Of a stretch of DNA of 64,000 bases, positions 1-64,000 are shown piece after piece (positions within the stretch are counted from its first letter, which is position 1; each line of letters opens with the position of its first letter). The notes under the pieces are model-generated. The model was not told the DNA's origin, searched no databases, and saw nothing but the letters and a program-made list of their open reading frames with translations. Location of the stretch: positions 1,529,983 to 1,593,982 of the forward strand of contig CP121331.1 in assembly GCA_043511425.1 (NCBI GenBank), read 5' to 3'. The stretch comes from Sphingobacteriales bacterium. Lineage in GTDB: Bacteria > Bacteroidota > Bacteroidia > NS11-12g > UBA9320. The translations under genes and the position numbers were made by a program.

Positions 1-596
1 ACGGCTTGGGGTTTGTGCTCAGTGTCATTGCCACCAGCCTACTCCTCGCTAAGGCAGAAAGCACCGTATCCACGGTAAGTGCACTCGTGTACGGTGTTAG
101 TCTGATGACGCTCTATGCAGCCTCTACCCTCTACCACAGTGCCACGAAACCCAAACTCCGTAACCGCCTCAATATCTTTGACCACGCTGCTATATACGTG
201 CTCATAGCAGGTACCTACACGCCTTTTTGCTTGATTACGCTGGCGGGTAAACCCGGATGGATTTTGTTTGGATGTGTGTGGTCTTTTGCGCTCGTAGGCG
301 TCATCCTCAAGTTGTTTTTTACCGGTAGGTATGATCGCCTCAGTACGTTGATGTACATCTTTATGGGCTGCATGGTCCTCTTCGCTATCCAGCCTCTCAT
401 GGCTAATCTGCCTACAGAAGGACTGTACTGGCTTATGGGTGGTGGAGTTTCCTACATCGTAGGCGCAGGCTTTTACAGCTTTCCGCAGCGCATCCGCTAT
501 AACCACGCTATTTTCCATGTATTTGTGTTGGTGGGTAGTTTTTGTCATTTTTGGTCGGTGTATGGTTGGGTGATCTCGGTACAAAAGCATTTTTAA
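1..596 (+). CDS. Hemolysin III / PAQR family membrane protein, 5'-truncated by the window edge. The last ~20 nt run into the first repeat unit.
   Basis: ORF 6..596, 7-TM hydrophobic profile, and the conserved HxxxH-like C-terminal region (HAIFHVFVLVGSFCHFW) typical of the YqfA/Hly-III family. Confidence 0.7.
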   Translation, partial: GLGFVLSVIATSLLLAKAESTVSTVSALVYGVSLMTLYAASTLYHSATKPKLRNRLNIFDHAAIYVLIAGTYTPFCLITLAGKPGWILFGCVWSFALVGVILKLFFTGRYDRLSTLMYIFMGCMVLFAIQPLMANLPTEGLYWLMGGGVSYIVGAGFYSFPQRIRYNHAIFHVFVLVGSFCHFWSVYGWVISVQKHF

Positions 597-1000
597 TGCT
601 TTCACTCGATCTGACAAGCGTCTTCGCTATTGCCTTTTGGGTTGTTCTCTTCTCGGTACAAAAGCATTTTTGATGCTTTCACTCGATCTGACAACCATTC
701 TTTAACTGCAATTCTCGGCATAAAAGCCTCTTTGAGTGATGGCTTGTCTGTTCTCGGTACAGCCTCATCTTCGATGAGTGCCACTCGAACTGACAAGCGT
801 CTTCGTGACTACTTTCGGCTGTCGGGGCGTTGTCACTTCGAGTGATGTTTGCCGAAGGCGAAATCGTACCGAGAAGGGACAAGCGTCTTCGCATCAGCAG
901 TTCAGGTAGTTGGGAGGTTGTCACTTCGAGTGATATTCGCCAGAGGCGAAATCGTACCGAGAAGGGACAAGCATCTCAACTTCTCTTTGAACTTCTTCGC
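575..1000. repeat. Repeat cluster 1. Units: X (577-650), truncated X (651-700), a linker containing the conserved leader TGATGGCTTGTCTGTTCTCGGTAC (727-750), X (741-822), Y (826-912), and a truncated Y (913-985).
   Basis: Direct sequence comparison with clusters at 2769-2990 and 3297-4140. Shared blocks are CTCGGTAC, GACAAGCGTCTTCG, GTCACTTCGAGTGAT and CGTACCGAGAAGG. Confidence 0.85.
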
Positions 1001-1052
1001 AGGGTGTTCTCCTATTCGTGTATCTTTGTAACACTGAGGACCTTGCTAAACA

Positions 1053-2768
1053 TTGGAAGACCTCACACTATCTTTTATGACGAAACACAAATCACACTCC
1101 CGCACCAGAGCCCAAGAAAGTACCGGTGCCATACAACGCCTTTTTGTAACCATGCGCCACCTTTTTAATAGAGGCTTCTACAAACCCATGGGGGTCAGTG
1201 GCGAGACACTGCGTGAATCACTGCTTATCCTTAGTCCAGAGATCTACGGCAGTATCGCACAAGAAAAGGTAGAACTGGACGGATTACTCTACGTGATAGA
1301 CCGCCTACCGGAAGGTATAGAAGAGTGCAGATACATCAACCTGACCAGCGATGAGGGCTACTCTGATACGCACTTCACTCCCATCATACCACCGAAGCGT
1401 AGACGAAACTGCTACCGCATAGATGCCGAGCAGATGAATATAGAAATCACCCGAGGCCGCTCTGAAATCTACGATATCCTCACCCACCTTACCTTTCTAT
1501 TCATAGAGAGCCATAAGATTATGAAGCAGGTGCTTATCAATGACAAGGGCGATGTGAACCGCGATTGGCTCAAGCTAGAAGCGGCATCTCTGCAAAAGAA
1601 AAACCTAACCAAAGACGAACGTGAGGTAGCACTATCTCATACCGCCAACATTCTTGGACGCACCTTCAAAGAGGTCAGTGGCGTGTATGACAAGTTTAGC
1701 AGTGCTGAGAAGCCTGAGCGTTTCTTGGACATCATCTACTGGCTAGGAAAACTAGCGTTAGACGAGATACTGCACGAAAACAAACGTACGGTTACTTTTA
1801 GTTCGGTCCTGCGAGAGACCCTCGGGCAGCACATCCACGGCGAACGATGGGCAGACAACATCAAGGCAACACTGCACAAGCAAGGACTTCTGAACCGACC
1901 CATTCACATCATCAGCGCGAATATGCACAGTGTGCAAAACACACTCTACGCTCCAGAAGTGCTCAAAACCAAACTGAAAGGGCAATCTAAACTCCAAATT
2001 TTTGAAGAACTCAGCGCCCATTCACGACATCGAGATTCGGTCATAAAAGTAGCGACCAAAGAAGGAATGACATTCCTCAACGATACAAGCGGAAGCAACA
2101 TCGACGTACAGATTTTTGACACGGCTAAGTACACCACTGGAGCATACGCAGATAAAATAAAGCACCTCGATGCTGCCAATAAGCCTGTCATCGTCGTGAT
2201 GGACTACGCTTTTGGGGAGCAAGCCTATGAAACCATGGATGAACTACTCAAGCCGTACAAACCGGATGAAGATACTGTAATGTACCTTCAGGTGGCATCC
2301 ATCTCTATCATGGGTAAGGCGGGTATACTCACGGGTGGTAAGGGAGATATCATGATTCCTTCGTCTCACATTTTTGAAGGCTCTGCAGATAATTATCCGT
2401 TTGAAAACGGACTTCAGGTAGCCGATCTAGAAGGACATCATATAGGCGTGTACAGCGGCGCTATGATATCTGTACTCGGCACATCACTGCAAAACAAAGA
2501 TTTACTACGCTACTTCAATAGAAGTACCTGGGGAGTGATAGGGCTAGAGATGGAAGGAGCTCACTACCAAAAAGCGATACAAGCAGCTTCCAAGATACGA
2601 AAAAGCATCAGTCCGGATGTACGTGTAAACTACGCCTACTATGCGAGTGATAATCCGCTAGAAACAGGGAGCACACTGGCGAGTGGAGGACTCGGCACTA
2701 CCGGGGTGAAACCGACGTACCTCATCACGGAAAAGATATTGGATCAGGTGTTTGGTCCTTCTCGGTAA
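1053..2768 (+). CDS. Protein of 571 aa or less with a C-terminal nucleoside-phosphorylase (PNP/UDP_1) fold, AMP-nucleosidase-like. The N-terminal ~330 aa are not recognised. The true start may be an internal Met.
   Basis: C-terminal region has the hallmark G-x-I-G-L-E-M-E-G-A motif (GVIGLEMEGAHY) and GKAGILTGGKGD. Spacing and the C-terminal tail (YASDNPLETG) resemble the AMP nucleosidase catalytic domain. No Shine-Dalgarno, as is usual for Bacteroidetes. Confidence 0.4.
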   Translation: MEDLTLSFMTKHKSHSRTRAQESTGAIQRLFVTMRHLFNRGFYKPMGVSGETLRESLLILSPEIYGSIAQEKVELDGLLYVIDRLPEGIEECRYINLTSDEGYSDTHFTPIIPPKRRRNCYRIDAEQMNIEITRGRSEIYDILTHLTFLFIESHKIMKQVLINDKGDVNRDWLKLEAASLQKKNLTKDEREVALSHTANILGRTFKEVSGVYDKFSSAEKPERFLDIIYWLGKLALDEILHENKRTVTFSSVLRETLGQHIHGERWADNIKATLHKQGLLNRPIHIISANMHSVQNTLYAPEVLKTKLKGQSKLQIFEELSAHSRHRDSVIKVATKEGMTFLNDTSGSNIDVQIFDTAKYTTGAYADKIKHLDAANKPVIVVMDYAFGEQAYETMDELLKPYKPDEDTVMYLQVASISIMGKAGILTGGKGDIMIPSSHIFEGSADNYPFENGLQVADLEGHHIGVYSGAMISVLGTSLQNKDLLRYFNRSTWGVIGLEMEGAHYQKAIQAASKIRKSISPDVRVNYAYYASDNPLETGSTLASGGLGTTGVKPTYLITEKILDQVFGPSR

Positions 2769-2990
2769 AGTCTCTTCTCGGTACAGCCTCATCTTCGATG
2801 AGAGCCACTCGAAGTGACAAGCGTCTTCGCGATTACCTCTCGGGTTGTTCATTTCTCGGTACAAAAGCATCTTCGATGCTTCCACTCGAACTGACAAGCG
2901 TCTTCGCGATTGCATTTCGGTTGTCGGGAGGTTGTCACTTCGAGTGATGTTTGCCAAAGGCGAAATCGTACCGAGAAGTGAGCAACCATT
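2769..2990. repeat. Repeat cluster 2: X (2770-2857), X (2858-2925), and a truncated Y (2930-2985) ending in the CAACCATT terminal signature.
   Basis: Same unit families as clusters 1 and 3. It begins on the stop codon of the upstream CDS. Confidence 0.85.
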
Positions 2991-3006
2991 TTCTTACTTT
3001 TGACTC

Positions 3007-3303
3007 ATGAAGGAGCATCGTTATTTTATTTACATCTTACTTTGTGGAGATGGCACCTACTATACTGGCGTTACCAATAATCTTGAGCGAAGAGAAGCCG
3101 AACACTTAGACGGGTATAATGAAAGCTCGTATACACATAATCGTCAACCTACGAAACTCGTCTATCACGAAGAATTTAAATTCATAGACAAAGCAATTGC
3201 TAGAGAAAAACAGGTCAAAAAGTGGTCTCAAAAAAAGAAGAAGGCACTGATAGATGACTATGCTGATAGGCTACCAACTTTATCCAAAAAGAAGTTTGAT
3301 TGA
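3007..3303 (+). CDS. Small GIY-YIG nuclease superfamily protein (UPF0213/YhbQ-like), 98 aa, embedded between repeat clusters.
   Basis: N-terminal YFIYILLCGDGTYYTGVTNNLERREAEH matches the GIY-YIG catalytic core (GIY...YTG...N...R...EH), and the C-terminus is lysine-rich. The stop codon overlaps the conserved repeat leader. Confidence 0.8.
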   Translation: MKEHRYFIYILLCGDGTYYTGVTNNLERREAEHLDGYNESSYTHNRQPTKLVYHEEFKFIDKAIAREKQVKKWSQKKKKALIDDYADRLPTLSKKKFD

Positions 3304-4140
3304 TGGCTTGTCTGTTCTCGGTACAAAAGCATCTTCGATGCTTCCACTCGAACTGACAAGCGTCTTCGCGATTGCATTTCGGTTCTCGGAGCGTTGTCAC
3401 TTCGAGTGATGTTTGCCGAAGGCGAAATCGTACCGAGAAGTGAACAAGCGTCTTCGCGATTACCTTTCGGGTTGTTCATTTCTCGGTACAAAAGCATCTT
3501 TGATGCTTTCACTCGAAGAGACAAGCGTCTTCGCATCAGCAGTTCAGGTAATTGGGGCGTTGTCACTTCGAGTGATGTTTGCCAAAGGCAAAATCGTACC
3601 GAGAAGGGACAAGCGTCTTCGTTATTACTTTCGGTTGTCGGGGCGTTGTCACTTCGAGTGATATTTGCCGAAGGCGAAATCGTACCGAGAAGGGACAAGC
3701 GTCTTCGCGATTGCATTTCGGTTGTCGGGGCGTTGTCACTTCGAGTGATATTTGCCGAAGGCGAAATCGTACCGAGAAGGGACAAGCGTCTTCGTTATTA
3801 CTTTCGGTTGTCGAGGCGTTGTCACTTCGAGTGATATTCGCCAAAGGCGAAATCGTACCGAGAAGGGACAAGCGTCTTCGCGATTGCCTTTCGGTTGTCG
3901 GGGCGTTGTCACTTCGAGTGATATTCGCCAAAGGCGAAATCGTACCGAGAAGGGACAAGCGTCTTCGCGATTGCATTTCGGTTCTCGGAGCGTTGTCACT
4001 TCGAGTGATGTTTGCCGAAGGCGAAATCGTACCGAGAAGTGAACAAGCGTCTTCGTTATTACTTTCGGTTATCGGGAGGTTGTCACTTCGAGTGATATTC
4101 GCCAACGGCGAAATCGTACCGAGAAGGGACAACCATTCCC
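3297..4140. repeat. Repeat cluster 3. Leader (3300-3323), X (3316-3383), Y (3392-3478), X (3479-3555), then 8 tandem Y units of 86-87 bp with unit starts near 3558, 3644, 3731, 3817, 3904, 3991 and 4078. The last unit is truncated at GACAACCATTCC.
   Basis: Near-identical 87-bp periodicity read directly from the sequence. The units are open in multiple frames on both strands, which explains the spurious long ORFs in the six-frame track. Confidence 0.9.
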
Positions 4141-4208
4141 TTCCGGCTAGTCCGCTTGGCAAGAAGTTATTTTAACGCATATATTTTAAAATGAGCTTGC
4201 TCCTAGCA

Positions 4209-5072
4209 CTAACTCAGATCTACCGTGCGTGTGTAAATGACTTTACTGTCTCGTATGACTTTTATCTCGTACGCATCATTGGTATATACTGAATTATCAA
4301 ACTGATACGTGAGTCTATGCGGTCCTTTTGTCAATCGCTCGTATCGGAACAACTCTCGCACCATTCTACCTTCCATATCAAACATGGCTATTTCCAGCTT
4401 ACAATCCTCCGAAAACTGAATGTTCATAGTACCCTTTACCGCTATGCGTGGCTCTGCGTCGTAATCATATGCATAGCCGCTAAATGTTTCTGGTTTAGGC
4501 AATGGCTTACCGGTGAGCTCAGAAACATAATTGCGCAAGTGTTCAGCATTCTCCTTCTCTTTATCATAAATATTTTCGAGATCATCCTCATCTATCAGCG
4601 TCCATACTGCCTTTTGCCCAAGGCTGGCTCCTACTTTATTTTTGGACATGTAGTTTACCAACTTATAGAGCTTTTCATCTGCCTTTCCCTTCAGTGTATA
4701 GGTAGATTCAGCATCCCCAGCGGCATCACTAGACTCCATACAGTTCCCATAAAAAGGAATCTCCTTAGTCGTACCCGGCATTAGCTTCGCCAGTAGGGGG
4801 CGAGTTACCACAATATTTTGCTCCTCGTCATGATCCGCAGTAAAAACCATACCCACAGGAATGCCGATGACTACAGCCTTGGAAGTATTATTCGTTAGCA
4901 CAGCTGTTATCGGCTGCTCATAGTGCACCGAGTTCTCATTGTGTACAAATTGGGCTGAAATGACCTTTGTAGTGATGGCTTGATCAATCCATATTTTATC
5001 AGGATCCGAGGATGTAAATGCGCTCAATACGAGCAAGCTAAGTGCGGTGAGGACGTGTTTTTTTTCAATCAT
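4209..5072 (-). CDS. Hypothetical secreted protein. The signal peptide starts at MIEKKHVLTALSLLVLSAF.
   Basis: ORF with an N-terminal signal peptide and no recognisable domain. The annotated start is placed at the internal Met before the hydrophobic segment. Confidence 0.4.
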   Translation of the reverse strand: MIEKKHVLTALSLLVLSAFTSSDPDKIWIDQAITTKVISAQFVHNENSVHYEQPITAVLTNNTSKAVVIGIPVGMVFTADHDEEQNIVVTRPLLAKLMPGTTKEIPFYGNCMESSDAAGDAESTYTLKGKADEKLYKLVNYMSKNKVGASLGQKAVWTLIDEDDLENIYDKEKENAEHLRNYVSELTGKPLPKPETFSGYAYDYDAEPRIAVKGTMNIQFSEDCKLEIAMFDMEGRMVRELFRYERLTKGPHRLTYQFDNSVYTNDAYEIKVIRDSKVIYTRTVDLS

Positions 5073-5310
5073 TTTCTTAATATTTTTAAGTGTTAAAAAT
5101 AGTTCGGGTAAAAAAATAATTTGATTGGGGAGCAGCCGTCTCATCTCCAAAATCGGAGGATTAACTCAAGCACGCTCAATTTTAGAACGTACCAATTCCT
5201 CTAAATCGTAGGTATTGTTTTTAAAAATGTAGAATGTCACATTCCTCCAAAAAGGCTGAGACCTATTTAAACGCAGGTTTCGGTCTATGTATTCACGACT
5301 GTAGCACTCA

Positions 5311-7047
5311 CTAAATTCTACTCTGATAGGTGTACAGTTCGTAGTATCTTCCTTTTTTGTCTAACAGCTCTTGGTGCTTGCCACGTTCTGCAATATGACC
5401 ATCTTCTATCACTAGAATCTGATCTGCTTGCTGTATGGTACTCAGCCTGTGTGCGATTACAAAGGTGGTGCGGTCTTTCATCAGCACGTTTAGACTTTTT
5501 TGGATAAAGCTCTCACTCTCCGTATCCAGGTTACTGGTAGCCTCATCTAGAATAATGACTTTAGGATCTGCGAGCAATGCTCTAGCTATAGAGATACGCT
5601 GACGTTGACCACCGCTTAACTTTACTCCTCGCTCTCCGATTACAGTCTCTAGTCCATCCTCAAATCTATCGGTAAACTCGTTCACATAAGCCCCTTCTAC
5701 TGCTGCCTGCACTTCTGCTTCCGTAGCATCTGGCCGTGGGAAAAGGATGTTTTCTCTGATGGTCCCTTCGTACAAGAAATCATCCTGTAGGACCACACCG
5801 AGGTGTTGCCTAAAGCTATTTAGGTTTACATGAGCCAAGTCTTTGCCATCCATAGTCACTTTTCCACTCACTGGGTTCAGGAAGGTCGCCGCTAAGCCTG
5901 CTATGGTAGACTTCCCACTACCACTACTACCCACGAGTGCAGTCACACTTCCTGCATTGGCCTCAAAACTGATATCATGGAGTACTTCTTTATCTTCCTC
6001 GTAGCTAAAACTAACATTGTCAAAAACTATATTCCCTTGAATATCTTCCAAGACTACGTGACGTACTTCTGGATCATCCTCTTCGGTCATATTCATCAGT
6101 TCCTGTGTACGGTCTAGACCTGCTAATGCTTCGGTAAGCTGACTGCCGATATTACTCATCTGTACGATAGGTGCTACCATAAATCCTAGAAACAGTAAAA
6201 AGGAGACTAACTCTCCTGCCGTCATACTACCTACCATGATAAAGTAGCCGCCCATTCCCATAATACCAACGGTAGCCATCCCGAGTAAGAAAGTACTGGA
6301 GCTCGTCATTAATGCTGTGGCCGTCAGACTCTTTTTAACGTTTTGGTACAATCGGTCTACCCCTGCTTCAAATCCTTTATTCTCTTGTTCCTCTGCATTG
6401 AAACCTTTGATGACACGGACTCCATTTAGGGTTTCGGTTAATCTCCCGGTGACTTCTGCATTGATCTTTCCACGTTCCCGAAAAATCGGACGTATATACC
6501 CAAACGCTTTTAGAGCAATAAACCCAAATAACCCTACGGGCAAGAACACAAACAGCGTCATCATAGCGTTGATTTTAATTAAAAATGCAAAGGCAACTAC
6601 TGCCGTCACTGTCCCTCCTATGAGCTGTACCAAACCCGTACCTACTAGGTTTCGGACACCTTCTACATCACTCATCACTCGACTTACCAGTGCTCCACTT
6701 TTATTGTTATCAAAGAAAGCTATGGGCAGTGTGAGTAGTTTTCGCTGCACCCGAGCACGCAACTGCGCGATGAGTAACTGTGCCTCTACACTCAGGAGTC
6801 TGGTGAGAATAAATGAAGTAGCTGCTTGGATCAAAATAGCACCTGCTACCATAAAAATAAGCTGCCACAGTGCGGAGACATCTCCACTTGGCACTACAAC
6901 ATCAAGCAGATTTTTCGTCTCATAAGGCAATACTAATCCTGACAAACTGCGAATGACAATAAATATCAATCCGATAGCCAGCATTTTTCTGCGAGGCCAT
7001 ACGTATTCTTTCAATGCCCAAGTGAGGGACACTTTTTTCTTACTCAT
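5311..7047 (-). CDS. ABC transporter with fused permease and ATPase domains (MsbA/lipid-A-export-like exporter).
   Basis: 6-TM N-terminal domain; Walker A GSSGSGKST, ABC signature LSGGQRQR, Walker B ILDEATS, and H-loop. Confidence 0.85.
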   Translation of the reverse strand: MSKKKVSLTWALKEYVWPRRKMLAIGLIFIVIRSLSGLVLPYETKNLLDVVVPSGDVSALWQLIFMVAGAILIQAATSFILTRLLSVEAQLLIAQLRARVQRKLLTLPIAFFDNNKSGALVSRVMSDVEGVRNLVGTGLVQLIGGTVTAVVAFAFLIKINAMMTLFVFLPVGLFGFIALKAFGYIRPIFRERGKINAEVTGRLTETLNGVRVIKGFNAEEQENKGFEAGVDRLYQNVKKSLTATALMTSSSTFLLGMATVGIMGMGGYFIMVGSMTAGELVSFLLFLGFMVAPIVQMSNIGSQLTEALAGLDRTQELMNMTEEDDPEVRHVVLEDIQGNIVFDNVSFSYEEDKEVLHDISFEANAGSVTALVGSSGSGKSTIAGLAATFLNPVSGKVTMDGKDLAHVNLNSFRQHLGVVLQDDFLYEGTIRENILFPRPDATEAEVQAAVEGAYVNEFTDRFEDGLETVIGERGVKLSGGQRQRISIARALLADPKVIILDEATSNLDTESESFIQKSLNVLMKDRTTFVIAHRLSTIQQADQILVIEDGHIAERGKHQELLDKKGRYYELYTYQSRI

Positions 7048-7172
7048 ACTCCCTTAGATGCTAAAAGTAAGCCAAAGCAAAAGGATGACTTATCGGCAGA
7101 AAAGAGGTGTAAATACGTAGCACGAAGCAAAGAAATCCTCTATGCACGCTGAGATTATTCTAGTGTATATTT

Positions 7173-9995
7173 TTACATCTCCATTTCTAAAAACTGACTG
7201 GTATACCCCACCTTGGATGCTACCACCTCTTCAGGAGTACCGGTTATGAGCACTTCTCCGCCTCCATGGCCTCCTTCTGGGCCTATATCCATGATATAAT
7301 CTGCTACTTTTACTACATCCAGGTTATGCTCTATGACAAGCACTGTATTCCCTAAATCTACTAAGTTTTGAAGTACTTCTAGCAACACGCGAATATCCTC
7401 AAAATGAAGTCCTGTGGTAGGTTCATCTAAGATATAAAACGTTTGACCTGTGCCTATCTTGCCTAATTCACTCGCTAGTTTTACACGTTGTGCTTCTCCC
7501 CCAGATATCGTCGTACTACTCTGTCCTAAGGTGATGTATCCCAACCCTACGTCGTTTAACGCTTTAATTTTTCTGTAAATGCTCGGTACCGCTTCGAAGA
7601 ATACTACAGCTTCCTCCACCGTCATACTCAGCACATCACTGATACTCTTATTCTTGTATCGAATCTCTAAGGTCTCTCTGTTGTAGCGTTTACCTGAACA
7701 GGTTTCGCACTCTACCAGCACATCCGGAAGAAAGTTCATTTCAATTACCTTCTGTCCTCCGCCTTTGCAGGTCTCACATCTACCGCCTTTTACATTGAAG
7801 CTAAACCTCCCTGGCTTGTACCCGCGTATCTTGCTCTCGCCTATCTCCGCATACAGGTTTCTGATGTCTGAGAAAAAACCAACATAGGTTGCCGGATTAC
7901 TCCTTGGCGTGCGCCCTATGGGTGACTGATCTATGGTAATCACCTTATCGATATGCTCCAAGCCTTTTACCTGAGCGTATGGCAAGGGTTTTTTCTTACT
8001 GTTATACACGTACTCCGAGAGGATGGGGTGGAGCGTTTCATTGATCAAACTACTCTTTCCACTACCACTCACTCCTGTTACTGCTATAAATTTACCGAGC
8101 GGAAAATCGACAGATATATCTTTCAGGTTATTCCCTGTACAGCCGCTCAGCGAAAGTTTTTTACCACTTCCTTTTCTGCGTTTTTTAGGTACTTCTATCT
8201 TGCGTTGCCCACCGAGATAGTCTGAGGTTACTGTGCCATTGTTTTTAATATCTTCCCATCTACCCGCTGCTACTATCTCTCCCCCATTCTTACCCGCACC
8301 TGGGCCTATATCTACCACATAGTCACTCTCTACTATCATGTCTCGGTCGTGCTCTACCACCAGTACTGAGTTTCCTATATCTCGTAACTCTTTGAGTGAG
8401 TTTATCAATCGTTGGTTGTCCCGCTGATGCAGTCCGATGCTTGGCTCATCTAGGATATACAGTACTTCTTCTAGTTGTGAACCTATTTGCGTAGCGAGCC
8501 TAATCCGCTGCGCCTCACCACCACTTAGCGTCTTAGCACTATTATTTAGGGAGAGGTAAGACAATCCTACATCTACCAGAAACTTAACACGCTCCTTTAT
8601 TTCTTTTACTACTTCATTGGCTATAATGAGCTGACGGTCGGTCATGGTATCAGAAGCGGTCTCTAGCCACTCGTGTAATTCTCCAATACTCTTATTACTC
8701 AGATCTGCTATGCTCATATCACTGATGCGATAAGAGAGCGCTTCTTTATTCAGTCTACCTCCCTTACACGTAGGACAGGGAATTACCGTCATAAACTCAT
8801 CCGCCCACCGACTAAGCGTGCCAAAGCTTTTCTCGTGGTACGCCTCCATAAGCGAAGGTACCAGTCCCTTCCATTTGGTCTCGTAGGTCTGATTATATCC
8901 TGAACTTCCGCGGTATTCTACGTCAAACTTCTCTTCTGTACCATTTAAGATTACATCCAATACATCCTTAGGCAATTCACTAATAGGCTTAGCCATGCTG
9001 AATTTTAGCTTTTTACTCATTGCTTTTAACTGAGTAAACGTCCAGTTATCCTTGATATCTCCTAGAGGAGCTAGCCCGCCTTTGTTAATACTTAGTTTGG
9101 GATTAGGTATTAAATCTTCTTGTAAAATGTCTGAGCTTGTACCGAGTCCATCGCAGGTAGGACACGCACCGTATGGTGAGTTAAATGAAAACAGATTGGG
9201 TTGTGCCTCATTGTATGACAGCCCTGTTTCTACATCCATAAGGTACTTACTAAAATGGGTAAGTTCCTTGGTGTCTGGATTTAAAATGCTGACTACCCCT
9301 TTGCCCATTTTAATAGCGGAGCGAATAGAATCCGTGACCCGCAGACTTCCTGCATCTTCAGGAGAGATACGGTCTATCACTAAGTCTATATCGTGAATCT
9401 TATACCTGTCCAGCTGGATGCCTGGCTCTATGTCTATCAATCCACCGTCTACCCATACTTTGGTATATCCACGTTTCCGGTACTGATCGAACAGTTCTCT
9501 ATAGTGCCCCTTTCTACCTTTTACTAAGGGAGCTAAAATCACCATTTTTTGTAGACTAAACTTCGCATTTACGGAGTCTATAATCTCCTGCTCCGTATAG
9601 CTTTTCATCTTATTACCGCTGAGGTACGAGTACGCATCTCCTGCTCTAGCAAAAAGTAACCGTAAAAAATCGTACACCTCAGTGATGGTACCCACCGTAC
9701 TTCTAGGGTTTTTACTTACTGTCTTTTGCTCTATGGCTATGACCGGACTTAGACCTTCTATCTTATCTACATCTGGCCGCTTCATATCCCCTACGAATTG
9801 GCGTGCATATGCAGAAAAGGTATCCATGTACCTTCTTTGGCCTTCGGCAAACAGAGTGTCAAACGCCAGACTAGACTTACCACTCCCACTTAAACCAGTG
9901 AACACCACTAGTTTATGACGGGGAATCTCTAAATCTATGTTCTTTAAGTTATGCTCTCTAGAACCTACTATTTTGATGAAATCTTGCTCGTTGAT
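7173..9995 (-). CDS. uvrA: Excinuclease ABC subunit A. The first ATG/GTG is at 9908, but the conserved N-terminus is encoded in-frame upstream to about 9995 without a canonical start codon.
   Basis: Two ABC ATPase modules (GLSGSGKSSLAFDT, GVSGSGKSSL), zinc-finger cysteines, and the LSGGEAQR signatures, for 911+ aa. The upstream in-frame translation DFIKIVGSREHNLKNIDLEIPRHKLVVF is the canonical UvrA N-terminus. Confidence 0.93.
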   Translation of the reverse strand: MNEQDFIKIVGSREHNLKNIDLEIPRHKLVVFTGLSGSGKSSLAFDTLFAEGQRRYMDTFSAYARQFVGDMKRPDVDKIEGLSPVIAIEQKTVSKNPRSTVGTITEVYDFLRLLFARAGDAYSYLSGNKMKSYTEQEIIDSVNAKFSLQKMVILAPLVKGRKGHYRELFDQYRKRGYTKVWVDGGLIDIEPGIQLDRYKIHDIDLVIDRISPEDAGSLRVTDSIRSAIKMGKGVVSILNPDTKELTHFSKYLMDVETGLSYNEAQPNLFSFNSPYGACPTCDGLGTSSDILQEDLIPNPKLSINKGGLAPLGDIKDNWTFTQLKAMSKKLKFSMAKPISELPKDVLDVILNGTEEKFDVEYRGSSGYNQTYETKWKGLVPSLMEAYHEKSFGTLSRWADEFMTVIPCPTCKGGRLNKEALSYRISDMSIADLSNKSIGELHEWLETASDTMTDRQLIIANEVVKEIKERVKFLVDVGLSYLSLNNSAKTLSGGEAQRIRLATQIGSQLEEVLYILDEPSIGLHQRDNQRLINSLKELRDIGNSVLVVEHDRDMIVESDYVVDIGPGAGKNGGEIVAAGRWEDIKNNGTVTSDYLGGQRKIEVPKKRRKGSGKKLSLSGCTGNNLKDISVDFPLGKFIAVTGVSGSGKSSLINETLHPILSEYVYNSKKKPLPYAQVKGLEHIDKVITIDQSPIGRTPRSNPATYVGFFSDIRNLYAEIGESKIRGYKPGRFSFNVKGGRCETCKGGGQKVIEMNFLPDVLVECETCSGKRYNRETLEIRYKNKSISDVLSMTVEEAVVFFEAVPSIYRKIKALNDVGLGYITLGQSSTTISGGEAQRVKLASELGKIGTGQTFYILDEPTTGLHFEDIRVLLEVLQNLVDLGNTVLVIEHNLDVVKVADYIMDIGPEGGHGGGEVLITGTPEEVVASKVGYTSQFLEMEM

Positions 9996-10156
9996 AATTG
10001 AAATTATTAGAAGTTTGCGAAGGTACTTATTTCATTGATAAGTAGACCATGAATACTACCTCTGTGTAACACGTTTATCTTCTTTATAGTTTCATTTAAA
10101 AAGGAACAAAATATACTGCATTTTATATATTAATTTGTGCCCCACTACACAGCGCA

Positions 10157-11558
10157 TTGAAAAATAATTATTCAGACCTAATCGATCAAACGTTTAATTT
10201 CCCTACAGAGGAGTTTCACACCAATATGGAAGGTGAACTACAGTACCGAAACATTCCATTGATGGACCTCGCTAAAAAGTACGGAACACCCTTTAGATTC
10301 AGCTATTTACCTAAAATATCTGAGAATATTCAGAAAGCTAAGTTCTGGTTTGCAGATGCATTTGCTGAGCACAACTACAATGGCACCTACAATTATTGTT
10401 ACTGTACCAAAAGCTCACATTATAAGTATGTTATTAAAGAGGGACTTAAAAATGATATTCACTTAGAGACTTCCTCTGCTTTTGACCTGGACCTCATACT
10501 CAATCTTCATAACGACGGTTTATTGGGTAAGGAGCGGTTTATCATCTGCAATGGTTTTAAGACCGATTTATACATTGATAAAATCATAGAACTCATCGAC
10601 ATGGGTTTTGAAAACTTGCACGTAGTCTTAGACAATACCCGTGAGTTTCACCTCCTAAAAGGCCGTACAGAGAAAAAAATAAAACTAGGTATACGCATAG
10701 CTGCAGAGGAAGAACCTAAATTTGAGTTTTACACCTCTAGATTAGGAATAGGGTATAAATACATCGTTCCTTTTTACCAAGACCTGATAGCAGAAGAGCC
10801 TAATATGGAGCTAAAAATGCTTCACTTCTTTATCAACACAGGCATCAGAGACACGGCTTACTACTGGAATGAATTGCGTAAATGTCTGAATGTATATGCC
10901 AAACTAAAAGCGGTGTGTGACAGTGTAGACTCCCTCAATATCGGCGGTGGATTTCCCATCAAACGGAGCCTTAACTTTAGTTACGACTACGCCTATATGA
11001 TCAAGGAAATCGTGGGTCAAATCAAACAAGAGTGTACCGAAAAGAATGTGAGAGAACCTCATATTTTCACTGAGTTTGGCAGCTATCACGGTAGGAGAAA
11101 GTGGCGGCACCGTATATAAAATACTTCACCAAAAAAGACAAAACGACCGTGAACGTTGGGATATGATAGATGGTTCATTTATGACCACACTCCCTGATGC
11201 ATGGGCCATAAACGAACGTTTCATTCTCCTCCCACTCAATAAGTGGAACAAGAGCTATGAGCGTGTGCTCTTGGGTGGACTCACCTGTGACAGTGATGAC
11301 TACTACAATAGCGAGCAACACGTAAACGCAATCTATCTGCCTACTGTAGAAGATACCGATGAAGAGCCACTCTACATCGCTTTTTTCAATACAGGTGCAT
11401 ACCAAGAAAGTCTCAGTGGACAAGGAGGCATCAAACACTGCCTGATCCCTAGTCCGAAGAAGATTCTACTGTACAAAGATGAGCATGGCAATATAAAAGA
11501 TGAGCTATTTGCAGAGGAGCAAAATGTAGAGAGTATGATGAAAATACTCGGATACTAA
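10157..11558 (+). CDS. PLP-dependent (fold-III, ODC/DapDC family) arginine decarboxylase-like enzyme. There is an apparent +1 frameshift near 11085-11090, not at a homopolymer.
   Basis: ORFs 10157..11119 and 11076..11558 overlap and together give one ~465-aa protein. Motifs: NIGGGFPI, and TEFGSY followed by TVGESGGTVYKIL across the shift (the counterpart of EPGRAL.TAHH). The C-terminus is FFNTGAYQESL. Confidence 0.7.
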
Positions 11559-11602
11559 ACACACAACGAATACAACAAAAGACAATTAAAGAATAGAACA
11601 CC

Positions 11603-12571
11603 ATGAGTAAACCAATAAGCGACTTTATAGATAAATACTTCCTCCACTTCAACGCTGCCGCACTAGTAGATGCTGCAGACGAGTACAATAACCAACTCGC
11701 CAAAGGCAACAAAATGATGGTGACTCTCGCAGGGGCGATGAGTACTGCGGAAATGGGCAAGATGTTAGCTGAAATGATACGTCAGGACAAAATACATATC
11801 ATTAGTTGTACAGGTGCTAACTTAGAGGAAGATGTTATGAATCTAGTAGCACACGACCATTACGAGCGAATACCCAACTACCGTGATCTTACCCCACAAC
11901 AGGAGCAAGAACTACTGGATAGACACCTCAATAGAGTTACAGACACATGCATACCAGAAGAAGAAGCCTTTCGCAGAATACAAGGCAATATAGAGCGATT
12001 TTGGAAAGATGCAGAGTCCAAAGGAGAGCGCTACTTGCCGCATGAATATATGTACCAGATGCTACTCGATGGTTGTCTAGAAGAACATTACCAGATAGAC
12101 CCAAAAGATAGCTGGTTATTAGCTGCAGCAGAAAAAAACCTACCGATGGTTGTACCTGGATGGGAAGACAGTACCATGGGAAATATCTTTGCAGGTAACT
12201 GTATCTTGGGTAACCTGAAACCAAGCACAATGAAAAGTGGCATAGAATATATGACCTTCTTGGCAGATTGGTATACGGACTACACGAAAGACAAAGGACT
12301 CGGCTTCTTCCAAATAGGTGGAGGTATAGCAGGAGACTTCCCTATATGCGTAGTGCCCATGCTAGAGCAAGATCTAGAACGTACTACTCCGCTGTGGAGC
12401 TACTTCTGCCAAATCAGTGATAGTACTACAAGTTATGGGTCCTATTCTGGAGCGGTACCCAATGAAAAAATTACCTGGGGAAAACTAGCAGCAGACACGC
12501 CTAAATACATCGTGGAAAGTGATGCTACCATAGTGGCACCTCTGATTTTCGCGAAGGTTCTCGGCTGGTAA
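11603..12571 (+). CDS. Deoxyhypusine synthase-like protein (homospermidine-synthase-like), polyamine metabolism.
   Basis: 322 aa, with a DHS-family Rossmann segment (IISCTGANLEEDV) and NAD-binding profile. It sits in operon position after the arginine decarboxylase. Confidence 0.8.
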   Translation: MSKPISDFIDKYFLHFNAAALVDAADEYNNQLAKGNKMMVTLAGAMSTAEMGKMLAEMIRQDKIHIISCTGANLEEDVMNLVAHDHYERIPNYRDLTPQQEQELLDRHLNRVTDTCIPEEEAFRRIQGNIERFWKDAESKGERYLPHEYMYQMLLDGCLEEHYQIDPKDSWLLAAAEKNLPMVVPGWEDSTMGNIFAGNCILGNLKPSTMKSGIEYMTFLADWYTDYTKDKGLGFFQIGGGIAGDFPICVVPMLEQDLERTTPLWSYFCQISDSTTSYGSYSGAVPNEKITWGKLAADTPKYIVESDATIVAPLIFAKVLGW

Positions 12572-12608
12572 TTCAGCTTAATTAAAGACATATTGAGTAG
12601 GATGGTGG

Positions 12609-13514
12609 CTAATCATTAGCTACCATCACATTCAGTAGCTGCTTCACTTGAGCCAGCTTAGTCTCATTGTTTTCTTTAGCGAAGGACACCTCTAAGTTAC
12701 GCAAGACCCGGATGATGATATCCGCATTACTGCACGTTTTAAAATAGTCTTCCTTCGGTTCCAGATTCATTTGCTTTAGAAACTTATGAATGTTCTCCTG
12801 ATTAAATATAAGACCATTATTGAATGGGTTGATATAAAATAGGATATCGCTATTTGCACCTATCCCATCCGCGCTTTCATCATTAAATCGGAGTAAAGGA
12901 GGCCAGTCAAAATCCTTTACGTATCCTAAAATAAAATGCTGAGGCAAGTTGACTCCGTAAACCGGAATATTAAGTCGCTGCGCTACAATACTATAAATGA
13001 CAGCTAATAGTACCGGATTCCCTTTCTTTCGTTCCAGTACCGATGATAAAAAAGAGTTTTTACTGTGGTGGTAGCTTTCTGTATCTCCACTAAAAGAGTG
13101 CTCCTCGAAGAATATCCTGTTGAGTATTTTGACTTTTTCGAAAGAAGTGAGGTCATAATTGAGCTCGAGCCAAGCGTCCAGCTTTATTTTATCTAACTGA
13201 TTTTCTATGAGCTGCCGATCTATCTCAGGGTCTACTATTTTATTCAGCACGAGCATACCTTCTAGCAGATCTTGCCCTCCAGTATTTACCCAATCTGATA
13301 GTTCCTCCGAAAGCTTCTGCTGCTGTATATGCTTGATGAGTGCTACTACTCTTTCCTGTCTTTTTACACTCTCATCCTCTGGCCATATACGCTCCAAAAC
13401 AGGAATAGCTGCTGTTCCTAAACCCGAAATCTCAGACTCAATATGCTCAACTACCCGCTCATCTGAGTCGTCTAGCAAGTACACCATGTTTCTTAGATCT
13501 TTCTCGTTTAGCAT
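12609..13514 (-). CDS. SirB1/YchA-family protein (transglutaminase-like domain plus TPR-like C-terminus).
   Basis: KKGNPVLLAVIYSIVAQRLNIPVYGVNLPQHFILGY matches the GNP(I/V)SL...GVNFPGHF core of the YchA/SirB1 family. Confidence 0.6.
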   Translation of the reverse strand: MLNEKDLRNMVYLLDDSDERVVEHIESEISGLGTAAIPVLERIWPEDESVKRQERVVALIKHIQQQKLSEELSDWVNTGGQDLLEGMLVLNKIVDPEIDRQLIENQLDKIKLDAWLELNYDLTSFEKVKILNRIFFEEHSFSGDTESYHHSKNSFLSSVLERKKGNPVLLAVIYSIVAQRLNIPVYGVNLPQHFILGYVKDFDWPPLLRFNDESADGIGANSDILFYINPFNNGLIFNQENIHKFLKQMNLEPKEDYFKTCSNADIIIRVLRNLEVSFAKENNETKLAQVKQLLNVMVAND

Positions 13515-13622
13515 TCAGATAAATTGTTGCACCAAAACAACGTATTTTTTTTGACAAAAGAGGCATATACATATAAACGAGTTGACACTAATACTGTACA
13601 CACCTATAAATACAGACGAGAA

Positions 13623-13646
13623 AACAAGGGTTTGTAACCCTCTGAA
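13623..13646 (-). terminator. Putative intrinsic terminator for topA: 6-bp stem AGGGTT/AACCCT with loop TGT, followed by a T-rich tract on the minus strand.
   Basis: Hairpin lies immediately 3' of the topA stop codon. The T-tract is weak. Confidence 0.3.
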
Positions 13647-13648
13647 GA

Positions 13649-15991
13649 CTACTTCTTTTTAGCCGTAGTCTTCTTAGCTGGAGCTTTTTTAGCAGGGGCT
13701 TTACGGCCCTTTGCTGGCTGATTTTCCATGATATGCTTCACCTCTTCTAGGGTAAGTTTCGAAGGATCTTCTAAGTCTTTAGGCAGTTTGAAATTTTTCT
13801 TTCCACTTTTGATAAAAGGACCCCATCTGCCATTGAGTATCTGCGTAGCAGGCTCTTCTTCGAATTGCTTGATAATACGCTCAGCATCTGCCTTACGCTT
13901 AGCGAGCACTAGTTCGATAGCCCTCTCCAACTCTATTTCCATGACATCTTCTTCTTTTGGTATAGAAGCAAAAAGCTTATCATGCTGTACATAAGGACCA
14001 AATCTTCCGATATTGGCTTTCACCGGCTTATCTTCTAATTCACCCAATATTCGAGGCATCTTAAATAGGTCTAAAGCCTCCTCTAACGTTATACTATCTA
14101 TATTCTGTCCTTTGCTCAAACTGGCAAAACGAGGTTTTTCCTCATCATCTTGTTCTCCAATTTGTACCATAGGACCGAATCGTCCGATTCTAGCAATGAT
14201 AGGCTTACCAGATTTAGGATCATTCCCCAAAGCACGCTCACCTGTAGCTCTTTCTGCAGTTTCTAGCGTTTTCTCTACGTCCTTACTAAAGGGCTTGTAG
14301 AAGGTATCTATCATCTGAGACCAGTTTTTCATACCGTCAGCTATATCGTCAAACTCCTTCTCTACAGAAGCAGTAAAACCATAATCCATAATCTCACTAA
14401 AATGCTCAATGAGAAACTCAGTAACTACTTTCCCAATGTCACTCGGGTGCATTTTATTCTTGTCTGCACCATAGTTTTCTGTCAGTGTTTCCTTATTTAT
14501 AGTATCTGCTTTGAGCTCAAGCACTTGATACTCACGCTTCTTCCCTTCTATCTCATCTTTCACTACATAGCCACGTTTCTGCACTGTAGAAATGGTAGGT
14601 GCATAGGTACTTGGTCTTCCTATACCGAGTTCTTCCAATCTCTTCACTAAGCTGGCTTCTGTAAATCTAGCAGGAGGGCGCGTATACCTCTCGGTAGCAT
14701 TGATTTCTAATGCCGCAAGTTCTTCTCCAACAGTTACTTTAGGAAGTAAGCCACTTTCTTCTTCTTCATCTTCATCATCTGTACCCTCGAGGTACACTTT
14801 TAGGAATCCGTCAAACTTTATTACTTCTCCTTTCGCTCTGAATAGGTCACTGTTCTTATCATTTACGATTTCTATACTCGTACGCTCCAGCTCTGCTTCA
14901 CTCATTTGTGAAGATATCGCTCGTTTCCAAATCAACTGATAGAGTCTTTTCTGACCATCATCATCTCCAGCTAAACTGACGTCAAAATTAGTAGGTCGGA
15001 TAGCCTCGTGAGCTTCCTGTGCACTATCATTTTTGGTCGTATACTTTCGTGGATGTGAATACTCTGATCCATACTCTTTTGTGATACTATCTTTAGCACT
15101 GGTGCGCGCAAATTCTGATAAATTCACAGAATCCGTTCTCATATACGTAATGTGTCCATTCTCATAGAGACGTTGGGCCAACATCATCGTTTTGGATACG
15201 TTGTACCCTAATTTTCTACTCGCCTCTTGCTGAAGCGTGGAGGTCGTAAATGGCGCAGCTGGCTTACGCTTTGCTGGTGTTATCTTGATGTCTCCTACGC
15301 TGAAAGTAGCACCTTTGCAGCTTTCTAAGAATGCATTTGCCTGCTCAGCAGTTTTGGGTCTAATATTGGCGTCCGCCTTTATTACTTTTTCAGATGCATT
15401 AAAAAGACCTTGTACTTTAAATGATGATGACGTCTGGAACGCTTGAATCTCTTTCTCACGTTCTACAATTAATCTCACTGCCACACTCTGCACTCTACCT
15501 GCACTTAAACTCGGTTTTACTTTTCTCCACAACACAGGAGAAAGCTGAAAACCTACGAGTCTATCTAAAATACGACGCGCTTGCTGGGCATCTACCAAAT
15601 TTTGGTCTATGTCTCTCGGATGCTCGATAGCGTGAAGTATTGCGGTCTTCGTTATTTCATGAAAAACAATACGTTTGGTATTGCTTGGTTTTAAGCCAAG
15701 CACCTCTGATAAGTGCCAAGATATAGCCTCTCCTTCACGGTCTTCGTCCGATGCTAACCATACCATATCGGCACTCTTAGCTAACTTTTTGAGTTCAGTA
15801 ACTATCTTCTTTTTATCAGGAGACACTACATAGTTTGGGAGGTATCCCTTATCTAGGTCTATAGCTCCATCTCCTTTAGCCAAATCACGAATATGACCGA
15901 AACTGGATTTTACCGTATAATCTTTGCCTAGGTATTTTTCTATAGTTTTTGCTTTGGCAGGCGACTCGACTATGACTAGATTTTTTGACAT
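13649..15991 (-). CDS. topA: DNA topoisomerase I with a C-terminal Lys/Ala-rich tail.
   Basis: TOPRIM N-terminus (LVIVESPAKAKTI), the active-site Tyr region, Zn-ribbon-like repeats, and a KKAPAKKAPAKK tail. 780 aa. Confidence 0.95.
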   Translation of the reverse strand: MSKNLVIVESPAKAKTIEKYLGKDYTVKSSFGHIRDLAKGDGAIDLDKGYLPNYVVSPDKKKIVTELKKLAKSADMVWLASDEDREGEAISWHLSEVLGLKPSNTKRIVFHEITKTAILHAIEHPRDIDQNLVDAQQARRILDRLVGFQLSPVLWRKVKPSLSAGRVQSVAVRLIVEREKEIQAFQTSSSFKVQGLFNASEKVIKADANIRPKTAEQANAFLESCKGATFSVGDIKITPAKRKPAAPFTTSTLQQEASRKLGYNVSKTMMLAQRLYENGHITYMRTDSVNLSEFARTSAKDSITKEYGSEYSHPRKYTTKNDSAQEAHEAIRPTNFDVSLAGDDDGQKRLYQLIWKRAISSQMSEAELERTSIEIVNDKNSDLFRAKGEVIKFDGFLKVYLEGTDDEDEEEESGLLPKVTVGEELAALEINATERYTRPPARFTEASLVKRLEELGIGRPSTYAPTISTVQKRGYVVKDEIEGKKREYQVLELKADTINKETLTENYGADKNKMHPSDIGKVVTEFLIEHFSEIMDYGFTASVEKEFDDIADGMKNWSQMIDTFYKPFSKDVEKTLETAERATGERALGNDPKSGKPIIARIGRFGPMVQIGEQDDEEKPRFASLSKGQNIDSITLEEALDLFKMPRILGELEDKPVKANIGRFGPYVQHDKLFASIPKEEDVMEIELERAIELVLAKRKADAERIIKQFEEEPATQILNGRWGPFIKSGKKNFKLPKDLEDPSKLTLEEVKHIMENQPAKGRKAPAKKAPAKKTTAKKK

Positions 15992-18051
15992 TATTTATTG
16001 ATTATAAGCTTTTTAGACCAGCTTTTATTGTCGCTTATCACAAGTACGCTATAAACACCATTGACCAATGTCTCTGTGTTTATATATGTATTCTGTGGGT
16101 CTAAATTTTGCTGCAAAAGTAATCGTCCTGTGATATCCACAATAGAAACTCTAGCATTGGCATAGTTTTCTAATCCTTTTAGTTCCACTTTATTTTGTGC
16201 TGGGTTCGGTACTAGAGCTAGGTCTAGGTCACTTTCATACGTAGGAACAGAGAGCGCAAATTTCCCAAAATTAATATCATCGAGCAATACAGAATTACCT
16301 TGATTAGCAATCACATCAAAACGAATCAGTAAATTTTCGGCATCTGCAAACCTGCTCAAACTGATCTCTTTACTCTGCCAGTGACTAGGATTTGTAGGCA
16401 GCCAGTCTGGGCTAGCGGCATTCGTCTCCAGCTTGGCAGCATTCATCACCTCTAGGTTGATCCAACTATTACCGCAATCAGTGGATGCCATGACGAGCAT
16501 AATCTCTGAGGCAGCACTACTTCTTCTGGCATATGCATACTTGAAATGTAGATTAGCTTCATTCGGATAAGAGGCTAAATCTACCGGAGTACTAATAGCG
16601 CTCATCCTTAAATTATCCTCCGTATTTTCATCGATAACCACCTGTAACGAGCTGGTTCCTGAAAATCCTCTTGCGATGCTTCTTTTCCATCCATATTCAC
16701 CAATGGTCTCTAATTGCCATGGGTTGATTGATGCCGCATCTTCAAAATCTTGACCGAAAGGAGCAGCATTTTGTGCTGTACTAGGCCGTACTGTAATAAA
16801 ATACTCACGTGTGACAGCGTCTGTCCCTCCATTATTACCTACTTCCAGCTCTACCTTGTATACTCCAGCGGTGTTATAGACCACTACAGGGTTAGGCGCA
16901 GAGGATGTGGCAGGGGTACCTCCCTCAAATCTCCACGTGCGTTCTGTGATGACACCATTATAACTCAAATCTTTAAATTCCGCATTCCCACCTTCACAAA
17001 TCAATGTTTGTTCACTACTGTGCCAAAAATCTGCGGTAGGACCACATGAAGGAACCGTATTTACTCCTGTAGCTATCAGATTAGCGCTAGACACATTGAG
17101 TGCTCTTCCGTTTGTGCTACTTAAATATCCATTTGCTCTAGCGAGCTGTCCATTGGTAAATGCATTCATACATGCACCATTTGCATAGTCCATGAAATTT
17201 TCAACCATATCTGGCTCGTCTGGGCTATCGTTACTGCAGCTATTTGGGTTCTGACCTGCGGTACATCCGTAAGATGGTTCTAATACAGGAGGGGTGTCTG
17301 ACACGCCATCTCCTCCAAAGCAACTGCCTTGAAATGGATGATATAGCCCTAACCAATGTCCTATTTCATGGGTTAACGTACGCCCTTTATCTGAAGCACT
17401 AGCACTTCCAATTGTACCAACTCTACTGTGTATCATCAATATACCATCAGTACTGGCTTGCTGTCCTGGGAACTGAGCATACCCCAGTATCGTTCCTTCC
17501 GTAGTACTCTGTATTTCTTTGACTATCCATATGTTTAAGTATTTATTGCGATCCCAGGCAGGAACAGAAGTCTTAGCAGACTCTACCCTATCATTGCGAT
17601 CTTCGATCATGTTTACGGGATCATACTTACGCGTAATTCCTTCTGTACACGAGCCATCTGGAGCTATACGCGCCAGCTTAAATTCAAGCTCAAAATTTGC
17701 GGCTCTTCCTGCGAATAGTGATCTTGTATTTGAAGCATCCGGATTTTGACGTTGAAAATCTTCATTGATTATTCTAATCTGATCTTCTATTTGAGCCTTG
17801 CTAATATTTTCTTCTCCGTACGCGTGAAGCACATGAAATACTACAGGTATTGTACGTATTGCCTTCTTAGATTTTACATCTACCGTTTCACCATACTCAA
17901 AATCTCGCTGCTGCTCGAAGTACTCCACAGCAGTTTGCCCTTCCGCAAGCTTATCCTCTACTAAGCTCCTATTGTACTCATCCGTCCCACATTGTGCCCA
18001 AGCATTAGACACCAAGCTCATAAGCCCCAGTATATATATTATCTTATTCAT
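15991..18051 (-). CDS. Secreted metzincin metalloprotease (M43 pappalysin/ulilysin-like) with a T9SS C-terminal sorting domain.
   Basis: Signal peptide, then the HEIGHWLGLYH zinc motif (HExxHxxGxxH), then a C-terminal ~80-aa domain ending in a Por_Secre_tail-like beta-sandwich (VELKGL...VYSVLVISDNKSWSKKLIINK). Confidence 0.8.
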   Translation of the reverse strand: MNKIIYILGLMSLVSNAWAQCGTDEYNRSLVEDKLAEGQTAVEYFEQQRDFEYGETVDVKSKKAIRTIPVVFHVLHAYGEENISKAQIEDQIRIINEDFQRQNPDASNTRSLFAGRAANFELEFKLARIAPDGSCTEGITRKYDPVNMIEDRNDRVESAKTSVPAWDRNKYLNIWIVKEIQSTTEGTILGYAQFPGQQASTDGILMIHSRVGTIGSASASDKGRTLTHEIGHWLGLYHPFQGSCFGGDGVSDTPPVLEPSYGCTAGQNPNSCSNDSPDEPDMVENFMDYANGACMNAFTNGQLARANGYLSSTNGRALNVSSANLIATGVNTVPSCGPTADFWHSSEQTLICEGGNAEFKDLSYNGVITERTWRFEGGTPATSSAPNPVVVYNTAGVYKVELEVGNNGGTDAVTREYFITVRPSTAQNAAPFGQDFEDAASINPWQLETIGEYGWKRSIARGFSGTSSLQVVIDENTEDNLRMSAISTPVDLASYPNEANLHFKYAYARRSSAASEIMLVMASTDCGNSWINLEVMNAAKLETNAASPDWLPTNPSHWQSKEISLSRFADAENLLIRFDVIANQGNSVLLDDINFGKFALSVPTYESDLDLALVPNPAQNKVELKGLENYANARVSIVDITGRLLLQQNLDPQNTYINTETLVNGVYSVLVISDNKSWSKKLIINK

Positions 18052-18148
18052 TTATTCTTTTGTTACAAAAAAAGCGATTGAAACATACAAACGCACTTAG
18101 TTTCATGACATTTTAAAGTAATGTTTGATTCAATCTCAGCCCCTTTTA

Positions 18149-19592
18149 TTAATTATCCGTCACTTCTAACTCTTCGGTAGACGCGACTATGGAAGAAACC
18201 GTAGCATCTCCAGTAACATTTACCACGGTACGACACATATCCAATATTCTATCTACCGGCAATATAATTGCGATCCACGCAGGGTTTAGCCCTACGCTTT
18301 CTAACACTACAATCATAAGGACAAGTCCTGCACTAGGCACGGCTGCCGCTCCTATGCTGGCCAGTGTAGCAGTAAGCACTATTACCATCTGTTGTGTAAA
18401 ATCTAGATCTATCATATGAAACTGTGCCATTGCCACTACGGCTACTGCCTGATATGTACTGGTCCCATCCATATTTACAGTAGCACCTATCGGTAGCACA
18501 AAGCTCCAAATAGGCTTAGGAACCTTTAGGTTGTCATTTACACATTCCATAGTCACGGGCAAAGTAGCCATACTACTGCTTGTGCTAAATGCTGTTATCT
18601 GAGCTTGTCTGATACCCGCTAAAAACTGTTTTATAGTGATGCGCTTCGCAAATAGATGAATGAGTAATGGGTAATAGATGAACGCAACCACAATTAGAGC
18701 AACCACCAAAACCCAAGAATAATGTCCTAAAAAAGAAAGTTGCTGATTGAGTTTATCTAAATTGTCACCTGCAGACTTCACCAAACTTCCCGCCATAAGT
18801 GCAAAAACAAAAACGGGCATCACACTAATAACAGCATTGATCATGGCTATAAATACCTCATTCATTCCATTGACCAATTTACGTACTGGCTTAGCACTCT
18901 TTTTAGGCAACTGAACCAAGATTACACCAAAGAAGATTGCAAAGAATATAACTTGAAGCATGTTTGAACTCCCTTCTTCATCGGATATGGAGTAAAAAAT
19001 GTTTTGAGGGAATATATCCACTAACTTAGCCAATGGACCTTTAGACTTTTCTTTTGCTGCCTTCTCTAACTTATCCAGCGCTTCAGGGTCTATTGGCGTC
19101 ATGGCTAACCTATCTCTCACCTGAATTACTTTATCTGAATACTGTGGATCCGTCAGAAAACTTACGTCATCTAATCTTGGAGCTGCGGGAGTCTCCGAGA
19201 GCCACAATTCATATTCAATACGCTTTTCTATTCGCGAGTCCTCAGAAGGAAATGTTCCCGGCTTAATCAAATTTACAAGCAAGAGTCCTATAAGAATAGC
19301 ACTCATCGTGGTTCCTACATAAATCAATAGCGTTTTAATACCTACTCTACCAAGCTGCTTGATATTTTTAAGACTACCTATCCCTGCTATGATTGAAAAA
19401 AGGACCATAGGAACAGCTATGAGCTTGAGTACTCTTACAAAAATCACCCACAAATGGGGCAATATAATCTGCAGTAAACTGTACTCCAGCCTTTGTATCA
19501 TTTACATCAGCGTAATACACCACTGACACGGCATAGATTACACCCAATACCAATGCTATGATAACCTGCCAATGCAGAGCCATTTTTTTCAT
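18149..19592 (-). CDS. Dicarboxylate/amino-acid:cation symporter (DAACS/GltP family). The reading frame is broken by +1 nt in an A5 run (plus-strand 19439-19443).
   Basis: The N-terminus MKKMALHWQVIIALVLGVIYAV...IAPFVGDF is in the frame of ORF 19374..19592. The continuation VRVLKLIAVPMVLFSII is in ORF 18149..19501. Deleting one T/A restores GDFVRVLKL. Confidence 0.85.
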
Positions 19593-19969
19593 AGCGTCAA
19601 ATCAAAAGAAATTATTTGAGAATATAACTAGTCTAACCAAAATGAATCCGCTATCCAACCTTCATTCGCCTCTATTACCATAAAATCACTCCTCTCTTAG
19701 AAAACATCGCAGGAAAACAGTTTTTACCCCTTGAAAAGACGGATAGCACACTCTCCATATTTCGTTGTTAAAAAATATTTTAATCTCTGACAATCAAGCA
19801 CTTAATCACAAATCAGTCGCTTAAGCATCCGTTCGTCGAAAAACACACTTTTACCGTATACAAGAGATTAGTCTACCTGCTATCTTTGATAGTAAGTTCG
19901 TGCAGTGCATTTAACAACCTGTGTGCGCATGTGCTAATACTTTTATGTTTTTTTAAGAATAAAAACAGA

Positions 19970-20458
19970 ATGAAAAAATCAGTAATCGTATGGCTATGTG
20001 CCGTACTTATGAGCGTATCGGCATATGCTCAATCTATCCCTGCCGCTAAAGTTCCGAGTCCTGTAAAAAAGACCCTAATGACCAAGTACCCTAAAGCTTC
20101 TGAAGTGGAATGGGAAAAAGTAGGGACCTCCTACCTGGCTATGTTTTCAAATGGTGACGATTGGACAGAAGCTACGTTCTCAGCTACTGGTGTATGGCAA
20201 AAAACTGCTGTAAATATGGACCCAGAGAAACTGCCTGCAGCATTGGCACAAACAGTAAAAAAAGGAAATCCTAATTTTGAAATCTCTAGTGTGATACGCA
20301 AAGATGTGGCTGCTGGACCGCCAACATATGAAATTATTCTAGATGGTGAAACAGAGAGCTACACGGCAATATACAAAGCCGATGGTACACTGGTAAGCAA
20401 AGTGAAAGCTGAAGAGGAAGAATACGAAGAATCAGACTCTGACGAAGGAGATTATTAA
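19970..20458 (+). CDS. Secreted PepSY-like/DUF2874-like beta-lactamase-inhibitor-fold protein with an acidic C-terminal tail.
   Basis: Signal peptide MKKSVIVWLCAVLMSVSAYA, repeated PepSY-like modules (EVEWEKVGTSY, TYEIILDGETESY), and an E/D-rich C-terminus. Confidence 0.45.
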   Translation: MKKSVIVWLCAVLMSVSAYAQSIPAAKVPSPVKKTLMTKYPKASEVEWEKVGTSYLAMFSNGDDWTEATFSATGVWQKTAVNMDPEKLPAALAQTVKKGNPNFEISSVIRKDVAAGPPTYEIILDGETESYTAIYKADGTLVSKVKAEEEEYEESDSDEGDY

Positions 20459-20485
20459 TCGCTCCTCTATATAAAAATGTAATAC

Positions 20486-20521
20486 TAAAAAAGCATCCCG
20501 CAGAGCGGGATGCTTTTTTTA
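20486..20521. terminator. Bidirectional rho-independent terminator between convergent genes.
   Basis: A6, then a 9-bp perfect stem GCATCCCGC/GCGGGATGC with loop AGA, then T7. Confidence 0.85.
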
Positions 20522-20551
20522 TTGCCTTGAAAATAGAAGTACCTGCTTACC

Positions 20552-22084
20552 CTACAAAAGTCCTTTGAGCAGCGCTTTCATACTCACCTCTTTTGAGATG
20601 ATGCTTTCTAGCTCACTGATCTTTACACGGCTCTGCTCCATAGAGTCACGGTGACGAATGGTAACCGTCTCGTCTTCTAAACTATCATGATCTATCGTGA
20701 TGCAAAATGGAGTACCTATCGCATCTTGTCTTCTGTAGCGTTTACCTATCGCATCCTTTTCTTCGTAGAAGCAATTAAACTCTAAGCTCAAATCCTTCAT
20801 GATTTTCCGTGCCATTTCTGGCAAACCGTCTTTTTTCATCAATGGAAGAATGGCACACTGATAGGGAGCCAGAGCTGCGGGAAGTCTGAGCAGGGTTCGC
20901 GTCTTACCTTCACCTAAATCCTCTTCTTCCAATGCATTACTCATCAGTACTAAAAACATTCTATCCAGTCCTATGCTCGTCTCTACTACATAGGGAACAT
21001 AGCTTTCATTTCGCTCGTTATCAAAGTACTGCAGTTTTTTACCTGTAAATTCTTCGTGCTTCTTTAAATCAAAATCTGTACGGGAGTGAATGCCTTCCAC
21101 TTCCTTAAACCCAAAAGGAAAATCATACTCAATATCTACCGCAGCATTCGCATAGTGAGCCATCTTTACGTGGTCGTGGTAACGGTACTTCTCCGGATTG
21201 ACACCCAAGTTTGTATGCCACTTCATTCGGTGCTCTTTCCAGTAATCGTACCATTTCATTTCCTCTCCCGGCTGCACAAAAAACTGCATTTCCATTTGCT
21301 CAAACTCCTTCATACGCATGATAAACTGGCGAGCTACTATCTCATTTCTAAAAGCTTTACCCGTCTGCGCTATACCAAAAGGAAGCTTCATTCTTCCCGT
21401 TTTCTGTACGTTTAGGTAATTGACAAATATGCCCTGAGCCGTCTCAGGCCTTAGGTAAATCTGACTCTCTCCATCCGTAGCACTCATCTGGGTACTGTAC
21501 ATCAGGTTAAACTGGCGTACGTCTGTCCAATTCTTACTGCCGCTTACTGGACATGCTATTCCTAACTCTTCTATCAGCTCCTTTACCTTGGTCAGGTCAT
21601 TCTCTAAGCCATCCTTTAACCTAGCATCTATCTCCTCAATCTTGGCATTGTTACGCGCTATATTGGGATTAGTGGCTACGAACTGTGCTTCGTCAAAATC
21701 ATCACCGAATCGCTTCTTAGCTTTATCTATTTCCTTTTGATTTTTGACTCTGTATTTTTCTTGATAGTCTTCTATCAGCACATCTGCTCTATATCTTTTC
21801 TTGTAGTCCTTATTATCTATCATTGGATCACTAAATCCGTCGATGTGTCCACTGGCTTTCCATACTTGTGGAGCCATAAATATAGATGCATCTATACCTA
21901 CGATATTTTCGTGAAGCTGCACCATACTCTTCCACCAGTATTCGCGTATGTTTTTCTTGAGCTCTACTCCGTTTTGTCCATAGTCATATACCGCCGCTAG
22001 GCCATCGTATATTTCACTACTCGGGAAAACAAAACCATACTCTTTGGCGTGGGAAATGACGTTTTTAAAATGTTCTTCAGACAT
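20552..22084 (-). CDS. glyQS: Glycine--tRNA ligase (dimeric class II GlyRS).
   Basis: Class II aaRS motifs; N-terminus MSEEHFKNVISHAKEYGFVFPSSEIYDGL is the canonical GlyRS start; C-terminal anticodon-binding domain. The annotated start is placed at the internal Met (MSEEHF). Confidence 0.93.
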   Translation of the reverse strand: MSEEHFKNVISHAKEYGFVFPSSEIYDGLAAVYDYGQNGVELKKNIREYWWKSMVQLHENIVGIDASIFMAPQVWKASGHIDGFSDPMIDNKDYKKRYRADVLIEDYQEKYRVKNQKEIDKAKKRFGDDFDEAQFVATNPNIARNNAKIEEIDARLKDGLENDLTKVKELIEELGIACPVSGSKNWTDVRQFNLMYSTQMSATDGESQIYLRPETAQGIFVNYLNVQKTGRMKLPFGIAQTGKAFRNEIVARQFIMRMKEFEQMEMQFFVQPGEEMKWYDYWKEHRMKWHTNLGVNPEKYRYHDHVKMAHYANAAVDIEYDFPFGFKEVEGIHSRTDFDLKKHEEFTGKKLQYFDNERNESYVPYVVETSIGLDRMFLVLMSNALEEEDLGEGKTRTLLRLPAALAPYQCAILPLMKKDGLPEMARKIMKDLSLEFNCFYEEKDAIGKRYRRQDAIGTPFCITIDHDSLEDETVTIRHRDSMEQSRVKISELESIISKEVSMKALLKGLL

Positions 22085-22207
22085 ATTTCTAAATTGAGGT
22101 GCAAAATTAGCGTTACCCGTGTGATATACTAATATGCAATACACTTATATAGTAAAACTGTCTCATTGTAAATCCAAGTAGCTATTTATCGTAAAAACTT
22201 CGTAGTA

Positions 22208-23035
22208 TTGATAGGAATGAAAGAGGACAAGATACGCATAGACCCATGCAGCGAAAACTGGGATGCGATGACACCGACTGAGCAAGGTAGACATTGCTCC
22301 AAGTGCGTTAAAACAGTACACGATGTATGCAACACGACTGAAGAGAACATATGGAAAAAGTACGCCGAGAACAACGGCAACATGTGTATTCGCATACAAG
22401 CTGACCGAGTGGCTACTCCGACCCCTCAACTCCCTTGGTACATACGCCTCAGATATACCGCCGCCGCTGCCATACTTACACTACTACTGAGCATACAGCA
22501 CAAACTATCACTGGCTCAGTCCGACAACGTAGATAAAAAAGTAGATGATTATGTAAAAACCATAGATAGCATGAAAATAACGGGCGTAGTTCTAGACAGC
22601 CTACTAGAGGAAAATAAAATCGCTTTTGCGACGGTGATACTATTTAAGAATGACAAAAAAATAGGCGGAGCATTCACCAATTCAGAGGGCAGGTTTGAGT
22701 TGACGGCTTCTGAGGCTGTGTCTGATACTGACAGTATTAGACTAGAAGTGAGTCAGGTCGGCTTCAGCACATTTAGTAAAAAAATAAACGCACTAAAAGA
22801 CTCCTTGGACTGTGAAATATATTGTAAAGAAGAGCACATCTGCTTAAAAGAAGTGACCATCGCGGTGGATCGTCGCAGCTTAAAAGAAGACACAAGAGTC
22901 ATAATGGGCGCAATGCCATTGGGAAGAAGGATGACAGGAGTAATGATTTCAAATGGATCTAGAAAAATACTGGATGATTACGACACAAAAACGTTTTACT
23001 CAGACGAGATCGAGCGGTTCAACCTAGGTAGATAA
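22208..23035 (+). CDS. Hypothetical protein with an N-terminal Cys-cluster and a CarboxypepD_reg-like beta-sandwich domain.
   Basis: CSENW...HCSKCVKTVHDVC cysteine pattern, and ITGVVLD...GRFEL (carboxypeptidase regulatory-like). Confidence 0.3.
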   Translation: MIGMKEDKIRIDPCSENWDAMTPTEQGRHCSKCVKTVHDVCNTTEENIWKKYAENNGNMCIRIQADRVATPTPQLPWYIRLRYTAAAAILTLLLSIQHKLSLAQSDNVDKKVDDYVKTIDSMKITGVVLDSLLEENKIAFATVILFKNDKKIGGAFTNSEGRFELTASEAVSDTDSIRLEVSQVGFSTFSKKINALKDSLDCEIYCKEEHICLKEVTIAVDRRSLKEDTRVIMGAMPLGRRMTGVMISNGSRKILDDYDTKTFYSDEIERFNLGR

Positions 23036-23043
23036 TGCTCGAC

Positions 23044-23910
23044 TTACTTTGGAAAAAAGACTTTCCCATTCACGTAACCATACTTCCCGTTTGACTTCTT
23101 CTGCCAGAGGATGACGTAAAAATAAATATCTACACCATCGCATTGATAGCACGGGATTAGTTCTAAGTTTTCAGAAAAAAGCTCATTTGCTCCCAACTTT
23201 AATTCCTTTCCCATACCCCCAAAATGACCGCCTTTATTTACCTTGTAGTGGGTAGTTACATACGGACCTGCACCTGCTTGACTAGCGATCTCCCCATCCC
23301 ACATCGTATATATTTCTAGAAAATAACTGGCGGAATCTTCTTTTGAATTTTTAACCTGCACCGTAGCATCTAGCCTACCTCTCCCATTATCCGCAGCCGT
23401 AAAACCAATGTAGGCATCTGCTTTTTCTTTGGCCAAGGACCGGAGTCTTTTCATCACCTCTAGCTCGCTAGATCGCTGACCACTATTTATGATATCAAAG
23501 GTGATATCCTTATCATTGATCCATACCTGTGGGGAATACCAAGACTCGATTATCCCATCTACAATAGCTTCACTCGACTCCGTGATAAATATATCTTCGT
23601 ATTTAAAGTGTGTAATAAGTGGCACTATGGTATCTCCCATTTCCTCTGCTACTTGATGTATGAGTGGCACTGCCCATCTGCCACAGCCACCGCAGTTTGT
23701 ACTACCAAAATGGTGCACCAATGGCCTATAGGTGTAATCTACACTGCCCGCTACATCTAGGCTTTCATCCGGTTCCGTCTCCGGTGCTTTATCCTTGCAC
23801 GAAGTGATCATTAATACGCCGATAATAAAAAAGCTGAGCAGGTAGTTATACTGTTTATTCATAAGGATAGGTACAAATATGAGAATTATGGACCAGTGAT
23901 ATCTCCTCAC
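23044..23910 (-). CDS. Lipoprotein with a thioredoxin-like CGGC motif (Omp28-related family, tentative).
   Basis: Lipobox ...MITSC, and HHFGSTNCGGCGRWAVP. The likely true start is the internal Met at about 23862. Confidence 0.35.
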   Translation of the reverse strand: MRRYHWSIILIFVPILMNKQYNYLLSFFIIGVLMITSCKDKAPETEPDESLDVAGSVDYTYRPLVHHFGSTNCGGCGRWAVPLIHQVAEEMGDTIVPLITHFKYEDIFITESSEAIVDGIIESWYSPQVWINDKDITFDIINSGQRSSELEVMKRLRSLAKEKADAYIGFTAADNGRGRLDATVQVKNSKEDSASYFLEIYTMWDGEIASQAGAGPYVTTHYKVNKGGHFGGMGKELKLGANELFSENLELIPCYQCDGVDIYFYVILWQKKSNGKYGYVNGKVFFPK

Positions 23911-23963
23911 TTAGTCAAATCTCTTTTTTTATTAAACGAACAGAATAGTTTTCCTTTGCTACA

Positions 23964-25286
23964 TTGAAAATCATCAGGTCAGATTTTTTAAAAAATGCCG
24001 GCAAGCTATTTAGTGGTTCGCTAGCTGCCCAAGCTATTGGTTTTGGGGCTATCGTATTCTTAGGGCGTATGTACTCTCCCGAAGAGTTTGGCGAACTCGA
24101 TATTTTCATGAAAATGGCGGTAGTACTCGTGGCCATAGCGGGACTTCGATACGAAGTAGCTATTGTGGTGGAAGATGATACTAAAACTGCTCAAGACATT
24201 ACTCGACTAAGCTTAATCTTAAACCTTTTTATCGCTCTAGTAGTCCTCTTAGTGGTCATCAGCTTCAAGAGCAGCATTGCTTCCTTTTTCAAACTAAGCC
24301 ATCCCAACATACTCTACGCCTTACCGCCAGCCATCTGGCTTCTGAGCAGTACCGACACCCTTGTGAATTGGCGCAACAGGGCCAGAGAATACGGAGTCAT
24401 ATCTACCAATCGTATTGCGACTTCACTCTCCGGAGTAGGTTATAAATTAGCGCACCCTTTCCTCGCTGTGGTTTCTGGGAATGGATTGGTCATTGGTCAA
24501 ATCCTTGGGCAGGTCGTAGCGTTGATACATATCGTATTCAAACTCCCCTTTTCGTTATTCCAGACCTCTAGCGACGCTATCAGAACCGTAGCTAAGAAGT
24601 ATAAATCCTTTGCACTGTTTAGCTCTCCAGCTGCTTTACTCAACATCCTAGCCGTGAATATGCCATGGTTTATGATAGCCACGTTTGATGGACAAGCAGC
24701 CACGGGTCATTTTGGCAATGCATATAAACTCACGTATTTACCCATGAGTATGTTGGCGCTAGCTTTAGGTCAAGTATTTTTTGAGAAGATAGCCCGTATC
24801 AAATCAGACAAAAAAGAAGCCGCTGCTATGTCGCATCAGCTCGTAAGCCTAATGTTTTGGGCAGCTCTTATTCCTGTGGTGATACTTGCGGTTTGGGGAG
24901 ACCAAATAGCTCCTGTCGTATTGGGTGACCAATGGCACGAGGCAGGCATCTATATTCAGATTACCATACTCTTTTACTTCTCCATGTTTCTGACCACTTC
25001 TTTTTCGAGCGCTTTCTCTACCTATAATAAACTCAACTTTCAGCTTTTATATAACCTTGCATTCTTAATCTTCACCTCGTGTGCATTGTATTTCGGATAT
25101 ACCATTGGCGGTAGCACCAGAGTTGCACTCGCTTGGTTTACCATAGTGGGAGCAGTCCTCAGAATCTTAGTTCTTAATTATTTCTTCGTCCTCTTTGGTA
25201 AAAACCTAATCGCAAAGACCATATTTGCTCTGCTCTTCACTGGAATACTTATCTATATTGGATTTGGCATTAAAGAAGGGTTTTAA
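23964..25286 (+). CDS. Oligosaccharide flippase (Wzx/MOP superfamily) polysaccharide biosynthesis protein.
   Basis: About 12 TM helices, 440 aa, typical Wzx topology. Confidence 0.65.
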   Translation: MKIIRSDFLKNAGKLFSGSLAAQAIGFGAIVFLGRMYSPEEFGELDIFMKMAVVLVAIAGLRYEVAIVVEDDTKTAQDITRLSLILNLFIALVVLLVVISFKSSIASFFKLSHPNILYALPPAIWLLSSTDTLVNWRNRAREYGVISTNRIATSLSGVGYKLAHPFLAVVSGNGLVIGQILGQVVALIHIVFKLPFSLFQTSSDAIRTVAKKYKSFALFSSPAALLNILAVNMPWFMIATFDGQAATGHFGNAYKLTYLPMSMLALALGQVFFEKIARIKSDKKEAAAMSHQLVSLMFWAALIPVVILAVWGDQIAPVVLGDQWHEAGIYIQITILFYFSMFLTTSFSSAFSTYNKLNFQLLYNLAFLIFTSCALYFGYTIGGSTRVALAWFTIVGAVLRILVLNYFFVLFGKNLIAKTIFALLFTGILIYIGFGIKEGF

Positions 25287-25292
25287 AGCACC

Positions 25293-25883
25293 GTGGGCAT
25301 AGTAAAAAACATAGCAGAGTCCTTAGACGACAATCTACTCAGACGCTTCGTGAAGTGGCTTTGGCCGCATTATAAGCGTCCACGTACAGGCTATATGAAG
25401 AATCACCAAGTACTGCGTCAGTATTTTTTTTGGCAAAAAATAGTTCGGGTAAATGGTGCAGTGCCATGGCCGGTAGACTTTCGCAGCAAGATAGTAGATT
25501 GGCCAAATATCGATAAAGGTATCTGCTGTGATCCAGGAGATAATCCGGGCATATATATCAATGCCAGCGGAGGATTAAAGTTGGGAAACAATGTAAACAT
25601 AGGCCAAAACGCCATACTCACCACTCAGAATCACTACAAATACGACCACCGAAAAAAGAGCCATACCAAAGGAATAACCATAGGAAATAACGTATGGATA
25701 GGTGCTAATGTGAGTATAGTAGCCGGCACTACCATTGGAAACAATGTCACCATAGGAGCTGGATGCTTTATAAAAGGAGAGATCCCTAGCAACTGTACCG
25801 TGATACTCAAAGCAGAGAACCTAGACATTATCCCAAAGACTAAACCCTACGAATGGGACTGTACACAAGATGAGTTAGGCTAG
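25293..25883 (+). CDS. Left-handed beta-helix (hexapeptide repeat) acetyltransferase, WcaF/NeuD-like.
   Basis: Tandem hexapeptide repeats IGNNVWIGANVSIVAGTTIGNNVTIGAGCFI. Confidence 0.8.
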   Translation: MGIVKNIAESLDDNLLRRFVKWLWPHYKRPRTGYMKNHQVLRQYFFWQKIVRVNGAVPWPVDFRSKIVDWPNIDKGICCDPGDNPGIYINASGGLKLGNNVNIGQNAILTTQNHYKYDHRKKSHTKGITIGNNVWIGANVSIVAGTTIGNNVTIGAGCFIKGEIPSNCTVILKAENLDIIPKTKPYEWDCTQDELG

Positions 25884-26020
25884 CAGATACCGGTAAAATA
25901 CAGGCAGGTAATGAGCAACACTAGACCGATTTTTAGCTCCTTCACGAAGTAAAAAATACCCTATGTGTACTTCCTATATAATTTTTATAAAAGATATACG
26001 GTCTAAGTAAATAATAATCT

Positions 26021-26028
26021 TACTTTTG
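26021..26028 (+). promoter_or_regulatory. Bacteroidetes sigma-A -7 box TACTTTTG upstream of rpsT.
   Basis: Exact match to the TAnnTTTG consensus, 24 nt upstream of the ATG. Confidence 0.4.
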
Positions 26029-26051
26029 CAGACCTTTTTTAACAGAACAAA

Positions 26052-26306
26052 ATGGCAAATCATAAAAGCACGCTAAAGAGAATCAGAAGCAACCAAGCTA
26101 AAACAGCTAGGAATAAGTATCAGCATAAAACGACTAGAACTTGGATAAAGAAAGTACGTTTATCTGAAGACAAGTCAGAAGCTGAGAAAGTAATGCGTGA
26201 GACTTTTTCTAAACTAGATAAATTAGTAAAGAAAAACATCATACACAAAAACAAAGCAGCAAACGTGAAAAGCAAATTAGCGAAGCACGTAGCTAATTTA
26301 GGATAA
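26052..26306 (+). CDS. rpsT: 30S ribosomal protein S20.
   Basis: MANHKSTLKRIRSNQAKTARNKYQHKT... is the canonical S20 N-terminus. 84 aa. Confidence 0.9.
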   Translation: MANHKSTLKRIRSNQAKTARNKYQHKTTRTWIKKVRLSEDKSEAEKVMRETFSKLDKLVKKNIIHKNKAANVKSKLAKHVANLG

Positions 26307-26374
26307 TATCCTTCTTAAAATCATATTTTTGAAGCCTTGACGATTTCGTCAGGGCTTTTTCATTTATTGAAATC

Positions 26375-27070
26375 TTGGCAGAATATATCTCTATAAAAAA
26401 CTGGAGCGATGATGACAAACCGCGCGAGAAGCTAGCAGCCAATGGCCGTGAGACACTAAGTAATGCGGAACTACTCGGCATACTCCTGGGCAATGGCACA
26501 CGCAGTAAGTCTGCCGTGGACTTAGCCAGAGATATTCTAAACCTTGCTAAAAATGACCTCAATCAACTGGCGAAACTCAGTGTAAAAGACCTCTGCCAAA
26601 TAAGCGGCATCGGTCCGGCTAAGGCAATTACTATCATAGCTGCGATAGAGCTCGGTGGACGCAGAAAGAAGGCCGAAAGCACCTCGGAGTTTATACGCAG
26701 TAGCCACGACGTGTATGCTTACTTTAGACCACTCCTCCAAGACAAAGAGTATGAAGAATTTTGGGTGTTATTTCTAAACAGAGCTAATAAAATACTGAAA
26801 GGCTACAAAGCAAGTGACGGAGGCGTATCTCATACGGTAGCAGACCCTAAGCGGATATTTAAAGCAGCCTTAGAGCACAACGCTTCCAACCTAGTGCTCT
26901 GCCATAACCACCCCAGTGGGAATCTAAGCCCTAGTACTGCAGACCATCGTCTGACCAAGAAACTAATAGCTGCTGCAAAAAACCTAGACATGAGCATCAT
27001 AGACCATATCATAGTGACCGATGGAGGATACTATTCGTTTGCCGATGAGGGAGAGTTAGGAGGTGGGTAG
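26375..27070 (+). CDS. radC: RadC-family JAB/MPN domain protein (UPF0758).
   Basis: HhH N-terminus (LSNAELLGILLGNGTR) and the JAMM motif HNHPSGNLSPS. Confidence 0.9.
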   Translation: MAEYISIKNWSDDDKPREKLAANGRETLSNAELLGILLGNGTRSKSAVDLARDILNLAKNDLNQLAKLSVKDLCQISGIGPAKAITIIAAIELGGRRKKAESTSEFIRSSHDVYAYFRPLLQDKEYEEFWVLFLNRANKILKGYKASDGGVSHTVADPKRIFKAALEHNASNLVLCHNHPSGNLSPSTADHRLTKKLIAAAKNLDMSIIDHIIVTDGGYYSFADEGELGGG

Positions 27071-27130
27071 TTTGCTCTTGTGCAACAAATAACCTATTCT
27101 AGTGGTCTTAAAGTAAATCTAAAATAAATT

Positions 27131-29366
27131 ATGAAATCATTAAAAATTACCCCCCATTTTAAGAACGCTAGTAATCAGCATATTAGTTATTCCCCCTATG
27201 GTTAGCTTGGCACAAACTGCACCAACTATTGCAGCAGAAAATGGTACAAATGCTATTATTGGATGTACTGATATATATGTCACTAATAGCATTATCCCAA
27301 ATCCTACCATAATTGAATGGTATAAAGATGGAGTTCTTGACCATACCGGAGGAATATCCTACAGCCCTTCCGTGGCTGGAGATTATCACGTAGAATTCCC
27401 TTGGCACGCAGTTCCAAGCAACATTATTGAAGCTGAAGTTTTCATACCAGTATCAATTGTCAAAACAGGAAATTTACTAGGAAATGAGCCGCCTCCAGCA
27501 AGTTGTCACATACCAATTGACTTAGTTCCTACACAACCTAACAACTATAATTATGAAAACTATATGTGGACTAGAAACGGCGATATTCATGATAACAATC
27601 TATCTCTCCACACTTTAGATAGACCTGGCAACTATGTTTTTTCAGTAGACGGACCTTGCGGAATTGAGACAAGTAGTCAAAATATTCAATATACTTGCGG
27701 TTTAGGTAATATGTGCGTTGGGACTTCTTATATTAGTGGAGGTTCTATCACATCGAGTACTAATGTTGGTGATGAAGCTATCGGAGGAACGTTAACTATT
27801 TCTGGGCCAGGTGTTATAGTACTATTTACAGATGAATTAGATATGCAACCGAACTCAAAAATAGTTGTAACCAATGGTGCACAGCTTAATATTGATCGTG
27901 CAATATTTCGATCTTGCGGCACTTGGCAAGGAATTGTAAATGATGGCGGAAGCATAGTTTTTTTTGGAGCGTTAGGAGACAATAAAATTTTTGACGCAGA
28001 AGTAGCTATTACAAATTTAAATGCATCGACCTCTATGGTTATAAGAAGTTTAGTTTTTGAGGACAATGGAGCTCACATTGTTTCACAGAACTCAACATAC
28101 TCTATTGAATCCTGCCTTTTTAAATCCTTATCAAATATCCCAATTACGAACAATACTGCTGCCCTAAGCATACTTGCAAGTAGTAATACTACTCTTCCAA
28201 TGGTCTATGCTCATAATTCAACACTTTCTGATATTCTGTATTGTACGTTTGACCAACGCGACAACAACCAACCTGGAACCCCAGTAGAAGTTACCGCTTT
28301 AGAGTTTAATGATGTAAGTTTAGGTCAAACTATTGGCCTCGACATTTTAGATAACTTCAAATATGGAATCTATGGCGTGGACTGTGATCAATTAAACATT
28401 TCTTCTATCCATTTTGGTAGCGAATATATAAATCTTAACAACCCACCACTCTTTTATGACGTAGCACCTCCTAGATCTCTAAACGGCATCTACTTGAAAG
28501 ACTACAAAAACACAGTACTAAATGATGCTACCATACAAGCTGAGAATATTGGAATTCAGTTTTACCTTAATGAAGACAACACTCCACAGCTCTATGGATC
28601 CCACATTAGTTCTTGTGAAATTTCACTTCATGGAAATGCCGGCGCTCAAAAAACTGGTATCATCATAGCACCAGATGAAAACCCGATGACAAATACAAAC
28701 AGCATCATAAACTCTAGCACGACACCGATAAAACTAGACTTGGAATGTTTAAGGCTACAAGGCTGGGACTACGGCATCGTAGGTAGTGGTATCAAAACAG
28801 ACTGGGTAAGCATCATAGGTGGTCTTGACCCGGCCATAGAGTTTAACAATATCCAAGAATGGCCAATCCTATGGAGTGAAAATATAACTTGGGCTCCGAG
28901 CAATCAGATGAAGTATTATACTGCGAGTCCGTATGCTGACCCATTGATACAAGATATATTGGCCCCTTCATATCCTGCTTTAGATGGGACAGTTATTAAT
29001 GCCGGAAATTATTCAACAGCGGTTGGGGTATATGGCCCATTTTTTTCATCTGCAATTAGTACAACTGGTGTACAGTGTTTGCCTAGCTGGGTTAGGTACA
29101 AAAAAGACCCGCTGAGTGAAGAAGAAATTAACGTAGTAAATGCTGTAGCATATCCTAATCCATTTAATAACAGGCTAAATGTCTCGCTCAATGGTAAGCG
29201 TATAGACCGATTAGAGGTTTACAATAGTATTGGTGAAAGAGTTGCTTCTTTAACTAGCCCTTTAAATGAAGTAGAACTTAATACAGATACTTGGACTTCT
29301 GGTGTATACTACTTAATACTGACAAGCACGATTGAAAAAGTTTCAATAAAAACTGTTAAATACTAG
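27131..29366 (+). CDS. Large secreted protein (beta-helix-like, Asn/Thr-rich) with a T9SS type-A C-terminal sorting domain. The signal peptide is split by a 1-nt indel in a C6 run (27150-27155).
   Basis: The C-terminus YPNPFNNRLNVSL...GVYYLILTSTIEKVSIKTVKY matches Por_Secre_tail. Upstream, MKSLKITP in one frame joins ILRTLVISILVIPPMVSLAQ-TAP in the gene frame if one C is removed. Confidence 0.7.
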
Positions 29367-29378
29367 CTCCTGCTGTTT

Positions 29379-32300
29379 ATGAAAAGGTTTTTCACTATAC
29401 TTTACTTGCTATTAGCATGCGTGGCTTGTTTTGCACAGCAAGGCGGTATTTTGCTTGGATCTAAATTTATTCTCCAATCAGACAATGACAGTTCATGGCT
29501 AGAATCGCTTTTGGTTGGTAACTTAGGTGGACAAAGTGATGGAATTCCACTTACCAATTGTTTTGGAGAAACGTTATTTACTGCTGGCTATATTCTAAAT
29601 AATCGAAATCTTCAGAAGCCAGTAAATCAATATGAGTTCTATGACACTGTTTACAGAAAAAGCTGTCCAAATTATAACAGATCAAGACTCTTATCATCTT
29701 ACTCCTCACCTTTTAAGTCAAATCATGCAAACTCTATACTCCTACATCAGAAAAATGGAGATTCAATCGAGTTTTCGTTTGGCACTTGGATGGTAAGTAA
29801 TGACAGTACGATATGGACCAGACTGGACTGCACTTCCCAGTTTATTGACACTATATACAATCCATATAGTTATAAGGGAATTGAGCTTATCACTCATCAG
29901 CAATTCGTCTGGAATATCATTATGCATAATGGTCACTTTCTCGCACTCAAGAGTAGTGACACAGGAATAGTAGATTACAATCGGACATTTAAAAACGGCA
30001 CAAATCAGAATAGATTCTCGAATGGTATATTTAGTCAATTAAAAGCTAATAATACAGGAGATCAATTGGTGGCTATAGAGGATGATGGCAACTCTGTCGT
30101 AAACCTCTACCAGTTTGATAAAGTTACCGGTGCCGTTTCATTCGATAAATCACTGCTTCAAAAATCACAGTTGCCGAGTTATAATTTTTGCACTGGCTAC
30201 TATGAATCTGTGCTGGACGGAATAGCCTTCTCACAAAACGACTCTATCATTTACATCGGCTACACCTACTACCCTATATGTAATGATTATACGAGACGAA
30301 TCCGAACGATTTACCAAATAGACCGATTTCATCCGAACCCTTCTAGCACCCTAAAAAACGTGTTTACAAAATACTATACCAACCTTGATGGTTCAGGTTT
30401 AAGAACTAGTTTAAGTTTATTTACGGCTCGTGACGGCATAATATATTGGGGAGAGGGTCGAGACTCAGCATTTCATACCATAGAGAATGCAAATGTTTAT
30501 GGCAGTACAATCAATTACTTCAATAGATATACAGACAAAGATCAGATAAACAACCTCGGTATATCCACTTACCCCAGCACCTACAAGTGGACTGCTTTTG
30601 ATGCCTTCAATGGCTGTAGTGATAGTATGGTGGCAGTATTTTACGGCTCAGAAAATCTGCTCCAAGTCACCTACTTATGGGGCGATGGAGACAGCACGGT
30701 GTATGATAGCGGCACCATAGTCAATGGAGATCAAAGTCTGCATGTCTATGATAGCAGTGGCACCTACACCATCACCCAGCGTGCCTTATACAATGACTGC
30801 GGCTATACCAAAACATCACGAAAAGTAGTGAATGTGACCGTGCCACCCAGTAGCTCAGATTACACACTTGAAGCAGATACTAGCTGCACACAGCACACCA
30901 TATCACTACTAGACACTGTAGAACATACAGAGATGGTATGCGTAGACTGGGGAGATAGTGTAAAAGATACCATACTTTTAATTACCAAAGGATTAAACCC
31001 CATCAGCATATCGCACACCTACACTACACCAGATACTTTTATGCTGAGTTACAAACTGGTAGGATATGGCATCCCCAGTGAAGGAGTAGTAGGCTGTACA
31101 CGAGTATTAGATACTAACTATGTAGCTGCTTTTCACCCTACACCACAGCCAGCCTACACGTGGAGTACTAACTATATAAAAGATACCCCACTCAGTGACA
31201 CCGCTATACTCTGCGTATATGAAGGACTTACACTCAGCCAGACGAGTGATAGCTTTAGCTACTTTACCAGTACCCCCTCAGTATCTATGGATACTTCACT
31301 AGCAGATAAAATAGCACTCCAGCTGCCTAGCGGCTGGCACCAGACTATCTTAACATCCTACACTAAACACGGGTGCCAAGTATTTGACACATTCACAGTA
31401 GGCATAGCGCCTCGCACTTCTGCCTTATGGAAGGGAGATACCAATGTATGTGAAAATACCCCCACCACGCATGGTGTCAATGTATTTACCTTTTTAGGCG
31501 CCATAGATAGCGTGATATCATCTACTCCTATCATCTATAAGTCTACTGACAGTCTGCTATTAGCCTTAAACGGCAGTACAGTGTCTGCATACACCATTAC
31601 CACGACAGCTTTTACAAATACAGGATGTATAGACACTTTTAAACGAACGATACACGTACGTCCACTACCGAGCATCTCACTAACAGGGGATAGTGCTGCT
31701 TGTATAAATGCTTCGGTACCTTATACTCCTATAGTGACATCTGTGGACAGTAGTATAATAAACTGGTATGTGGATGGCACAAGTAAGCAGACCTCACCAC
31801 TACTGCCACAAAATGAGCATATAGACTATTTTACCAGTAGCAGCTTCCCAGTTCGTATGGAGGTAGTAGGATTGGTATCCACTATGTACGGGTGTGTAGG
31901 TTCCGATACCGCATATACGGACGTATTTTCGCCTCCTGACATAGTACTAAGTGTTACAGATATCGCTGCTTGCTTAAACGAGCAGCCCATTTCACTTACG
32001 TCTAATACATTACTATACGAATCCACTGATATCCTACATGCGTGGGGTGACGGAAGATACTCTAGTACCGTAAGCACTACGGATACCGTGGAGCAACACC
32101 AGCACAGATACGACGTAGACGGAAGTTATACGTTTACGAGCATAGCTCAAGGACAAGTCTCCAACTGCACAGACACTAGTTATGCTACCATCACTATACA
32201 TGCACTACCCGAGGTAAGCATAAGTGGAGATGATGCCTGTGAAGGGGATCAAGGAAGCGTAGTAACTACCTGGAGGTCAGACACTACACTGTCCGTTATT

Positions 32301-32984
32301 CAAACCTTTGCAGATAATCTTTTACTGAATACCATTACACAGCCGAGTGAGCAAGGTACATCTGGGGTCTACTACCTCCCATCAGCCACTAACACCACTC
32401 TACTCAGCATAGTCAGAGATACTCTGGGATGCTCGGACAGTAGTGAAATAACCACACGAACTCTGACTAAGCCGCTGGCCAATTATACCGTATCATATGT
32501 TGGTGCTGATGAGTTTAAGGTGTCTTATCTATTTGAAGACAAATCTGTGAATCACACCTCTGCAGAATTATATTACGGGGACGGATTCAGCGATGGCCTT
32601 TCTCCTAGCTTCACTCAGGAGCATACCTATGCAGATACGGGTACTTTTTCATCCTACCTTATCGTCAGCAATGAAGGATTGTGTCTTGATACCGCATATC
32701 AGAATGTACTTGCCCAGCCTTTTGTAGATTTTTATATCCCTACGTCCATCACGCCCAATGCTGATGGACTAAACGATTATCTTAGTTTTAGTACTACCTT
32801 TATACAGTCTTTTCAGATAAATTTATATAACAGATGGGGCGAAAATGTAATGCGGATAGGTGACGTATCAGAGCTTGTAAAAACCAGTGATCTGCCCATA
32901 GGTGTATACGCAGTATCTTATGGTATCATAGATATTTTCAACAATAAACACTACGTTCATCAGACACTTACGGTCCTAAAATAG
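29379..32984 (+). CDS. Giant (1201 aa) secreted adhesin-like protein with a T9SS type-B / gliding-motility-associated C-terminal domain (CHU_C).
   Basis: Signal peptide, then many Thr/Ser-rich Ig/PKD-like repeats, then the C-terminal motif ITPNADGLNDYL...NRWGENV, characteristic of TIGR04131. Confidence 0.7.
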   Translation: MKRFFTILYLLLACVACFAQQGGILLGSKFILQSDNDSSWLESLLVGNLGGQSDGIPLTNCFGETLFTAGYILNNRNLQKPVNQYEFYDTVYRKSCPNYNRSRLLSSYSSPFKSNHANSILLHQKNGDSIEFSFGTWMVSNDSTIWTRLDCTSQFIDTIYNPYSYKGIELITHQQFVWNIIMHNGHFLALKSSDTGIVDYNRTFKNGTNQNRFSNGIFSQLKANNTGDQLVAIEDDGNSVVNLYQFDKVTGAVSFDKSLLQKSQLPSYNFCTGYYESVLDGIAFSQNDSIIYIGYTYYPICNDYTRRIRTIYQIDRFHPNPSSTLKNVFTKYYTNLDGSGLRTSLSLFTARDGIIYWGEGRDSAFHTIENANVYGSTINYFNRYTDKDQINNLGISTYPSTYKWTAFDAFNGCSDSMVAVFYGSENLLQVTYLWGDGDSTVYDSGTIVNGDQSLHVYDSSGTYTITQRALYNDCGYTKTSRKVVNVTVPPSSSDYTLEADTSCTQHTISLLDTVEHTEMVCVDWGDSVKDTILLITKGLNPISISHTYTTPDTFMLSYKLVGYGIPSEGVVGCTRVLDTNYVAAFHPTPQPAYTWSTNYIKDTPLSDTAILCVYEGLTLSQTSDSFSYFTSTPSVSMDTSLADKIALQLPSGWHQTILTSYTKHGCQVFDTFTVGIAPRTSALWKGDTNVCENTPTTHGVNVFTFLGAIDSVISSTPIIYKSTDSLLLALNGSTVSAYTITTTAFTNTGCIDTFKRTIHVRPLPSISLTGDSAACINASVPYTPIVTSVDSSIINWYVDGTSKQTSPLLPQNEHIDYFTSSSFPVRMEVVGLVSTMYGCVGSDTAYTDVFSPPDIVLSVTDIAACLNEQPISLTSNTLLYESTDILHAWGDGRYSSTVSTTDTVEQHQHRYDVDGSYTFTSIAQGQVSNCTDTSYATITIHALPEVSISGDDACEGDQGSVVTTWRSDTTLSVIQTFADNLLLNTITQPSEQGTSGVYYLPSATNTTLLSIVRDTLGCSDSSEITTRTLTKPLANYTVSYVGADEFKVSYLFEDKSVNHTSAELYYGDGFSDGLSPSFTQEHTYADTGTFSSYLIVSNEGLCLDTAYQNVLAQPFVDFYIPTSITPNADGLNDYLSFSTTFIQSFQINLYNRWGENVMRIGDVSELVKTSDLPIGVYAVSYGIIDIFNNKHYVHQTLTVLK

Positions 32985-35975
32985 TTTCAATTGTTTTTTA
33001 ATCTTAGTAGGCTTCAGGTTATTAAGATCTAGTACAAAGGTGATTCGCTCACCGAAATTATCTATTCCAATAAATCCATTCTCTTGGTAATCCGAAACGT
33101 CGGAGCTTTGAGCTAGATTCAAGAAGACTTCTAGCCTATCTGGTATCAACTCTACCTCAATCCCAACAGTGTAAAAGAAACTACTCCCTTCCGCATTAAA
33201 AGGAACATCCTTGATATCATTGAACGTAAGAATCTCTAGATACGGCTTAAAAGGTAGCTTTCCTGGAAGTGGCATTGTCACATTAGCAGTAAGCATCCAC
33301 TGATCTGCTGATGCAATAGGCCCTACAAACTTGGAGAAGTCTCTACGATTACTGATCTGATTTCGAAATAGTCCATAATCCGCATTACGGTGCATGAGGT
33401 AATCGTCAAATCTATAGTCATAGTATCCAGCCCTATTTGCACTTCCTACACTATTTTGATATTGAGTACTTTTATATTCTTGAAGCAGATACGCCCCGTA
33501 AAAACGTAATTCTAGCGGCTTATCTTGTATGCCAATATCCAGATTAAACTTAAACACACCACTTACTCTAGCAAAGCTTTCTTGCTCTTTTTCTTCCCCA
33601 ATATTTGGGAAATAGCGAATAGTATCTTGCTCATTCGTCACAGTATCTGTCCGAATAAAGCGAATTTGAGGATTAGACAAGTCACCTAATACCACTTTGT
33701 TGGTCACCTGACCGTACTCTAGCATTCCCTCAAAACTGTAGCTGTTTAGGGCTCGCTTATTCTGAAAACTATAGGTAGCTGTAGCAAAACTCCTAGAGTT
33801 ACTTCTACTCGCACGAGGACCGGATAGGGCATCATCGTTTATTTCAAACTGTGGAGATAAGAGTATATGGTCCACCTGCAAACGAATACTTTTCTCAATA
33901 GTACTTCGTTGTGTCTTTTCAGGTAGATGATACTCTATGTATGGCGCTATCTTCAGATACTTATACTCCTGACCCACATTCCTTTCCTGAAAACTAAAAC
34001 TCATAGCATCCACTCCCAATTCTAGGTAATTTGCAGTATCAGATAGTGGGAGTGTGTAGTTCACCCCCGCAGTACCATTGACAGTCTTCTTCTCAAAAGA
34101 ATACATAGGAAGGACATGGTACTGAAATCTCTTATTACTCAGAGCGTAATTATGTATCCCCACTCCGAGCATCGTTTTATCGTAGGCATTCCATCCTAGC
34201 GTAGGTAACCAGTATACCTCACGAACTCCCGCTTTATCTCTTCCCGTGGCAAACTTTAATTTATGCGGGGGCTTAGCATAATTATTATCTGTAAATAAAT
34301 CTAACGTTTTTGAGTTGTCATCTATGACCGCTAGTCTCACTGAACTGTCTGTGGGGATCACCATTTTTTCTCCTGGATTTACGTTGAACCATATAACGTT
34401 CGTAGTTTTATCCTTGGTAAACGCCACAGGTACTGGTGCATTTATCACACCTACGTTAGACAGTTCATATCCATTTTTATGCTTTTTTATTCGGTAGTCT
34501 AAGGTACCGGTCCCCTTAAGAACCTCATCAAAAAACCAAGACAAGTCTTCTCCGCTACTAGCTTCAAAACTGCGTTTCATATCATCAGGCAAAGGATGCT
34601 TAAACTTCCATGTATCAAGATAAGTGCGCATGAACTCTCTGAATAAATCTTCACTTAAATACGCTTTGAGATATCCAAAAGACTTAGCTCCTAGTCCATA
34701 TACACTTAGTCCGTAGTTAGCTCCAGTAAGCTCTTCTGATGTAGATGCTATAGGTTGGTAGGTATTTGTCAGGTAATTATCTCTTACAAACGCCATCATT
34801 ATAGTCGTATTAAGATCTCCTAGTCCAGGCTGCTTATTCTGAGCCATGGCCTCTCCCTCGTAGTAGCTATTAATGGACTCATCCATCCATGGATACGTAC
34901 GCTCATTATTCGCCAGTATCCCATAAAACCAATTGTGCCCAACCTCATGCACGATCACTTCTTCACTCATAAAATCACATAAGGTGATCATAGGATACTC
35001 CATACCTCCTCCCGCTTTGAGTTCTCCATGGACCACTGTAGCGTGACTGTAGGGATACGTACCCACATTATCGGAGTAATACTGTATCGTTGTTTCTATA
35101 TGATCTAAATCCTTCTTGTCTGGCTCAGTAGCTACTACGCGCGCAAGCACCTTGGTAGTACCTAAATCTATCTCTTTAGTCACATACCCCCACTGCTTAC
35201 TTGCAAACCATGCAAAATCATGCACATCAGCCGCTTCAAACCGAACCGTCTTAGCACTCAGTGCGCTTACGGGCACTGTATCTATGGCATTTTTCGTAGT
35301 CGTGAGTTCATCTGCGTTCATGCATTCTCCAGTAGCCACGAGAGTATAGTTGCTAGGCAGTGTCACAGCTACTTTAAACGAGCCAAACTCAGAATAAAAT
35401 TCTCCTTGATTTAGGTATGGCATCGAATTCCATCCATTGACATCATACACTGCTGGTTTGGGGTACCACTGGGTGATAAAATAGTTTTGTCCCTCATGCC
35501 CCAGTCGTGAAAAAACCTTGGGTACTTTGACTGTAAAGGTAGTAAACAGCGTCCGTTTCTCTCCGCTGGTCAGCGGCTCATTGAACTTCACTTTTAGTAC
35601 ATCTATATGTGCAGTAGGTTCGGTGGCTAGCGCATTACCGTTCGCTGTAAAAGCGATGCCTGATATTTCGCCTCGCTCGTCTTCCGTCGCATAGTAAAAC
35701 TCCGTTTCTCCGTTCTCAAGCATTTGCTTAGCAAACGCTGTCTCGTTGTTTTTATACGCATTCGGCCACAGATGAATATACATTTCTTGAAGGACATCAG
35801 GACTATTATTGGTATAGGTAATGGCTATATCGCCTGTAAGCTCGTGTTTCTCATCATCTAAGGTAACGTCTATGACGTAATCTACTTGCTGCTGCCAAGA
35901 GGCTTGCTGAGTATACTGAGCCAAAGAAGTAAACTGAAGAAGAACCGCTACTAAAATTATACCGTACTTATGCAT
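32976..35975 (-). CDS. M1-family zinc metallopeptidase (aminopeptidase N-like), secreted, 999 aa.
   Basis: GGMEYP (GAMEN-type) exopeptidase motif, and HEVGHNWFYGILANNERTYPWMDE giving HExxH-x18-E. Signal peptide present. Confidence 0.75.
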   Translation of the reverse strand: MHKYGIILVAVLLQFTSLAQYTQQASWQQQVDYVIDVTLDDEKHELTGDIAITYTNNSPDVLQEMYIHLWPNAYKNNETAFAKQMLENGETEFYYATEDERGEISGIAFTANGNALATEPTAHIDVLKVKFNEPLTSGEKRTLFTTFTVKVPKVFSRLGHEGQNYFITQWYPKPAVYDVNGWNSMPYLNQGEFYSEFGSFKVAVTLPSNYTLVATGECMNADELTTTKNAIDTVPVSALSAKTVRFEAADVHDFAWFASKQWGYVTKEIDLGTTKVLARVVATEPDKKDLDHIETTIQYYSDNVGTYPYSHATVVHGELKAGGGMEYPMITLCDFMSEEVIVHEVGHNWFYGILANNERTYPWMDESINSYYEGEAMAQNKQPGLGDLNTTIMMAFVRDNYLTNTYQPIASTSEELTGANYGLSVYGLGAKSFGYLKAYLSEDLFREFMRTYLDTWKFKHPLPDDMKRSFEASSGEDLSWFFDEVLKGTGTLDYRIKKHKNGYELSNVGVINAPVPVAFTKDKTTNVIWFNVNPGEKMVIPTDSSVRLAVIDDNSKTLDLFTDNNYAKPPHKLKFATGRDKAGVREVYWLPTLGWNAYDKTMLGVGIHNYALSNKRFQYHVLPMYSFEKKTVNGTAGVNYTLPLSDTANYLELGVDAMSFSFQERNVGQEYKYLKIAPYIEYHLPEKTQRSTIEKSIRLQVDHILLSPQFEINDDALSGPRASRSNSRSFATATYSFQNKRALNSYSFEGMLEYGQVTNKVVLGDLSNPQIRFIRTDTVTNEQDTIRYFPNIGEEKEQESFARVSGVFKFNLDIGIQDKPLELRFYGAYLLQEYKSTQYQNSVGSANRAGYYDYRFDDYLMHRNADYGLFRNQISNRRDFSKFVGPIASADQWMLTANVTMPLPGKLPFKPYLEILTFNDIKDVPFNAEGSSFFYTVGIEVELIPDRLEVFLNLAQSSDVSDYQENGFIGIDNFGERITFVLDLNNLKPTKIKKQLKLF

Positions 35976-36051
35976 TCTTTTGAAGATATTATGTTGGCAA
36001 AATAAGGGTATATAACGTACTTTGCATCATATTAAACTGTCAAGTATTGCG

Positions 36052-36059
36052 TAGTTTTG
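36052..36059 (+). promoter_or_regulatory. -7 box TAGTTTTG (TAnnTTTG) 18 nt upstream of the TPR gene start.
   Basis: Consensus match only. Confidence 0.3.
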
Positions 36060-36076
36060 GATAAAGAGGAAAGGAT

Positions 36077-37477
36077 ATGATGGAAAACAGTGATTTTTTA
36101 GATGAGGGGATGGAGGAAAGAGCACAAAACTTTGAGCGAATGCTCGAGAGTGGAGAGTCGTTTTTTTACGACAATGACGAACTGGGACAACTTATTGATT
36201 ACTATCTTGATTACGAACAGATAAATAAGGCCACTAAAGCTATTGCCTATGGAGAATCTATCTACCCTTTCGAAAGTTTTTATCAAATTAAAAAAGCAGA
36301 AGTATTCATCGCCCAGCGAAACATCAATGGCGCTATAAAGCTCCTTGAGAAATACCGTACCATTGAACCACAAAATCCGGAGATAGCACAGCTGCTAGGA
36401 GACTGCTATGCGCTCAGTCTTCAATACAAACGAGCATTAGATTGCTACCTTTTTGCGCTTAATTTTGACAGCACCAACGATGAGCTACTGCTCAGACTTG
36501 CACGTGTAAACTTTGCTCAGGGAAATAACAATAAGGCACTCTCTTATCTGAATGCATTCCCGAGTGATTACATGTATGACGAACTCAGTGTACAGGAATT
36601 TCTAAAGTTATTCCTCGACTACGGTCAGCATACAGAAGCAGTCACTTTCTTACACAAGATAATAGACAACGATCCATATAACTATAGCGCATGGTACTTC
36701 CTAGGGCTGGTTCACCAAAAAGAAGAAAACTACGAAGAGGGCATATCTGCCTATGAGTTTTGTATCGCTATAGACGAAGAGAATACCATGGGTCACCTCG
36801 GTAAAGGCAACTGCCTTATGGAACTGGATAGAAACGAAGAAGCTATAGCCTCTTTCAAGTTATCCTTAGACAATGATGAGTCTGACGCTGAAGTATTTTG
36901 CAACATAGCCGAGTGCTACGAAAATCTAAAAGATGATGCAGCGGCCAAGTACAACTACCAAAAATCCATACGTCTTAATCCAAACTTGTCTGACGCCTAC
37001 TTCGGGCTTGCTACGGTTTATAAACGCGGTGCAAAATTACGCGAAGCAGAAAGAAATCTCTTGAAAGCAATTGATATAGACCGATACGAGAGCATGTATC
37101 ACATAGAGCTTGCAGAAGTATACCTCATCAATGAAAACAGTGAACGCTGTTACTACCACTACGAACAAGCGTATGAAATAGACTCGGATACCACGGAGAT
37201 TATACTTGATTTTGCCCACGCAAAGTTTGAGCTAGGTGATATAGAGGACGCCCTAGCGCTTCTTCTCGAGCACCTCGAAAATCACGATGAGGACCACCGG
37301 ATGTATTACCGTATAGCCTCCTACTCATTTGTTTTAGGTCGCTTTGAGAAAGGGTATAACTTCTTACATGCTGCACTTAAGATGAACCCAAAGGAGTACA
37401 TGCTACTGTATGAGTTTGCTCCTTTAACAGAAAACCTTGATAATGTCACAAATATTATAGATTTGTACTTGAAATAA
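36077..37477 (+). CDS. Tetratricopeptide-repeat protein.
   Basis: Multiple TPR-like helical hairpins (AxxxY/LG...P periodicity). No enzymatic motif. Confidence 0.55.
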   Translation: MMENSDFLDEGMEERAQNFERMLESGESFFYDNDELGQLIDYYLDYEQINKATKAIAYGESIYPFESFYQIKKAEVFIAQRNINGAIKLLEKYRTIEPQNPEIAQLLGDCYALSLQYKRALDCYLFALNFDSTNDELLLRLARVNFAQGNNNKALSYLNAFPSDYMYDELSVQEFLKLFLDYGQHTEAVTFLHKIIDNDPYNYSAWYFLGLVHQKEENYEEGISAYEFCIAIDEENTMGHLGKGNCLMELDRNEEAIASFKLSLDNDESDAEVFCNIAECYENLKDDAAAKYNYQKSIRLNPNLSDAYFGLATVYKRGAKLREAERNLLKAIDIDRYESMYHIELAEVYLINENSERCYYHYEQAYEIDSDTTEIILDFAHAKFELGDIEDALALLLEHLENHDEDHRMYYRIASYSFVLGRFEKGYNFLHAALKMNPKEYMLLYEFAPLTENLDNVTNIIDLYLK

Positions 37478-37481
37478 AACA

Positions 37482-38120
37482 ATGATAAATCCAGATTTTA
37501 AACTGAAAAATATTCCTGAGCGTACTGTAAAGCCAAGACAATCTGGCTTAACTATGGTAATGGACAAAGGATTAAGCTGCAGAGAAGTAGAAGATTTCTT
37601 AGAAGTATCCGCAGATAAAACTGATATCGTAAAGCTAGGCTTTGGTACGAGTACTGTTACTCCTAACTTAGATCGCAAAATAAAAATATATCAAGAAGCT
37701 AATATCCCCATTTACTTTGGAGGAACGCTTTTTGAAGCTTACGTAATTAGAGGTCAATTTGATGATTATAAAAAGCTACTGGACCGCTTTAATGTGAGTC
37801 ACGTAGAAGTCTCTGACGGAAGTATTGAAATATCGGAAGAAGAAAAGTGCGGCTACATCCGCTCACTCGCTAAAAACTTCACAGTGCTTAGCGAAGTCGG
37901 AAGTAAAGATGCCGAAAAGATCATACCACCGTACAAATGGATCGCTATGATGAAGGCAGAAATAGAAGCAGGTGCTTGGAAAGTAATCGCTGAAGCCAGA
38001 GAAAGCGGCACCGTAGGTATCTTTAGAAACTCCGGCGAAGTACGCTCAGGACTCATAGAGGAAATACTCCAACACATTCCACTAGAGACTATACTATGGG
38101 AAGCACCTCAAAAAGTATAG
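37482..38120 (+). CDS. (2R)-phospho-3-sulfolactate synthase (ComA) family protein.
   Basis: 212 aa with the ComA-family TIM-barrel signature regions (GLTMVMDKG, VKLGFGTS, YFGGTLFE). Confidence 0.65.
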   Translation: MINPDFKLKNIPERTVKPRQSGLTMVMDKGLSCREVEDFLEVSADKTDIVKLGFGTSTVTPNLDRKIKIYQEANIPIYFGGTLFEAYVIRGQFDDYKKLLDRFNVSHVEVSDGSIEISEEEKCGYIRSLAKNFTVLSEVGSKDAEKIIPPYKWIAMMKAEIEAGAWKVIAEARESGTVGIFRNSGEVRSGLIEEILQHIPLETILWEAPQKV

Positions 38121-38271
38121 CAAGTATGGTTTATGAGTCTATACGGTCACAATGTAAACCTAGGAAACATAGCTCCTAACGAGGTAATTCCTTTAGAGAC
38201 ACTAAGGTTAGGTCTGCGTGGAGACACCTTTAGTACATGGCTATAACCCAGCTATAACTCAAAAAAAATCT

Positions 38272-38307
38272 AAAAAGCCCCAGAATAGATTATTCTGGGG
38301 CTTTTTT
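38272..38307. terminator. Bidirectional rho-independent terminator.
   Basis: A5, then a 10-bp perfect stem GCCCCAGAAT/ATTCTGGGGC with a 5-nt loop, then T6. It lies between convergent genes. Confidence 0.85.
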
Positions 38308-38328
38308 ATGTTCATTCAGATGAGACTA

Positions 38329-38745
38329 TTAATCTTCTACTATTTCTCTTCGTATGAGTGTAATATCCAACGGTGTCTTGCCGTCGTCCTCTGCTGGACC
38401 TTGATATCCTAAGGTAACAATGTAAGTACCACTCGCAGGCACTCTGAAACTTAGTTGCTCTGTGCGTTCATCATCTCCTGCTATGGGTTTCATCTGTATA
38501 TCATACACCTTAACAAAGGTTTCTATATTAGACTCAGAAATATCTATGTTAAATATGTAGTCAAACCCTTTCTCCGCAGGAAACTCATATTGATAAACGT
38601 TTTTTTCTTGAAGTTCTATAACCTGACTACGTACGAACTTCCATTGTACTGAAGGATTAATCTCTACCACTTGGGCTACTGCTGACTGAACAGTTAGCAG
38701 ACCTATAAGTACAAGTACTCCCTTAAATAACTTCTTCATTTTCAT
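38329..38745 (-). CDS. Hypothetical secreted protein (138 aa).
   Basis: Signal peptide MKMKKLFKGVLVLIGLLTVQSAVAQ. No known domain. Confidence 0.4.
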   Translation of the reverse strand: MKMKKLFKGVLVLIGLLTVQSAVAQVVEINPSVQWKFVRSQVIELQEKNVYQYEFPAEKGFDYIFNIDISESNIETFVKVYDIQMKPIAGDDERTEQLSFRVPASGTYIVTLGYQGPAEDDGKTPLDITLIRREIVED

Positions 38746-38911
38746 CTTTACGTTCTTCGCTCAATCCTTTTTCTTTTAGACGGGTAAGCTGCTCCAAGCG
38801 TTGCCTAAAATCTTCACAAATTGAAAAAATATTGTACACGTGCTTATTTACCAGTATATCTTTATGTTTCATTCTCGTTCCTATTAACTCTGCCTAAGAT
38901 ACGAAAAAAAG

Positions 38912-39685
38912 CTAAGAATGGTGTCTATTTTTGATGTATTCAGATAACTTAGAATAGAGGCTGTGGAGCTCTTCATTATCTAGCATCTCTAAATGTTTAT
39001 CTATCACTGCATTATCGCCACGCATAGCTGGACCAGTCTGCCACATAGCAGGCTCACCTTTTTTTAACCTAAGCGCAGTCTCCTGTATAATCGGGAGTAA
39101 ATTATCAAACTCCAAGCCTTGCTTTACTAAATAGTCGCTTGCAATGGTATACATAGCGTTCGTGAAATTATTAGCAAACACGGCCGCTAAGTGATATTCC
39201 TTACGTTGAGTGGAGTTTACCTCCCTTACCCGATTACTGATAGAGTCTGCCAAGTCGTGTAGCTTAGACTTTACGCTATCGTTACTCCATTCTATAAATA
39301 ATGGCACCTCCAATATATCTTTCACCTCTTCCTTACGAAGACTTTGTAAAGGATAAAGCACACCATAATTGCTGGAGTATTTAGCCAATATATCCATCGA
39401 TACCGGCCCTGAGGTATGACATACTATTGCATTCATTCCTCCGGGGACATCTTCTAAAATTTCATAATACGATTCGTCACTGACACACAGAATTACAAAA
39501 TCCGAATCTTTGTACATCTCACTCGGTGTATCACCGTAGTATGCACCGAATTTGCTTGCTAGCTCTTTGGCATTAGCTACATTTCTACTAATCACCTGAT
39601 TGATACTGTGCCCTGCCTTGTCCAGTGCGTGTGCTAAATTAGTGGCTACATTTCCACTTCCTATGAAGGTAATCTTAAACCGCAT
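38912..39685 (-). CDS. Rossmann-fold NAD(P)-binding protein, DUF2520 / F420-dependent-oxidoreductase-like.
   Basis: N-terminal ITFIGSGNVATNLAHAL dinucleotide-binding motif. 257 aa. Confidence 0.55.
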   Translation of the reverse strand: MRFKITFIGSGNVATNLAHALDKAGHSINQVISRNVANAKELASKFGAYYGDTPSEMYKDSDFVILCVSDESYYEILEDVPGGMNAIVCHTSGPVSMDILAKYSSNYGVLYPLQSLRKEEVKDILEVPLFIEWSNDSVKSKLHDLADSISNRVREVNSTQRKEYHLAAVFANNFTNAMYTIASDYLVKQGLEFDNLLPIIQETALRLKKGEPAMWQTGPAMRGDNAVIDKHLEMLDNEELHSLYSKLSEYIKNRHHS

Positions 39686-42191
39686 TTTTGCGAAGCTCTA
39701 GTCGATTCCAAGTAGCTATTCCAAAACCAACGACCATCATCACGGTACCTAGCCATAAGAAGTTAATGTACGGAAATACAATCGCCTTCATCACGATAAA
39801 TTTAGGTTGAGGAGTCGTTTCTGCAATTTCCAGCACGGCTGTAGGACTCCCGTTTTCGGAGGGTCTCACTTCAAACCCGAAACGCAATCCTGCTTCAGCT
39901 ACTTCTTCTCGTATACTAAAGTACGTATTGGCGTTAATCCCAAAAATAGGATTTGCTTCCAGCATGGTTTTCCCTCTTTTTATCTTGAGATTAGCCTTTG
40001 CCAGCGTCGTATTCTTCAGTCCAATGCTTTTGCCATCTCCTTGCTCCACTCCTGTAAAGTAAACCACGCCATTTGCAGTAATGATACTGTCTCCTTTCTC
40101 TATCGTAAATTCTTTTACGTTTTGCCATGAGATACTATCATCATTCGGCTTAGGCAGCGAAGTGATGTGTGTGTACACATCATAGGTAAGGTAATGACGC
40201 GTATCTGGGTTAGGCAGTATTCCTCCCATGTCCTCATTGATCTGGGTGTTTGGCAAAAGTGTAAACTCTTCTAATCCATCGATAGACTTATAGTTCACCT
40301 TAAAGTAGATATCCTCTCCACTCGCACTATCTCCTTGATACGTTACCTGAAAATCTCCTAGTCGAGTAGGCTCGTCCTTGATAAGAAGCATATTTTCTCT
40401 ACGCGCTTTCTCATCAAAATTACCCATCTGACCACTGAAGTCTGCAGTAATGACCTGCTTCTTTGCACTACTCACTAACACACCGAGAAGCATCATACCA
40501 AATCCAATATGTGCTATGGATGATCCACTGAGTTTAAACTTTCGCACACTCAGTAGTATGTAAGCCAAGTGACCTACCATCGCAAAAATACCGGCAAGCA
40601 TTAGTATTACGTGCATTGGATTCGTAATCCCAAAAAGGAAAATCCCTCCCATTGTCAAGACTACCGCTATCGCCGCAGTAATTAGTATTTCTTTTGACAG
40701 TTTGGACTTATCCGGTGTACTTCGGTACCTAAAAAACTGTGAGACAGCCATAAGAATTGCTATCACTATAGCAATAGGCATCTGGTACATGTTGTAATAT
40801 CCAATTACATCCTCAGGCGGCACTAAATTAGTGCCAAAAATCTTATTAAACACTGGCTTAGAGGTGCCCACAAGCACTTGCACGGCGCTCAGGACTAGCA
40901 TCAATGAACCTATAAACATCCAAAACTCTCGACCCGTAATATTGTCTTCACTCGCCTTATTGGTGATGTTTTTATTTAGATTAAATACGAACCAAGCTAG
41001 GCCTACAATACTGAGAATCAGTAATGGATAAAAACTTAACTTGGTATAGAATGGCAGAAGCAGTACTAAAATACTTACAGGTATAATGATATACCACCGC
41101 TTTCGAGCACCTTCTGTCACTGCTATGATAGGCAGCCAGATAAAGAGAACCACGAACTGCATGAGTTGCCCGGCTAAACCTAAGTCAGTAAATGCGTGTA
41201 CTGACGTATCTCCCAACACTCCACTTCTCGTCAAGAAACTCGCATAGAGCACCATGATAAAGGTAGAGATAACCAAGGTATACGACGCTATTGTAGAACT
41301 ATTGGTTACTTTCTTAATGAGCATAAGGTGTATACCGCTAATGAGCAATAACCACGGAACAAGTGAAGCATTTTCCACCGGATCCCACGCCCAATAGCCA
41401 CCAAAACTAAGTGACTCATACGCCCAGAAACCACCCATAATAATTCCAGCACCGAGTATCATACCTCCGGCTAAGGCCCAAGGCAATGCTGGTTTTATCC
41501 AAGCTCTGTATTCTTTTTGAAAGAGCGAAGTAACCGCAAATGCAAATGGCACTATAGTCAATGCAAAGCCTAAGAATAATGTAGGTGGATGTATGACCAT
41601 CCAGTAGTTTTGAAGCAATGGGTTTAATCCTGTTCCGTCTACTATATTTTCAAGATAGTTAGGCGAACTGAATATAGGGGCCTGCATCTTATCCCTCAGC
41701 AGCTCAAACGGGCTACTTCCTAAGGTGTAGATATCTAAAATATTGATACCCAAAAGCATCGCAGTTAGGACCACCTGTGCCAGCGCCATGATAGCAAGTA
41801 CGCCTCGCTCCCATCTTTTAGCCGTAAAAATAAGGATAACACCTAGCAGTGCATTCCACACCATCCAGAGTAAAAAACTTCCTTCTTGCCCTTCCCAGAA
41901 ACATGATATCATATACCTAAGTGCAAGCGTCTTACTGCTGTGTTCGTAGGCATAAGCATACTCAAAGTAATGCTGCTGTATAATGACAAATAGGGTCACG
42001 AATATGCCGAGAACCGCTATGGTGTGAATACCATAAAACAGTCTTCCAATACTTACATCTGTACCCTTATCTGCTGAGGACTTAGCATAAAAAACAGCAC
42101 TTAAAAGTGCTGCCACAAAAGATAAGACTACAAAAAAGTGTCCTAAGTTACCGATGAAGAGATTCTCTCCTACGTAGGTTATTGTTTCCAT
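39675..42191 (-). CDS. ccmF: Cytochrome c-type biogenesis protein CcmF (heme lyase subunit) with an extended C-terminus.
   Basis: WWD domain GGYWAWDPVENASLVPWL, conserved His residues, about 15 TM helices, 838 aa. Confidence 0.85.
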   Translation of the reverse strand: METITYVGENLFIGNLGHFFVVLSFVAALLSAVFYAKSSADKGTDVSIGRLFYGIHTIAVLGIFVTLFVIIQQHYFEYAYAYEHSSKTLALRYMISCFWEGQEGSFLLWMVWNALLGVILIFTAKRWERGVLAIMALAQVVLTAMLLGINILDIYTLGSSPFELLRDKMQAPIFSSPNYLENIVDGTGLNPLLQNYWMVIHPPTLFLGFALTIVPFAFAVTSLFQKEYRAWIKPALPWALAGGMILGAGIIMGGFWAYESLSFGGYWAWDPVENASLVPWLLLISGIHLMLIKKVTNSSTIASYTLVISTFIMVLYASFLTRSGVLGDTSVHAFTDLGLAGQLMQFVVLFIWLPIIAVTEGARKRWYIIIPVSILVLLLPFYTKLSFYPLLILSIVGLAWFVFNLNKNITNKASEDNITGREFWMFIGSLMLVLSAVQVLVGTSKPVFNKIFGTNLVPPEDVIGYYNMYQMPIAIVIAILMAVSQFFRYRSTPDKSKLSKEILITAAIAVVLTMGGIFLFGITNPMHVILMLAGIFAMVGHLAYILLSVRKFKLSGSSIAHIGFGMMLLGVLVSSAKKQVITADFSGQMGNFDEKARRENMLLIKDEPTRLGDFQVTYQGDSASGEDIYFKVNYKSIDGLEEFTLLPNTQINEDMGGILPNPDTRHYLTYDVYTHITSLPKPNDDSISWQNVKEFTIEKGDSIITANGVVYFTGVEQGDGKSIGLKNTTLAKANLKIKRGKTMLEANPIFGINANTYFSIREEVAEAGLRFGFEVRPSENGSPTAVLEIAETTPQPKFIVMKAIVFPYINFLWLGTVMMVVGFGIATWNRLELRKNAV

Positions 42192-42197
42192 TGCTTA

Positions 42198-42602
42198 TTA
42201 GCTTCTTGATGCTTGAGCTGCTCGTTGCGTTTCTTCGTCCTTATACTTTGATGGACACTTAGGTATCACCTTAGTAGCTCTGAATATATCTCCATCCACG
42301 TGTCCATACATATTTACGGTCTCTGCCCTTTCAAAATCCTGTTGCTTTGGTTCTGTAGAGACTACTTTTCGAATTTCACCTTCTTTATCTTTCAGATAAA
42401 AAGAGAAATAGTTCGCGTCTTTCACAGGATCGTACTCCATAGGCATATCCTTAGCTAGGAATCCCGTAATGTGATACGTATCTCCAGGATTAGCAGCAGC
42501 TTCTGTGAATGTAGAACTCTTCTCTGCTCCGCTGTACGTACTCATGATACCTGCTATGGCTATCGCTAGTAGGACTAATAATATGATTGCTTTAGGCTTC
42601 AT
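42198..42602 (-). CDS. ccmE: Heme chaperone CcmE, CxxxY-type variant.
   Basis: N-terminal TM anchor, OB-fold region, and a C-terminal KVIPKCPSKYKDEE in which CxxxY replaces the canonical HxxxY heme-binding motif. Confidence 0.7.
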   Translation of the reverse strand: MKPKAIILLVLLAIAIAGIMSTYSGAEKSSTFTEAAANPGDTYHITGFLAKDMPMEYDPVKDANYFSFYLKDKEGEIRKVVSTEPKQQDFERAETVNMYGHVDGDIFRATKVIPKCPSKYKDEETQRAAQASRS

Positions 42603-42792
42603 TTCTATCTTTTTCTAACTTAGTTATCTTCTTATCTAATCTTACTAAATACAACGTAATAAGACTGAAAATGATTACTAGAACGGCAATAACAACGTAA
42701 ATTTTTCCACTTTGATAAAAGAAGTCATCTACCGGCGTCTGTGCAAGAGCACGGTATCCTAGTAAAAGTATAATCCAACTATATTTCCTCAT
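42592..42792 (-). CDS. Small single-TM protein, CcmD-like. It is translationally coupled, overlapping both neighbours.
   Basis: 66 aa, one TM helix, position between ccmC and ccmE. Confidence 0.4.
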   Translation of the reverse strand: MRKYSWIILLLGYRALAQTPVDDFFYQSGKIYVVIAVLVIIFSLITLYLVRLDKKITKLEKDRNEA

Positions 42793-43447
42793 CTTTTCTT
42801 TTTAGTTCTGTTAATCTGTATTTGAGCGTGGCTATCCATACTCCTAATAGTATCCAACCTATGCCTGCCAAGTAAAACACCTTGCGCAAGTTATTGTCTA
42901 AATCTAAACTACTGAAAGCTATCGTATCTCCACTGGCCGGATGCAGACTCGTCTCTGCCATACGCGGATATATAATGATAAGCACAATGTAGATGGGAAA
43001 GGCAAAAAGATTATACACCGCAGAGAATTTTCCTCGTTGATTTTCGTCTTCTATGCTATTCCTCAGGATGTAATATGCAATGTAGATGAGCATTCCAATG
43101 GCTGCTCCATTGAGCTTCGCATCTTCTATCCACCATGTACCCCACGTAAATCTAGCCCAAAATGAACCTGTAGCTAATCCCATCAACCCAAATAGCATAC
43201 TGACTTTTACAAAGCTACTACTCAAGCTGTCGTGCTGAAGGTCTCCAGAACTTAAAAACTTAATACCGTATATGTAGGATACGACTAAGAGTATAATCAT
43301 ACTAAACCACATAGGCACGTGAAAATGCAGGTTGCGTATGGTTTTGGCAAGAATACCTATATCATCTGGAGCAGGCATCAGTAGACCACCTATGATAGCA
43401 TAGATAATGCACACTACCGCGAGTATTTTCCACCAGGATTTTCTCAT
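42779..43447 (-). CDS. ccmC: Heme exporter protein CcmC.
   Basis: WWD motif RFTWGTWWIEDAKLN, 6 TM helices. The annotated start is placed at MRKSWWKILAVV. Confidence 0.85.
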   Translation of the reverse strand: MRKSWWKILAVVCIIYAIIGGLLMPAPDDIGILAKTIRNLHFHVPMWFSMIILLVVSYIYGIKFLSSGDLQHDSLSSSFVKVSMLFGLMGLATGSFWARFTWGTWWIEDAKLNGAAIGMLIYIAYYILRNSIEDENQRGKFSAVYNLFAFPIYIVLIIIYPRMAETSLHPASGDTIAFSSLDLDNNLRKVFYLAGIGWILLGVWIATLKYRLTELKRKDEEI

Positions 43448-43627
43448 TTTTTTTCTTCTTAGCAAAGGTAGTTTTTTATACCTTATGAGAAATGAGCTTA
43501 CACAGAATTTTGAATGATTCGAGATAATGTCACCAAAGCTACTAACAGTAAAAATGCCGTTATTGAAACAACGGGACACTCTATTCTCGATGCAAGCTGA
43601 CTGGCAAAAGGTGAGTTTTAAAATTAG

Positions 43628-43837
43628 TTAATCAAACTTCCCATCTTTCTTGTCTTGATTGAACTGTTTTCTTCGGAGCATCACATATCGCATAAAAGCG
43701 AATAGGGCTACCCCTATGAATAGATAACCAGAAGTCTTATCTGGATTTTTTGAAGTTAAGATACTAAATGCTTCAAAAACAGACACTGCTGCTACGAGCA
43801 TCCAGATGATTTGTAATATGCGCGGTAATTTTTTCAC
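43628..43837 (-). CDS. Small 2-TM membrane protein.
   Basis: 69-aa ORF with a hydrophobic profile only. Confidence 0.3.
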   Translation of the reverse strand: MKKLPRILQIIWMLVAAVSVFEAFSILTSKNPDKTSGYLFIGVALFAFMRYVMLRRKQFNQDKKDGKFD

Positions 43838-43872
43838 TGTACAATAATAGATTAAATGACTGAATGGTTAAA

Positions 43873-44469
43873 TCAGTCTTCTTCAATGGTTTCCTCTTCT
43901 CCAATTTCTTCGTCTAAGTATACTATACCAGTAACCTTGGTAAACGTATAATTCAGAAAATCTTCATCACTCTCAAAACCTTCAGCCATGATAATTTTCT
44001 CGTTTCTAATGCGTACACGTACGGGCTTATCTGAGGTAACTCTGCGTTTTTTCTTGTCCCAAATGAGTTCATCCGTTTTGATCTCCTCGTCATTTCTATT
44101 CAGTACCCGCACACTGTCTCGTATCTCAATACGATCGTCTTTCTCGTAATGCATAGCGTACTTTGCATCAAGTTGACTACTCGTGTCTCCTATATCATCA
44201 AAAAAAACAGCGTGTACTCCTACAGGCATTTCAACACGCGGATTTTCCTTGTCTGGAAATCGCTTCATCAAAGGAGCTGCTATAGTAGCTCTAAGAATGG
44301 CTGAATCAGTATAGGTAATCTGAACACCATTTGCCACCTCCACACTCAGGCTATCCATAGTAGCATTCAGGTCCGTTAATTCCTTCACCGTATGATCACT
44401 GCTACACGCCATGAAAAAAGCGGCAGTAAGTACTACTGCCGCTTTAGTGATATGTTTTTGAAATAGCAT
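43873..44469 (-). CDS. LptC-like periplasmic lipoprotein (OstA-N fold).
   Basis: Lipobox FFMACSS, about 190 aa, beta-jellyroll-like pattern, acidic C-terminal tail. Confidence 0.5.
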   Translation of the reverse strand: MLFQKHITKAAVVLTAAFFMACSSDHTVKELTDLNATMDSLSVEVANGVQITYTDSAILRATIAAPLMKRFPDKENPRVEMPVGVHAVFFDDIGDTSSQLDAKYAMHYEKDDRIEIRDSVRVLNRNDEEIKTDELIWDKKKRRVTSDKPVRVRIRNEKIIMAEGFESDEDFLNYTFTKVTGIVYLDEEIGEEETIEED

Positions 44470-44474
44470 CGCTA

Positions 44475-45854
44475 TTATCCGCCGATGGTCCGCACTGTGG
44501 TAGTCTCACCTATCCAGCACCCAACACTGTAGCTATCTCCGTTATTTATCCCCTTGAAGAAGGCATCTTCTTTTCCAGGAAAATAGGAAGAGTATTTATT
44601 TATTTGATCTTGAGCATCTTTTGCTACACTCGGATCTACATTTTTAGCCTTATAGTACTTATCTACGGCTACCAAGTACACCCCTCCTCTACCAAGATCT
44701 CCGGTCCCACAAGAACTTGCACTCGCTGCATACGCGTCTCCTATAAGAATATAGGCTTCTCCACTATTTGGGTTAATAGCTAAGGCCTTACGTGCATAGT
44801 CTCTTACGGTACTGTATTGCTTGTTGTTTTTGGCAGTTTTAGCCAGTTTTATCCAAATCTCATATTTAGCTTCATCAGTAGGAGCTAAATCTGCTGCTTT
44901 GGTATAGTAACTTACCGCTTTCGTGTCATCTCCTTGCTTACCAAAAGCTTTGGCAAGACTAAGTGCTGCATCCGTACTTGGCTTAAGCGTAAATAGTGCT
45001 TCAGAACATTGTAAGTAAAACGCCTTGCTATCGCATCCACCTCGGTCTAGAAGTTTCACCGTAGCTTTTAACCACGCTACATTTGTTTTATTATCCGCAT
45101 AGTAAGGCTTTTTAAGCTCCTCTAATTTATCACAGTCTAAGTAAGGCTTCATCATACCTATCACTGCATCTTGCGTGGATAACCATTTCACTCCTTTAAG
45201 AGAGTCTTTGACACTAGCACCTGCAGCCGTATAGGTAACAATATTTGCATCTATTATCGGAGTCACCTCGTCCAGAATCATAAATAAGCTATCTAAACTT
45301 AATTCTTTTTTCTTGTACTGCTTTACCCCTGCATATACATAGTCTTTAGGTACATCATACTTCGTCTTATCTCCTTGTAATTTTAGAGACTTACTGAAAA
45401 TAGCAAGCGCTTCTTCACGGTTAGCTGGTGAAAGCTTCGCCATATCATCTGCTTTCTTACCTAATACATATCCTTCTTGTCCAAAGAACTCAATTCTCTT
45501 ATCGTGACACAGCAGCAAGGTGTCTACCAAGCCTTTAAATCTTGGCTTATACTCCTCTTCTCTAAGTACTTTTTTAATGATGTACGGCCCACTGTATGTG
45601 ATTCTTTTTTGAATACATGGAGCATTGTCAAAAAGGTACTTCCAGTATGGGAATGCTTCTACGTACTTCTTCTCTTGGTAGTACTGATTAAATAGAGATA
45701 ACTTCTTCGCAGTAGTCACACTATCTGATCCCCACTTATTTTGACAAGCTTCTGGATTATTGTCGTCCCCATCCTCGTCATCATCATCTGTGTCTTGGGC
45801 TATCGCAGTAAAACCTACGAAGGCCATAAGCATAAATAAAATGTACTTCTTCAT
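44475..45854 (-). CDS. Secreted TPR-repeat protein with an acidic Asp-rich linker.
   Basis: Signal peptide MKKYILFMLMAFVGFTAIAQ, a DTDDDDEDGDDNN stretch, and TPR-like repeats. Confidence 0.55.
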   Translation of the reverse strand: MKKYILFMLMAFVGFTAIAQDTDDDDEDGDDNNPEACQNKWGSDSVTTAKKLSLFNQYYQEKKYVEAFPYWKYLFDNAPCIQKRITYSGPYIIKKVLREEEYKPRFKGLVDTLLLCHDKRIEFFGQEGYVLGKKADDMAKLSPANREEALAIFSKSLKLQGDKTKYDVPKDYVYAGVKQYKKKELSLDSLFMILDEVTPIIDANIVTYTAAGASVKDSLKGVKWLSTQDAVIGMMKPYLDCDKLEELKKPYYADNKTNVAWLKATVKLLDRGGCDSKAFYLQCSEALFTLKPSTDAALSLAKAFGKQGDDTKAVSYYTKAADLAPTDEAKYEIWIKLAKTAKNNKQYSTVRDYARKALAINPNSGEAYILIGDAYAASASSCGTGDLGRGGVYLVAVDKYYKAKNVDPSVAKDAQDQINKYSSYFPGKEDAFFKGINNGDSYSVGCWIGETTTVRTIGG

Positions 45855-45862
45855 TTTGTTGT

Positions 45863-47191
45863 TTATCGATATTTCCGTTTTGTAAACCATTTGTCGTTTA
45901 AATTTAATCCTATTCCTATATTAAAATAATCTTCTTGTATCAATTGGTTAGCAGTACTGCCTCTCTTCACATATTCTGCACTGAGATTTATTCTACTCAC
46001 TATTGCTACTTTCTCATCTTCTGTTCTTACAGACTTAACTATTGGTAATCCTAATCCAAAACTTATGCCAACTTCAGAAATTTGATTTCCAGCAAAGTTG
46101 TAGTACAGATTTTCGTAACGCGCTCCTAGGCGATACTCTACTTTTTTAAGAAAGTTCCCTTTGTCTCCATACTTAGGCAATGGCACTATGCTAAATCCTG
46201 CTGCTAATCGCGTATTATCAAAAAACGTATTCCCTGATCTGCTATCTGTAACACCTGACCATAAATTTTGTTCAGCTTCAATGCTCAGCGTCCATACATC
46301 ACCATATTTCAATGTATAACCCAGTGTAAATCCGATGGGCTTGGTAGTGGTATCTCGCTTATTATCTTCAAAAAGAATAGTATCAATAGGTACTTCCTCC
46401 CCCAATGCAAATCGAGTACCGACTACAGTCTGAGAAAACCTATACCCATCACCAATAAGCTGAGTAGCTCCTTGATACGAAGCCGCGATGGTATGATCCA
46501 GTCTCACTACATCTTTATTGTCTTTCTGTATAGATTGCTGTACAGTATACTGTGCACCAAAATCCAAACTAGCTCCACCGTAAGCAAAGTATGTTTCGTC
46601 TATAAAACTGAAGCGGGTAACACTACTCGGATATATCGTAGTGTTCGCAGAGGCCACATTACCGAAAATATAATTCGCATTAAATCCTATGTTTAAATTC
46701 TTTATTACCTCAATACCATAACCAACATACACTCTACTTAGACCACCACTTCCTCCGTACTGATTATAATACGATGGAGTATCCACTCTATTGTTCCGAA
46801 TGGTATAACCTACATCACTAAACTGATTGGTACCAAAACTTACTCCCATTTTTTTCTTGGCAGCTATTGGGAAGGCCATAGCGAAGTAGTTAAAGTTTCC
46901 CGCTCTCGTGAAGGACGGATCAGAATTTTCTGTAGTGAGTGTACCTAAACTCAAACCTGCACCAACATCTAGAATGGTAAAACCCAGATTCGCATAAGAG
47001 GCCGGATTAAGTGCCGAAAAAGAGTTTTTACTGCGTTGAGCAATGGATGTGGTGCCCATACCTTTGTGTTGGTTAAACCCTCCATACTTTAGCTCTCCTA
47101 TACCGGCTATGCTATATGGCGAACTGGTGCCAGACTGAGCTACAGCAGACAAAGAGGCAAATAGTAAGACTATCGTCCACGTTTTATTCAT
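45863..47191 (-). CDS. Putative outer-membrane beta-barrel protein (porin-like).
   Basis: Signal peptide, alternating amphipathic beta-strand pattern, and the C-terminal residue pattern ...KRKYR. No specific family assigned. Confidence 0.4.
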   Translation of the reverse strand: MNKTWTIVLLFASLSAVAQSGTSSPYSIAGIGELKYGGFNQHKGMGTTSIAQRSKNSFSALNPASYANLGFTILDVGAGLSLGTLTTENSDPSFTRAGNFNYFAMAFPIAAKKKMGVSFGTNQFSDVGYTIRNNRVDTPSYYNQYGGSGGLSRVYVGYGIEVIKNLNIGFNANYIFGNVASANTTIYPSSVTRFSFIDETYFAYGGASLDFGAQYTVQQSIQKDNKDVVRLDHTIAASYQGATQLIGDGYRFSQTVVGTRFALGEEVPIDTILFEDNKRDTTTKPIGFTLGYTLKYGDVWTLSIEAEQNLWSGVTDSRSGNTFFDNTRLAAGFSIVPLPKYGDKGNFLKKVEYRLGARYENLYYNFAGNQISEVGISFGLGLPIVKSVRTEDEKVAIVSRINLSAEYVKRGSTANQLIQEDYFNIGIGLNLNDKWFTKRKYR

Positions 47192-47894
47192 TCTTAGCAT
47201 TATATTCTATGGTATTTTTTAGTCCTTGAAGCACCAATTTTGAGCGTGCGAATATCTCATTTTTAACCTCATTCCCAAAATGTATCTTAACACTACTGCA
47301 ATCAACGATTTTGAGCCCGGGAAACTGTGCATTCATTTCACGTATGTAACCTTCCAGTTCATAACCGATGGACTGACATACGCCTACCTGAAGCGCTTGC
47401 TCCGTGGTCTTCCCTGGAAATCTGACATCGTAGTTAAACCCTACAAGTGGCAGTCCAGCTGTGAATGTATGCATCGCTTTTAGCCGCATCTGCACTCCCG
47501 GAGAAATCAAGCCCCCTAAAAAAACACCATCTACAAGTAAATCCACCGTAAGGCATGTACCTAAATCCACTATAAGCCGCGGTGAGGTCGGATTCATATG
47601 GTACGCCGCAGTGGCCGTAGCTATTCGATCTCTACCTAGCGTATGCGGTGTGTCATAATCCAAGACTATAGGCAAGGGTGTCGTGTGACTGAGGTAATCC
47701 CCCGAATCAAGCACCGCCTCGAGTTCAGAGTAGCTTCCTGTCTTGGACACCAATACTTCACAGGGGTTAGCGGTGATCCGTTCATAATCCTTCACCGTAA
47801 AAGGTTTAATGTACTCTACTTCGCTATCTCCCTTATAAACAGCAGCCTTGGTAGACGTATTTCCTATGTCGATGCATAGTTTTAATGTATCCAT
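47184..47894 (-). CDS. coaX: Type III pantothenate kinase.
   Basis: MDTLKLCIDIGNTSTKAAVY N-terminal ASKHA motif. 236 aa. Confidence 0.9.
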   Translation of the reverse strand: MDTLKLCIDIGNTSTKAAVYKGDSEVEYIKPFTVKDYERITANPCEVLVSKTGSYSELEAVLDSGDYLSHTTPLPIVLDYDTPHTLGRDRIATATAAYHMNPTSPRLIVDLGTCLTVDLLVDGVFLGGLISPGVQMRLKAMHTFTAGLPLVGFNYDVRFPGKTTEQALQVGVCQSIGYELEGYIREMNAQFPGLKIVDCSSVKIHFGNEVKNEIFARSKLVLQGLKNTIEYNAKNE

Positions 47895-48598
47895 TTTACT
47901 TTATGATGCTCTAGTTGAATGATGTCTTTTGCACTCCTTACTAGCAGATTCCCGCTAGCGTGAATGCCACATATCTCATATTCTTCTATACGGTTATTCG
48001 TCTCAAAGGTTACATTTTCCCCCAACTTATATAACTTCTTATTGACCTCTTCGAGTAATGCAGTACTATTTTCGGTAATTCGTTGATAAAACGAATCATA
48101 GAGCTCATGAAGTACACTTACTGTATTGGACTCTTCTCCAGTAACCAAGGAAATAGACGTGGCCTTATATTCCTCAAATTTTCGTTGGTTTACATTTAGG
48201 CCTATCCCTATCACCGCATGCCTTACTCGCTTCTCTGCTACTATATTTTCTGTGAGAATCCCTGCTATTTTTCGCTCTCCTACATACACGTCATTGGGCC
48301 ACTTTATCGCACTCTTTTTTACCCCCATTTTAGTTAGCACATCTACGACTGAAAGCGCTGCAGCATGATTGAGCCAAGATAAACTCACTACATCGCCAGG
48401 ATTAGATACCAAAAAACTCACTAGAATATTTTGGTGAGGACTACTCTCCCAATGATTTCCGCGTTGCCCTTTACCTGCAGATTGACTGCCAGCACTGACC
48501 GCATACGGCTGTTTTGCAAAGCCTTGTTTTATGCGAGACTTCAGGTAGGTGTTGGTAGAATCTACCTCATTTACAAAATCTATGTTGTACGAGTGCAA
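47882..48598 (-). CDS. birA: Biotin--[acetyl-CoA-carboxylase] ligase (group I, no DNA-binding domain).
   Basis: GKGQRGNHWESSP (GRGRxGRxW-type motif), KWPNDVYV. 238 aa. Confidence 0.85.
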   Translation of the reverse strand: MHSYNIDFVNEVDSTNTYLKSRIKQGFAKQPYAVSAGSQSAGKGQRGNHWESSPHQNILVSFLVSNPGDVVSLSWLNHAAALSVVDVLTKMGVKKSAIKWPNDVYVGERKIAGILTENIVAEKRVRHAVIGIGLNVNQRKFEEYKATSISLVTGEESNTVSVLHELYDSFYQRITENSTALLEEVNKKLYKLGENVTFETNNRIEEYEICGIHASGNLLVRSAKDIIQLEHHKVKWIH

Positions 48599-48653
48599 AA
48601 AGGAAAGCGGATTAAAGTATTAGACTAATTTTGCAGCAAAGTTATCGCATTAA

Positions 48654-49025
48654 ATGGCAAAAAATATTAAACCGGCAGACGTACTAGCAGAAGTAATCGT
48701 AAAAGGCATGCAGGAAAAGAAAGCGAAGAATATCGTGAAGATAGATCTATCGCACATCAATGAAGCAGCAGCAGACTATTTCGTAATATGCCACGGGGAT
48801 AGCGACAGACAAGCAAAAGCCATAGCGGATAGTGTGGAGGATGTAGTACGTGAGACGATGAATGAGAAACCCACTAGCCGTGAAGGACAAGGACAAAATA
48901 GATGGGTACTCCTAGACTATGTAAATGTAGTAGTACACGTATTCCAAAAAGAAGTAAGAGACTTCTACGAGATAGAAGAACTCTGGCATGATGGCAAATT
49001 CACTAAGTACGAAGACTTAGACTAG
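48654..49025 (+). CDS. rsfS: Ribosome silencing factor RsfS (Iojap).
   Basis: 123 aa, with DYVNVVVHVFQKEVRDFYEIEELW typical of RsfS. Confidence 0.9.
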   Translation: MAKNIKPADVLAEVIVKGMQEKKAKNIVKIDLSHINEAAADYFVICHGDSDRQAKAIADSVEDVVRETMNEKPTSREGQGQNRWVLLDYVNVVVHVFQKEVRDFYEIEELWHDGKFTKYEDLD

Positions 49026-49100
49026 GAAGTTTAAGATTAAGTCAAAGATTAAGTCAAAGATTAAGTTTAAGTTTAAATCTAAGTTTAAGTTTAGGCGGGA
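49021..49100. repeat. Short tandem simple-sequence repeats (AAGATTAAGTCA x2.5; TAAGTTTAAGTT x3) in a convergent intergenic region.
   Basis: Direct inspection. Confidence 0.6.
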
Positions 49101-49172
49101 GGGTTAGATTTGGTTGAAGCATTCCTCGTCGGAGAATAGCTTTTCTCATTGGATACTAAGCTTAATAAGCAT

Positions 49173-49904
49173 TTATTTTTTTAGGTTATATCCAAAGGTA
49201 AGTTCTATAAATGATGCCTTTTCAGACACAGTGAAAGCTGAGATATTATTGCTAAAAGCTACATCTGACTCAGCACTATCATAGTGTGCCAAATTCCAAA
49301 ACTTAGGAGAATAGATGTACTGAAGGCCCAGTTTCCAGCGATCAACATTTATAACATAACGAGCGCCTACATTTACACCACCATTAAGCCTATTTAAGCC
49401 TTCTTGTCGATGCATATAGCCTAGAGGGTCATTCTTATCATTACTTATCTCTAAGTCTGTGTTTTCTGTAGCTAGTACGTAATCTCCGTGCAAGCCTATG
49501 ACAGCTTCTAGAGAAGTCTTATTTTGTTGAAATAATTTAAGGTTTACATTAGTATTTAGTCCTACATAAGGCACATCATACGTGTTCTTTTCTAAATCCC
49601 ACTGATAAGATGGATTACTCTCCATTCGCTCGTTAATGGCTAGCTTACCACCACTCTGATAGTATGATACAGATGAGGATAGGGACCACTTTTCTTTCTC
49701 AAAGTACTCCATCCCTAGCGAAACACTAATATCAGACTTTGGAATTTGATAATAATTCATCCCAAACGTAGCACGTGCAAATTGATCTTGCTTCATTCGC
49801 CACGTGGTAATGGAGCGGACCACACCTGTAGAGAAGGTGATAGTCTGTGCGAAGCCTATGAACACTGCACTTGTAAAAAGCAGCGCTGTTAATATTCTTT
49901 TCAT
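49173..49904 (-). CDS. Outer-membrane beta-barrel protein (small porin/PagL-like), paralog 1.
   Basis: Signal peptide, about 8 amphipathic strands, aromatic-rich C-terminus. About 30% identity to the upstream paralog. Confidence 0.45.
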   Translation of the reverse strand: MKRILTALLFTSAVFIGFAQTITFSTGVVRSITTWRMKQDQFARATFGMNYYQIPKSDISVSLGMEYFEKEKWSLSSSVSYYQSGGKLAINERMESNPSYQWDLEKNTYDVPYVGLNTNVNLKLFQQNKTSLEAVIGLHGDYVLATENTDLEISNDKNDPLGYMHRQEGLNRLNGGVNVGARYVINVDRWKLGLQYIYSPKFWNLAHYDSAESDVAFSNNISAFTVSEKASFIELTFGYNLKK

Positions 49905-50668
49905 TTGTTCCCTTTTAAATTAAATCCGACACCGATGGTCAGAAATGACACTTTTTCTCGTACTGTAAAGCCATTCAATCTATCAGTACCTACGTCATCT
50001 ATTTCCGCTTCATACTTCCCCATTTTCAATAAACGTGGGGCATACGTATAATTGAGTGAATATGACCACCTATTGGTTGTATAAATGACTCTTCCACCTA
50101 GATTATAGCCTATATTAAGCTTTCTAAGTGCTCCATATTTAGTGAAGAATTCTAATGGATCACCACTTGGCCGATTATGGTTATAATCGACTTCTATATC
50201 AGACTCATAAAGTATTCGATCTATATGTAGTCCTGCTACTGTCATTAACTTTACGTTACCAGCTCGCCATAGCTCCATGTTATAGTTCGTATTAAGCGAC
50301 CAAGAGTTATAGGTATACTCATTATCCTCCAGATCTAGTAAAAAAAAAGGGTTCTGACCAAGGACATTATACTCTTCTTGGGTAGCACCACTCTGGTAGA
50401 AAGCAAAACTGCTGTAGAAGGATGACTTAGGCTTAATAGCATATTCTACCCCTATTTCTCCTGCCCACCCTCTCTTGGGGGTGAATAGTAAATGATTACC
50501 ACTCTCACGTAAAGTACTCGTTCTAAATGGGGTGGAGGTTTGGGTTTGGCCGAGGTTTATATGGACAGTTTGAGCACATACCATATGTGACCAGGCTGAT
50601 GCCAAGACAAAAAAGAACGACAACCAGACCCTCTTGATATTGAAAATTTTATATCCTGTATTTCTCAT
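49901..50668 (-). CDS. Outer-membrane beta-barrel protein, paralog 2. It overlaps paralog 1 by 4 nt.
   Basis: Same architecture, with shared motifs (YQSGATQ / YQSGGKL; GFTVREK / AFTVSEK). Confidence 0.45.
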   Translation of the reverse strand: MRNTGYKIFNIKRVWLSFFFVLASAWSHMVCAQTVHINLGQTQTSTPFRTSTLRESGNHLLFTPKRGWAGEIGVEYAIKPKSSFYSSFAFYQSGATQEEYNVLGQNPFFLLDLEDNEYTYNSWSLNTNYNMELWRAGNVKLMTVAGLHIDRILYESDIEVDYNHNRPSGDPLEFFTKYGALRKLNIGYNLGGRVIYTTNRWSYSLNYTYAPRLLKMGKYEAEIDDVGTDRLNGFTVREKVSFLTIGVGFNLKGNK

Positions 50669-50697
50669 TAATTATTCTGCTAATTCCAAACTCATAA

Positions 50698-51093
50698 TTA
50701 CATCAATCCTTCTCCCATAAACGGTAAAATAAAAATTGAGGCAATTAAAAGCAGTACATATACTATCAATATACCATAACCTCTCCATTTTTCCATTTTC
50801 CCCATTTCAATACTTAGAACATCTTTTTCTTTAAAATATACATTAATCAAAATAACTGTCAGTACATAAACTGCCATAATAAACAGTGCTATTCGAAATT
50901 CTGATAATATAAAGAATTTTGCACCATAAGGTAGATATTCCGCTAAATCAAATATGAAGCCAAAAACAAATATATGCATCATAAGAATGACCACTAAAGA
51001 ATTAACTGCCCAAGAATATGCAGGTCGATTTCGACCTATACCATTATAACATTCGTACATTAGAAATAGATATGTTAAAATTATTCTTCTCAA
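50698..51093 (-). CDS. Small 4-TM membrane protein.
   Basis: Hydrophobic ORF only. Confidence 0.3.
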   Translation of the reverse strand: MRRIILTYLFLMYECYNGIGRNRPAYSWAVNSLVVILMMHIFVFGFIFDLAEYLPYGAKFFILSEFRIALFIMAVYVLTVILINVYFKEKDVLSIEMGKMEKWRGYGILIVYVLLLIASIFILPFMGEGLM

Positions 51094-51260
51094 TTCAGTT
51101 TTTCTGTTTTCAGAGCAATACGCCCCAGTGGTTTAGATTAGGATAACATGGCTCAGTATTCACTACAAATTCCGCTGCATTTCTTGGCGTACGGTTTTCC
51201 TAATTTCATAGCCACTCACTTTAAGCTTCGGTGCCCACCGTCACCGCAGAGAATTCCTTC

Positions 51261-51854
51261 TTAGTGCTTCGCGACTTTAATACCACAGCCTATCGCTTTA
51301 GTGCTTGTCACCTTTGGACTTTCTCCTGCTTGAAGTGACTCTATAGCATCTGCTAAATAGGTTTTAGTTACACCTGACTTCTCTGTAGAGTTATCTATAG
51401 CTCCTATGTACTGAACCTTCAATTCCTTATCCAATAAAAATACATGGGGTGTCTTAGTAGCACCAAACTTAGGAAACACTTTCTGCCCATCATCAAACAG
51501 GTAGTCAAACGTAAAGCCCTTTTCCTGAGCTCTTACTTTCATATTCTCGAAGTTATCGGACGGGTATGATACAGGATCATTTGGATTAATAGCTATCACC
51601 GGATAGTCTTCTCCGTACTCCGCATGCAACGCTATTATTCTATCCTCATACGCCACCGAGTACGGGCAGTGATTACACGTAAATATCACCACAAAACCCT
51701 TAGCATCTTCATAATCTGCTAGGCTATGCATCTGATCATCTACCCCCATAAGTGAGAAATCTTCTGCGGTGTCACCTACTTGGTACCCATTCGTGTTTAG
51801 CGTAGCAGCTCCTAGAGCTACTATGCATAAAAGTCCTAAAATTGTCTTTTTCAT
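51261..51854 (-). CDS. Thioredoxin-fold protein with a CxxC motif (FTCNHCPYS), secreted.
   Basis: Signal peptide, CNHC active site, 197 aa. Confidence 0.55.
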   Translation of the reverse strand: MKKTILGLLCIVALGAATLNTNGYQVGDTAEDFSLMGVDDQMHSLADYEDAKGFVVIFTCNHCPYSVAYEDRIIALHAEYGEDYPVIAINPNDPVSYPSDNFENMKVRAQEKGFTFDYLFDDGQKVFPKFGATKTPHVFLLDKELKVQYIGAIDNSTEKSGVTKTYLADAIESLQAGESPKVTSTKAIGCGIKVAKH

Positions 51855-51855
51855 A

Positions 51856-52332
51856 TTATTCCGTTTTTAAAATGTCTTCTTCTAACTCTGCATACGACTC
51901 GTACGATTTCTCGTAGAAGTACCGTTTGTTATTTTTGACAACTAGTGTAGCGGGTATAGCTCCACTCCACGTGCTATCTACTAAGTCAATCCACTCACTG
52001 GCTTTGCCATCAGCAAGTAACACTACTTCGCTTTCTATTCCTTTTTTAGCAATGAGTGATGTAACTCCTGCTAACTTGGACCTAAAATCCAAACTAACTA
52101 AAACCACCTTAAACGGCTTCATCTCATTATCCTCTCTCAGTTGCTCAAAGTAGGGTAACTCCTTCACACACGGCGCACACCACGTAGCCCAAAAATTGAT
52201 CACATAGGTAGTATCTGGACTTAGGTTACGTAAATAATCAGACTCAAACGCTGAAAATTCATCATAGACCTTCACTGGATTGGTCTGTACACTGCTGAAT
52301 CCGAGGATTACTGAAAGTAATATCCATTTCAT
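51856..52332 (-). CDS. TlpA-like thiol:disulfide oxidoreductase.
   Basis: WATWCAPC active-site motif, signal peptide, 158 aa. Confidence 0.7.
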   Translation of the reverse strand: MKWILLSVILGFSSVQTNPVKVYDEFSAFESDYLRNLSPDTTYVINFWATWCAPCVKELPYFEQLREDNEMKPFKVVLVSLDFRSKLAGVTSLIAKKGIESEVVLLADGKASEWIDLVDSTWSGAIPATLVVKNNKRYFYEKSYESYAELEEDILKTE

Positions 52333-52409
52333 TTATCTATTCACTCGTAGTATTCTGGCAAGTATTCCACTTATTTTACGATTTATTCGTCTTAGAAAAG
52401 TAAAGATTC

Positions 52410-55400
52410 CTAATACCCATTGTAATTAAATCTTCTTCGCTGTGTTTTAAGCGATTCAAATGCTGGCTCATCACTCACTCGGTAGCGTTTTCTGTTCTCC
52501 ATGAGGTAAGTACGTGTAGCCTTTTTTAGTTGGAGCGCTTCATCTTCATATTTATTAAAGCTTATATCGTCATCAAACTCATAGCTATAGCGTTCCACTT
52601 CTGCTTCTGTAGTATCTATTGGTCCTAAGTATCCATACGTCCAATCTTCCTCTTTTTCCTTGTGTTTGTAAAAATAAAGATACCCCGAGTCTGCTCCGCG
52701 CTTGACCCAGTGCTTTTCTACAAAAACAAGACTATCCTTATATTGATTTATACGCGCCTTTTGAGCATAGAGTGAGATAGCCATGGTGTCGTGATTATAC
52801 TTATCAGGAAAGAGGTCCAGTCTATCCATTTTTTTCAAACGTTGATACAGCACTATTCTGTCATTCTTATTGGAAGCGAGTGTCTCCCAAGTACCTGCAG
52901 GCAATTCCTCTCCTTGGTGCAGCTTAACCAGAGCTAGATCTATCTTAAACCCTGGAGAATTTATTTTTTCAGCCCTAGCAAAGAATCGCTTGGCCTTTGG
53001 CATCTTTCTATGGGGCTCTAAAATAGTAGCGTAATACAGCAGTATATCATCGTAACCGTAGAGAGTAGAACGGCTTTCCTCTTTATAAAAATCTGCACTT
53101 TGAGAGGCCTCACTGGCTTGTTGTCTTTTGGCTTCATTATTTGCTTCCCAAGCGATTTGCTTCAAGTACTTTTTATACATCTTAGGCTTCGCTATGCCGC
53201 TATCCTGCATAGATGCTAATATCTCGTATATCTTCTCTTTATACTCTGGCAATGAAGCGAGCATGAGCACCTCTGGGAAAATCTCTTTGGAGAGTTTCAA
53301 GGAATCCCTGTAGGCATAGAACATATTGGTAAGTGAATATCCGCCACCACCCAATGGAGTTTCCTCTGTAAGCATGTTTACGAACATGCGCGCTGACTTT
53401 TTGGTACGTTGGGCTGCTATGGCTTCCAATATCGGAATCTGATACTGCACAGAATCTCCCACCTCATTCATCGTCTTGGCCATAAATGGCAAGATATCGG
53501 GATGCTTTAAGTATCCGATTTTATCCAATATCTTAGCTCTATTACTCAAACTGTGCTCACCACTCATATTTTGATAATACGCTGCTATCATTTTAGGGAC
53601 ATCTTTATCGGTAAAACCTACCTCACTAAATGAACCGCGGGCAGCCTCTCGCGTGGTACTATCCTCAGACACTAGATCTGCAAAAAACAGATCTACTTTA
53701 TTTTGGATAACCGTTGTGCCCACGCTAGTATCCCACGGTGTAATTGACGTATAAAACTCATCTATGAACTTACTGCGCGGCATCTTGTAATTGTATTCGG
53801 AGAATAATGAATACAAAGCACCATCCTTTATGATGTGTTTTACAAGCAGATTTCTCCCGGAATTAGTATCTCCCACCTCTGCTTCCATAGTATAAATCCC
53901 GTCTTTTTCGGTACGCTTATCCATCCTCACAAAGAAGGTGTTTTGCGTCATCTGCTTGAGATAATCATTCCATATAGAATCTACCTCTTCCTCAAAATAG
54001 TATTTATGAAATCTAAAGAATCGTGCATAGATAGTTTCATCTGACTCTTTGCTATAGTATACAGCCATCTTCGTCTCTTCTAAGTGACTATCGTCATCTT
54101 CATCGTCTCTGTAAAAATTATAATAATTAGTCTGCTCAGCTGGCACTTCTACATTGGTCACCACATCAAACAAGCGTGCAGTATCATGCTTTTGCTCAAA
54201 AGGCCTTCTAAAGCTAAAAGGCAACAGTTTCATACTACTAAAAAATGCATTTGCCTTAGCCGTCTCCGAAGTGAGAGCGACGAGCAAATAATACTGCTTT
54301 CCTACACATACGGTTCGCGTATGCAATGTCTTATCATCCTTTTCGCCTGCCGCAGAATACGCGGTGTAGCCTTGTAAACTGTCATGATTTTCTTCTATCA
54401 ATTTAAACTTAAACTGATCGTGAAAGTACTTAGTGATTTGATGTACTTCGAATGAATCTTCTTCCATAAACTCGAGGTCCATCAAACTCTTATTCATCAC
54501 TGCATAGTACCCCCCGTCTTGGTCATAACTCTGTACCGTTTTTTTCCAGTAGCCTCGCATAAATGCATTATTCTCTGCTTCGTAAATAGGAGTACCTGGA
54601 AGGTTAACTGCATAGGCTGTGTTTGTGGGAGAATACTGTTGACCTTCTTTTCCGTAAAAATGAATTTCAGAAAAGAACTTATCTACTTCTGGTCTTTTTA
54701 CAAATTCTTTCTTTCCAGCTGCTTTGAAGATAATCACTTCTAAAGGAGTCACCATAATATGGTACCGCTGTACATCTCCTTTCTTGGTCTTGTTAACAAT
54801 ATCATATCCCGGCACACCGTCTATCTCTATTCTGCTCTTACGCTCTATCTTCCCAGGTATATTCTCAAAAAAGAGACTGTCCAGCTTATCTAGGTACTGA
54901 TCTTGAGATACTCCGTGAAGGGGAGCGAATGTGAACATCCGAGTAACGACGTACGTAGCACCATTCGCCATATCAGGATAGGCTGCCATCATGGTATTCC
55001 CCGCCTCTGGAAACTCATACAAAGGTCCTGGCATGTACGTACTAAAGCTTCCATCAAAAGAGGCCTGCTCTGTAAATTCTTGCGTAATAAAACTCTCCTC
55101 TAATTTTTCTTTTACGGTATTCCCGTAGTCTGATTTTGATCCGTCTACTGGAGTCACTGTATACCCTTTTTCTCTCAGTAGATTTATCATACCGTAGCTA
55201 TTCGCTAGGTGAGCCGCACCTACTCCTGCAAAGAGAGACTTTGTCTGCATAATGGAGTCCATAGCATCTGCCATACCCGCATTACGGTAGACTATAATCA
55301 GGTCGTGATTAATCGGTGTACTGGCCATTCTGCTCATAGAGTCCAGCAGGTCTAGGTCTCCTAACCTATAGGCATTTTCCATTACCTCTCCGTACTGCTT

Positions 55401-56045
55401 ACCGTCTAACACCTTATTCAGGTCATGTTTTTTTCTCTCAGAGAGCTCCTTGAGGGCCTTTTTCTTTTTCTTATCGTGCTCCGGTTTTGCGGCAAGCTCA
55501 TTCAGCCTCATGGTATTCCCTAGAAGTTCCAGTCCTGTAATCTGCTTGCCTTGTTTTTTTCCTGCCTGAAAAATAAATAAATCCAAGTAAGTATCTTCCT
55601 GAAAATCAGCGGAATAGTTACTCGTACGATAAAGTAACGAATTCAATATACCGAGTTCTGCTCCCATCGCGGTGCCTATCGATTTATTCTCTGGCTGCTT
55701 TAGCTCAAAAATAGATTTATAAAAACCCTGTTGGCTATTGTTGTTTCGCATACTGAAAGCATTGCCCATATTGTCAGCTACGTAATAATCACTCGTCATG
55801 GTCTCCATCCATGTTTCAGGATTAATTTCTAGTGCCACTACGTCCACACTCTCTATCGCCTTGTAAAATGAATCACTTAAATGAAATGCCACCTTGTTAC
55901 TGACATGCATAGTGCCGTACAGGAAAGAAGGCTTTTCTAACCCATTCCCCGATATTTTCCATAAGAGCCCTTTGTATTCGGATGACTGCGCTTGTGAACA
56001 TATCGCAAAAAATAGGATGACTAACACATTAAGTTTTCTTTTCAT
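52410..56045 (-). CDS. Very large (~1210 aa) secreted protein with an N-terminal TraB/GumN-family domain and a long uncharacterised C-terminal extension.
   Basis: Signal peptide MKRKLNVLVILFFAICSQAQ, then GLLWKISGNGLEKPSFLYGTMHV (the TraB/GumN hallmark). The remainder is unknown. The annotated start is placed at the internal Met. Confidence 0.55.
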   Translation of the reverse strand: MKRKLNVLVILFFAICSQAQSSEYKGLLWKISGNGLEKPSFLYGTMHVSNKVAFHLSDSFYKAIESVDVVALEINPETWMETMTSDYYVADNMGNAFSMRNNNSQQGFYKSIFELKQPENKSIGTAMGAELGILNSLLYRTSNYSADFQEDTYLDLFIFQAGKKQGKQITGLELLGNTMRLNELAAKPEHDKKKKKALKELSERKKHDLNKVLDGKQYGEVMENAYRLGDLDLLDSMSRMASTPINHDLIIVYRNAGMADAMDSIMQTKSLFAGVGAAHLANSYGMINLLREKGYTVTPVDGSKSDYGNTVKEKLEESFITQEFTEQASFDGSFSTYMPGPLYEFPEAGNTMMAAYPDMANGATYVVTRMFTFAPLHGVSQDQYLDKLDSLFFENIPGKIERKSRIEIDGVPGYDIVNKTKKGDVQRYHIMVTPLEVIIFKAAGKKEFVKRPEVDKFFSEIHFYGKEGQQYSPTNTAYAVNLPGTPIYEAENNAFMRGYWKKTVQSYDQDGGYYAVMNKSLMDLEFMEEDSFEVHQITKYFHDQFKFKLIEENHDSLQGYTAYSAAGEKDDKTLHTRTVCVGKQYYLLVALTSETAKANAFFSSMKLLPFSFRRPFEQKHDTARLFDVVTNVEVPAEQTNYYNFYRDDEDDDSHLEETKMAVYYSKESDETIYARFFRFHKYYFEEEVDSIWNDYLKQMTQNTFFVRMDKRTEKDGIYTMEAEVGDTNSGRNLLVKHIIKDGALYSLFSEYNYKMPRSKFIDEFYTSITPWDTSVGTTVIQNKVDLFFADLVSEDSTTREAARGSFSEVGFTDKDVPKMIAAYYQNMSGEHSLSNRAKILDKIGYLKHPDILPFMAKTMNEVGDSVQYQIPILEAIAAQRTKKSARMFVNMLTEETPLGGGGYSLTNMFYAYRDSLKLSKEIFPEVLMLASLPEYKEKIYEILASMQDSGIAKPKMYKKYLKQIAWEANNEAKRQQASEASQSADFYKEESRSTLYGYDDILLYYATILEPHRKMPKAKRFFARAEKINSPGFKIDLALVKLHQGEELPAGTWETLASNKNDRIVLYQRLKKMDRLDLFPDKYNHDTMAISLYAQKARINQYKDSLVFVEKHWVKRGADSGYLYFYKHKEKEEDWTYGYLGPIDTTEAEVERYSYEFDDDISFNKYEDEALQLKKATRTYLMENRKRYRVSDEPAFESLKTQRRRFNYNGY

Positions 56046-56141
56046 AATTGCTTTCAAAAATATGCATCCATAGTTCTCTAGCAAATATGAATCGCCTTAA
56101 TACATGACTTTTAAAAGTCACCTGCCATGTACCACATGGCG

Positions 56142-56528
56142 CTATAAAGAAACTTTAATGGCGTTACCAAAATAAGGTGGGTCAGCAACTTCACTGTGCT
56201 TTATTCGTCGATAGTCAAGCTTTCGTTTCACCTCCTTCCGCAAGACACCTTCACCTTTACCCACAATTAGATATGCGTGTCGTACACTTTTCTTTTTAGC
56301 ATCTATCAGAAAATCTTCAAGTGCTTCCAACTGAAGCCTAAGTTTTTCTGAAGTGGGAATTGACGCTTTTGTAGGATACAAACTTTCAAAGTGAAGATCA
56401 AACTCCACTTTACGTTCCTTTACTTGCTTCACTTTAGACGACTGCGTCTTAGCACTAAATGCCGATGAAAAATCTCCCATCATCATTCTCCTAAGCATCT
56501 CAGGGTTTATTTCGCCGTCCTCTTTCAC
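56142..56528 (-). CDS. Smr-domain protein.
   Basis: EFDLHFESL...AYLIVGKGEGVLRKEV matches the LDLHG...G.G Smr core. Confidence 0.65.
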   Translation of the reverse strand: MKEDGEINPEMLRRMMMGDFSSAFSAKTQSSKVKQVKERKVEFDLHFESLYPTKASIPTSEKLRLQLEALEDFLIDAKKKSVRHAYLIVGKGEGVLRKEVKRKLDYRRIKHSEVADPPYFGNAIKVSL

Positions 56529-56563
56529 ACTTCAAAAATACGGCGAAAGAGCTAAACTGAGAC

Positions 56564-58045
56564 TTAAAATTTTGTTGTAAGTGTGAGCATAATTCTGGTG
56601 TTCCTAAGCTTAGAGTTCACTGCACCAGACGGCTCGCTATTGAGCGCATAAGGCACATATACGTCAGAGGTAATCTCCCTCGCTAAACCAAAGTCAAATG
56701 CCCATGCTTTCTCTTGAAAACCAACACCTCCACTGATAATATTTCTGCGGTAATCGCCCCCATTCTGTAAAGGAGATCCTATACTCGCAAAACCGCCTCG
56801 TAATCTAAAATCACTCACTGCATACTCCCCTCCTATTTTAAATGTGGTGGCTGTACCATACTTTTCCGTGATGAGCTCATTTACTCCGTCAAAGAATGCA
56901 TCCTCACTGCTCAAGTTCATTGTACTGTAGTCTGAGGTCTCTATCTCAGCACTTAACAGACCCTGCTTGCCAAAGATGTACGTTCCTTGTAGTCCGTATT
57001 TTGCAGGAGTCACTACCGTGTAGCTAAATTCTTTATCAATAGTAGTAAGATCTTCTAAACTTCCATCATCATACAGCACAAACAGCTCGTCACTGTACTT
57101 GTCCGTCAAATTAAGTAACGTCGGCGTGTGCATAGTCCCTCCAATTCGGATGTTATTATTAGGCCTAAAAATAACTCCGAGTCTACCACTAAATCCCTGG
57201 CCGTTTGTTTCCAGGTTTCGTGTAAGATCAAATGAACTCCAATTCCCAGAGGTATTGGGATTGTCTATCTCAGAGAACACATTGGTCTCTGTATAATTCA
57301 CATTATGTACGTTAATCGCGGCACCGAAATATATTTTATGCTCATAGTTCCCAGCGAAGGCCAGATTAAATTCACCTGATGAACCTCGTGTCACCACATT
57401 ACCTGACTGACCAATATTCCCAGCTACATTATCCATGTTTGCATAGTAATTCCCATTGCTTGCTGAGTCTATAAGATACCCGTACCAAAACATGTTTTCC
57501 ATATAGTAAAAACCCTGTGCCAATTGCTCATCATTGGCATCCAGCTGAGAGACACCTAACCCTTGTACATACTGAGCTACGTAGTTGGTATAGGAGTTAT
57601 TACTCGTTCCTTTATAGCTAATATTTCTGTTGAAATCATTTGTTCTGTTATATCCTATTGCCCAGTTCGTGTTTACCCAGCCCCTTTTCAAGGGGTTCCC
57701 GTTTTGTGTTTTTACCTGTGTATTTACTAAATTGATACTATTAAACTGCCCATTAAATAGATTAGATCTTCTAGAATTACCTAGATAATCAGCATCATTT
57801 TGCTTTGTGGCAGTAGACAGTGTAACATTGAAAGTACCTGTTCTGTACTGTGCTAATCCGGCGGGATTTACCAATATAGAAGTTTGGTCAGCACCCATAG
57901 CTCCTATAGCTCCTCCTAGACCTAGTGCTCTTGCGGTGGACGCTGAAACATCCCCCTGACTATATCTGAGTACATCTAAGTCGCTCTGTGCAGATGCATT
58001 GGTAATCAGTAGCCCAATGAGGGCGGTAAATAATATCTTTTTCAT
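56564..58045 (-). CDS. FadL/PorV-family outer-membrane beta-barrel transport protein.
   Basis: Signal peptide, then ARALGLGGAIGAMGADQTSILVNPAGLA (N-terminal hatch with NPA motif). Aromatic C-terminal strand ...TLTTKF. Confidence 0.55.
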   Translation of the reverse strand: MKKILFTALIGLLITNASAQSDLDVLRYSQGDVSASTARALGLGGAIGAMGADQTSILVNPAGLAQYRTGTFNVTLSTATKQNDADYLGNSRRSNLFNGQFNSINLVNTQVKTQNGNPLKRGWVNTNWAIGYNRTNDFNRNISYKGTSNNSYTNYVAQYVQGLGVSQLDANDEQLAQGFYYMENMFWYGYLIDSASNGNYYANMDNVAGNIGQSGNVVTRGSSGEFNLAFAGNYEHKIYFGAAINVHNVNYTETNVFSEIDNPNTSGNWSSFDLTRNLETNGQGFSGRLGVIFRPNNNIRIGGTMHTPTLLNLTDKYSDELFVLYDDGSLEDLTTIDKEFSYTVVTPAKYGLQGTYIFGKQGLLSAEIETSDYSTMNLSSEDAFFDGVNELITEKYGTATTFKIGGEYAVSDFRLRGGFASIGSPLQNGGDYRRNIISGGVGFQEKAWAFDFGLAREITSDVYVPYALNSEPSGAVNSKLRNTRIMLTLTTKF

Positions 58046-58110
58046 GGCTTTGTTTTTTTGTTTGTTCTACTTGAATATTCGGCAAGTAGACTTCCTGTAT
58101 TTCACAACAA

Positions 58111-59631
58111 CTACCTTCTTCTTCCTCCAGAACTGCTTCTGCTTGGAGTTGCCGAGCGAGATGGACTGCTACTGCGGCTTGGGCTAGCACTTCTGCTCGG
58201 AGAGCTACTTCTACTGGGGGTTGTAGCTCTTGGCGTGCTACTTCTGCTTGGTGTCGTTGCTCGTGGAGTACTACTTCTGCTTGGAGGAGTATACGACCTG
58301 CTCGGCGTGCTGCTTCTACTTGGCGTTGTTGCTCTTGGCGTAGTGCTTCTGCTAGGGGTCGTTGCCCGTGGAGTACTACTTCTGGTAGGAGGAGTATACG
58401 ACCTGCTCGGAGTGCTGCTTCTACTTGGCGTTGTTGCTCTTGGCGTGTTGCTTCTGCTCGGTGTCGTTGCTCGTGGAGTACTACTTCTGGTAGGAGGAGT
58501 ATACGACCTGCTCGGTGTGCTGCTTCTACTAGGTGTTGTAGCTCTTGGCGTGCTACTTCTGCTCGGTGTCGTTGCTCGTGGAGTTGTAGTTTCATTAGAG
58601 CGAGTAGTCCCCCCAGTTGAATTGGTACCAACGTTACCTCGAGTACCTTCGCCTCTCACCGTCCCGCTATTACCTCTAGTATTGCCTATTGGCTCTGATA
58701 CGTTTGAAGGTCTTCGCGAAGGAGTAACAACTCTTGCATCTCCAACTCCTCCAGAACCTACTTCCTCAGTAGTACCTCCTCGAGTAGTTACCTCCGTTCG
58801 TTGACCTCCTAGTCTACGTGTATTCACACTTCCACTTTGAGAGGTGGAAGTATTACCCCCTACTCGCTGCCTTGGGCTATTTGCTGCTCTATTATATCTA
58901 TCCGATCCTGAGTAGCCTAAACCTCTATTCCCGTTTCCTCCATTATTGGACGAGAATACCCCTCTATTTCCGTTCCAGCCATTGTTCCAGCCGTGATTAT
59001 TGTATCCATTCCCCCATCTGTTCCCGGAGTAGTACCCGCCGTTATTCCAACCTCCATAGTATGGATTACCACAGTAGCCTCTACCATACCAGCCATTATT
59101 CCATGGATTTCCATACCAGCCACCTGCGTATGGATTCCCCCAAGAATATCCACCGTACCAACCATTCCAGCTGTTGTACCCAAAGCTCCATCCTCCGCGT
59201 GGTCTGGTCCAATAGTTATTGCCATACCAGCCACCAGTATATGGATTTCCCCAAGATTACCCGCCGTACCAACCATTGTTCCAGCTATTGTTCCATCGAT
59301 TATCTTGATTGGCATCTTGATATCCCGCGGCATAGCCATTTTCATAGGAATACTCAAATTCTTCCCCTCTAAATCTACGGATTCTTCTTTCGTAATCCGT
59401 TTCATCTACATCAGCGTAGTCTTCTGTCGGGATAGCCTCTTGATTTTCTGATAAGCGCACAGGCTCTTGCGGTGTATATTTTTCAGGAGCTGGTTGTGGT
59501 ACTTTTTGTACAACGATAATGTCATCTTCTGGAGTATAATAGACATCATCCATAGCGGTGTTGGTCATCCTAGTGCTGGTGCAGCTTGCTAGGAAAATAG
59601 TGGCGAGAGTGAGATACGTGTATAATTTCAT
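58111..59631 (-). CDS. Low-complexity lipoprotein: signal/lipobox, then an acidic region, then a W/G/Y/N-rich repeat region, then an S/T/P/R-rich region with 3 tandem 35-aa repeats, ending GGRRR. The single frame is interrupted by one TAA at 59257-59259.
   Basis: ORFs 59257..59631 and 58111..58827 are in the same frame with no other stop between them. The stop is a TAT-to-TAA difference relative to the neighbouring repeat copy ([14 protein letters not shown] versus [13 protein letters not shown]). Confidence 0.55.
58215..58600. repeat. In-frame tandem repeat, 105 bp x about 3.5 copies (anchors at 58253, 58358, 58463 and 58568), encoding [35 protein letters not shown].
   Basis: Exact 105-bp periodicity of GTCGTTGC and GAGTATACGACCTGCTCGG in the sequence. 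Confidence 0.85.
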
Positions 59632-59661
59632 GGTGCTAAAATTTTAATTCAAACTAACGGT

Positions 59662-59669
59662 TTAATTTT
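59662..59669 (+). promoter_or_regulatory. -7 box TAATTTTG (TAnnTTTG) upstream of proS.
   Basis: Consensus match, 44 nt upstream of the ATG at 59713. Confidence 0.3.
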
Positions 59670-59712
59670 GCCGTCATACTATAATATTCAATTAGCATAC
59701 CAAAGACAACTT

Positions 59713-61133
59713 ATGGCATTCGAAAAAGTAACTCGCGAACAAGATTACTCCAAGTGGTACAACAACCTAGTAGAAAATGCAGACTTAGCTCAGCACAGTA
59801 GCGTGCGAGGCTGTATGGTGATAAAACCCTACGGATATGCTATTTGGGAGAAAATGCAGGCTGAACTAGACCGTAGATTTAAAGAAACGGGACACGAAAA
59901 CGCGTACTTCCCTCTTTTTGTCCCTAAAAGTCTCTTTGAAGCCGAAGAAAAAAATGCAGAAGGTTTTGCCAAAGAATGTGCTGTTGTCACACACTATAGA
60001 TTAGAGACCGACCCAGACAAACCGGGTAAACTGAGAGTAGACCCTAATGCAAAGCTAGAAGAAGAACTTATCGTACGACCTACGAGTGAGGCTATCATAT
60101 GGAATACCTACAAAGGATGGATACAGAGCTACAGAGACCTTCCTCTTTTGATCAATCAATGGGCTAACGTAGTTCGATGGGAGATGCGTACGCGATTATT
60201 TTTGCGAACAGCTGAGTTTTTGTGGCAAGAAGGACATACCGCTCACGCTACCAAAACGGAAGCAGAAGCAGAAACCGATCAGATGGTACGTGTATATGAA
60301 GAATTTTCTAGGAATATACTTGCCATACCAACGATTATGGGACACAAAACGGAGAGTGAACGTTTTGCAGGAGCAGAAGACACATTGTGTATTGAGGGTC
60401 TCATGCAAGATGGGAAAGCACTCCAAATGGGAACTTCTCACTTCTTAGGTCAAAACTTCGCTAAAGCTTTTGATGTGAAATTTGCGACTAAAGAGGGAAA
60501 ACTAGAACACGTATGGGCAACTAGCTGGGGCGTGAGTACGCGCCTCATGGGAGCACTCATTATGGCTCACTCAGATGATGAGGGACTGGTACTTCCTCCA
60601 AATCTGGCACCAATACAAGTAGTAATAGTGCCTATTTACAAAGGATTAGACCAGCTAGAGGCTATTAGTGAGAAGATAGATCCTATCATTAAAAATCTAA
60701 GAGCAAAAGGGATCAGCGTAAAGTTTGACACGCGAGATACGCACAAGCCAGGGTTTAAATTTGCTGAGTGGGAACTCAAAGGAGTCCCTGTACGAATAGC
60801 TATTGGGAATAGAGATCTAGAAGCTGGCACAAAAAAAAAATAGAAAATCTACTCGCAGTGATGCAAGACCACATTTACATGAAAGCCTTAAACTTTAGAG
60901 ACAACCATACTACATTAGTCAATACGTGGGAGGAGTTTCAAGAAGTGCTAGAAGGTAAAGGAGGCTTTATCTCTGCACACTGGGACGGTACCGCAGAGAC
61001 TGAAGAAAAAATACAACAAGCGACGAAGGCAACTATCCGGTGTATTCCTTTTGACAACCCACAGGAAGCCGGTAAATGTATCTTCTCTGGCAAGCCAAGT
61101 AAAGAAAGAGTGCTGTTTGCGAAGGCGTACTAG
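59713..61133 (+). CDS. proS: Proline--tRNA ligase (archaeal/eukaryote-like type, common in Bacteroidetes). The reading frame is broken at an A10 run (60831-60840).
   Basis: N-terminus [19 protein letters not shown], class II motifs, and C-terminus ...KATIRCIPF...[13 protein letters not shown]. ORFs 59668..60843 and 60858..61133 join as ...[16 protein letters not shown]... if the run is A11. Confidence 0.85.
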
Positions 61134-61196
61134 TCTTTGTCATCCTGAGCGGAGTCGAAGGGTGCACAAAGAGTTGAATGAGTTAAACAGTTATTA

Positions 61197-61829
61197 GTGG
61201 AAACGGAAGAGAAAAAAGAATCTAAACGCTATTCAAAATGGGGATTAGCATTTCTTATCCCTGCAGTTATTAGTGTAATTGGAGGCCTCTGGATAGCACT
61301 ACGTATTCCTGAATATAGTGGTGAAGGAGGGACGACTACAATGAGTATCCCTTTCAGGTATATTTTTACACTTTGGCTATTCTTATTTTTACTTTTTATC
61401 TATGCTCAGATTAAAGATTCTTCACTTTTTCAATTGCAGTGGCCAAAAAACTCTAAGATTGCGAGCATTTTAGGGTCTATTCTTACTATTCCTACATTTT
61501 CACTACTTTTTTCATTCGCAATTGTACACGCAATTTTTAGTGTAATTAATTATACTGGCGTAAAAGAGGAAGTAGTTATAGAAGGTCAGCTCTATAAAAA
61601 GGAAATCATAGAAAAAAGAAGACGAAGAAGTATTAAAAAAACCAAAAAGTACTACGCTTATTTTAATGAGAATAAAGAATATTGCTTTGAAATTTCGGAA
61701 TCTTCTTTTCACCTATTTAATGAAGGTGATGTATTAAAACTTAATGTTCTGAAAGGTCGATTAAACGGATTTTACATTACTGGTGATTCATTTACATATA
61801 TAAGATCGATAAATAATGCTATTGATTAA
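61197..61829 (+). CDS. Hypothetical membrane protein (3-4 TM) with a Lys/Arg-rich segment.
   Basis: Hydrophobic profile only. Confidence 0.3.
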   Translation: METEEKKESKRYSKWGLAFLIPAVISVIGGLWIALRIPEYSGEGGTTTMSIPFRYIFTLWLFLFLLFIYAQIKDSSLFQLQWPKNSKIASILGSILTIPTFSLLFSFAIVHAIFSVINYTGVKEEVVIEGQLYKKEIIEKRRRRSIKKTKKYYAYFNENKEYCFEISESSFHLFNEGDVLKLNVLKGRLNGFYITGDSFTYIRSINNAID

Positions 61830-61875
61830 ACTAGGTTTTAAATTTGGCTTTTATCCTCACTCCTCCCACACATAC

Positions 61876-62523
61876 TTAAACAGCACAACAGCTAGTATCA
61901 GCTGCATAACAAGAAGAAGAACTAAGACCCCCCCAGTCTTGCACATAGTTTAGATTATCTAAAGGAGAAAGCGCTTTGCTCGCCGACTTCAAACTTACCA
62001 AGAGACTTGGAATCAGCAACGGAAGACTTAGAATCATAGCAACCAAGCTACTGTTTTTGGCGCCTAAAGCCAAGGCAGAATTAAACGTAAACACAGCGGA
62101 ATTACACAATGTGAAGAGTAATCCTGTAATCATATACTCCCAAAAGTGCGGGATGCTTTGGGGCAACCAAAAAGACATTAATGCAGTAAGCACTACTAAG
62201 AAAAAAGCATTCACCAAAAACTGGTAAAGTATCTTGGACACGATAATGGCTCGGCTATCTACTAAGAATTTGTAATAGAGTAAACTGCCTTTATTTTCCA
62301 TCAAAAAACTCCGTCCTATGTTTTGCACTACGCCAAAGATGAGGACCACATAAAACAGGCTGTGCCACACGTGATTACTCGCTTCTTTCTGTATGGTATA
62401 GATAATGAAGACCGAGACTACAAGCAATAAGACCAAAGACCATAGAGCATACTTATTCTTCAGCTCCATTTTGAGCTCTTTTAGAAAAAGTTGTTTTATC
62501 TGCTTAATAAGTACAGTTTGCAT
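61876..62523 (-). CDS. CcmB-like heme exporter ABC permease (tentative).
   Basis: 6-TM ~215-aa protein with RSFLMENKGSLLYY and SLPLLIPSLLV resembling CcmB conserved segments. No adjacent ccmA. Confidence 0.4.
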   Translation of the reverse strand: MQTVLIKQIKQLFLKELKMELKNKYALWSLVLLLVVSVFIIYTIQKEASNHVWHSLFYVVLIFGVVQNIGRSFLMENKGSLLYYKFLVDSRAIIVSKILYQFLVNAFFLVVLTALMSFWLPQSIPHFWEYMITGLLFTLCNSAVFTFNSALALGAKNSSLVAMILSLPLLIPSLLVSLKSASKALSPLDNLNYVQDWGGLSSSSCYAADTSCCAV

Positions 62524-62550
62524 AAATTTGCCATCGCAAAAGTACATTTA

Positions 62551-63009
62551 ATGTTATACCAATTACAGAACTTATCCGCAGAAGAGCAAACGCTTGTACA
62601 GAGATCACCAATCTGGGTAACGCTACTCATAGCGTGCGCGGACTACGATATCAAGGAAGAAGAGATAGACAGAGCCAAAGAAATCATACACATCAAATCG
62701 TTTGCAGTGCAAAACGATGTCAAGAATTTATATAAAAACTTGGATGAGCATGTGGATGAGGAAATAGATTTCGCATTGAAGTCGCTATCTGCCGACGGTG
62801 CAGAGCGTATGTTATTTTTGGAGCAGCATATTGCCAAGCTGAACGACATATTTCCTAAACTGGATCATACGTATGCTAAACAACTATACAATAGCCTCGT
62901 GAGCTTAGCTACTTCTGTAGCTAGAGCGGAAGGAGGTCTTTTCGGTATACGTAAAATAGGCCAGGACGAGGCTAAGTACATTCACCTACCAATGCTCCAA
63001 AAACCTTGA
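62551..63009 (+). CDS. Hypothetical protein.
   Basis: ORF only. The annotated start is placed at MLYQLQNL. Confidence 0.3.
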   Translation: MLYQLQNLSAEEQTLVQRSPIWVTLLIACADYDIKEEEIDRAKEIIHIKSFAVQNDVKNLYKNLDEHVDEEIDFALKSLSADGAERMLFLEQHIAKLNDIFPKLDHTYAKQLYNSLVSLATSVARAEGGLFGIRKIGQDEAKYIHLPMLQKP

Positions 63010-64000
63010 AAAAAATCTTAATAGCAAACCGTGGCGAAATCGCCGTACGAGTGATAAAGACCTGCCGAAAGATGGGTATCTCCACAGTGGCTATTTACTC
63101 GGAAGCAGACCGAGACTCTAAGCATGTGCAGCTCGCTGATGAAGCTTTCTGTGTAGGGCCAGCAGCCAGTTCGGAGAGTTATCTGCAAGCGGAAAAAATC
63201 ATCCAAATCTGCAAAGACAATGCCGTGGATGGCATACATCCTGGATACGGCTTCTTGTCTGAAAATGCAGGCTTTGTTAAAAAAGTAACGGATGCAGGTA
63301 TCACTTTTATAGGTCCTAGCCCAGAAGCCATAGATCTAATGGGCAGTAAAATTGCGAGTAAGCAGGCCGTAGAAAAATACGGTGTACCCTTAGTTCCAGG
63401 CATTAACCATGCGGTAGAAGATATCGCAGAAGCAGCAGATGTAGCTGATCAGATAGGCTACCCCGTGCTTGTAAAAGCAAGTGCTGGTGGTGGTGGAAAG
63501 GGAATGCGTATAGTGCATAAACCCGAAGACCTAGAAAGCCAGATGAGAACTGCTCAAAGTGAAGCTCAAAGTGCTTTTGGTGATCGATCTGTATTTATAG
63601 AAAAATTTGTAACCAAGCCTCGCCATATTGAGATACAGCTGATAGCAGATAATCACGGTAGCGTTATTTACCTGCTCGAGCGAGAGTGTTCTATCCAGCG
63701 TAGACACCAGAAACTAGTAGAAGAAGCACCTAGCGCTGTCCTTACAGATGCACTGAGAAAAGAGATGGGAGAAGCTGCGGTAAACGTAGCTAAAGCGTGC
63801 AATTATTCTGGAGCAGGAACGGTAGAATTCTTGTTGGATGCGGACCACAAGTTTTATTTCCTAGAAATGAACACACGTTTGCAAGTAGAACATCCGGTAA
63901 CCGAGCTTATCACTGGACTAGACCTGGTAGCTGAGCAAATAAAAGTAGCTCGAGGAGAAAAACTGGACTACGTACAGGAAGACATCAAAGCTCATGGACA
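63006..64000 (+). CDS. accC: Biotin carboxylase (acetyl-CoA carboxylase subunit or biotin-dependent carboxylase alpha), 3'-truncated by the window edge. Putative TTG start.
   Basis: KKILIANRGEIAVRVIKTCRKMGI..., ATP-grasp motifs (KASAGGGGKGMRIV, EMNTRLQVEHPVTE). Confidence 0.88.
   Translation, partial: MKKILIANRGEIAVRVIKTCRKMGISTVAIYSEADRDSKHVQLADEAFCVGPAASSESYLQAEKIIQICKDNAVDGIHPGYGFLSENAGFVKKVTDAGITFIGPSPEAIDLMGSKIASKQAVEKYGVPLVPGINHAVEDIAEAADVADQIGYPVLVKASAGGGGKGMRIVHKPEDLESQMRTAQSEAQSAFGDRSVFIEKFVTKPRHIEIQLIADNHGSVIYLLERECSIQRRHQKLVEEAPSAVLTDALRKEMGEAAVNVAKACNYSGAGTVEFLLDADHKFYFLEMNTRLQVEHPVTELITGLDLVAEQIKVARGEKLDYVQEDIKAHG

Follow-up and report, generated by a model that had tools for sequence, protein, structure and literature searches.

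Interspersed hairpin modules around a small GIY-YIG nuclease gene most likely represent an Ssn-like single-stranded DNA repeat system rather than + strand RNA

The intergenic DNA on both sides of a small GIY-YIG gene in the 64-kb window (the whole stretch of Sphingobacteriales DNA that was analysed) contains short hairpin-forming units, X and Y, which raises the question of whether these units work as RNA or as DNA. The original prediction, made from the X units, was that their central hairpin is selected for structure and is likely an RNA of the + strand; it was missed there that the Y units are the X module in reverse complement. Sequence comparison shows that both are one module of approx. 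55 nt in opposite orientations, with the boxes in common and only the hairpin differing, and with the consensus [TTGTC]nn-TTCTCGRTAC-A-[variable hairpin]-YACTCGAA-nTGACAA. Its two boxes, TTCTCGRTAC and YACTCGAAnTGACA, lack mutual complementarity, and the central hairpin, which is 4-14 bp long (mostly 6-8), sits in the apex of the conserved core. X and Y are copies of one interspersed DNA repeat with two conserved non-palindromic boxes. We refer to the strand on which the module reads 5'-TGTCAnTTCGAGTG-hairpin-GTACCGAGAA as the F strand, which is the - strand for X units and the + strand for Y units.

Using a covariance model (R1), we found 18 modules in the window (seven X and 11 Y), all within positions 565-4133, and no match in the remaining approx. 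60 kb. These modules, with their R1 scores and the genes among which they lie, are as follows:

6-596, HlyIII ORF, its stop codon TAA (594-596) lying within the loop of the first module
565-618, - strand, X module, hairpin 585-601, 59.6 bits
642-695, - strand, X module, hairpin 662-678, 64.1 bits
743-797, - strand, X module with the second hairpin type CTCATC-TTC-GATGAG, hairpin 764-778, 52.6 bits
829-883, + strand, Y module, hairpin TTTGCC-GAA-GGCGAAA with a T.G wobble, 47.8 bits
917-971, + strand, Y module, approx. 85-110 nt upstream of the DUF6909 gene, 46.9 bits
1053-2768, + strand, DUF6909 gene (Pfam PF21850, E = 5e-60)
2767-2821, - strand, X module with the second hairpin type, hairpin 2788-2802, 52.3 bits
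2845-2898, - strand, X module, hairpin 2865-2881, 67.1 bits
2931-2985, + strand, Y module, conserved box ending at 2977, 50.3 bits
3007-3303, + strand, GIY-YIG gene encoding 98 aa (Pfam PF01541)
3307-3360, - strand, X module, hairpin 3327-3343, 66.1 bits
3393-3447, + strand, Y module, 52.1 bits
3472-3525, - strand, X module, hairpin 3492-3508 with the loop TTT, 62.7 bits
3559-4133, + strand, tandem array of seven Y modules, 46-52 bits each

The DUF6909 gene is bracketed by a Y unit on its left and X units on its right, and a partial module copy, TTCTCGGTAA (2759-2768), provides its last codons together with the TAA stop, so that with HlyIII two ORFs receive their stop codons from modules. The Y module at 2931-2985 leaves approx. 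20-30 nt before the GIY-YIG start codon, and the conserved box of the X module at 3307-3360 begins at 3315, approx. 11 nt past the stop codon of the same gene. The former is half of an inverted doublet (2845-2990), composed of the modules 2845-2898 and 2931-2985 and a 32-nt linker, which folds as a four-way junction with an MFE of -34.7 kcal/mol and a z-score of -6.3 when treated as ssDNA. The tandem array lies between the GIY-YIG gene and a convergent ORF (4209-5150, - strand); its members (3559-3613, 3645-3699, 3732-3786, 3818-3872, 3905-3959, 3992-4046 and 4079-4133) are spaced by 86-87 nt, with the linker GACAAGCGTCTTCG...TTTCGGTTGTCGGGGCG between them, and are reported by TRF as 7.1 copies with a period of 87 and 89% matches.

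The hairpin sequences on which the original prediction was built all exist in the window, several of them displaced by 2-4 nt. AAGCATC-TTC-GATGCTT at 3327-3343 and CTCATC-TTC-GATGAG at 764-778 were placed correctly, but the second copies of each lie at 2865-2881 (not 2868-2884) and 2788-2802 (not 2792-2806), and the third AAGCATC copy is found at 3492-3508 with the loop TTT, not at 3490-3506 with TTC. Similarly, AAGCATT-TTT-GATGCTT is at 662-678 and AAGCATT-TTT-AATGCTT at 585-601, where 664-680 and 588-604 had been given. The loop-closing pair does occur in three states (C:G, T.G and T:A), although among five copies two of these states are single instances, and the T:A copy overlaps the TAA with which the HlyIII ORF ends at 596.

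The covariation proposed from these few copies was borne out in aligned copies from other genomes, for which 282 unique copies were gathered from Flavobacteriaceae genomes and marine metagenomes. In the window set alone (18 modules, 15 distinct), 99.4% of cells are paired compared with 81.1 ± 2.0 in shuffles, partners slid out of register give at most 57% pairing, and all seven hairpin pairs have changed on both sides. A 36-sequence gapless seed is 94.0% paired (69.1% when shuffled), and 148 distinct copies are 97.3% paired (72.9% when shuffled), with 379 double-change cells against 95 in shuffles; family-wide, double changes are found at every stem pair. The hairpin sequences are unrelated among Winogradskyella, Neotamlana, Lacinutrix, Polaribacter, Patiriisocius and MAGs, and yet in all of them the stem runs from 1 nt past the 5' box as far as the 3' box. 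An apparent G:Y pair between the boxes showed no significant covariation in an unbiased set (Fisher p = 0.16). These data clearly show, by overwhelming covariation, that the central hairpin is constrained for structure and not for sequence, pairing being retained while the bases turn over.

It had further been argued that the wobble state fits only the + strand. In the module at 642-695 the pair closing the loop is indeed T.G when read on the + strand and C×A when read on the F strand, but two other X copies contradict the claim: in those numbered 2853 (module 2845-2898) and 3315 (module 3307-3360), the base of the stem shows an A×C as + strand and a G.T as - (F) strand. When G.T and A.C mismatches were given the same score in the stem search, the strand that reads TTCTCGRTAC first (+ for X units) displayed 53 A.C and 12 G.T mismatches across the family; this excess of A.C makes the - strand the wobble-tolerant strand of X units, i.e. 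the strand TGTCAnTTCGAGTG...GTAYCGAGAA is favoured. The asymmetry is modest once copies are collapsed into hairpin clusters (19 compared with 6, p = 0.015). On the favoured strand the commonest loop is C-GAA-G, which as DNA is a triloop context of notable stability. Calculated with DNA energy parameters, the lone hairpin is not more stable on that strand (49 compared with 66, p = 0.11), whereas with RNA parameters it is, in 83 clusters compared with 37.

The latter result, together with the strong covariation and the enrichment of wobble-type mismatches on one module strand, a classic RNA signature, is what would be expected if the modules encoded an RNA that must fold, as a small RNA of its own or as a structured 3'-UTR element, whichever strand is transcribed. 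Modules also occupy transcribed positions directly after stop codons, and in the 11 Y units, which follow + strand genes, the favoured strand is the + strand. We nevertheless regard a structured RNA as improbable, and in particular an RNA of the + strand, given how the modules are oriented. Among 357 modules in 158 sequences, 31 of which fell inside ORFs according to a crude ORF caller, those between co-directional genes were co-oriented with the genes in 77 cases and anti-oriented in 84, and those within 15 nt of a stop codon in 24 and 26 cases respectively; mRNAs would therefore carry the 'wrong' module strand half the time. Moreover, as X and Y units stand next to each other in opposite orientations in the same intergenic arrays, no single transcribed strand shows all modules in the same sense. 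The boxes, with CTCG opposite CTCG, are better suited to recognition by a protein than to forming a helix. An intrinsic terminator scan found no T-run after the central hairpins, which are thus not intrinsic terminators, its sole terminator-like matches being other short stems inside the repeats. Rfam gave no match over the whole window at gathering thresholds, and in 500-4250 at E ≤ 10 only two chance matches, both within the DUF6909 ORF and none in the repeats.

Position, as distinct from orientation, is strongly biased: a stop codon is found within 15 nt of 50 modules, compared with seven modules near a start, and 66 lie between convergent genes compared with 23 between divergent genes. Module orientation is independent of transcription, with a strong preference for gene 3' ends. 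The same preference is known from REPs, and a generic REP/BIME- or MITE-like selfish repeat, spread by slippage and recombination or by another enzyme encoded elsewhere in the genome (e.g. a Y1 transposase of the RAYT type), with the GIY-YIG gene as a bystander in a repeat-rich spot, would also account for the inverted doublets and alternating-orientation tandem arrays at many loci (BIME-like mosaics), the folding of the doublet as a long cruciform and the two ORFs that take their stop codons from modules. As a side point, such a repeat might act secondarily as a stabiliser of mRNA 3' ends. The resemblance to the REP/BIME elements with their RAYT (TnpA-REP) enzymes in Enterobacteria and Pseudomonas extends to imperfect palindromes in both orientations, location after genes, an associated enzyme gene flanked by repeats and, in the recognition that we propose for the module, an ssDNA hairpin with a conserved foot.

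What sets the modules apart from a generic repeat is their association with the nuclease gene. The 98-aa protein is a single-domain GIY-YIG protein (PF01541, E = 2.7e-15, residues 6-78) with no other domain and no match in an NCBIfam search; its nearest solved structures are the UPF0213 proteins 1zg2 (E = 2e-11) and 1ywl (E = 7e-10), which may represent a sister group of the Ssn clade (CDD cd10448, GIY-YIG_unchar_3). In the window its gene stands between direct repeats of the X-linker-Y doublet (repeat family D3; 141 nt, 94% identical), modules begin approx. 10-30 nt from either end of it, and the TGACAA ends of the nearest modules point outward from it. Such two-sided flanking was also found at other loci (L003/L022, L004, L012, L020, L050, L051 and L134). 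Among seven non-syntenic contexts that were fetched by protein sequence alone, GIY-YIG homologues are flanked by diverged repeats in six (L032, L033, L034, L036, L162 and L163) and have repeats only downstream in the seventh (L165), so that each of the seven has next to it either the module itself or a form that is diverged or lacks the hairpin. When 120 metagenome loci were fetched with the repeat alone, four or five proved to carry a GIY-YIG gene, which is directly flanked each time. The linkage between repeats and GIY-YIG gene is tight and recurs in many genomes.

This linkage makes a selfish repeat with a bystander nuclease unlikely, even though the DNA fetched for most repeat-bearing loci shows no GIY-YIG gene: every homologue examined, in the seven unrelated contexts and the syntenic ones, is accompanied by the repeat or by a co-diverged form, and none of the 18 copies that R1 detects in the 64 kb is more than 2.5 kb from the gene. 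No Y1 transposase was seen adjoining the repeats, and the repeat-bracketed gene encodes a GIY-YIG nuclease, unlike the HUH/Y1 (IS200/IS605-like) transposase of RAYT systems. In addition, the stems vary freely whereas the boxes are conserved across genera. REPs are species-specific in sequence, the reverse of this pattern.

The bracketing of both the DUF6909 and GIY-YIG genes by modules also recalls integron cassettes, in which folded single-stranded sites recombined by a tyrosine recombinase would bracket each cassette; like attC sites, the modules are strand-selective and have a paired centre of variable sequence between short conserved boxes, structure and boxes together defining a folded ssDNA site. 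We consider this explanation highly improbable, as relatives keep the genes in the order DUF6909-GIY-YIG-ABC, which is not expected of cassettes, and up to seven modules are arrayed with no intervening ORF. There is neither an attI nor an integrase consistently nearby, one Xer-like gene being found, near L032 only. The box sequences differ, and the modules are not known to carry the attC R-box consensus GTTRRRY.

The system that the modules resemble most is that of the Ssn nucleases with their NTS or Ssn-related motifs (SRM) (Chenal et al., Nat Commun 2025, PMC11893778). Ssn proteins are single-domain GIY-YIG proteins of approx. 94 aa, most of whose genes sit between hairpin repeats of 20-50 nt that are directional because their flanks are non-palindromic; the enzymes cleave one strand of ssDNA only, leaving dsDNA and RNA uncut, and the characterised enzyme binds only ssDNA and shows no interaction with RNA (PMC11893778). 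In the same manner, we find a protein of approx. 95 aa with this single domain, hairpin repeats of 20-55 nt on both sides of its gene, and a module that is multi-copy, almost always intergenic, clustered at particular genes, directional via its non-palindromic flanks and co-diverging with the nuclease, with a strand asymmetry that appears here in the mismatch counts. That the characterised relatives ignore RNA (PMC11893778) is a further point against a transcript, and the modules are most likely an Ssn-like ssDNA repeat system rather than + strand RNA. More specifically, we think it probable that the repeats and the 98-aa protein form a flavobacterial variant of the Ssn/SRM system, with the modules as its cognate ssDNA sites.

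Such a variant would differ from the known systems in several respects. The module opens, as does the NTS, with a GTCA(T/n)-TTC-like box, but the resemblance to the NTS is confined to this initial GTCA(n)TTC and to the GAA at the end, and the published SRM pattern HGTCWYN(0-2)YYVSBRHN(0-5)WNVSBRGN(0-2)RNCYNB had no match in the window, L012, L022, L032-L036 or L158-L161. Unlike the SRM, the flavobacterial module has an extra hypervariable hairpin in the apex of its core. In Neisseria, altering the stem sequence with the hairpin retained abolished activity (PMC11893778); since that stem sequence is essential and the stems here are hypervariable, recognition would have to work differently. A further difference is that a link to natural transformation is not known for these hosts.

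From the Neisseria and Wolbachia enzymes we infer that the 98-aa protein may bind and cleave ssDNA and have a corresponding biological role. When DNA becomes single-stranded, in replication, in repair or as incoming DNA, the strand 5'-TGTCAn-TTCGAGTG-[hairpin]-Y-GTAYCGAGAA-3' would fold, the nuclease would recognise the boxes as displayed by the hairpin, and cleavage would fall near the module on the folded strand only; local multiplication of modules might then yield, as in BIMEs, tandem arrays as well as inverted doublets. In L033 the core has no hairpin and reads GTCAT-TTCGAGCG-AAG-CCGAGAA, similar to the NTS of Neisseria, GTCAT-TCCCGCG-MAV-GCGGGAA.

A mosaic of short repeats surrounds three plus-strand genes at 560-4140 of the window, in the following gene neighbourhood.

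Genes in and beside the repeat mosaic
6-596, plus strand: HlyIII-family gene
1053-2768, plus strand: DUF6909 gene
3007-3303, plus strand: GIY-YIG gene, 98 aa
4209-5150, minus strand: unannotated ORF, downstream of the repeat mosaic
5311-7047, minus strand: ABC transporter gene, beyond ORF 4209-5150

When each copy was written out on its own strand, the X and Y units proved to be a single module in opposite orientations, with the layout [TTGTC]nn-TTCTCGGTAC-A/G-[hairpin ~20 nt]-CACTCGAA-nTGACAA(GC), the hairpin being the sole difference between them. The 'linker' running from X to the next Y, viewed from the Y side, is its own reverse complement. Our covariance model of the module, R1, located 18 modules in the 64 kb (seven in X and 11 in Y orientation), all inside 565-4133, with no further match at E <= 1 elsewhere in the window. 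A CRISPR array was rejected because unique spacers are absent, and integron cassettes because gene order is conserved and arrays without ORFs occur.

To collect relatives, we scanned the GTDB representatives, which do not include the source genome, with an exact pattern of the two boxes separated by a free gap, and obtained 20 loci from Winogradskyella, Neotamlana, Lacinutrix, Polaribacter, Patiriisocius and Bacteroidia MAGs; a looser box pattern added at least 120 metagenome contigs. Together these gave at least 357 modules, at least 282 of them unique, in at least 135 hairpin clusters. Box conservation in this set is partly by construction, because the search patterns imposed the boxes; hairpin covariation was not imposed by them. 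The central segment is wholly different between genomes, yet a stem is nearly always formed, beginning 1 nt past the 5' box and finishing at the 3' box, and the best-stem score reached at least 6 in 60% of copies compared with 3% of shuffled segments.

Pairing and double-change cells in three hairpin alignments
36-sequence gapless seed: 94.0% of cells paired; shuffled 69.1 +/- 1.6%; slid <= 60%; double-change cells 105 versus 31.5
148 distinct model-aligned copies (to be read with caution, as the alignment was fitted to the structure): 97.3% paired; shuffled 72.9%; double-change cells 379 versus 95
Window alone: 99.4% paired; shuffled 81.1%; slid partners <= 57%; double-change cells 36 versus 11.9

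These data decisively show that the hairpin structure is conserved, with pairing far above the shuffled values in all three alignments and both-sided changes at all seven hairpin pairs of the seed, and the original prediction that the hairpin is constrained for structure is thereby upheld. We dropped as covariation evidence a putative base pair joining the seventh position of the 5' box to the first of the 3' box: its combinations G:C, A:T and A/C were seen and G/T almost never, which resembled covariation in the first 71 copies and the model-fitted alignment, but the G:Y signal was not significant in the unbiased metagenome set, where the pattern allowed all four combinations (Fisher p = 0.16). 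We also observed a sub-family with a 5-bp stem and a 9-nt loop conserved between genera (loci L005, L007, L012, L032, L074, L108, L124, L134 and L145), the loop reading GAGGCACGA, GAGGTACGA or GAGGAACGA on the favoured strand; its conservation suggests that it may be a second recognition feature.

The individual hairpins on which that prediction was built all exist, although the start and end positions assigned to five of the seven are wrong by 2-4 nt, and the third AAGCATC copy has the loop TTT (3492-3508) rather than TTC. Likewise, the loop-closing pair does occur in all three states, but the evidence for them is anecdotal. In the fully 'compensated' T:A copy, the hairpin overlaps the stop codon of the HlyIII ORF: this ORF runs into the X copy at 573 (573-610) and ends at a TAA in the hairpin loop (594-596), the T:A variant being the one that creates this stop.

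Because the module is nearly palindromic, both of its strands fold. Transition-type mismatches were counted with a stem finder giving G.T and A.C the same score, and the strand reading TTCTCGRTAC first carried 53 A.C versus 12 G.T mismatches (binomial p = 3e-7), or 19 versus 6 after collapsing to clusters (p = 0.015). This asymmetry indicates that the wobble-tolerant strand is the opposite one, hereafter the F strand, 5'-TGTCAn-TTCGAGTG-[hairpin]-Y-GTAYCGAGAA-3', which is the plus strand for Y units and the minus strand for X units, the reverse of what had been deduced from a wobble in an X unit. On the plus strand, the X copies at 2853 and 3315 carry an A x C mismatch at the base of the stem that becomes G.T on the minus strand, and every modelled hairpin pair in the window is a standard pair when read on the F strand. 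The commonest loop of the family on this strand is C-GAA-G, and the two CTCG boxes read there as CGAG facing CGAG, a context that may give tandem sheared G.A pairs. Whole-module folding energy also favours the F strand, largely through the invariant boxes. For the hairpin alone, the F strand is favoured with RNA parameters (83 clusters versus 37) but not with DNA parameters (49 versus 66), and energies cannot therefore separate RNA from ssDNA.

With respect to genes, modules are strongly concentrated at 3' ends: 50 have a stop codon no more than 15 nt away, compared with seven near a start, and 66 are found between convergent genes compared with 23 between divergent ones. Their orientation is random, both within 15 nt of stop codons (24 versus 26) and between co-directional genes (77 versus 84), and arrays of alternating orientation occur in many loci. 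Strand specificity combined with indifference to which way the neighbouring genes are transcribed points to the module being recognised as DNA. A role as structured RNA is improbable: besides the random orientation, Rfam returned nothing relevant at gathering thresholds over the whole window or at E <= 10 over 500-4250, and a terminator and promoter scan found no T-runs after the central hairpins, the terminator-like matches inside the repeats being other short stems only. The conserved pairing noted earlier stands, whereas RNA on the plus strand is unsupported; when a DNA repeat is palindromic, neither an RNA nor its strand is identified by compensatory changes plus a single wobble. In two of the loci (L157, 4600-8100; L104, 3900-4650), regularly spaced module pairs of alternating orientation, with a period of about 200 nt, fill kilobase-scale stretches that have no ORF of 90 aa or more, and the hairpin AATTTTCTATCGAAAAT recurs in L157, L104 and L113.

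None of the 18 window modules is more than 2.5 kb from the GIY-YIG gene, which is flanked by two X-linker-Y doublets in direct repeat (141 nt, 94% identical). The doublet is predicted to fold into a four-way junction (-34.7 kcal/mol, z -6.3), and the modules nearest to the gene have their TGACAA ends facing outward from it. In relatives, the gene stays between the DUF6909 and ABC transporter genes. An exception was seen in locus L004 (4228-5140), where it lies 2.6 kb away, outside that gene pair, and is bracketed by two ~270-bp direct repeats, each of two modules plus one degenerate, an arrangement suggesting that a repeat doublet was either inserted into or duplicated. When GIY-YIG homologues were fetched by protein sequence alone, a module or a co-diverged version of it adjoined the gene in seven of seven unrelated contexts.

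Contexts of the GIY-YIG homologues
1: beside DUF58/DHquinase genes
2: beside RibD and ligase genes
3: after rpoC
4: after HflX
5: beside YjdM/MraZ genes
6: beside a homoserine dehydrogenase gene
7: beside a SIR2-domain gene

Diverged modules, by locus
L036: TTTGTCACACTAAGTG-hairpin-TGTATCGAAGTGTAGACAAA
L163: hairpin-less, GTCAGTTCGAGCCTGTCGAGAAC
L033: GTCATTTCGAGCGAAGCCGAGAAATGAC
L034, L165 and a Sphingomonas plasmid: GCTGAGCGRAGYCGAAGC

Among the 120 matches listed for loci fetched by the repeat alone, the GIY-YIG gene was present in 4-5 and was directly flanked each time. We consider it unlikely that the modules are a REP-like repeat independent of the nuclease.

The solved structures nearest to the 98-aa protein are UPF0213 proteins. 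A 2025 report (PMC11893778) describes the Ssn family as single-domain GIY-YIG proteins of ~94 aa (CDD cd10448), most of them with hairpin repeats of 20-50 nt (NTS/SRM) flanking the gene. These repeats are directional through non-palindromic flanks, can number in the hundreds and are concentrated around particular genes. According to the same report, the Neisseria, N. elongata, N. wadsworthii and Wolbachia enzymes bind their own repeat and cut a few nucleotides upstream, on ssDNA only and on one strand only, being inactive on dsDNA and RNA, and the authors draw a parallel to IS200/IS605, REP and BIME (PMC11893778). The flavobacterial small GIY-YIG gene with its flanking hairpin repeats has the same architecture, and the core of the hairpin-less flavobacterial repeats resembles the Neisseria NTS (GTCAT-TCCCGCG-MAV-GCGGGAA-TC). 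In contrast, the canonical flavobacterial module has an extra, sequence-free hairpin at the apex of this core, and its stem is free, whereas that of Neisseria is required in sequence (PMC11893778). In the window and in loci L012, L022, L032-L036 and L158-L161, the published SRM search pattern matched none of the modules, nor the repeats beside the alphaproteobacterial and Legionella homologues. Two of the former, in Methylobacterium bullatum (L158) and on a Sphingomonas parapaucimobilis plasmid (L159), are 48% identical to the window protein and carry their own flanking inverted hairpin repeats, CCTCATCCTGAGGTGCC...AGGCCTCGAAGGAGG and GGGCTTCGACTTCGCTCAGCCTGAACGG respectively. Our literature search found nothing specific on GIY-YIG proteins with REP, RAYT, MITE or Flavobacteria, nor on the box sequences.

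By this analogy, the gene and its modules probably represent, in flavobacteria, a variant of the Ssn system of nuclease and hairpin repeats that acts on ssDNA, in which the 98-aa protein is predicted to cut one DNA strand only, that reading TGTCAnTTCGAGTG...GTACCGAGAA. If it does cut ssDNA at the modules, nature would have provided in Flavobacteriia a large and diverse collection of Ssn-type nuclease and site pairs, in which stems vary freely and recognition is confined to ~18 nt of flanking boxes, a difference from the Neisseria enzyme; this would be relevant to engineered site-specific ssDNA cutters and would account for a class of intergenic repeats that is widespread among marine flavobacteria. 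A bolder version, which we regard as doubtful, is that the module is a distinct recognition design within Ssn-type systems and that the gene with its modules is now, or was recently, self-propagating and seeding repeats. The nuclease would then recognise a pair of short single-stranded boxes, CGAG facing CGAG, whose register is maintained by a hairpin of any sequence. Self-propagation would make the element a counterpart of REP/RAYT driven by GIY-YIG, and the first case in bacteria of this nuclease fold catalysing a transposition-like spread.

The flavobacterial repeats also affect annotation: they give rise to spurious ORFs, extend database proteins at the N terminus and donate stop codons to real genes. 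Module copies provide the ends not only of the HlyIII ORF but also of the DUF6909 ORF, whose terminus ...GPSR* lies in a partial copy, TTCTCGGTAA, at 2759-2768. Tandem arrays at 3394-4175 yield spurious ORFs of up to 199 aa on both strands, e.g. 3563-4162 (minus) and 3579-4175 (plus). The N-terminal extensions of the database 'putative endonuclease' proteins P0004 and P0007 (142-143 aa) are translated modules, which leads to false tblastn matches on arrays. Elsewhere in the window, ~11 AAGTTT/AAGATT-like hexamers occupy intergenic DNA directly after a stop codon (49027-49093), and a 105-nt tandem repeat (3.7 copies, 90% matches; 58111-58827, minus strand) sits in an ORF for a Ser/Thr/Pro/Arg-rich low-complexity protein that adjoins a 493-aa ORF on the same strand (56564-58045).

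Follow-up and report, generated by a model that had tools for sequence, protein, structure and literature searches.

A GIY-YIG nuclease gene bracketed by TGTC-tagged hairpin repeats in a marine Bacteroidia genome: a probable divergent Ssn-type partnership

Why should a gene for a small GIY-YIG nuclease lie between clusters of palindromic repeats, and do the two belong together? The question is raised by the 64-kb stretch of DNA analysed here (the window), whose features are collected in Table 1. An earlier note on this DNA had described a 98-aa GIY-YIG gene between repeat clusters, had called it the only small nuclease of the region, and had placed its stop codon inside a conserved leader of the arrays. 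These observations hold. The open reading frame, a match to PF01541 and the repeat units found with a covariance model agree on the arrangement; a search of the 64 kb with a GIY-YIG HMM made from 51 homologues gives no further copy; and TTTGATTGATGGCTTGTCT (3295-3313), in which the stop codon lies, matches TTTGAGTGATGGCTTGTCT (731-749) at 18 of 19 positions.

Table 1. Features of the nuclease locus and its repeat clusters, in window coordinates.
Feature	Position	Strand	Evidence or remark
trhA/hlyIII	6-596	+	NCBIfam NF011669, E 1.6e-68
Third cluster, 3 minus-tagged and 2 plus-tagged units, between trhA/hlyIII and DUF6909	563-973		covariance model
DUF6909 gene	1053-2768	+	ORF, stop 2766-2768
Minus-tagged 'X' units	563-624, 640-701, 741-803, 2765-2827, 2843-2904, 3305-3366, 3470-3531	-	covariance model
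Plus-tagged 'Y' units	823-885, 911-973, 2925-2987, 3387-3449, 3553-3615, 3639-3701	+	covariance model
Plus-tagged 'Y' units, rest	3726-3788, 3812-3874, 3899-3961, 3986-4048, 4073-4135	+	covariance model
Unit starting inside the last DUF6909 codons	2765-2827	-	55.8 bits
Head-to-head doublet (minus unit, ~20-nt linker, plus unit)	2843-2993		direct repeat of doublet 3305-3455
Unit directly upstream of nuclease gene, TGTC tag distal to gene	2925-2987	+	54.8 bits, E 1e-9
Possible own promoter of nuclease gene, very short leader	2995-3002	+	TACTTTTG, fits TAnnTTTG, 5 nt before ATG; predicted
GIY-YIG nuclease gene (Ssn-like, 'group A')	3007-3303	+	ATG start, TGA stop 3301-3303, 98 aa
Unit 2 nt past nuclease stop, tag distal to gene	3305-3366	-	best window match, 72.5 bits, E 7.8e-14
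Downstream array: two head-to-head doublets, then seven tandem plus-tagged units	3305-4135		covariance model

The order of the first 10 kb is trhA/hlyIII, cluster, DUF6909, cluster, 98-aa ORF and long array. Beyond the array lie a 313-aa gene, which matches no family, an ABC transporter gene and uvrA, all on the minus strand and converging. The repeated words are far more numerous than expected: the 18-mer CGAAATCGTACCGAGAAG occurs 11 times (0.03 expected) and GACAAGCGTCTTCG occurs 14 times (0.32 expected). The covariance model finds 18 units in three clusters (563-973, 2765-2987 and 3305-4135; E 1e-9 to 8e-14), and none in the other 60 kb of the window. The cluster at 563-973 was absent from the earlier note. 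X and Y are one unit in two orientations, with differing apical stem-loops.

Overall, the layout comprises four head-to-head doublets, a run of seven tandem units, a minus-tagged pair at 563-701 and the single unit at 2765-2827. The tandem part of the downstream array has a period of 87 nt, with 7.1 copies and 89% matches (Tandem Repeats Finder). The units nearest to the nuclease gene lie 20 nt upstream and 2 nt downstream of it, and bracket it tail-to-tail (2925-2987 and 3305-3366), as in the canonical locus L114. In L114, CGTCATTCCCGCGAAGGCGGGAATCCAG is found on the plus strand upstream and on the minus strand downstream of the gene, and the orientation of the window bracket is identical. 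A repeat search shows in addition that the gene stands between direct repeats of 141 nt (2853-2993 and 3315-3455) that are 94% identical and spaced by 462 nt. Folded as ssDNA, the doublet at 3305-3450 gives -34.7 kcal/mol (z -4.9).

The 3' ends of all three plus-strand genes run into repeats. The last 8 codons of TrhA are encoded by the first unit of the cluster at 563-973, the last DUF6909 codons lie within a unit that recurs at the same gene end in L003 and L004, and the nuclease gene contributes its stop codon. It is worth adding that the arrays yield spurious ORFs of up to 199 aa, alter the C-termini of neighbouring proteins and break metagenome assemblies. The nuclease gene may have a promoter of its own (Table 1). 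The Bacteroidetes -7 promoter consensus is TAnnTTTG, and TAttTTTG or TAtTTTG also precedes the start codon in L004 and L082.

About 55-62 nt long, the unit forms an imperfect hairpin, TTGTC-A-N-TTC-GAG-TG-[variable stem-loop]-(T)GTAC-CGA-GAA-N'-(GACAA), and the TGTC-A tag is present in 18/18 window units. In an alignment of 40 diverse copies, 82% of cells pair in the hairpin. The covariation score of this alignment is 0.41, compared with 0.13 +/- 0.01 on shuffling (0/500 reach 0.41) and with 0.16 or less when the partners are slid. The apical stem shows four or five pair types per position, as does pair 15-55, and the pair just outside TTC/GAA is G-C, C-G, U-A or A-U. The arms TTCGAGTG and TACCGAGAA were fixed by the search pattern while the covarying positions were left free; the invariance of these arms in the 40-copy set is uninformative, because the pattern imposed it. 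The covariation supports the hairpin.

The two sides of the internal loop are 5'-CGAG/5'-CGAG, which we take to be a Y-GA-R context, one that in DNA allows stable tandem sheared G.A pairs, and the loops of several units, for example cGAAg, are presumably of the GNA type. The base following the palindrome in the window units is G or T, and within the window's lineage the TGTC tag is often paired with a downstream GACA. When 85 distinct cores are read on the tagged strand, the pairs of their apical stems number 520 Watson-Crick, 41 G.T and only 9 A.C. The predominance of G.T over A.C indicates that one particular strand is under structural selection.

Other identities for the repeats were considered and rejected. 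A CRISPR array does not account for linkers of about 32 nt that are conserved with the 87-nt period (89% matches), nor for units in both orientations. Integron attC sites have the R''/R' consensus RYYYAAC / GTTRRRY, which the arms GTTCGAG / CGAGAAC do not fit, and there is no adjacent integrase. A kink-turn RNA, with tandem G.A pairs and a bulge, can be drawn only with three consecutive wobbles, and the DNA hairpin with G21-C49 is preferred. Rfam gave no match in the whole window at gathering thresholds, nor in 500-4300 at E <= 5; no tRNA or tmRNA was found, and on reading the sequence no T-run follows the hairpins.

The 98-aa protein consists of a single domain: PF01541 is the only Pfam match, at residues 6-78 (E 2.7e-15). 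NCBIfam and PHROGs give no informative family for it. The closest solved structures in the PDB are 1zg2 (E 2e-11) and 1ywl (E 7e-10), which are the UPF0213 proteins BH0048 and EF2693. In an alignment of 17 homologues, Y9, Y19, G21, R29, H33 and E67 are invariant, and the catalytic residues are intact. Y9, Y19 and E67 correspond to Y6, Y17 and E64 of SsnA from N. meningitidis, whose mutation abolishes cleavage (Chenal et al., 2025; PMC11893778).

The pairing of gene and repeat is not confined to the window. In orthologues of 79-81% identity the order trhA-DUF6909-GIY-YIG is kept, and units occupy the matching intergenic positions, in variable copy number; no units occur elsewhere in the 20 kb of these orthologous loci. 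At greater distance, 13 homologues that are 37-60% identical were picked by protein similarity alone and lie in unrelated neighbourhoods. Hairpin repeats, GTC-tagged or similarly built, are found within about 250 nt of the gene in 13/13. Eight of the homologues, of 44-60% identity, come from eight neighbourhoods: L096 (DUF58 / DHquinase), L097 (RibD / DNA ligase), L099 (after rpoC), L101 (after hflX), L103 (yjdM / mraZ), L104 (Y_Y_Y / homoserine dehydrogenase), L106 (SIR2 / HsdM) and L108. The remaining five, of 37-43% identity, lie on viral contigs (L111-L115), and their genes are flanked by CGTC- or TGTC-tagged palindromes. The repeats of L099 and L106 are similar in build and untagged. Repeats are found on both sides of the gene except in L106 (downstream only), L111 being cut by the contig end. 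When four 12-kb loci were scanned whole, the strongest repeat families were those at the gene flanks.

A generic detector of 'GTC + perfect stem' was noisy and blind to the internal-loop type, and a flank-sharing test was used instead. This takes the 250 nt upstream and the 250 nt downstream of the gene, in the window and in 11 of the 13 homologue loci, and 785 positions served as controls (mean 8.8, 99th percentile 12). In 10/12 loci the two flanks have exact words of 12-70 nt in common, above any control. The window flanks share a word of 70 nt, the control maximum being 13.

The repeat variants drift with the protein: TTCGAGTG...TACCGAGAA, TTCGAGT...TATCGAGAA, TTTCGAGCGAAGCCGAGAAA, CTGAGCGGAGCCGAAG and CACTAAGTG...TATCGAAGTG. 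The (C/T)GTC-A tag is kept in most variants, L099 and L106 excepted, and the basal stem and the GAG...CGA core are kept in all.

The same relationship can be approached from the repeat. A scan of metagenomes with a degenerate pattern returned at least 80 loci, about 20 of which are the window's own locus in other contigs. In about 58 the repeat is present once or twice, and the 578 kb of sequence around these copies contain no GIY-YIG gene. Of the scattered single copies, 52/55 lie between genes, and they favour no orientation with respect to the genes next to them (15 co-directional, 12 anti-directional, 8 divergent and 6 convergent). The repeat is thus dispersed like a REP element, since its single and double copies are mostly intergenic, unbiased in orientation and without a GIY-YIG gene nearby. 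The presence of both orientations in one transcription unit, together with the unbiased single copies, points to an element acting at the level of ssDNA and not of mRNA. The scan also led to L077 (51% identity, with a MoaC-like gene downstream) and L082 (70%), in which the gene is embedded in arrays. Across the unrelated metagenome loci returned, GIY-YIG, in diverged form, is the one protein family found repeatedly near the motif. A strict 21-mer scan of GTDB genomes gave a single true relative, L003, a contig of a Bacteroidia MAG that breaks off within repeats; the other match was a chance occurrence in a Nonlabens coding region. A scan of viral contigs for the repeat gave 0 matches.

Some close relatives have the repeats alone. 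L032, which is 95-97% identical to the window, is without 2733-5305 (repeats, nuclease gene and 313-aa gene) and keeps the upstream repeats. L019 and L093 have one unit between DUF6909 and the ABC gene, with the nuclease gene absent. Repeats can therefore persist locally without the nuclease gene. The association of gene and repeat is not coincidental.

A family with which this association can be compared was described by Chenal et al. (2025; PMC11893778). The Ssn enzymes are GIY-YIG proteins of about 94 aa; SsnA of N. meningitidis is a single-domain protein of 94 aa, assigned to cd10448 in CDD. SsnA binds the NTS repeat CGTCATTCCCGCGMAVGCGGGAATCYRG only as ssDNA and on one strand only, does not bind RNA, and cuts a few nucleotides upstream of the repeat; for binding, no base matters more than the C that directly follows the palindrome. 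In other species, too, the homologues cleave the repeats that flank their own genes, leaving dsDNA, RNA and the reverse strand uncut. Repeats are found near 71% of Ssn homologues, and on both sides of 42%. Cleavage is the activity that has been published, and in Neisseria transformation is affected. The main text of that paper never mentions Bacteroidota (Chenal et al., 2025; PMC11893778).

This paper also bears on how the locus had been read. The earlier note suspected a link between the GIY-YIG gene and the palindromes, and the link has proved genuine, recurring around homologues in many unrelated contexts. Its analogy to RAYT and REP/BIME is the one drawn by the discoverers of Ssn, who saw in NTS-ssnA-NTS a counterpart of IS200/IS605 and of RAYT with its REP/BIME (Chenal et al., 2025; PMC11893778). 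Its view that such an association would be new has been overtaken, as the association was published in 2025 with site-specific ssDNA cleavage next to the repeat (PMC11893778). The role of mobiliser, which it offered as a candidate, stays conjectural, and the single conserved locus of the clade speaks rather for vertical inheritance. The description of the protein as 'UPF0213-type' needs to be qualified: the similarity to UPF0213 proteins is real, but by bit score the protein is equally close to repeat-flanked Ssn-like proteins. What is new here is a probable divergent Bacteroidia branch of the Ssn-type partnership, a two-tier hairpin missed by the published pattern, and a protein bridging the Ssn-like and UPF0213 groups.

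The position of the protein was examined using a matrix of bit scores, in which three groups were distinguished. Group A contains the window protein and its relatives of 48-81% identity; its identified sources are Bacteroidia MAGs and the others are environmental contigs. Group B contains L111-L115 and P0049, flanked by canonical or near-canonical tagged palindromes, and group C contains BH0048, EF2693 and E. coli YhbQ. Scores between A and B are 38-64 bits and those between A and C 33-66 bits; between B and C they are only 13-39 bits. The window protein itself is borderline, with 49-60 bits against L111-L115 and 40-57 bits against the UPF0213 proteins. Judged by these scores, its place is halfway from the canonical Ssn-like proteins to UPF0213/YhbQ. 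The proteins of L108 and L115 fall in group B, but their repeats have the cores TTTCGAG...CGAGAAA or TTTCGAAC, and these loci connect the repeat core of the window to the canonical family. The published SRM pattern, HGTCWYN(0-2)YYVSBRHN(0-5)WNVSBRGN(0-2)RNCYNB, has 0 matches in the window and in all Bacteroidota loci, and 2 in the positive control L114, one for each flank.

On the basis of these observations, we consider it probable that the ORF encodes a divergent Ssn-class, ssDNA-specific GIY-YIG nuclease and that the repeats are its cognate TGTC-tagged hairpins, kin of the CGTC-tagged REP, NTS and SRM repeats. Cutting of ssDNA at these hairpins by the window protein, and any biological role, are predicted from homology and context. 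A more specific proposal is put forward tentatively, as one that is possible but for which the chances are somewhat below even: that group A is a distinct sister lineage of Ssn, whose nucleases read a two-tier hairpin, being sequence-specific for the GTC tag, the basal stem and the tandem G.A loop, and structure-specific only for the freely evolving apical stem.

The mechanism that we propose is as follows. By analogy with Neisseria SsnA, the enzyme would bind the hairpin only when the tagged strand is single-stranded, as in replication, conjugation, transformation or repair. It would read the tag and the basal stem, (T)GTC-A-N-TTC, then the CGAG/CGAG internal loop, which can form tandem sheared G.A pairs, and then a G-C pair, while the apical stem-loop would need only to pair. 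The nick would be expected in the variable flank, a few nucleotides to the 5' side of the tag. The tail-to-tail bracket and the direct copies of the head-to-head doublet imply that gene and repeats would be inherited, and over long times relocated, as one module, which would resemble RAYT with REP/BIME.

Two other explanations would leave the nuclease without a part in the matter. In one of them, a housekeeping repair nuclease of the YhbQ/UPF0213 type happens to lie in an intergenic hotspot rich in repeats. The best PDB matches are indeed UPF0213 proteins, and repeats are found beside trhA and DUF6909 too, and survive at loci that lack the nuclease gene. However, 13/13 homologues in independent contexts show the pairing, repeat and protein having diverged together, and E. 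coli yhbQ, whose product is 27% identical, has no room for such repeats; already disfavoured, a coincidence of this kind now has a negligible probability. In the other, the repeats act in RNA, as terminators, stabilisers or processing sites of the trhA-DUF6909-GIY-YIG string, and the nuclease is a bystander. It is true that each of the three clusters follows a co-directional gene, that as RNA the region has a strong fold (z -9.4), and that covariation with G.U pairs is compatible with RNA. Against this, a single transcript would carry both unit orientations, the single copies show no bias relative to flanking genes, Rfam matches and T-runs after the hairpins are lacking, and the repeats follow the GIY-YIG gene into unrelated operons. 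SsnA, moreover, does not bind RNA (PMC11893778). An action in RNA is thus very improbable, although we rate it above coincidence.

A more serious competitor keeps the nuclease and the repeats together, and takes the doublet-gene-doublet of about 460 bp for an active selfish element: a mobile insertion sequence or homing cassette, not domesticated, in which the nuclease nicks the hairpins in order to copy itself and the repeats. The direct repeats of 141 nt at 94% identity, which have analogues around the gene in L096, L097 and L101, would be expected of such an element. So would homologues in unrelated neighbourhoods, units that abut or overlap the stop codons of neighbours, and the difference in presence between contigs of 95-97% identity (L032). 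The gap in L032, however, takes in the 313-aa gene as well and may reflect a deletion, or a collapse of the assembly at the repeats. Every contig of the clade that was recovered, with orthologues down to about 78% identity, has the gene at one syntenic site; there is one copy in 64 kb and no near-identical copy in a second context among the contigs recovered; and neither a ligase nor a recombinase function is encoded. One conserved locus in the clade looks like vertical inheritance rather than active movement. Insertion boundaries were sought by comparing filled with empty sites (L019/L093 vs L050/L083), and these sequences are too diverged to define them. We regard a currently active element as unlikely, though the doublet-gene-doublet unit may still be capable of moving. 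The pattern fits a module that is inherited vertically and occasionally lost or relocated, and does not amount to a demonstration of transposition.

The preferred reading, a divergent Ssn-class nuclease with its cognate hairpins, would be of interest for several reasons. Ssn enzymes are the only known site-specific ssDNA nucleases and are in development as ssDNA tools, and each pair of enzyme and repeat is a new specificity. The lineage described here indicates which parts of the hairpin are probably read (tag, basal stem and CGAG/CGAG loop) and which would need only to pair (apical stem). It would extend the partnership of enzyme and repeat to marine Bacteroidia, and link it to the CGTC/TGTC REP superfamily, for which the 2013 paper found no dedicated enzyme (PMC3733652). 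The position of the protein midway between Ssn-like proteins and UPF0213/YhbQ suggests where repeat recognition may have arisen among the small GIY-YIG nucleases. If the tentative proposal for group A is true, hairpin-guided ssDNA nucleases reach beyond cd10448, bridging Ssn and UPF0213/YhbQ, and the enzyme of the 'orphan' CGTC/TGTC REP superfamily has been identified in Bacteroidota as well.

It remains to compare the locus with known systems. The protein shares size, fold, catalytic residues and a C-terminal helix of the form KxW/L-S/T-R-K-K-x-x-L with the UPF0213, YhbQ and Slx1-like proteins. E. coli YhbQ, which is 27% identical to the window protein, differs in its setting: the gene is tightly packed between its neighbours without flanking repeats, and with an upstream gap of 50 nt and an overlapping downstream gene it cannot carry any of this kind.

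With RAYT and REP/BIME, and with IS200/IS605, the window has in common a small nuclease gene bracketed by hairpins that are its likely targets. RAYT systems also resemble it in having REPIN-like doublets, mosaic arrays, an ssDNA hairpin as substrate (predicted for the window) and a gene that is single-copy and vertically inherited. The differences are that the window has a GIY-YIG fold and not a HUH/Y1 transposase, and a GTC tag and not GTAG; no GTAG tag occurs in the units, and no other protein family recurs near the motif. Strand transfer would be unexplained in the window system, because a covalent intermediate is not expected of GIY-YIG chemistry.

A third comparison is with the CGTC-tagged REP superfamily (Di Nocera et al., 2013; PMC3733652). 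Its members have a tag that is often TGTC, a stem that starts with AT, and are found mainly as head-to-head dimers, with occasional large clusters, in intergenic DNA and often just after genes. They have been reported in Bacteroidetes among other phyla, include dRS3 of Neisseria and RPE-4/6 of Rickettsia, and 'apparently lack a dedicated transposase'. Their stems are of 8-9 bp and their loops of 4-5 nt, with a CCA tail and an unpaired tag (PMC3733652). The window repeats share with them the (C/T)GTC tag followed by A at one end of the palindrome, and the head-to-head doublets, of which the window has four. They differ in lacking the CCA tail, in a stem that is broken by an internal loop and carries an extra inner hairpin, and in a tag that is frequently base-paired.

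The last comparison is with the Ssn systems. The window repeat is longer than the published ones (about 55-62 nt vs about 28 nt); its tag is TGTC, its internal loop is CGAG/CGAG, its apical stem is hypervariable, and no C follows the palindrome. The host is a marine member of the Bacteroidia, and the protein falls in a separate subgroup. The general design is nevertheless the same in both: a single-domain GIY-YIG protein of about 95 aa, whose gene is bracketed tail-to-tail by tagged, oriented repeats on both sides; repeats that are also scattered and clustered in intergenic DNA; selection of one strand; and a repeat sequence that changes along with the protein.

Three neighbouring window genes in a row, those for TrhA/HlyIII, DUF6909 and the GIY-YIG nuclease, end in repeat units, which provide their C-terminal codons or their stop codons, as listed in the table. 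Comparison of the window with the related locus L004 and contig L032 shows that the DUF6909 C-terminus varies with the abutting unit, reading ...QVFGPSR* in the window, ...QVFVLGTKTS* in L004 and ...KQIFSS* in L032. The nuclease ORF is itself extended or overlapped by repeats in some relatives, as seen in two homologue loci from unrelated neighbourhoods (L097, 6290-6339; L099, 5912-6073). The L097 homologue, P0027, is 112 aa long because the 3' end of its ORF runs into the repeat, with the stop codon lying within ...CTCGAAATGA. In L099 a 53-aa ORF is called across the repeat upstream of the nuclease gene.

Coordinates of repeat-derived and neighbouring features in the window
Feature	Position	Strand	Description
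Repeat-supplied gene end	566-596		TrhA/HlyIII
Repeat-supplied gene end	2758-2768		DUF6909
Repeat-supplied gene end	3295-3303		GIY-YIG
Spurious ORF	3563-4162	-	199 aa
Spurious ORF	3579-4175	+	198 aa
313-aa ORF	4209-5150	-	between repeat array and ABC transporter
Hexamer run	49027-49093		AAGTTT/AAGATT, ~11 imperfect copies, intergenic; taagtttaagtttaaatctaagtttaagttt
Tandem repeat	58193-58584		in ORF 58111-58827 (-); period 105 nt, 3.7 copies, 90% matches

Long spurious ORFs, two examples of which are listed in the table, arise from the array on both strands (3258-4175), and could be annotated as proteins by a gene caller. In three metagenome relatives (L001, L003 and L077) the contig ends fall inside repeats, and the arrays therefore break assemblies. 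L032, the metagenome contig OWPI01014888, is 95-97% identical to the window, with 2.57 kb (2733-5305) replaced by ~210 nt that contain only degenerate repeat remnants. The missing segment comprises the downstream repeats, the GIY-YIG gene and the 313-aa gene. L032 also has a 258-aa-type gene upstream of DUF6909, which the window does not have. Either a genuine polymorphism or a collapse during assembly could explain the difference.

In some metagenome loci (L052, 3005-4131; L031/L048) there are 3-5 near-identical units, 130-400 nt apart, within a longer repeat with the flanks atcccactaaaaa...ttctttTGTC...GAAgtgaataaaagaa. This longer repeat may be a larger composite element with the hairpin inside. 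No GIY-YIG gene was found in the retrieved flanks of these loci. Elsewhere in the window, the tandem repeat listed in the table encodes a repeated Ser/Thr/Pro/Arg-rich stretch at the C-terminal end of its ORF.

The 313-aa ORF has no match in Pfam or NCBIfam, and is not present in the orthologous loci L004-L015 or in L032. Its N-terminal segment is hydrophobic, and the product could therefore be a secreted or lipoprotein-type accessory protein. The DUF6909 gene (1053-2768; PF21850, E 5.7e-60) is conserved beside trhA and the nuclease gene throughout the clade (L004, L010 and others). By eye, the C-terminal part of its predicted product (...GLEMEGAHY...) appears to resemble nucleoside phosphorylase-type motifs.

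P0046, a distant nuclease homologue (48% identity) in L106 (1-5000), is directly preceded by a SIR2_2-domain protein (1073 aa) and a HsdM-type methylase, and the repeats in this locus occur only downstream of P0046. Its surroundings are defence-island-like.

Follow-up and report, generated by a model that had tools for sequence, protein, structure and literature searches.

The locus lies in a 64-kb window, by which we mean the whole stretch of DNA analysed, and comprises a minus-strand lipoprotein gene with a divergently transcribed proS upstream and the gene for a FadL-like outer-membrane barrel downstream. Its features, in gene order where possible, are these:

59668–61133, plus strand: proS, the divergently transcribed and conserved upstream neighbour, damaged here (A10 at 60831–60840 in place of 68 nt).
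58111–59631, minus strand: the whole lipoprotein gene, 506 codons with the TAA read as Tyr and a terminal TAG at 58113–58111, from translation and full-length homologues.
59581–59631, minus strand: signal peptide and lipobox, a 17-residue start with Cys17 as the predicted lipidated residue, from the sequence and from a lipobox conserved in 78 family members.
59302–59580, minus strand: the N-terminal part of the mature protein (residues 18–110), acidic and with some Pro, net charge −13 by composition.
59536–59550, minus strand: DDVYY motif, 11 residues past the lipid-anchor Cys, from invariant columns of alignment A4.
59332–59397, minus strand: conserved 22-residue block with the family RIRRF motif, from alignments A1 and A4 and a motif scan.
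59257–59259, minus strand: in-frame TAA at codon 125, variant base 59257; TAC (Tyr) in the conspecific contigs L021, L022 and L026.
58912–59301, minus strand: W/G/Y/N-rich low-complexity segment with degenerate GNPYxGGWYG repeats (residues 111–240; 28% G, 22% N, 14% Y, 13% W), from composition and the 60-nt repeat family D4.
58924–58962, minus strand: 39-nt (13-residue) in-frame segment absent from the conspecific contigs; flanking GNRG direct repeats make its exact placement ambiguous.
58588–58911, minus strand: polar, basic G/T/R/S-rich linker, net charge +7 by composition.
58864–58899, minus strand: conserved 12-residue block opening the polar linker, from invariant columns in A1.
58114–58587, minus strand: RS/TP-rich tail (residues 349–506; 31% S, 22% T, 18% P, 18% R), net charge +29 and pI 12, with 11-residue units in 35-residue super-repeats and the C-terminus GGRRR.
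58193–58584, minus strand: 105-bp tandem array of 3.7 copies with 90% matches; the window is 138 bp (105 + 33) longer here than the conspecific contigs.
56564–58045, minus strand: the partner gene, encoding a 493-residue outer-membrane barrel of the FadL family, with 14 strands and an NPA motif in the hatch, from AlphaFold2 (AF2), Foldseek and profiles.
56142–56528, minus strand: gene for a small Smr-domain protein, third in the conserved cluster, from Pfam (Smr) and synteny.

An earlier note on this DNA had described a frame open from 59631 to 58111 save for one TAA, with a lipobox followed by acidic, W/G/Y/N-rich and RS/TP-rich parts, and both translation and composition confirm that description. 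The sole internal stop in the frame is the TAA at 59259–59257; the next is the terminal TAG. The lipobox, LASC at residues 14–17, conforms to the pattern [LVI][ASTVI][GAS]C and predicts lipidation. D-D-x-Y is invariant across the family (A4), lying 8–15 residues from the Cys in 78 members, and a GGRR-type C-terminus is kept across the family according to the motif scan and alignment. Upstream of the gene, no exact match to the Bacteroidetes-type −7 promoter motif TAnnTTTG was found.

That the lipoprotein frame is coding is proved by its full-length homologues and an excess of synonymous differences. The homologues, of 447–650 residues, are uninterrupted, and a single ORF crosses the stop site in P0001–P0005 and at 14 genomic loci. 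Downstream of the stop, comparison with L021 gives 28 synonymous and 12 non-synonymous differences, and this predominance of synonymous change indicates that the region evolved as coding sequence. By our own arithmetic, a stretch of 381 open codons past the stop has a probability of ~5e-11 at the base composition of the window. Other frames of the repeat are likewise open, so that an open frame alone is weak evidence of coding.

The barrel gene starts 65 nt past the lipoprotein stop, and a terminator scan of this spacer found no terminator-like site. The barrel was modelled by AF2 with a pLDDT of 85.7, and the top 27 Foldseek matches of the model are all FadL, TodX, TbuX, CymD or BamG, with E-values down to 3.7e-18. 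Profile matches include TbuX (1.2e-7) and PaFadL (1e-6), and the hatch residues N60-P61-A62 are invariant in 24 aligned homologues; a search of the PDB with the single sequence returned nothing meaningful. The model thus places the barrel in the FadL/TodX/OMPP1 family, with 14 strands and an N-terminal hatch. The neighbour had been called FadL/PorV-like in the earlier note; its position on the same strand and its FadL fold hold good, but the PorV-like part is set aside, since the PorV/PorQ model (NF033709) scores 31.6 bits where its curated NCBIfam cutoff is 90, no PorV structure appears among the leading Foldseek matches, and FadL, TodX and TbuX match better. One database entry, P0187, is an exact substring of the window barrel; no recorded protein was identical to the whole barrel, to the 124-residue ORF or to a TraB-like protein of the window.

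The conserved neighbourhood, defined by a divergent proS on the upstream side and the gene for a FadL-like barrel next in line downstream, was found in the order proS, lipoprotein, barrel at every locus long enough to show it. These loci are the window, L001–L015, L020–L022 and L029–L031, and they include Bacteroidales, Flavobacteriales and Saprospiraceae.

On sequence, the lipoprotein itself belongs to a large, unnamed and Bacteroidota-wide family. A profile search gathered 511 cluster representatives at E ≤ 1e-30 and 1,906 at E ≤ 1e-10, whereas neither Pfam (E ≤ 0.1, both parts of the protein) nor NCBIfam holds a family for it. The family signature opens with a signal peptide or lipobox and, no more than ~15 residues into the mature protein, DDxY; after these come, in order, an acidic stretch, the RIRRF block, a stretch rich in aromatic residues, Gly and Asn, a linker that is polar and basic, repeats of the PSRS type and a C-terminal GGRR. 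The window protein shows every one of these elements, as do alignments A1 and A4. In 33 members the lipobox is replaced by an ordinary signal peptide, so the function of the family does not depend on lipid anchoring. Members that are not marine (Chitinophaga, Bacteroidales MAGs) have the same architecture. AF2, run with 33 aligned sequences, gave a pLDDT of 46.8 and no secondary structure past the signal helix. The low-complexity composition is as previously described, and the protein is in addition predicted to be disordered along its whole length.

Relatives of the lipoprotein were recovered unevenly by the different searches. A genome scan matched only MAGs, at ≤60% identity, and a metagenome scan with the read-through protein returned no conspecific, its best match being 61% identical and three matches being spurious low-complexity hits; the conspecific contigs were found through the neighbouring barrel instead. 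A PDB sequence search with the lipoprotein gave nothing meaningful. Family members are currently labelled ‘hypothetical’ or spuriously, for example as ‘Vitellogenin II’, and gene callers fragment or miss such genes, as at L020 and in a 444-residue call for the barrel. The family is probably under-annotated.

Codon 125 is TAC (Tyr) in L021, L022 and L026, which are 97.3–98.9% identical to the window in nucleotides and each contain one intact 447-residue ORF; all three were produced by a single study and may represent just one population. The base that differs is 59257, the third of the codon, and not 59258, which had been named for resequencing. The TAA sits in a 60-nt internal duplicate (59218–59277 versus 59107–59166, 87% identical), and the TAT previously noted one base away is indeed the partner codon in the neighbouring copy, although the ancestral codon according to the conspecific contigs is TAC. 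It is the only in-frame nonsense of its kind in the window, the other candidates being normal gene boundaries. These comparisons mark the stop as a private TAC to TAA change at 59257, neither ancient nor regulated. The earlier alternatives of a recent nonsense mutation or an error thus stand, as the conspecifics read TAC, and the further suggestion of an on/off variant finds no support, because the stop is a substitution outside simple-sequence tracts and the repeat units are all multiples of 3 bp.

We lean towards an error of this assembly, to which we give slightly better than even odds, over a recent nonsense mutation, because the window also contains a damaged proS and a frameshifted decarboxylase: proS is out of frame here while the conspecifics encode an intact 492-residue ProRS, and a pyridoxal-phosphate (PLP) decarboxylase is split over two frames. 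A substitution is an atypical long-read error, which counts against this preference. The same clean single-base change, being less typical of assembly error than an indel would be, speaks for a genuine and very recent loss-of-function mutation, a serious contender that we place somewhat below even odds and that would leave a fresh pseudogene or a lipidated N-terminal stub of 108 residues that has lost the aromatic and RS domains. The window barrel differs by 7–10 residues from all 14 population variants, which indicates a separate lineage in which private mutations are possible, and dispensability in culture is common for long disordered repeat proteins. Yet the 1,146 nt past the stop hold no second lesion and are dominated by synonymous changes, so that the mutation, if real, would be extremely young, and the essential proS within the same 9-kb stretch carries an implausible lesion that suggests assembly problems. 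Decoding of the TAA by programmed read-through or stop-codon reassignment would account for the 381 open codons, but we consider it barely credible: among long ORFs in the window, TAA is used as terminator more often than the other two stops (22 TAA, 16 TAG, 4 TGA), a usage that speaks against reassignment, this is the sole internal stop of its kind in 64 kb, and relatives have a sense codon at the site. We attach even less weight to two independent units, in which a 124-residue lipoprotein gene would precede either a second gene or non-coding repeats. Mechanical ORF calling does yield 124 residues and then a 238-residue GTG-started ORF, and the homologous region in L020 is also fragmented by gene callers; against this, the part after the stop lacks a separate signal peptide and forms a single long frame dominated by synonymous changes, and the division is refuted by homologues that are all continuous over the junction, L020 included when frame 3 is read. 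None of them ends at the TAA, and the stop position is spanned by every one, in agreement with the earlier view of a single interrupted lipoprotein gene.

In the repeat region, Tandem Repeats Finder reports a period of 105 with a score of 637 over 58193–58584, and three in-register copies given by find_repeats are 100, 90 and 85% identical; they had been taken as lengthwise identical, but the actual identity is 85–90%. The array differs from that of L019 by a clean 33-bp indel, and relative to L021 the window has an extra 138 bp (105 + 33) and an extra 39 bp, all in-frame. The conspecific contigs are short-read (k141) assemblies, which are prone to collapse 105-bp repeats, and the 138-bp difference is possibly in part an artefact. 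P0003 and L008 are identical at 466 of 467 residues and differ by one 10-residue unit. From such alignments, close relatives evidently differ in this region by the gain or loss of whole in-frame units, which bears out the proposed variability of the array (differences of 33, 105 + 33 and 39 bp) and shows that copy number is not invariant. Because the units are all multiples of 3 bp, slippage cannot switch the frame.

Where the mature lipoprotein resides was judged by the surface export signal, defined as at least two acidic residues at about +2 to +6 after the Cys and described as C-X-K-(D/E)2-X, SDDDD or SDDFE (PMC5080379). The rule comes from a few genera and might fail in this lineage. None of the 78 lipidated family members has such a signal, and the window protein reads C-TSTRMT. 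In Flavobacterium johnsoniae, Fjoh_4939 is ProRS, Fjoh_4940 (UniProt A5FA28) a lipoprotein of unknown function and Fjoh_4941 a FadL homologue; Fjoh_4940 is classed as a periplasm-facing lipoprotein, and both it and Fjoh_4941 were detected in membranes and rise together on TamL depletion, for which the authors suggest a functional link (PMC12045153). The gene order there is identical to that of the window: proS, an SPII lipoprotein and a FadL-family barrel. Fjoh_4940 matches the window protein in genomic position only and is a candidate family member; a profile search for an F. johnsoniae family member returned no Flavobacterium entry.

Several known systems resemble parts of the locus. E. coli FadL and the hydrophobic-solute channels TodX/TbuX share with the window barrel the 14-strand fold, the N-terminal hatch and the NPA motif, whereas the window barrel is only 12–14% identical to them, ~50–70 residues longer and has a longer conserved mature N-terminus; unlike it, classical FadL systems have no obligatory pairing with a disordered lipoprotein. 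In BamG–BamH, and in the BamG2–BamH2 operon, a FadL-fold 14-strand barrel holds the conserved N-terminus of a lipoprotein (PMC12578637, PMC12611786). The window barrel has BamG as one of its best structural matches (9hiv_F, E 5e-16), but no sequence-level match to BamG was found in the PDB. BamH is a surface lipoprotein, folded into a crescent, that carries an acidic export signal and co-purifies with BamA and BamG, whereas the window protein is predicted to be disordered and has no such signal. Identity with BamG/BamH was rejected on these grounds and because F. johnsoniae BamG is Fjoh_1412, which is not proS-linked. YXWGXW-repeat/DUF6600 (PF20245) proteins (P0022, P0035 and P0252) cross-hit the lipoprotein and likewise carry aromatic-Gly repeats followed by an S/T/P/R-rich tail ending in a GRR-type C-terminus, but DDxY and RIRRF are missing from them, and their N-terminal domains (FecR or DUF6600) are folded. 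Membership in that family was also discarded, the window protein having no Pfam match at E ≤ 0.1. The mussel adhesive Mfp-3 (Q9GUX8; PMC9287526) is Gly/Tyr/Asn/Trp/Arg-rich like the 130-residue middle segment and contains an identical GWNNGW hexapeptide; the likeness is one of compositional convergence, without homology, Mfp-3 being a 46-residue, animal-secreted and DOPA-dependent protein.

These results bear on two readings that would put the lipoprotein to work outside the cell. The earlier note had proposed a hypervariable surface protein, and in its fullest form this would be a contingency locus for a surface-exposed adhesin or antigen, its expression switched by the stop and its repeats varying to evade recognition. 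The copy-number differences among near-identical alleles and the W/G/Y/N/R composition and GWNNGW hexapeptide shared with Mfp-3 (PMC9287526) fit such a locus. Contingency genes are marked by a simple-sequence tract or an invertible element that toggles frame or promoter; here the stop lies outside any simple-sequence tract, no invertible element is present, and repeat periods of 33 and 105 bp leave the frame untoggled. TAC in all three conspecific contigs, the missing export signal in the 78 lipidated members and the periplasm-facing class of the F. johnsoniae positional equivalent also speak against surface variation, and we regard this explanation as highly improbable. Somewhat less remote, though still unlikely, is a role as an adhesive whose aromatic and cationic residues would bind marine particles, in the manner of Mfp-3 in mussels. 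Its adhesive-like composition, the strictly conserved pairing with a FadL barrel, the precedent of BamG gripping the N-terminus of BamH (PMC12578637, PMC12611786) and a chain predicted to be fully unfolded, which could thread through a pore, are in its favour. The export signal is absent, however; the barrel retains the NPA hatch typical of plugged transport channels, Fjoh_1412 is a paralogue distinct from the proS-linked Fjoh_4941, and the architecture is common to the non-marine members.

We return to a single disordered-lipoprotein gene with a private stop, in-frame repeat variation and a FadL partnership, which we consider the best overall explanation with a probability of about 0.75. Our best guess is that the protein faces the periplasm and serves the FadL paralogue as a disordered partner. 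Its lipid anchor would hold it on the periplasmic face of the outer membrane, and the short conserved N-terminal motifs DDVYY and RIRRF may dock onto the co-expressed barrel. The long aromatic- and Arg-rich chain would then reach away from the outer membrane to form a sticky, polycationic mesh or tether in the periplasm, connecting the channel with the inner membrane or peptidoglycan and perhaps aiding outer-membrane lipid or hydrophobic-solute homeostasis. Gene adjacency is not proof of physical interaction, and docking and tethering are hypotheses; periplasmic retention, docking and tethering, taken jointly, form a tentative proposal that is less probable than not to be right in every part. 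More speculative still is its generalisation, in which a phylum-wide, entirely disordered protein of aromatic/Arg ‘sticker-and-spacer’ composition is the obligate partner of a dedicated FadL paralogue, docking by DDVYY/RIRRF and coupling this lipid or hydrophobe channel to the wall or inner membrane through a periplasmic tether or condensate-like mesh.

The stop itself is ordinary, a private one-base lesion or an error, and serves as a flag for quality problems in the assembly. The family it draws attention to comprises hundreds to thousands of sequence clusters across Bacteroidota, without a domain model and, by prediction, disordered from end to end. Outer-membrane biogenesis in this phylum is under active revision, with new BAM subunits, TamL and LolA/B, and Fjoh_4940/4941 would offer a genetically tractable model if sequence homology were confirmed. 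Should the phylum-wide tether or mesh be true, the lipoprotein would represent a new type of FadL-channel accessory and, unusually, a periplasmic protein that functions while wholly disordered.

The lipoprotein gene is open on the minus strand from an ATG at 59631 to a TAG at 58113-58111, and translation finds a single internal stop, a TAA at 59259-59257. A mechanical ORF listing of this frame gives a 124-aa ORF (59631-59257) and, farther down, a 238-aa ORF with a GTG start. The four-part layout described in the earlier note is fully present in the conceptual product, read across the TAA:

Signal peptide with lipobox LASC, lipidated residue Cys17
Residues 18-110, acidic segment, net charge -13
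Residues 111-240, segment of G 28%, N 22%, Y 14% and W 13%
Polar basic linker between the G/N/Y/W and S/T/P/R segments
Residues 349-506, S/T/P/R segment, net charge +29, pI 12, C-terminus GGRRR

Tandem Repeats Finder reports a 105-bp period at 58193-58584, with 3.7 copies and 90% matches; the copies had been called identical but are only 85-90% alike. The TAA falls within a 60-nt stretch duplicated inside the gene, and the corresponding codon of the sister copy is TAT; translation and the internal-repeat comparison both bear out the earlier description of the stop.

Relatives carry this region as one gene. The homologous proteins P0001-P0005 (371-501 aa, 38-57% identity) are single ORFs spanning 61-95% of the read-through protein, and 12 loci from species-representative genomes are likewise uninterrupted over the lipoprotein. 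In the metagenome contig L020, the homologous region is open throughout in frame 3, though the gene caller fragmented it. Homologues, L020 included, thus run across the position of the TAA as single ORFs rather than ending there. Through the 98%-identical cluster (P0056) of the neighbouring barrel, we reached conspecific contigs with 97.3-98.9% nucleotide identity to the window. All three that cover the site (L021, L022 and L026, from three ENA samples) have TAC (Tyr) there and an intact 447-aa lipoprotein gene, so that, as judged by this comparison, the window's stop is a TAC-to-TAA change at base 59257. Downstream of the TAA, the window and L021 differ by 28 synonymous and 12 non-synonymous substitutions; by this measure, the sequence 3' of the stop has been evolving as coding.

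Since ordinary genes in the window end in TAA more often than in any other stop, reassignment of the codon is excluded. Two other same-frame abutments of long ORFs in the window, considered as nonsense candidates, are instead ordinary gene boundaries. A recent nonsense mutation or an error, both proposed earlier, fit a stop that is private to the window, and the choice between them is informed by two further gene-breaking anomalies in the assembly:

59668-61133, plus strand, broken proS (prolyl-tRNA synthetase, ProRS), lesion at 60826-60841
10157-11558, plus strand, PLP-dependent Orn/Arg/DAP decarboxylase split over two frames, junction at ~11085-11095

In proS, 1.2 kb from the lipoprotein TAA, a run of ten A (60831-60840) stands in place of 68 nt that in the conspecific contigs read GGTAGAAGTAGCACG...AACAAAT, removing ~19 codons of the anticodon-binding domain and shifting the frame. 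ProRS is intact (489-492 aa) in every relative compared, and the lesion looks like an assembly or gap artefact, such as a 10-base placeholder, not biology. The decarboxylase halves are overlapping ORFs, an N-terminal PLP domain and then a C-terminal sheet domain, with an apparent 1-nt indel at the junction, outside any homopolymer. Because a lesion such as that in proS, an essential aminoacyl-tRNA synthetase gene, is hard to accept as biology, we lean somewhat towards error over mutation for the TAA as well, although a substitution is a different type of error from the other two. Either way, the flagged stop is ordinary: the gene is conserved apart from this one private point lesion or error.

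Every length difference found in the lipoprotein gene is in frame. The window has a clean additional 33-bp unit relative to L019, a related locus, and relative to L021, L022 and L026 it has 138 bp more (105 + 33) in the array and a further 39 bp with GNRG direct repeats on either side. P0003 and L008, from another lineage, match at 466/467 positions and are one 10-aa unit apart, P0005 has two repeat units fewer, and repeat unit and copy number vary from lineage to lineage across the family. The variability expected in the earlier note is therefore seen among relatives, and length polymorphism of the array is supported, with the qualification that the contigs compared were assembled from short reads, a procedure in which arrays of this kind can collapse. 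All units are multiples of three, and slippage therefore changes length and not frame; the array is not a phase-variation device, and the suggested on/off variant is not supported.

Other repeats and ORFs lie elsewhere in the window. An interspersed and tandem repeat element at ~650-1000, 2650-2960 and 3258-4175 has long ORFs in both orientations, with ...SLLGTISPSANITRSDNAPTTE... as their translation; the array is probably non-coding, and among its copies lies a small GIY-YIG-like ORF (3007-3303). At 27198-29366 and 29379-32984 (plus strand), two large adjacent proteins carry type IX secretion C-terminal sorting domains (Por_Secre_tail, CHU_C); the two genes share a frame by chance, with one stop and 12 nt between them.

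An alignment of 33 lipoprotein-family members shows an invariant D-D-x-Y near the mature N-terminus, together with conserved (S)RIRRF, YYGPR-like, PSRS-type repeat and GGRR-type C-terminal blocks. When 1.84 billion cluster representatives were searched by profile, 3918 proteins came up at E<=1e-3, 1906 at E<=1e-10 and 511 at E<=1e-30, mostly full-length matches of 450-620 aa. Their source names include 'hypothetical protein', 'Vitellogenin II' (Chitinophaga horti) and 'pilus assembly protein' (Tellurirhabdus), and none of the Pfam and NCBIfam models matches the lipoprotein. The 111 DDxY-bearing members divide into 78 lipobox proteins, in which the motif lies 8-15 residues past the Cys, and 33 whose ordinary signal peptide precedes a mature N-terminal Q[FY]DDVYYD. 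These non-lipobox members (P0006, P0025, P0047, P0048 and 29 others) read AQA-Q[FY]DDVYYD at the predicted mature start and are mostly Saprospiraceae-like. AlphaFold2 with the family alignment gives a pLDDT of 46.8 and no secondary structure past the signal helix; disorder is thus predicted for the whole lipoprotein. Unrelated DUF6600, FecR and YXWGXW-repeat proteins (P0022, P0035, P0052, P0053, P0252) have a closely similar S/T/P/R-rich tail with a GRR-type end, and different families may share the basic PSRS...GGRR tail as a module. The intact homologue at 1636-3200 of L020 (79%-related) was called as 44-, 106- and 25-aa fragments; family genes are likely under-called in automated annotation.

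All loci of sufficient length have the order proS (divergent), lipoprotein gene, ~490-aa barrel, among them those of a Flavobacteriales MAG, a Bacteroidales MAG and Neolewinella, in which the barrel is just 26-36% identical. An Smr-domain gene comes next in most loci, followed in closer relatives by a 1200-aa TraB/GumN-like gene. The lipoprotein-barrel spacer in the window is 65 nt, and no terminator-like site was found in it. The barrel model is confident (pLDDT 85.7), with E. coli FadL (E 3.7e-18), P. aeruginosa FadL, B. thetaiotaomicron BamG, TodX and TbuX as best structural matches. A profile of 24 homologues matches TbuX and PaFadL in sequence, and the NPA hatch motif is invariant. Of the 'FadL/PorV-like' label given previously, the FadL half therefore holds, whereas PorV/PorQ identity falls away, its model score being far under cutoff. 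In NCBI record P0187 the barrel has 444 aa, identical to residues 50-493 of the 493-aa ORF at 56564-58045 (minus strand); the annotated gene start is thus too late.

The same gene arrangement is found in F. johnsoniae, where Fjoh_4939 is ProRS, Fjoh_4940 an SPII lipoprotein listed as 'periplasm-facing' and Fjoh_4941 a FadL homologue; the homology of Fjoh_4940 is presumed from its position alone. TamL depletion raises the levels of Fjoh_4940 and of Fjoh_4941, and the authors proposed that the two are functionally linked (PMC12045153). Bacteroidota surface lipoproteins have a critically positioned signal of at least two acidic residues directly following the lipidated Cys (PMC5080379). This signal is absent from all 78 lipidated family members; the window lipoprotein reads C-TSTRMT. 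Together with the positional counterpart in F. johnsoniae, this argues against the hypervariable surface protein envisaged earlier, whether antigen or adhesin, by an export rule validated in few genera. Export to the surface via the partner barrel, followed by adhesion, accordingly seems improbable. The composition of the aromatic/Gly/Asn/Arg segment is similar to that of the mussel adhesive Mfp-3, and both contain the hexapeptide GWNNGW; this is convergence, not homology.

In the Bacteroidota BAM complex, the FadL-like barrel BamG grips the lipoprotein BamH by its conserved N-terminus (PMC12578637, PMC12611786), which offers a useful mechanistic precedent by analogy, and only that. BamH is folded and surface-exposed, and F. 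johnsoniae BamG is Fjoh_1412, so the window pair is a different system.

The lipobox, predicted disorder, short conserved motifs near the anchor and strict pairing with a FadL paralogue suggest a tentative mechanism, to which we give a probability of about 30% as a whole. The lipid anchor would keep the lipoprotein on the inner face of the outer membrane, and the DDVYY and RIRRF motifs would dock on the FadL paralogue. The chain is acidic at its anchor end and strongly basic at its far end; its long Tyr/Trp/Arg-rich part would form a self-associating polycationic tether or mesh that reaches into the periplasm, touches peptidoglycan or the inner membrane and aids lipid or hydrophobe traffic or envelope cohesion. 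Alternatively, the role may be of a kind not guessable from sequence. Neither the lipoprotein family nor its constant pairing with a FadL paralogue has been characterised, and both are of moderate interest for the biology of the Bacteroidota envelope.

Follow-up and report, generated by a model that had tools for sequence, protein, structure and literature searches.

The window, the whole 64,000-nt stretch of DNA analysed here, carries a gene (proS) for prolyl-tRNA synthetase (ProRS), which in this group is an essential enzyme, normally encoded by one gene copy. The gene is present as two open reading frames (ORFs), of which the first starts at 59668 (TTG) or 59713 (ATG) and ends at 60843 with the C-terminus ...EAGTKKK before its stop codon, while the second, one frame back, spans 60858..61133 and has its own GTG/ATG start at 60858/60861. 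Both were confirmed as real ProRS ORFs by the ORF list and the Pfam domains, and the sequence bore out the location predicted for an A10 tract between them (60831-60840), which is the longest homopolymer of the window (Table 1). A run of this length is not statistically unusual, since shuffled sequences gave 0.74 such runs per window, with at least one in 44 of 100 shuffles. The first ORF contains the class II catalytic core (PF00587, tRNA-synt_2b, E = 7.9e-20, residues 114-283), and its HGTP anticodon-binding domain is incomplete, with the Pfam match ending at profile position 68 of 94; the C-terminal ProRS-C_1 domain is present, but in a separate ORF and in the -1 frame rather than within a single ORF of ~492 codons. 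For comparison, the intact allele of the same species (P0001, 492 aa) matched its closest solved structure, 1H4Q, over residues 7-492 (E = 1.2e-155).

According to the original prediction, a complete ProRS is encoded by the two ORFs, which would join perfectly once the A10 run is read as A11. One added A does fuse the frames, but the product is not full-length: it comprises 473 aa and lacks the end of the anticodon-binding domain, whereas the full-length proteins among the best 120 of 8,000 scored homologues, all of which are ProRS, have 492 aa (with one exception of 507 aa that has an upstream start). Protein and DNA alignments agreed that the join is not perfect and that 58 nt (19 codons + 1 nt) are missing. 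In the nearest proteins, which are 98% identical elsewhere, the place of the window's junction reads ...EAGT-VEVARRDTKEKHSYELTDIENK-LENLL..., and at the DNA level the window was found without the 58 nt when compared with seven same-species contigs (97-99.9% identical). The segment is present in six ENA metagenome contigs of the same species, which are ~97% identical to the window and gap-free over 1,870 nt upstream, and the same-strain Logan contig L088 has the 58 nt (GGTAGAAGTTGCACGTAGAGACACTAAAGAGAAGCACTCTTATGAGCTAACCGATATA) followed by GAAAACAAAA at the place of the window's A10. After the 58 nt this contig reads GAAAACAAAATAG, for which the window counterpart is AAAAAAAAAATAG, and on the downstream side of the junction the two share 99.9% identity. 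The A10 run originates from two substitutions in GAAAACAAAA, G->A and C->A, and the lesion in proS is a 58-nt deletion plus these two substitutions, not a 1-base length change of a pre-existing homopolymer. A separate difference between L088 and the window was observed within proS at 60177-60235, where 11 mismatches fall within ~60 nt and none elsewhere in the 948 nt, which suggests either a short recombination tract or that L088 is a strain-chimeric short-read contig.

The protein segment lost with the deletion is VEVARRDTKEKHSYELTDIE. Among 30 homologues (83-93% identical to P0001), nine of its residues are invariant, namely V374, E375, V376, A377, R378, R379, D380, K382 and K384 (VEVARRD-K-K), and T373, T381, E383 and D391 are nearly invariant. 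In an AlphaFold model of the intact protein, the lost residues form strands 373-378 and 384-388 together with the first turn of helix 392-417 (pLDDT 83-88 there); the model is poor overall (mean pLDDT 45), and only residues ~300-410 (pLDDT 78-90) were used. As modelled, the deleted segment is the last beta-hairpin of the anticodon-binding domain.

Table 1. Parts of the interrupted proS gene and sites of the other gene-breaking lesions in the window
Feature	Position	Strand	Description	Basis
proS 5' part	59713..60830	+	codons 1-373: class II catalytic core and first ~70% of anticodon-binding domain	Pfam tRNA-synt_2b, HGTP_anticodon (profile 1-68 of 94); 98% identical to 492-aa P0001 and P0002
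A10 run, deletion junction	60831..60840	+		DNA alignments
proS 3' part	60841..61133	+	-1 frame; remaining linker helix and C-terminal ProRS-C_1	Pfam ProRS-C_1, E = 3.9e-27; alignment to 492-aa homologues
PLP-dependent decarboxylase	11087..11090	+	+1 nt with adjacent substitution, TATACCGTAGG -> TATCACGGTAGG	
Transglutaminase-like gene	13517	-	GGA->TGA, codon 6	
SDF-family symporter	19450	-	+1 nt, CACCCCAAA -> CACCCACAAA; frameshift at codon ~51	
ComA-family (phosphosulfolactate synthase) gene	38118..38120	+	CAG->TAG nonsense	
Repeat-rich lipoprotein gene	59257..59259	-	in-frame TAA for TAC (Tyr), codon 125	
ccmB (61876..62547)	61928..61934	-	C7 (coding-strand G7); C6 in nine related contigs	

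The proS site and variable segments in relatives

Neither the frameshift nor an A-run of at least 9 nt was found at the proS site in any of 7 same-species contigs examined at the DNA level, all seven of which have an open frame and an interrupted run, A4CA4 or A4CA3T. The same was true of other Bacteroidota (species 64-76% identical, among the matches listed), where none of 80 proS genes showed the frameshift or a long A-run, every frame being open and the longest A-runs measuring 4-8 nt. A metagenome scan with a flank pattern common to both proS alleles returned one contig, which was already known. By exact-sequence look-up in a public collection, the truncated 391-aa ProRS occurred in one NCBI contig only (2,871,272 nt), as a cluster of one, and the 212-aa product of the ComA-family gene (see below) occurred in the same single contig only, so that these lesions are properties of that deposited single-contig genome. 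A separate look-up of contigs encoding the truncated first ORF, or either of two large proteins of the window, gave no match. No second ProRS was detected within the window, and no other ProRS from the same record appeared among the best 120 of 8,000 scored homologues. The gene for another aminoacyl-tRNA synthetase, GlyRS, lies at 20552-22144 and appears intact.

Several other segments of the window differ from relatives or are otherwise distinctive. An array of an 87-nt tandem unit (3355-4132; ~7-9 copies, 86-92% matches, with TRF also reporting periods of 173 and 260) gives rise to spurious overlapping ORFs on both strands, and its plus-strand unit has a moderate fold (-30.1 kcal/mol, z = -2.1); the 2.5 kb around it (2734-5304) are represented by ~210 nt in the relative L100, and Rfam gave no match anywhere in the window, the array included. 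A 5.9-kb island at 27063-32976 is missing from six same-species contigs, in which RadC adjoins peptidase M1; its genes for 722- and 1201-aa proteins with type IX secretion C-terminal sorting domains (Por_Secre_tail, CHU_C) make it look like a strain-variable surface-protein island. A 2.1-kb segment (49147-51260), also missing from same-species contigs, holds three minus-strand genes (243, 255 and 131 aa), one with an outer-membrane beta-barrel domain and the others without a Pfam match, and the window's only A9 run (50340-50348) lies inside it.

Other gene-breaking lesions and the quality of the record

We compared ~45 kb of the window with 40-odd same-species loci from independent assemblies (96-98% identical) and found, beyond proS, at least six more private gene-breaking lesions, comprising three +1 insertions and three nonsense changes (Table 1). 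The relatives are intact at all six sites, and with proS included there are seven lesions in seven genes. The PLP-dependent decarboxylase is divided into ORFs of 320 and 160 aa (431-443 aa in relatives), the SDF-family symporter has 450 aa compared with 477-480 aa in relatives, its extra base being missing from nine distinct contigs, and the ComA-family protein has 212 aa compared with 254 aa. At the site of the ComA nonsense codon, CAG was present in 11 of 11 loci examined, with the 50-nt context otherwise identical (the same-strain contig L113 ends 390 nt short of this codon). In the transglutaminase-like gene an ATG directly follows the TGA at codon 6, and the consequence of this change is uncertain. 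The C7 run of ccmB leaves the last 23 codons of that gene frameshifted. Other genes of cytochrome c maturation (CcmC-like, CcmD_alt, CcmE and CcmF) are clustered at ~39.7-43.6 kb (38912-43579), 18 kb away from ccmB, which adjoins proS.

The lipoprotein gene (~58111..59631, minus strand) lies directly upstream of proS and encodes G/W/N/Y-rich and S/T/P/R-rich repeats. Compared with other strains, the gene varies in repeat copy number by multiples of 33 nt and has an in-frame insertion of 39 nt at 58922-58960; these differences look like natural repeat polymorphism, separate from the TAA stop. Private gene-breaking lesions seem to occur in the record at roughly one per 6-7 kb, a density at which pseudogene counts would come out too high and orthologue sets would be disrupted.

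The private substitutions of the record, counted over 34 kb of coding sequence, comprised 444 synonymous and 100 non-synonymous changes (the latter mostly conservative) and 1 stop, with 79% falling at codon position 3 and 25 changes at position 2. The ratio of 444 to 100 points to a lineage that has evolved under normal purifying selection, and a decaying or symbiont genome was ruled out on these counts. The same data indicate that errors from random substitution are few. The homopolymers of the window were concordant with relatives at 101 of 103 runs, which ruled out generic homopolymer error as a general explanation.

The nearest proxy for reads was provided by same-strain Logan contigs from runs ERR7460762, ERR7460764 and ERR7460769, which carry intact alleles; a literature search on these three runs gave no match. 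Between 60832 and 64000, these short-read contigs depart from the window at the lesions alone. L087 and L089 matched the window at all of 2,844 and 1,310 aligned positions, respectively, the C7 indel being the sole difference in each case, and L088 differed over 60832-62614 only by the C->A change in the A-run and by the C7 indel. L113 showed 1 mismatch in 1,960 nt. Natural divergence is expected to produce many neutral changes for each inactivating one, and none accompany the lesions over 60832-64000, which favours a consensus or assembly error.

Interpretation of the interrupted gene

Taken together, these comparisons make it probable that the split proS and the other lesions are defects of a single 2.87-Mb contig record and not a biological recoding site, and we infer that their cause is a consensus or assembly error. 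Only this record has the proS allele in its broken form, the gene being intact in independent assemblies of the same strain and species, and the six further private gene-breaking differences come without signs of relaxed selection. An error in the assembly had been one of the two options originally proposed, in the form of a 1-nt homopolymer error. That form does not fit the 58-nt deletion with its two substitutions, nor the agreement of 101/103 homopolymers with relatives, but an assembly error of another kind is still favoured because the proS allele is found in this record alone and is accompanied by at least six other private gene-breaking lesions. The record has lost 58 nt of proS, and two base changes in it turn the interrupted A-rich GAAAACAAAA into A10; the organism itself most probably has an ordinary 492-aa ProRS of the archaeal/eukaryote-like class IIa type, as in every other assembly of the species. 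Our guess for the source is a long-read-derived consensus, unpolished or of low coverage, on the grounds that the contig is closed, that each of the three 1-nt indels in coding sequence adds a base and that two of the lesions are complex, combining an indel with substitutions next to it. A classic homopolymer-prone chemistry is not the explanation, given the accuracy of the homopolymers. This accuracy speaks against error, as do two further features: a 58-nt deletion is an unusual consensus error, and three nonsense substitutions exceed what random error would predict from the few private position-2 changes and the near absence of same-strain mismatches.

It is less likely, though still a substantial possibility, that some or all of the lesions are instead genuine, the sequenced clone or molecules carrying a null proS as one of several inactivating mutations of very recent origin. 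In that case the cell would rely on a second ProRS elsewhere in the 2.87-Mb genome, or the consensus would have caught defective minority variants. This account gains from the accuracy of the homopolymers and from the near-identity to same-strain contigs outside the lesions, as well as from the three clean nonsense substitutions, which are atypical of random sequencing error, and several of the affected genes (surface lipoprotein, symporter, ComA, decarboxylase) could be dispensable. However, proS and ccmB serve core functions, and the searches of the window and of the best 120 of 8,000 homologues yielded no second ProRS from this record. Seven inactivating changes with essentially no neutral change relative to same-strain contigs are unlike mutation accumulation, the private substitutions bear the mark of strong purifying selection, and none of the lesions is present in any other assembly compared. 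Even if the lesions were genuine, this copy of proS would be a null allele, not a slippage-rescued gene.

Rescue of a genuine allele was the other option originally proposed, and functional rescue by slippage is very unlikely. Such a rescue would proceed through RNA-polymerase slippage (A11) or through -1 ribosomal frameshifting on A_AAA_AAA and would have to yield a working 473-aa ProRS, an outcome to which we attach scarcely any probability. The A10 run is longer than the ~9 A/T at which bacterial RNA polymerase is reported to slip, and Buchnera and Blochmannia slippage cases are listed in the same review (PMC5009743); poly(A) slippage is also reported to rescue the interrupted Citrobacter rodentium tssM (PMC4256274). 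If the DNA is as written, slippage of the polymerase, which occurs at runs of 9 A/T, should produce some A11 transcripts, yet these would still encode the 19-residue-deleted protein, in which nine invariant residues are lost along with two strands of the anticodon-binding domain, and no full-length protein would be restored by the change of one nucleotide. Nor is the site conserved, as the frameshift and the A-run are kept in 0/7 same-species contigs and in 0/80 Bacteroidota proS genes among the matches listed. With regard to the ribosomal route, A_AAA_AAA does lie in the zero frame (within ACA AAA AAA AAA TAG) and fits the X_XXY_YYZ slippery pattern, but no downstream stimulatory structure was found in 60841-60930, where the minimum free energy of -7.5 kcal/mol (z = +0.88) was equalled or bettered by 162 of 200 shuffles. 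None of the neighbouring private lesions, moreover, lies at a slippery site or can be rescued in the same way. The complete chain, in which the deletion and the A10 run sit in the organism's only proS and the 473-aa ProRS made by transcriptional or ribosomal -1 slippage works although its anticodon-binding domain has lost the last beta-hairpin, is more far-fetched still.

Split aminoacyl-tRNA synthetases are known in other lineages, and the second ORF has a start codon of its own, but a naturally split ProRS, with a 376-aa catalytic piece and a 91-aa C-terminal piece made separately and assembling, is the least credible reading of all, because the split occurs in this record alone and at the very place where invariant residues are lost, and every other member of the species or clade compared has a single ORF.

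Returning to the defect of a single record, this proS is best regarded as a defective or pseudogene call in a single assembly and not as a recoding candidate. The significance of the case lies mainly in quality control, with nothing novel in it: a seemingly perfect join across a homopolymer needs a check against homologue length before slippage is invoked. If the lesions were true, the interest would lie in how the strain tolerates a null proS, a case that nothing here supports.

Comparison with known systems

In known cases of poly(A) slippage, a correction of +/-1 nt restores the full conserved protein, and the Blochmannia tracts are maintained across related genomes. The window resembles these systems (Buchnera/Blochmannia and C. 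rodentium tssM) in having at least 9 A where the proS frame is lost, but differs in that the correction leaves a 19-residue hole and in that the tract and the frameshift are absent from relatives. It also resembles long-read (meta)genome assemblies with errors, in that several private 1-nt indels and split genes occur in one closed contig; frame-shift correction in long-read metagenomic chromosomes is the subject of PMC6469205. It departs from such assemblies in that its homopolymers are mostly correct and in its three nonsense substitutions and one 58-nt deletion. Compared with the ProRS of Thermus thermophilus (1H4Q/1HC7 type), the window copy has an anticodon-binding domain whose end is 19 residues short and a C-terminal domain that is out of frame, whereas the intact allele of the species shares the same three-domain layout of tRNA-synt_2b, HGTP_anticodon and ProRS-C_1.
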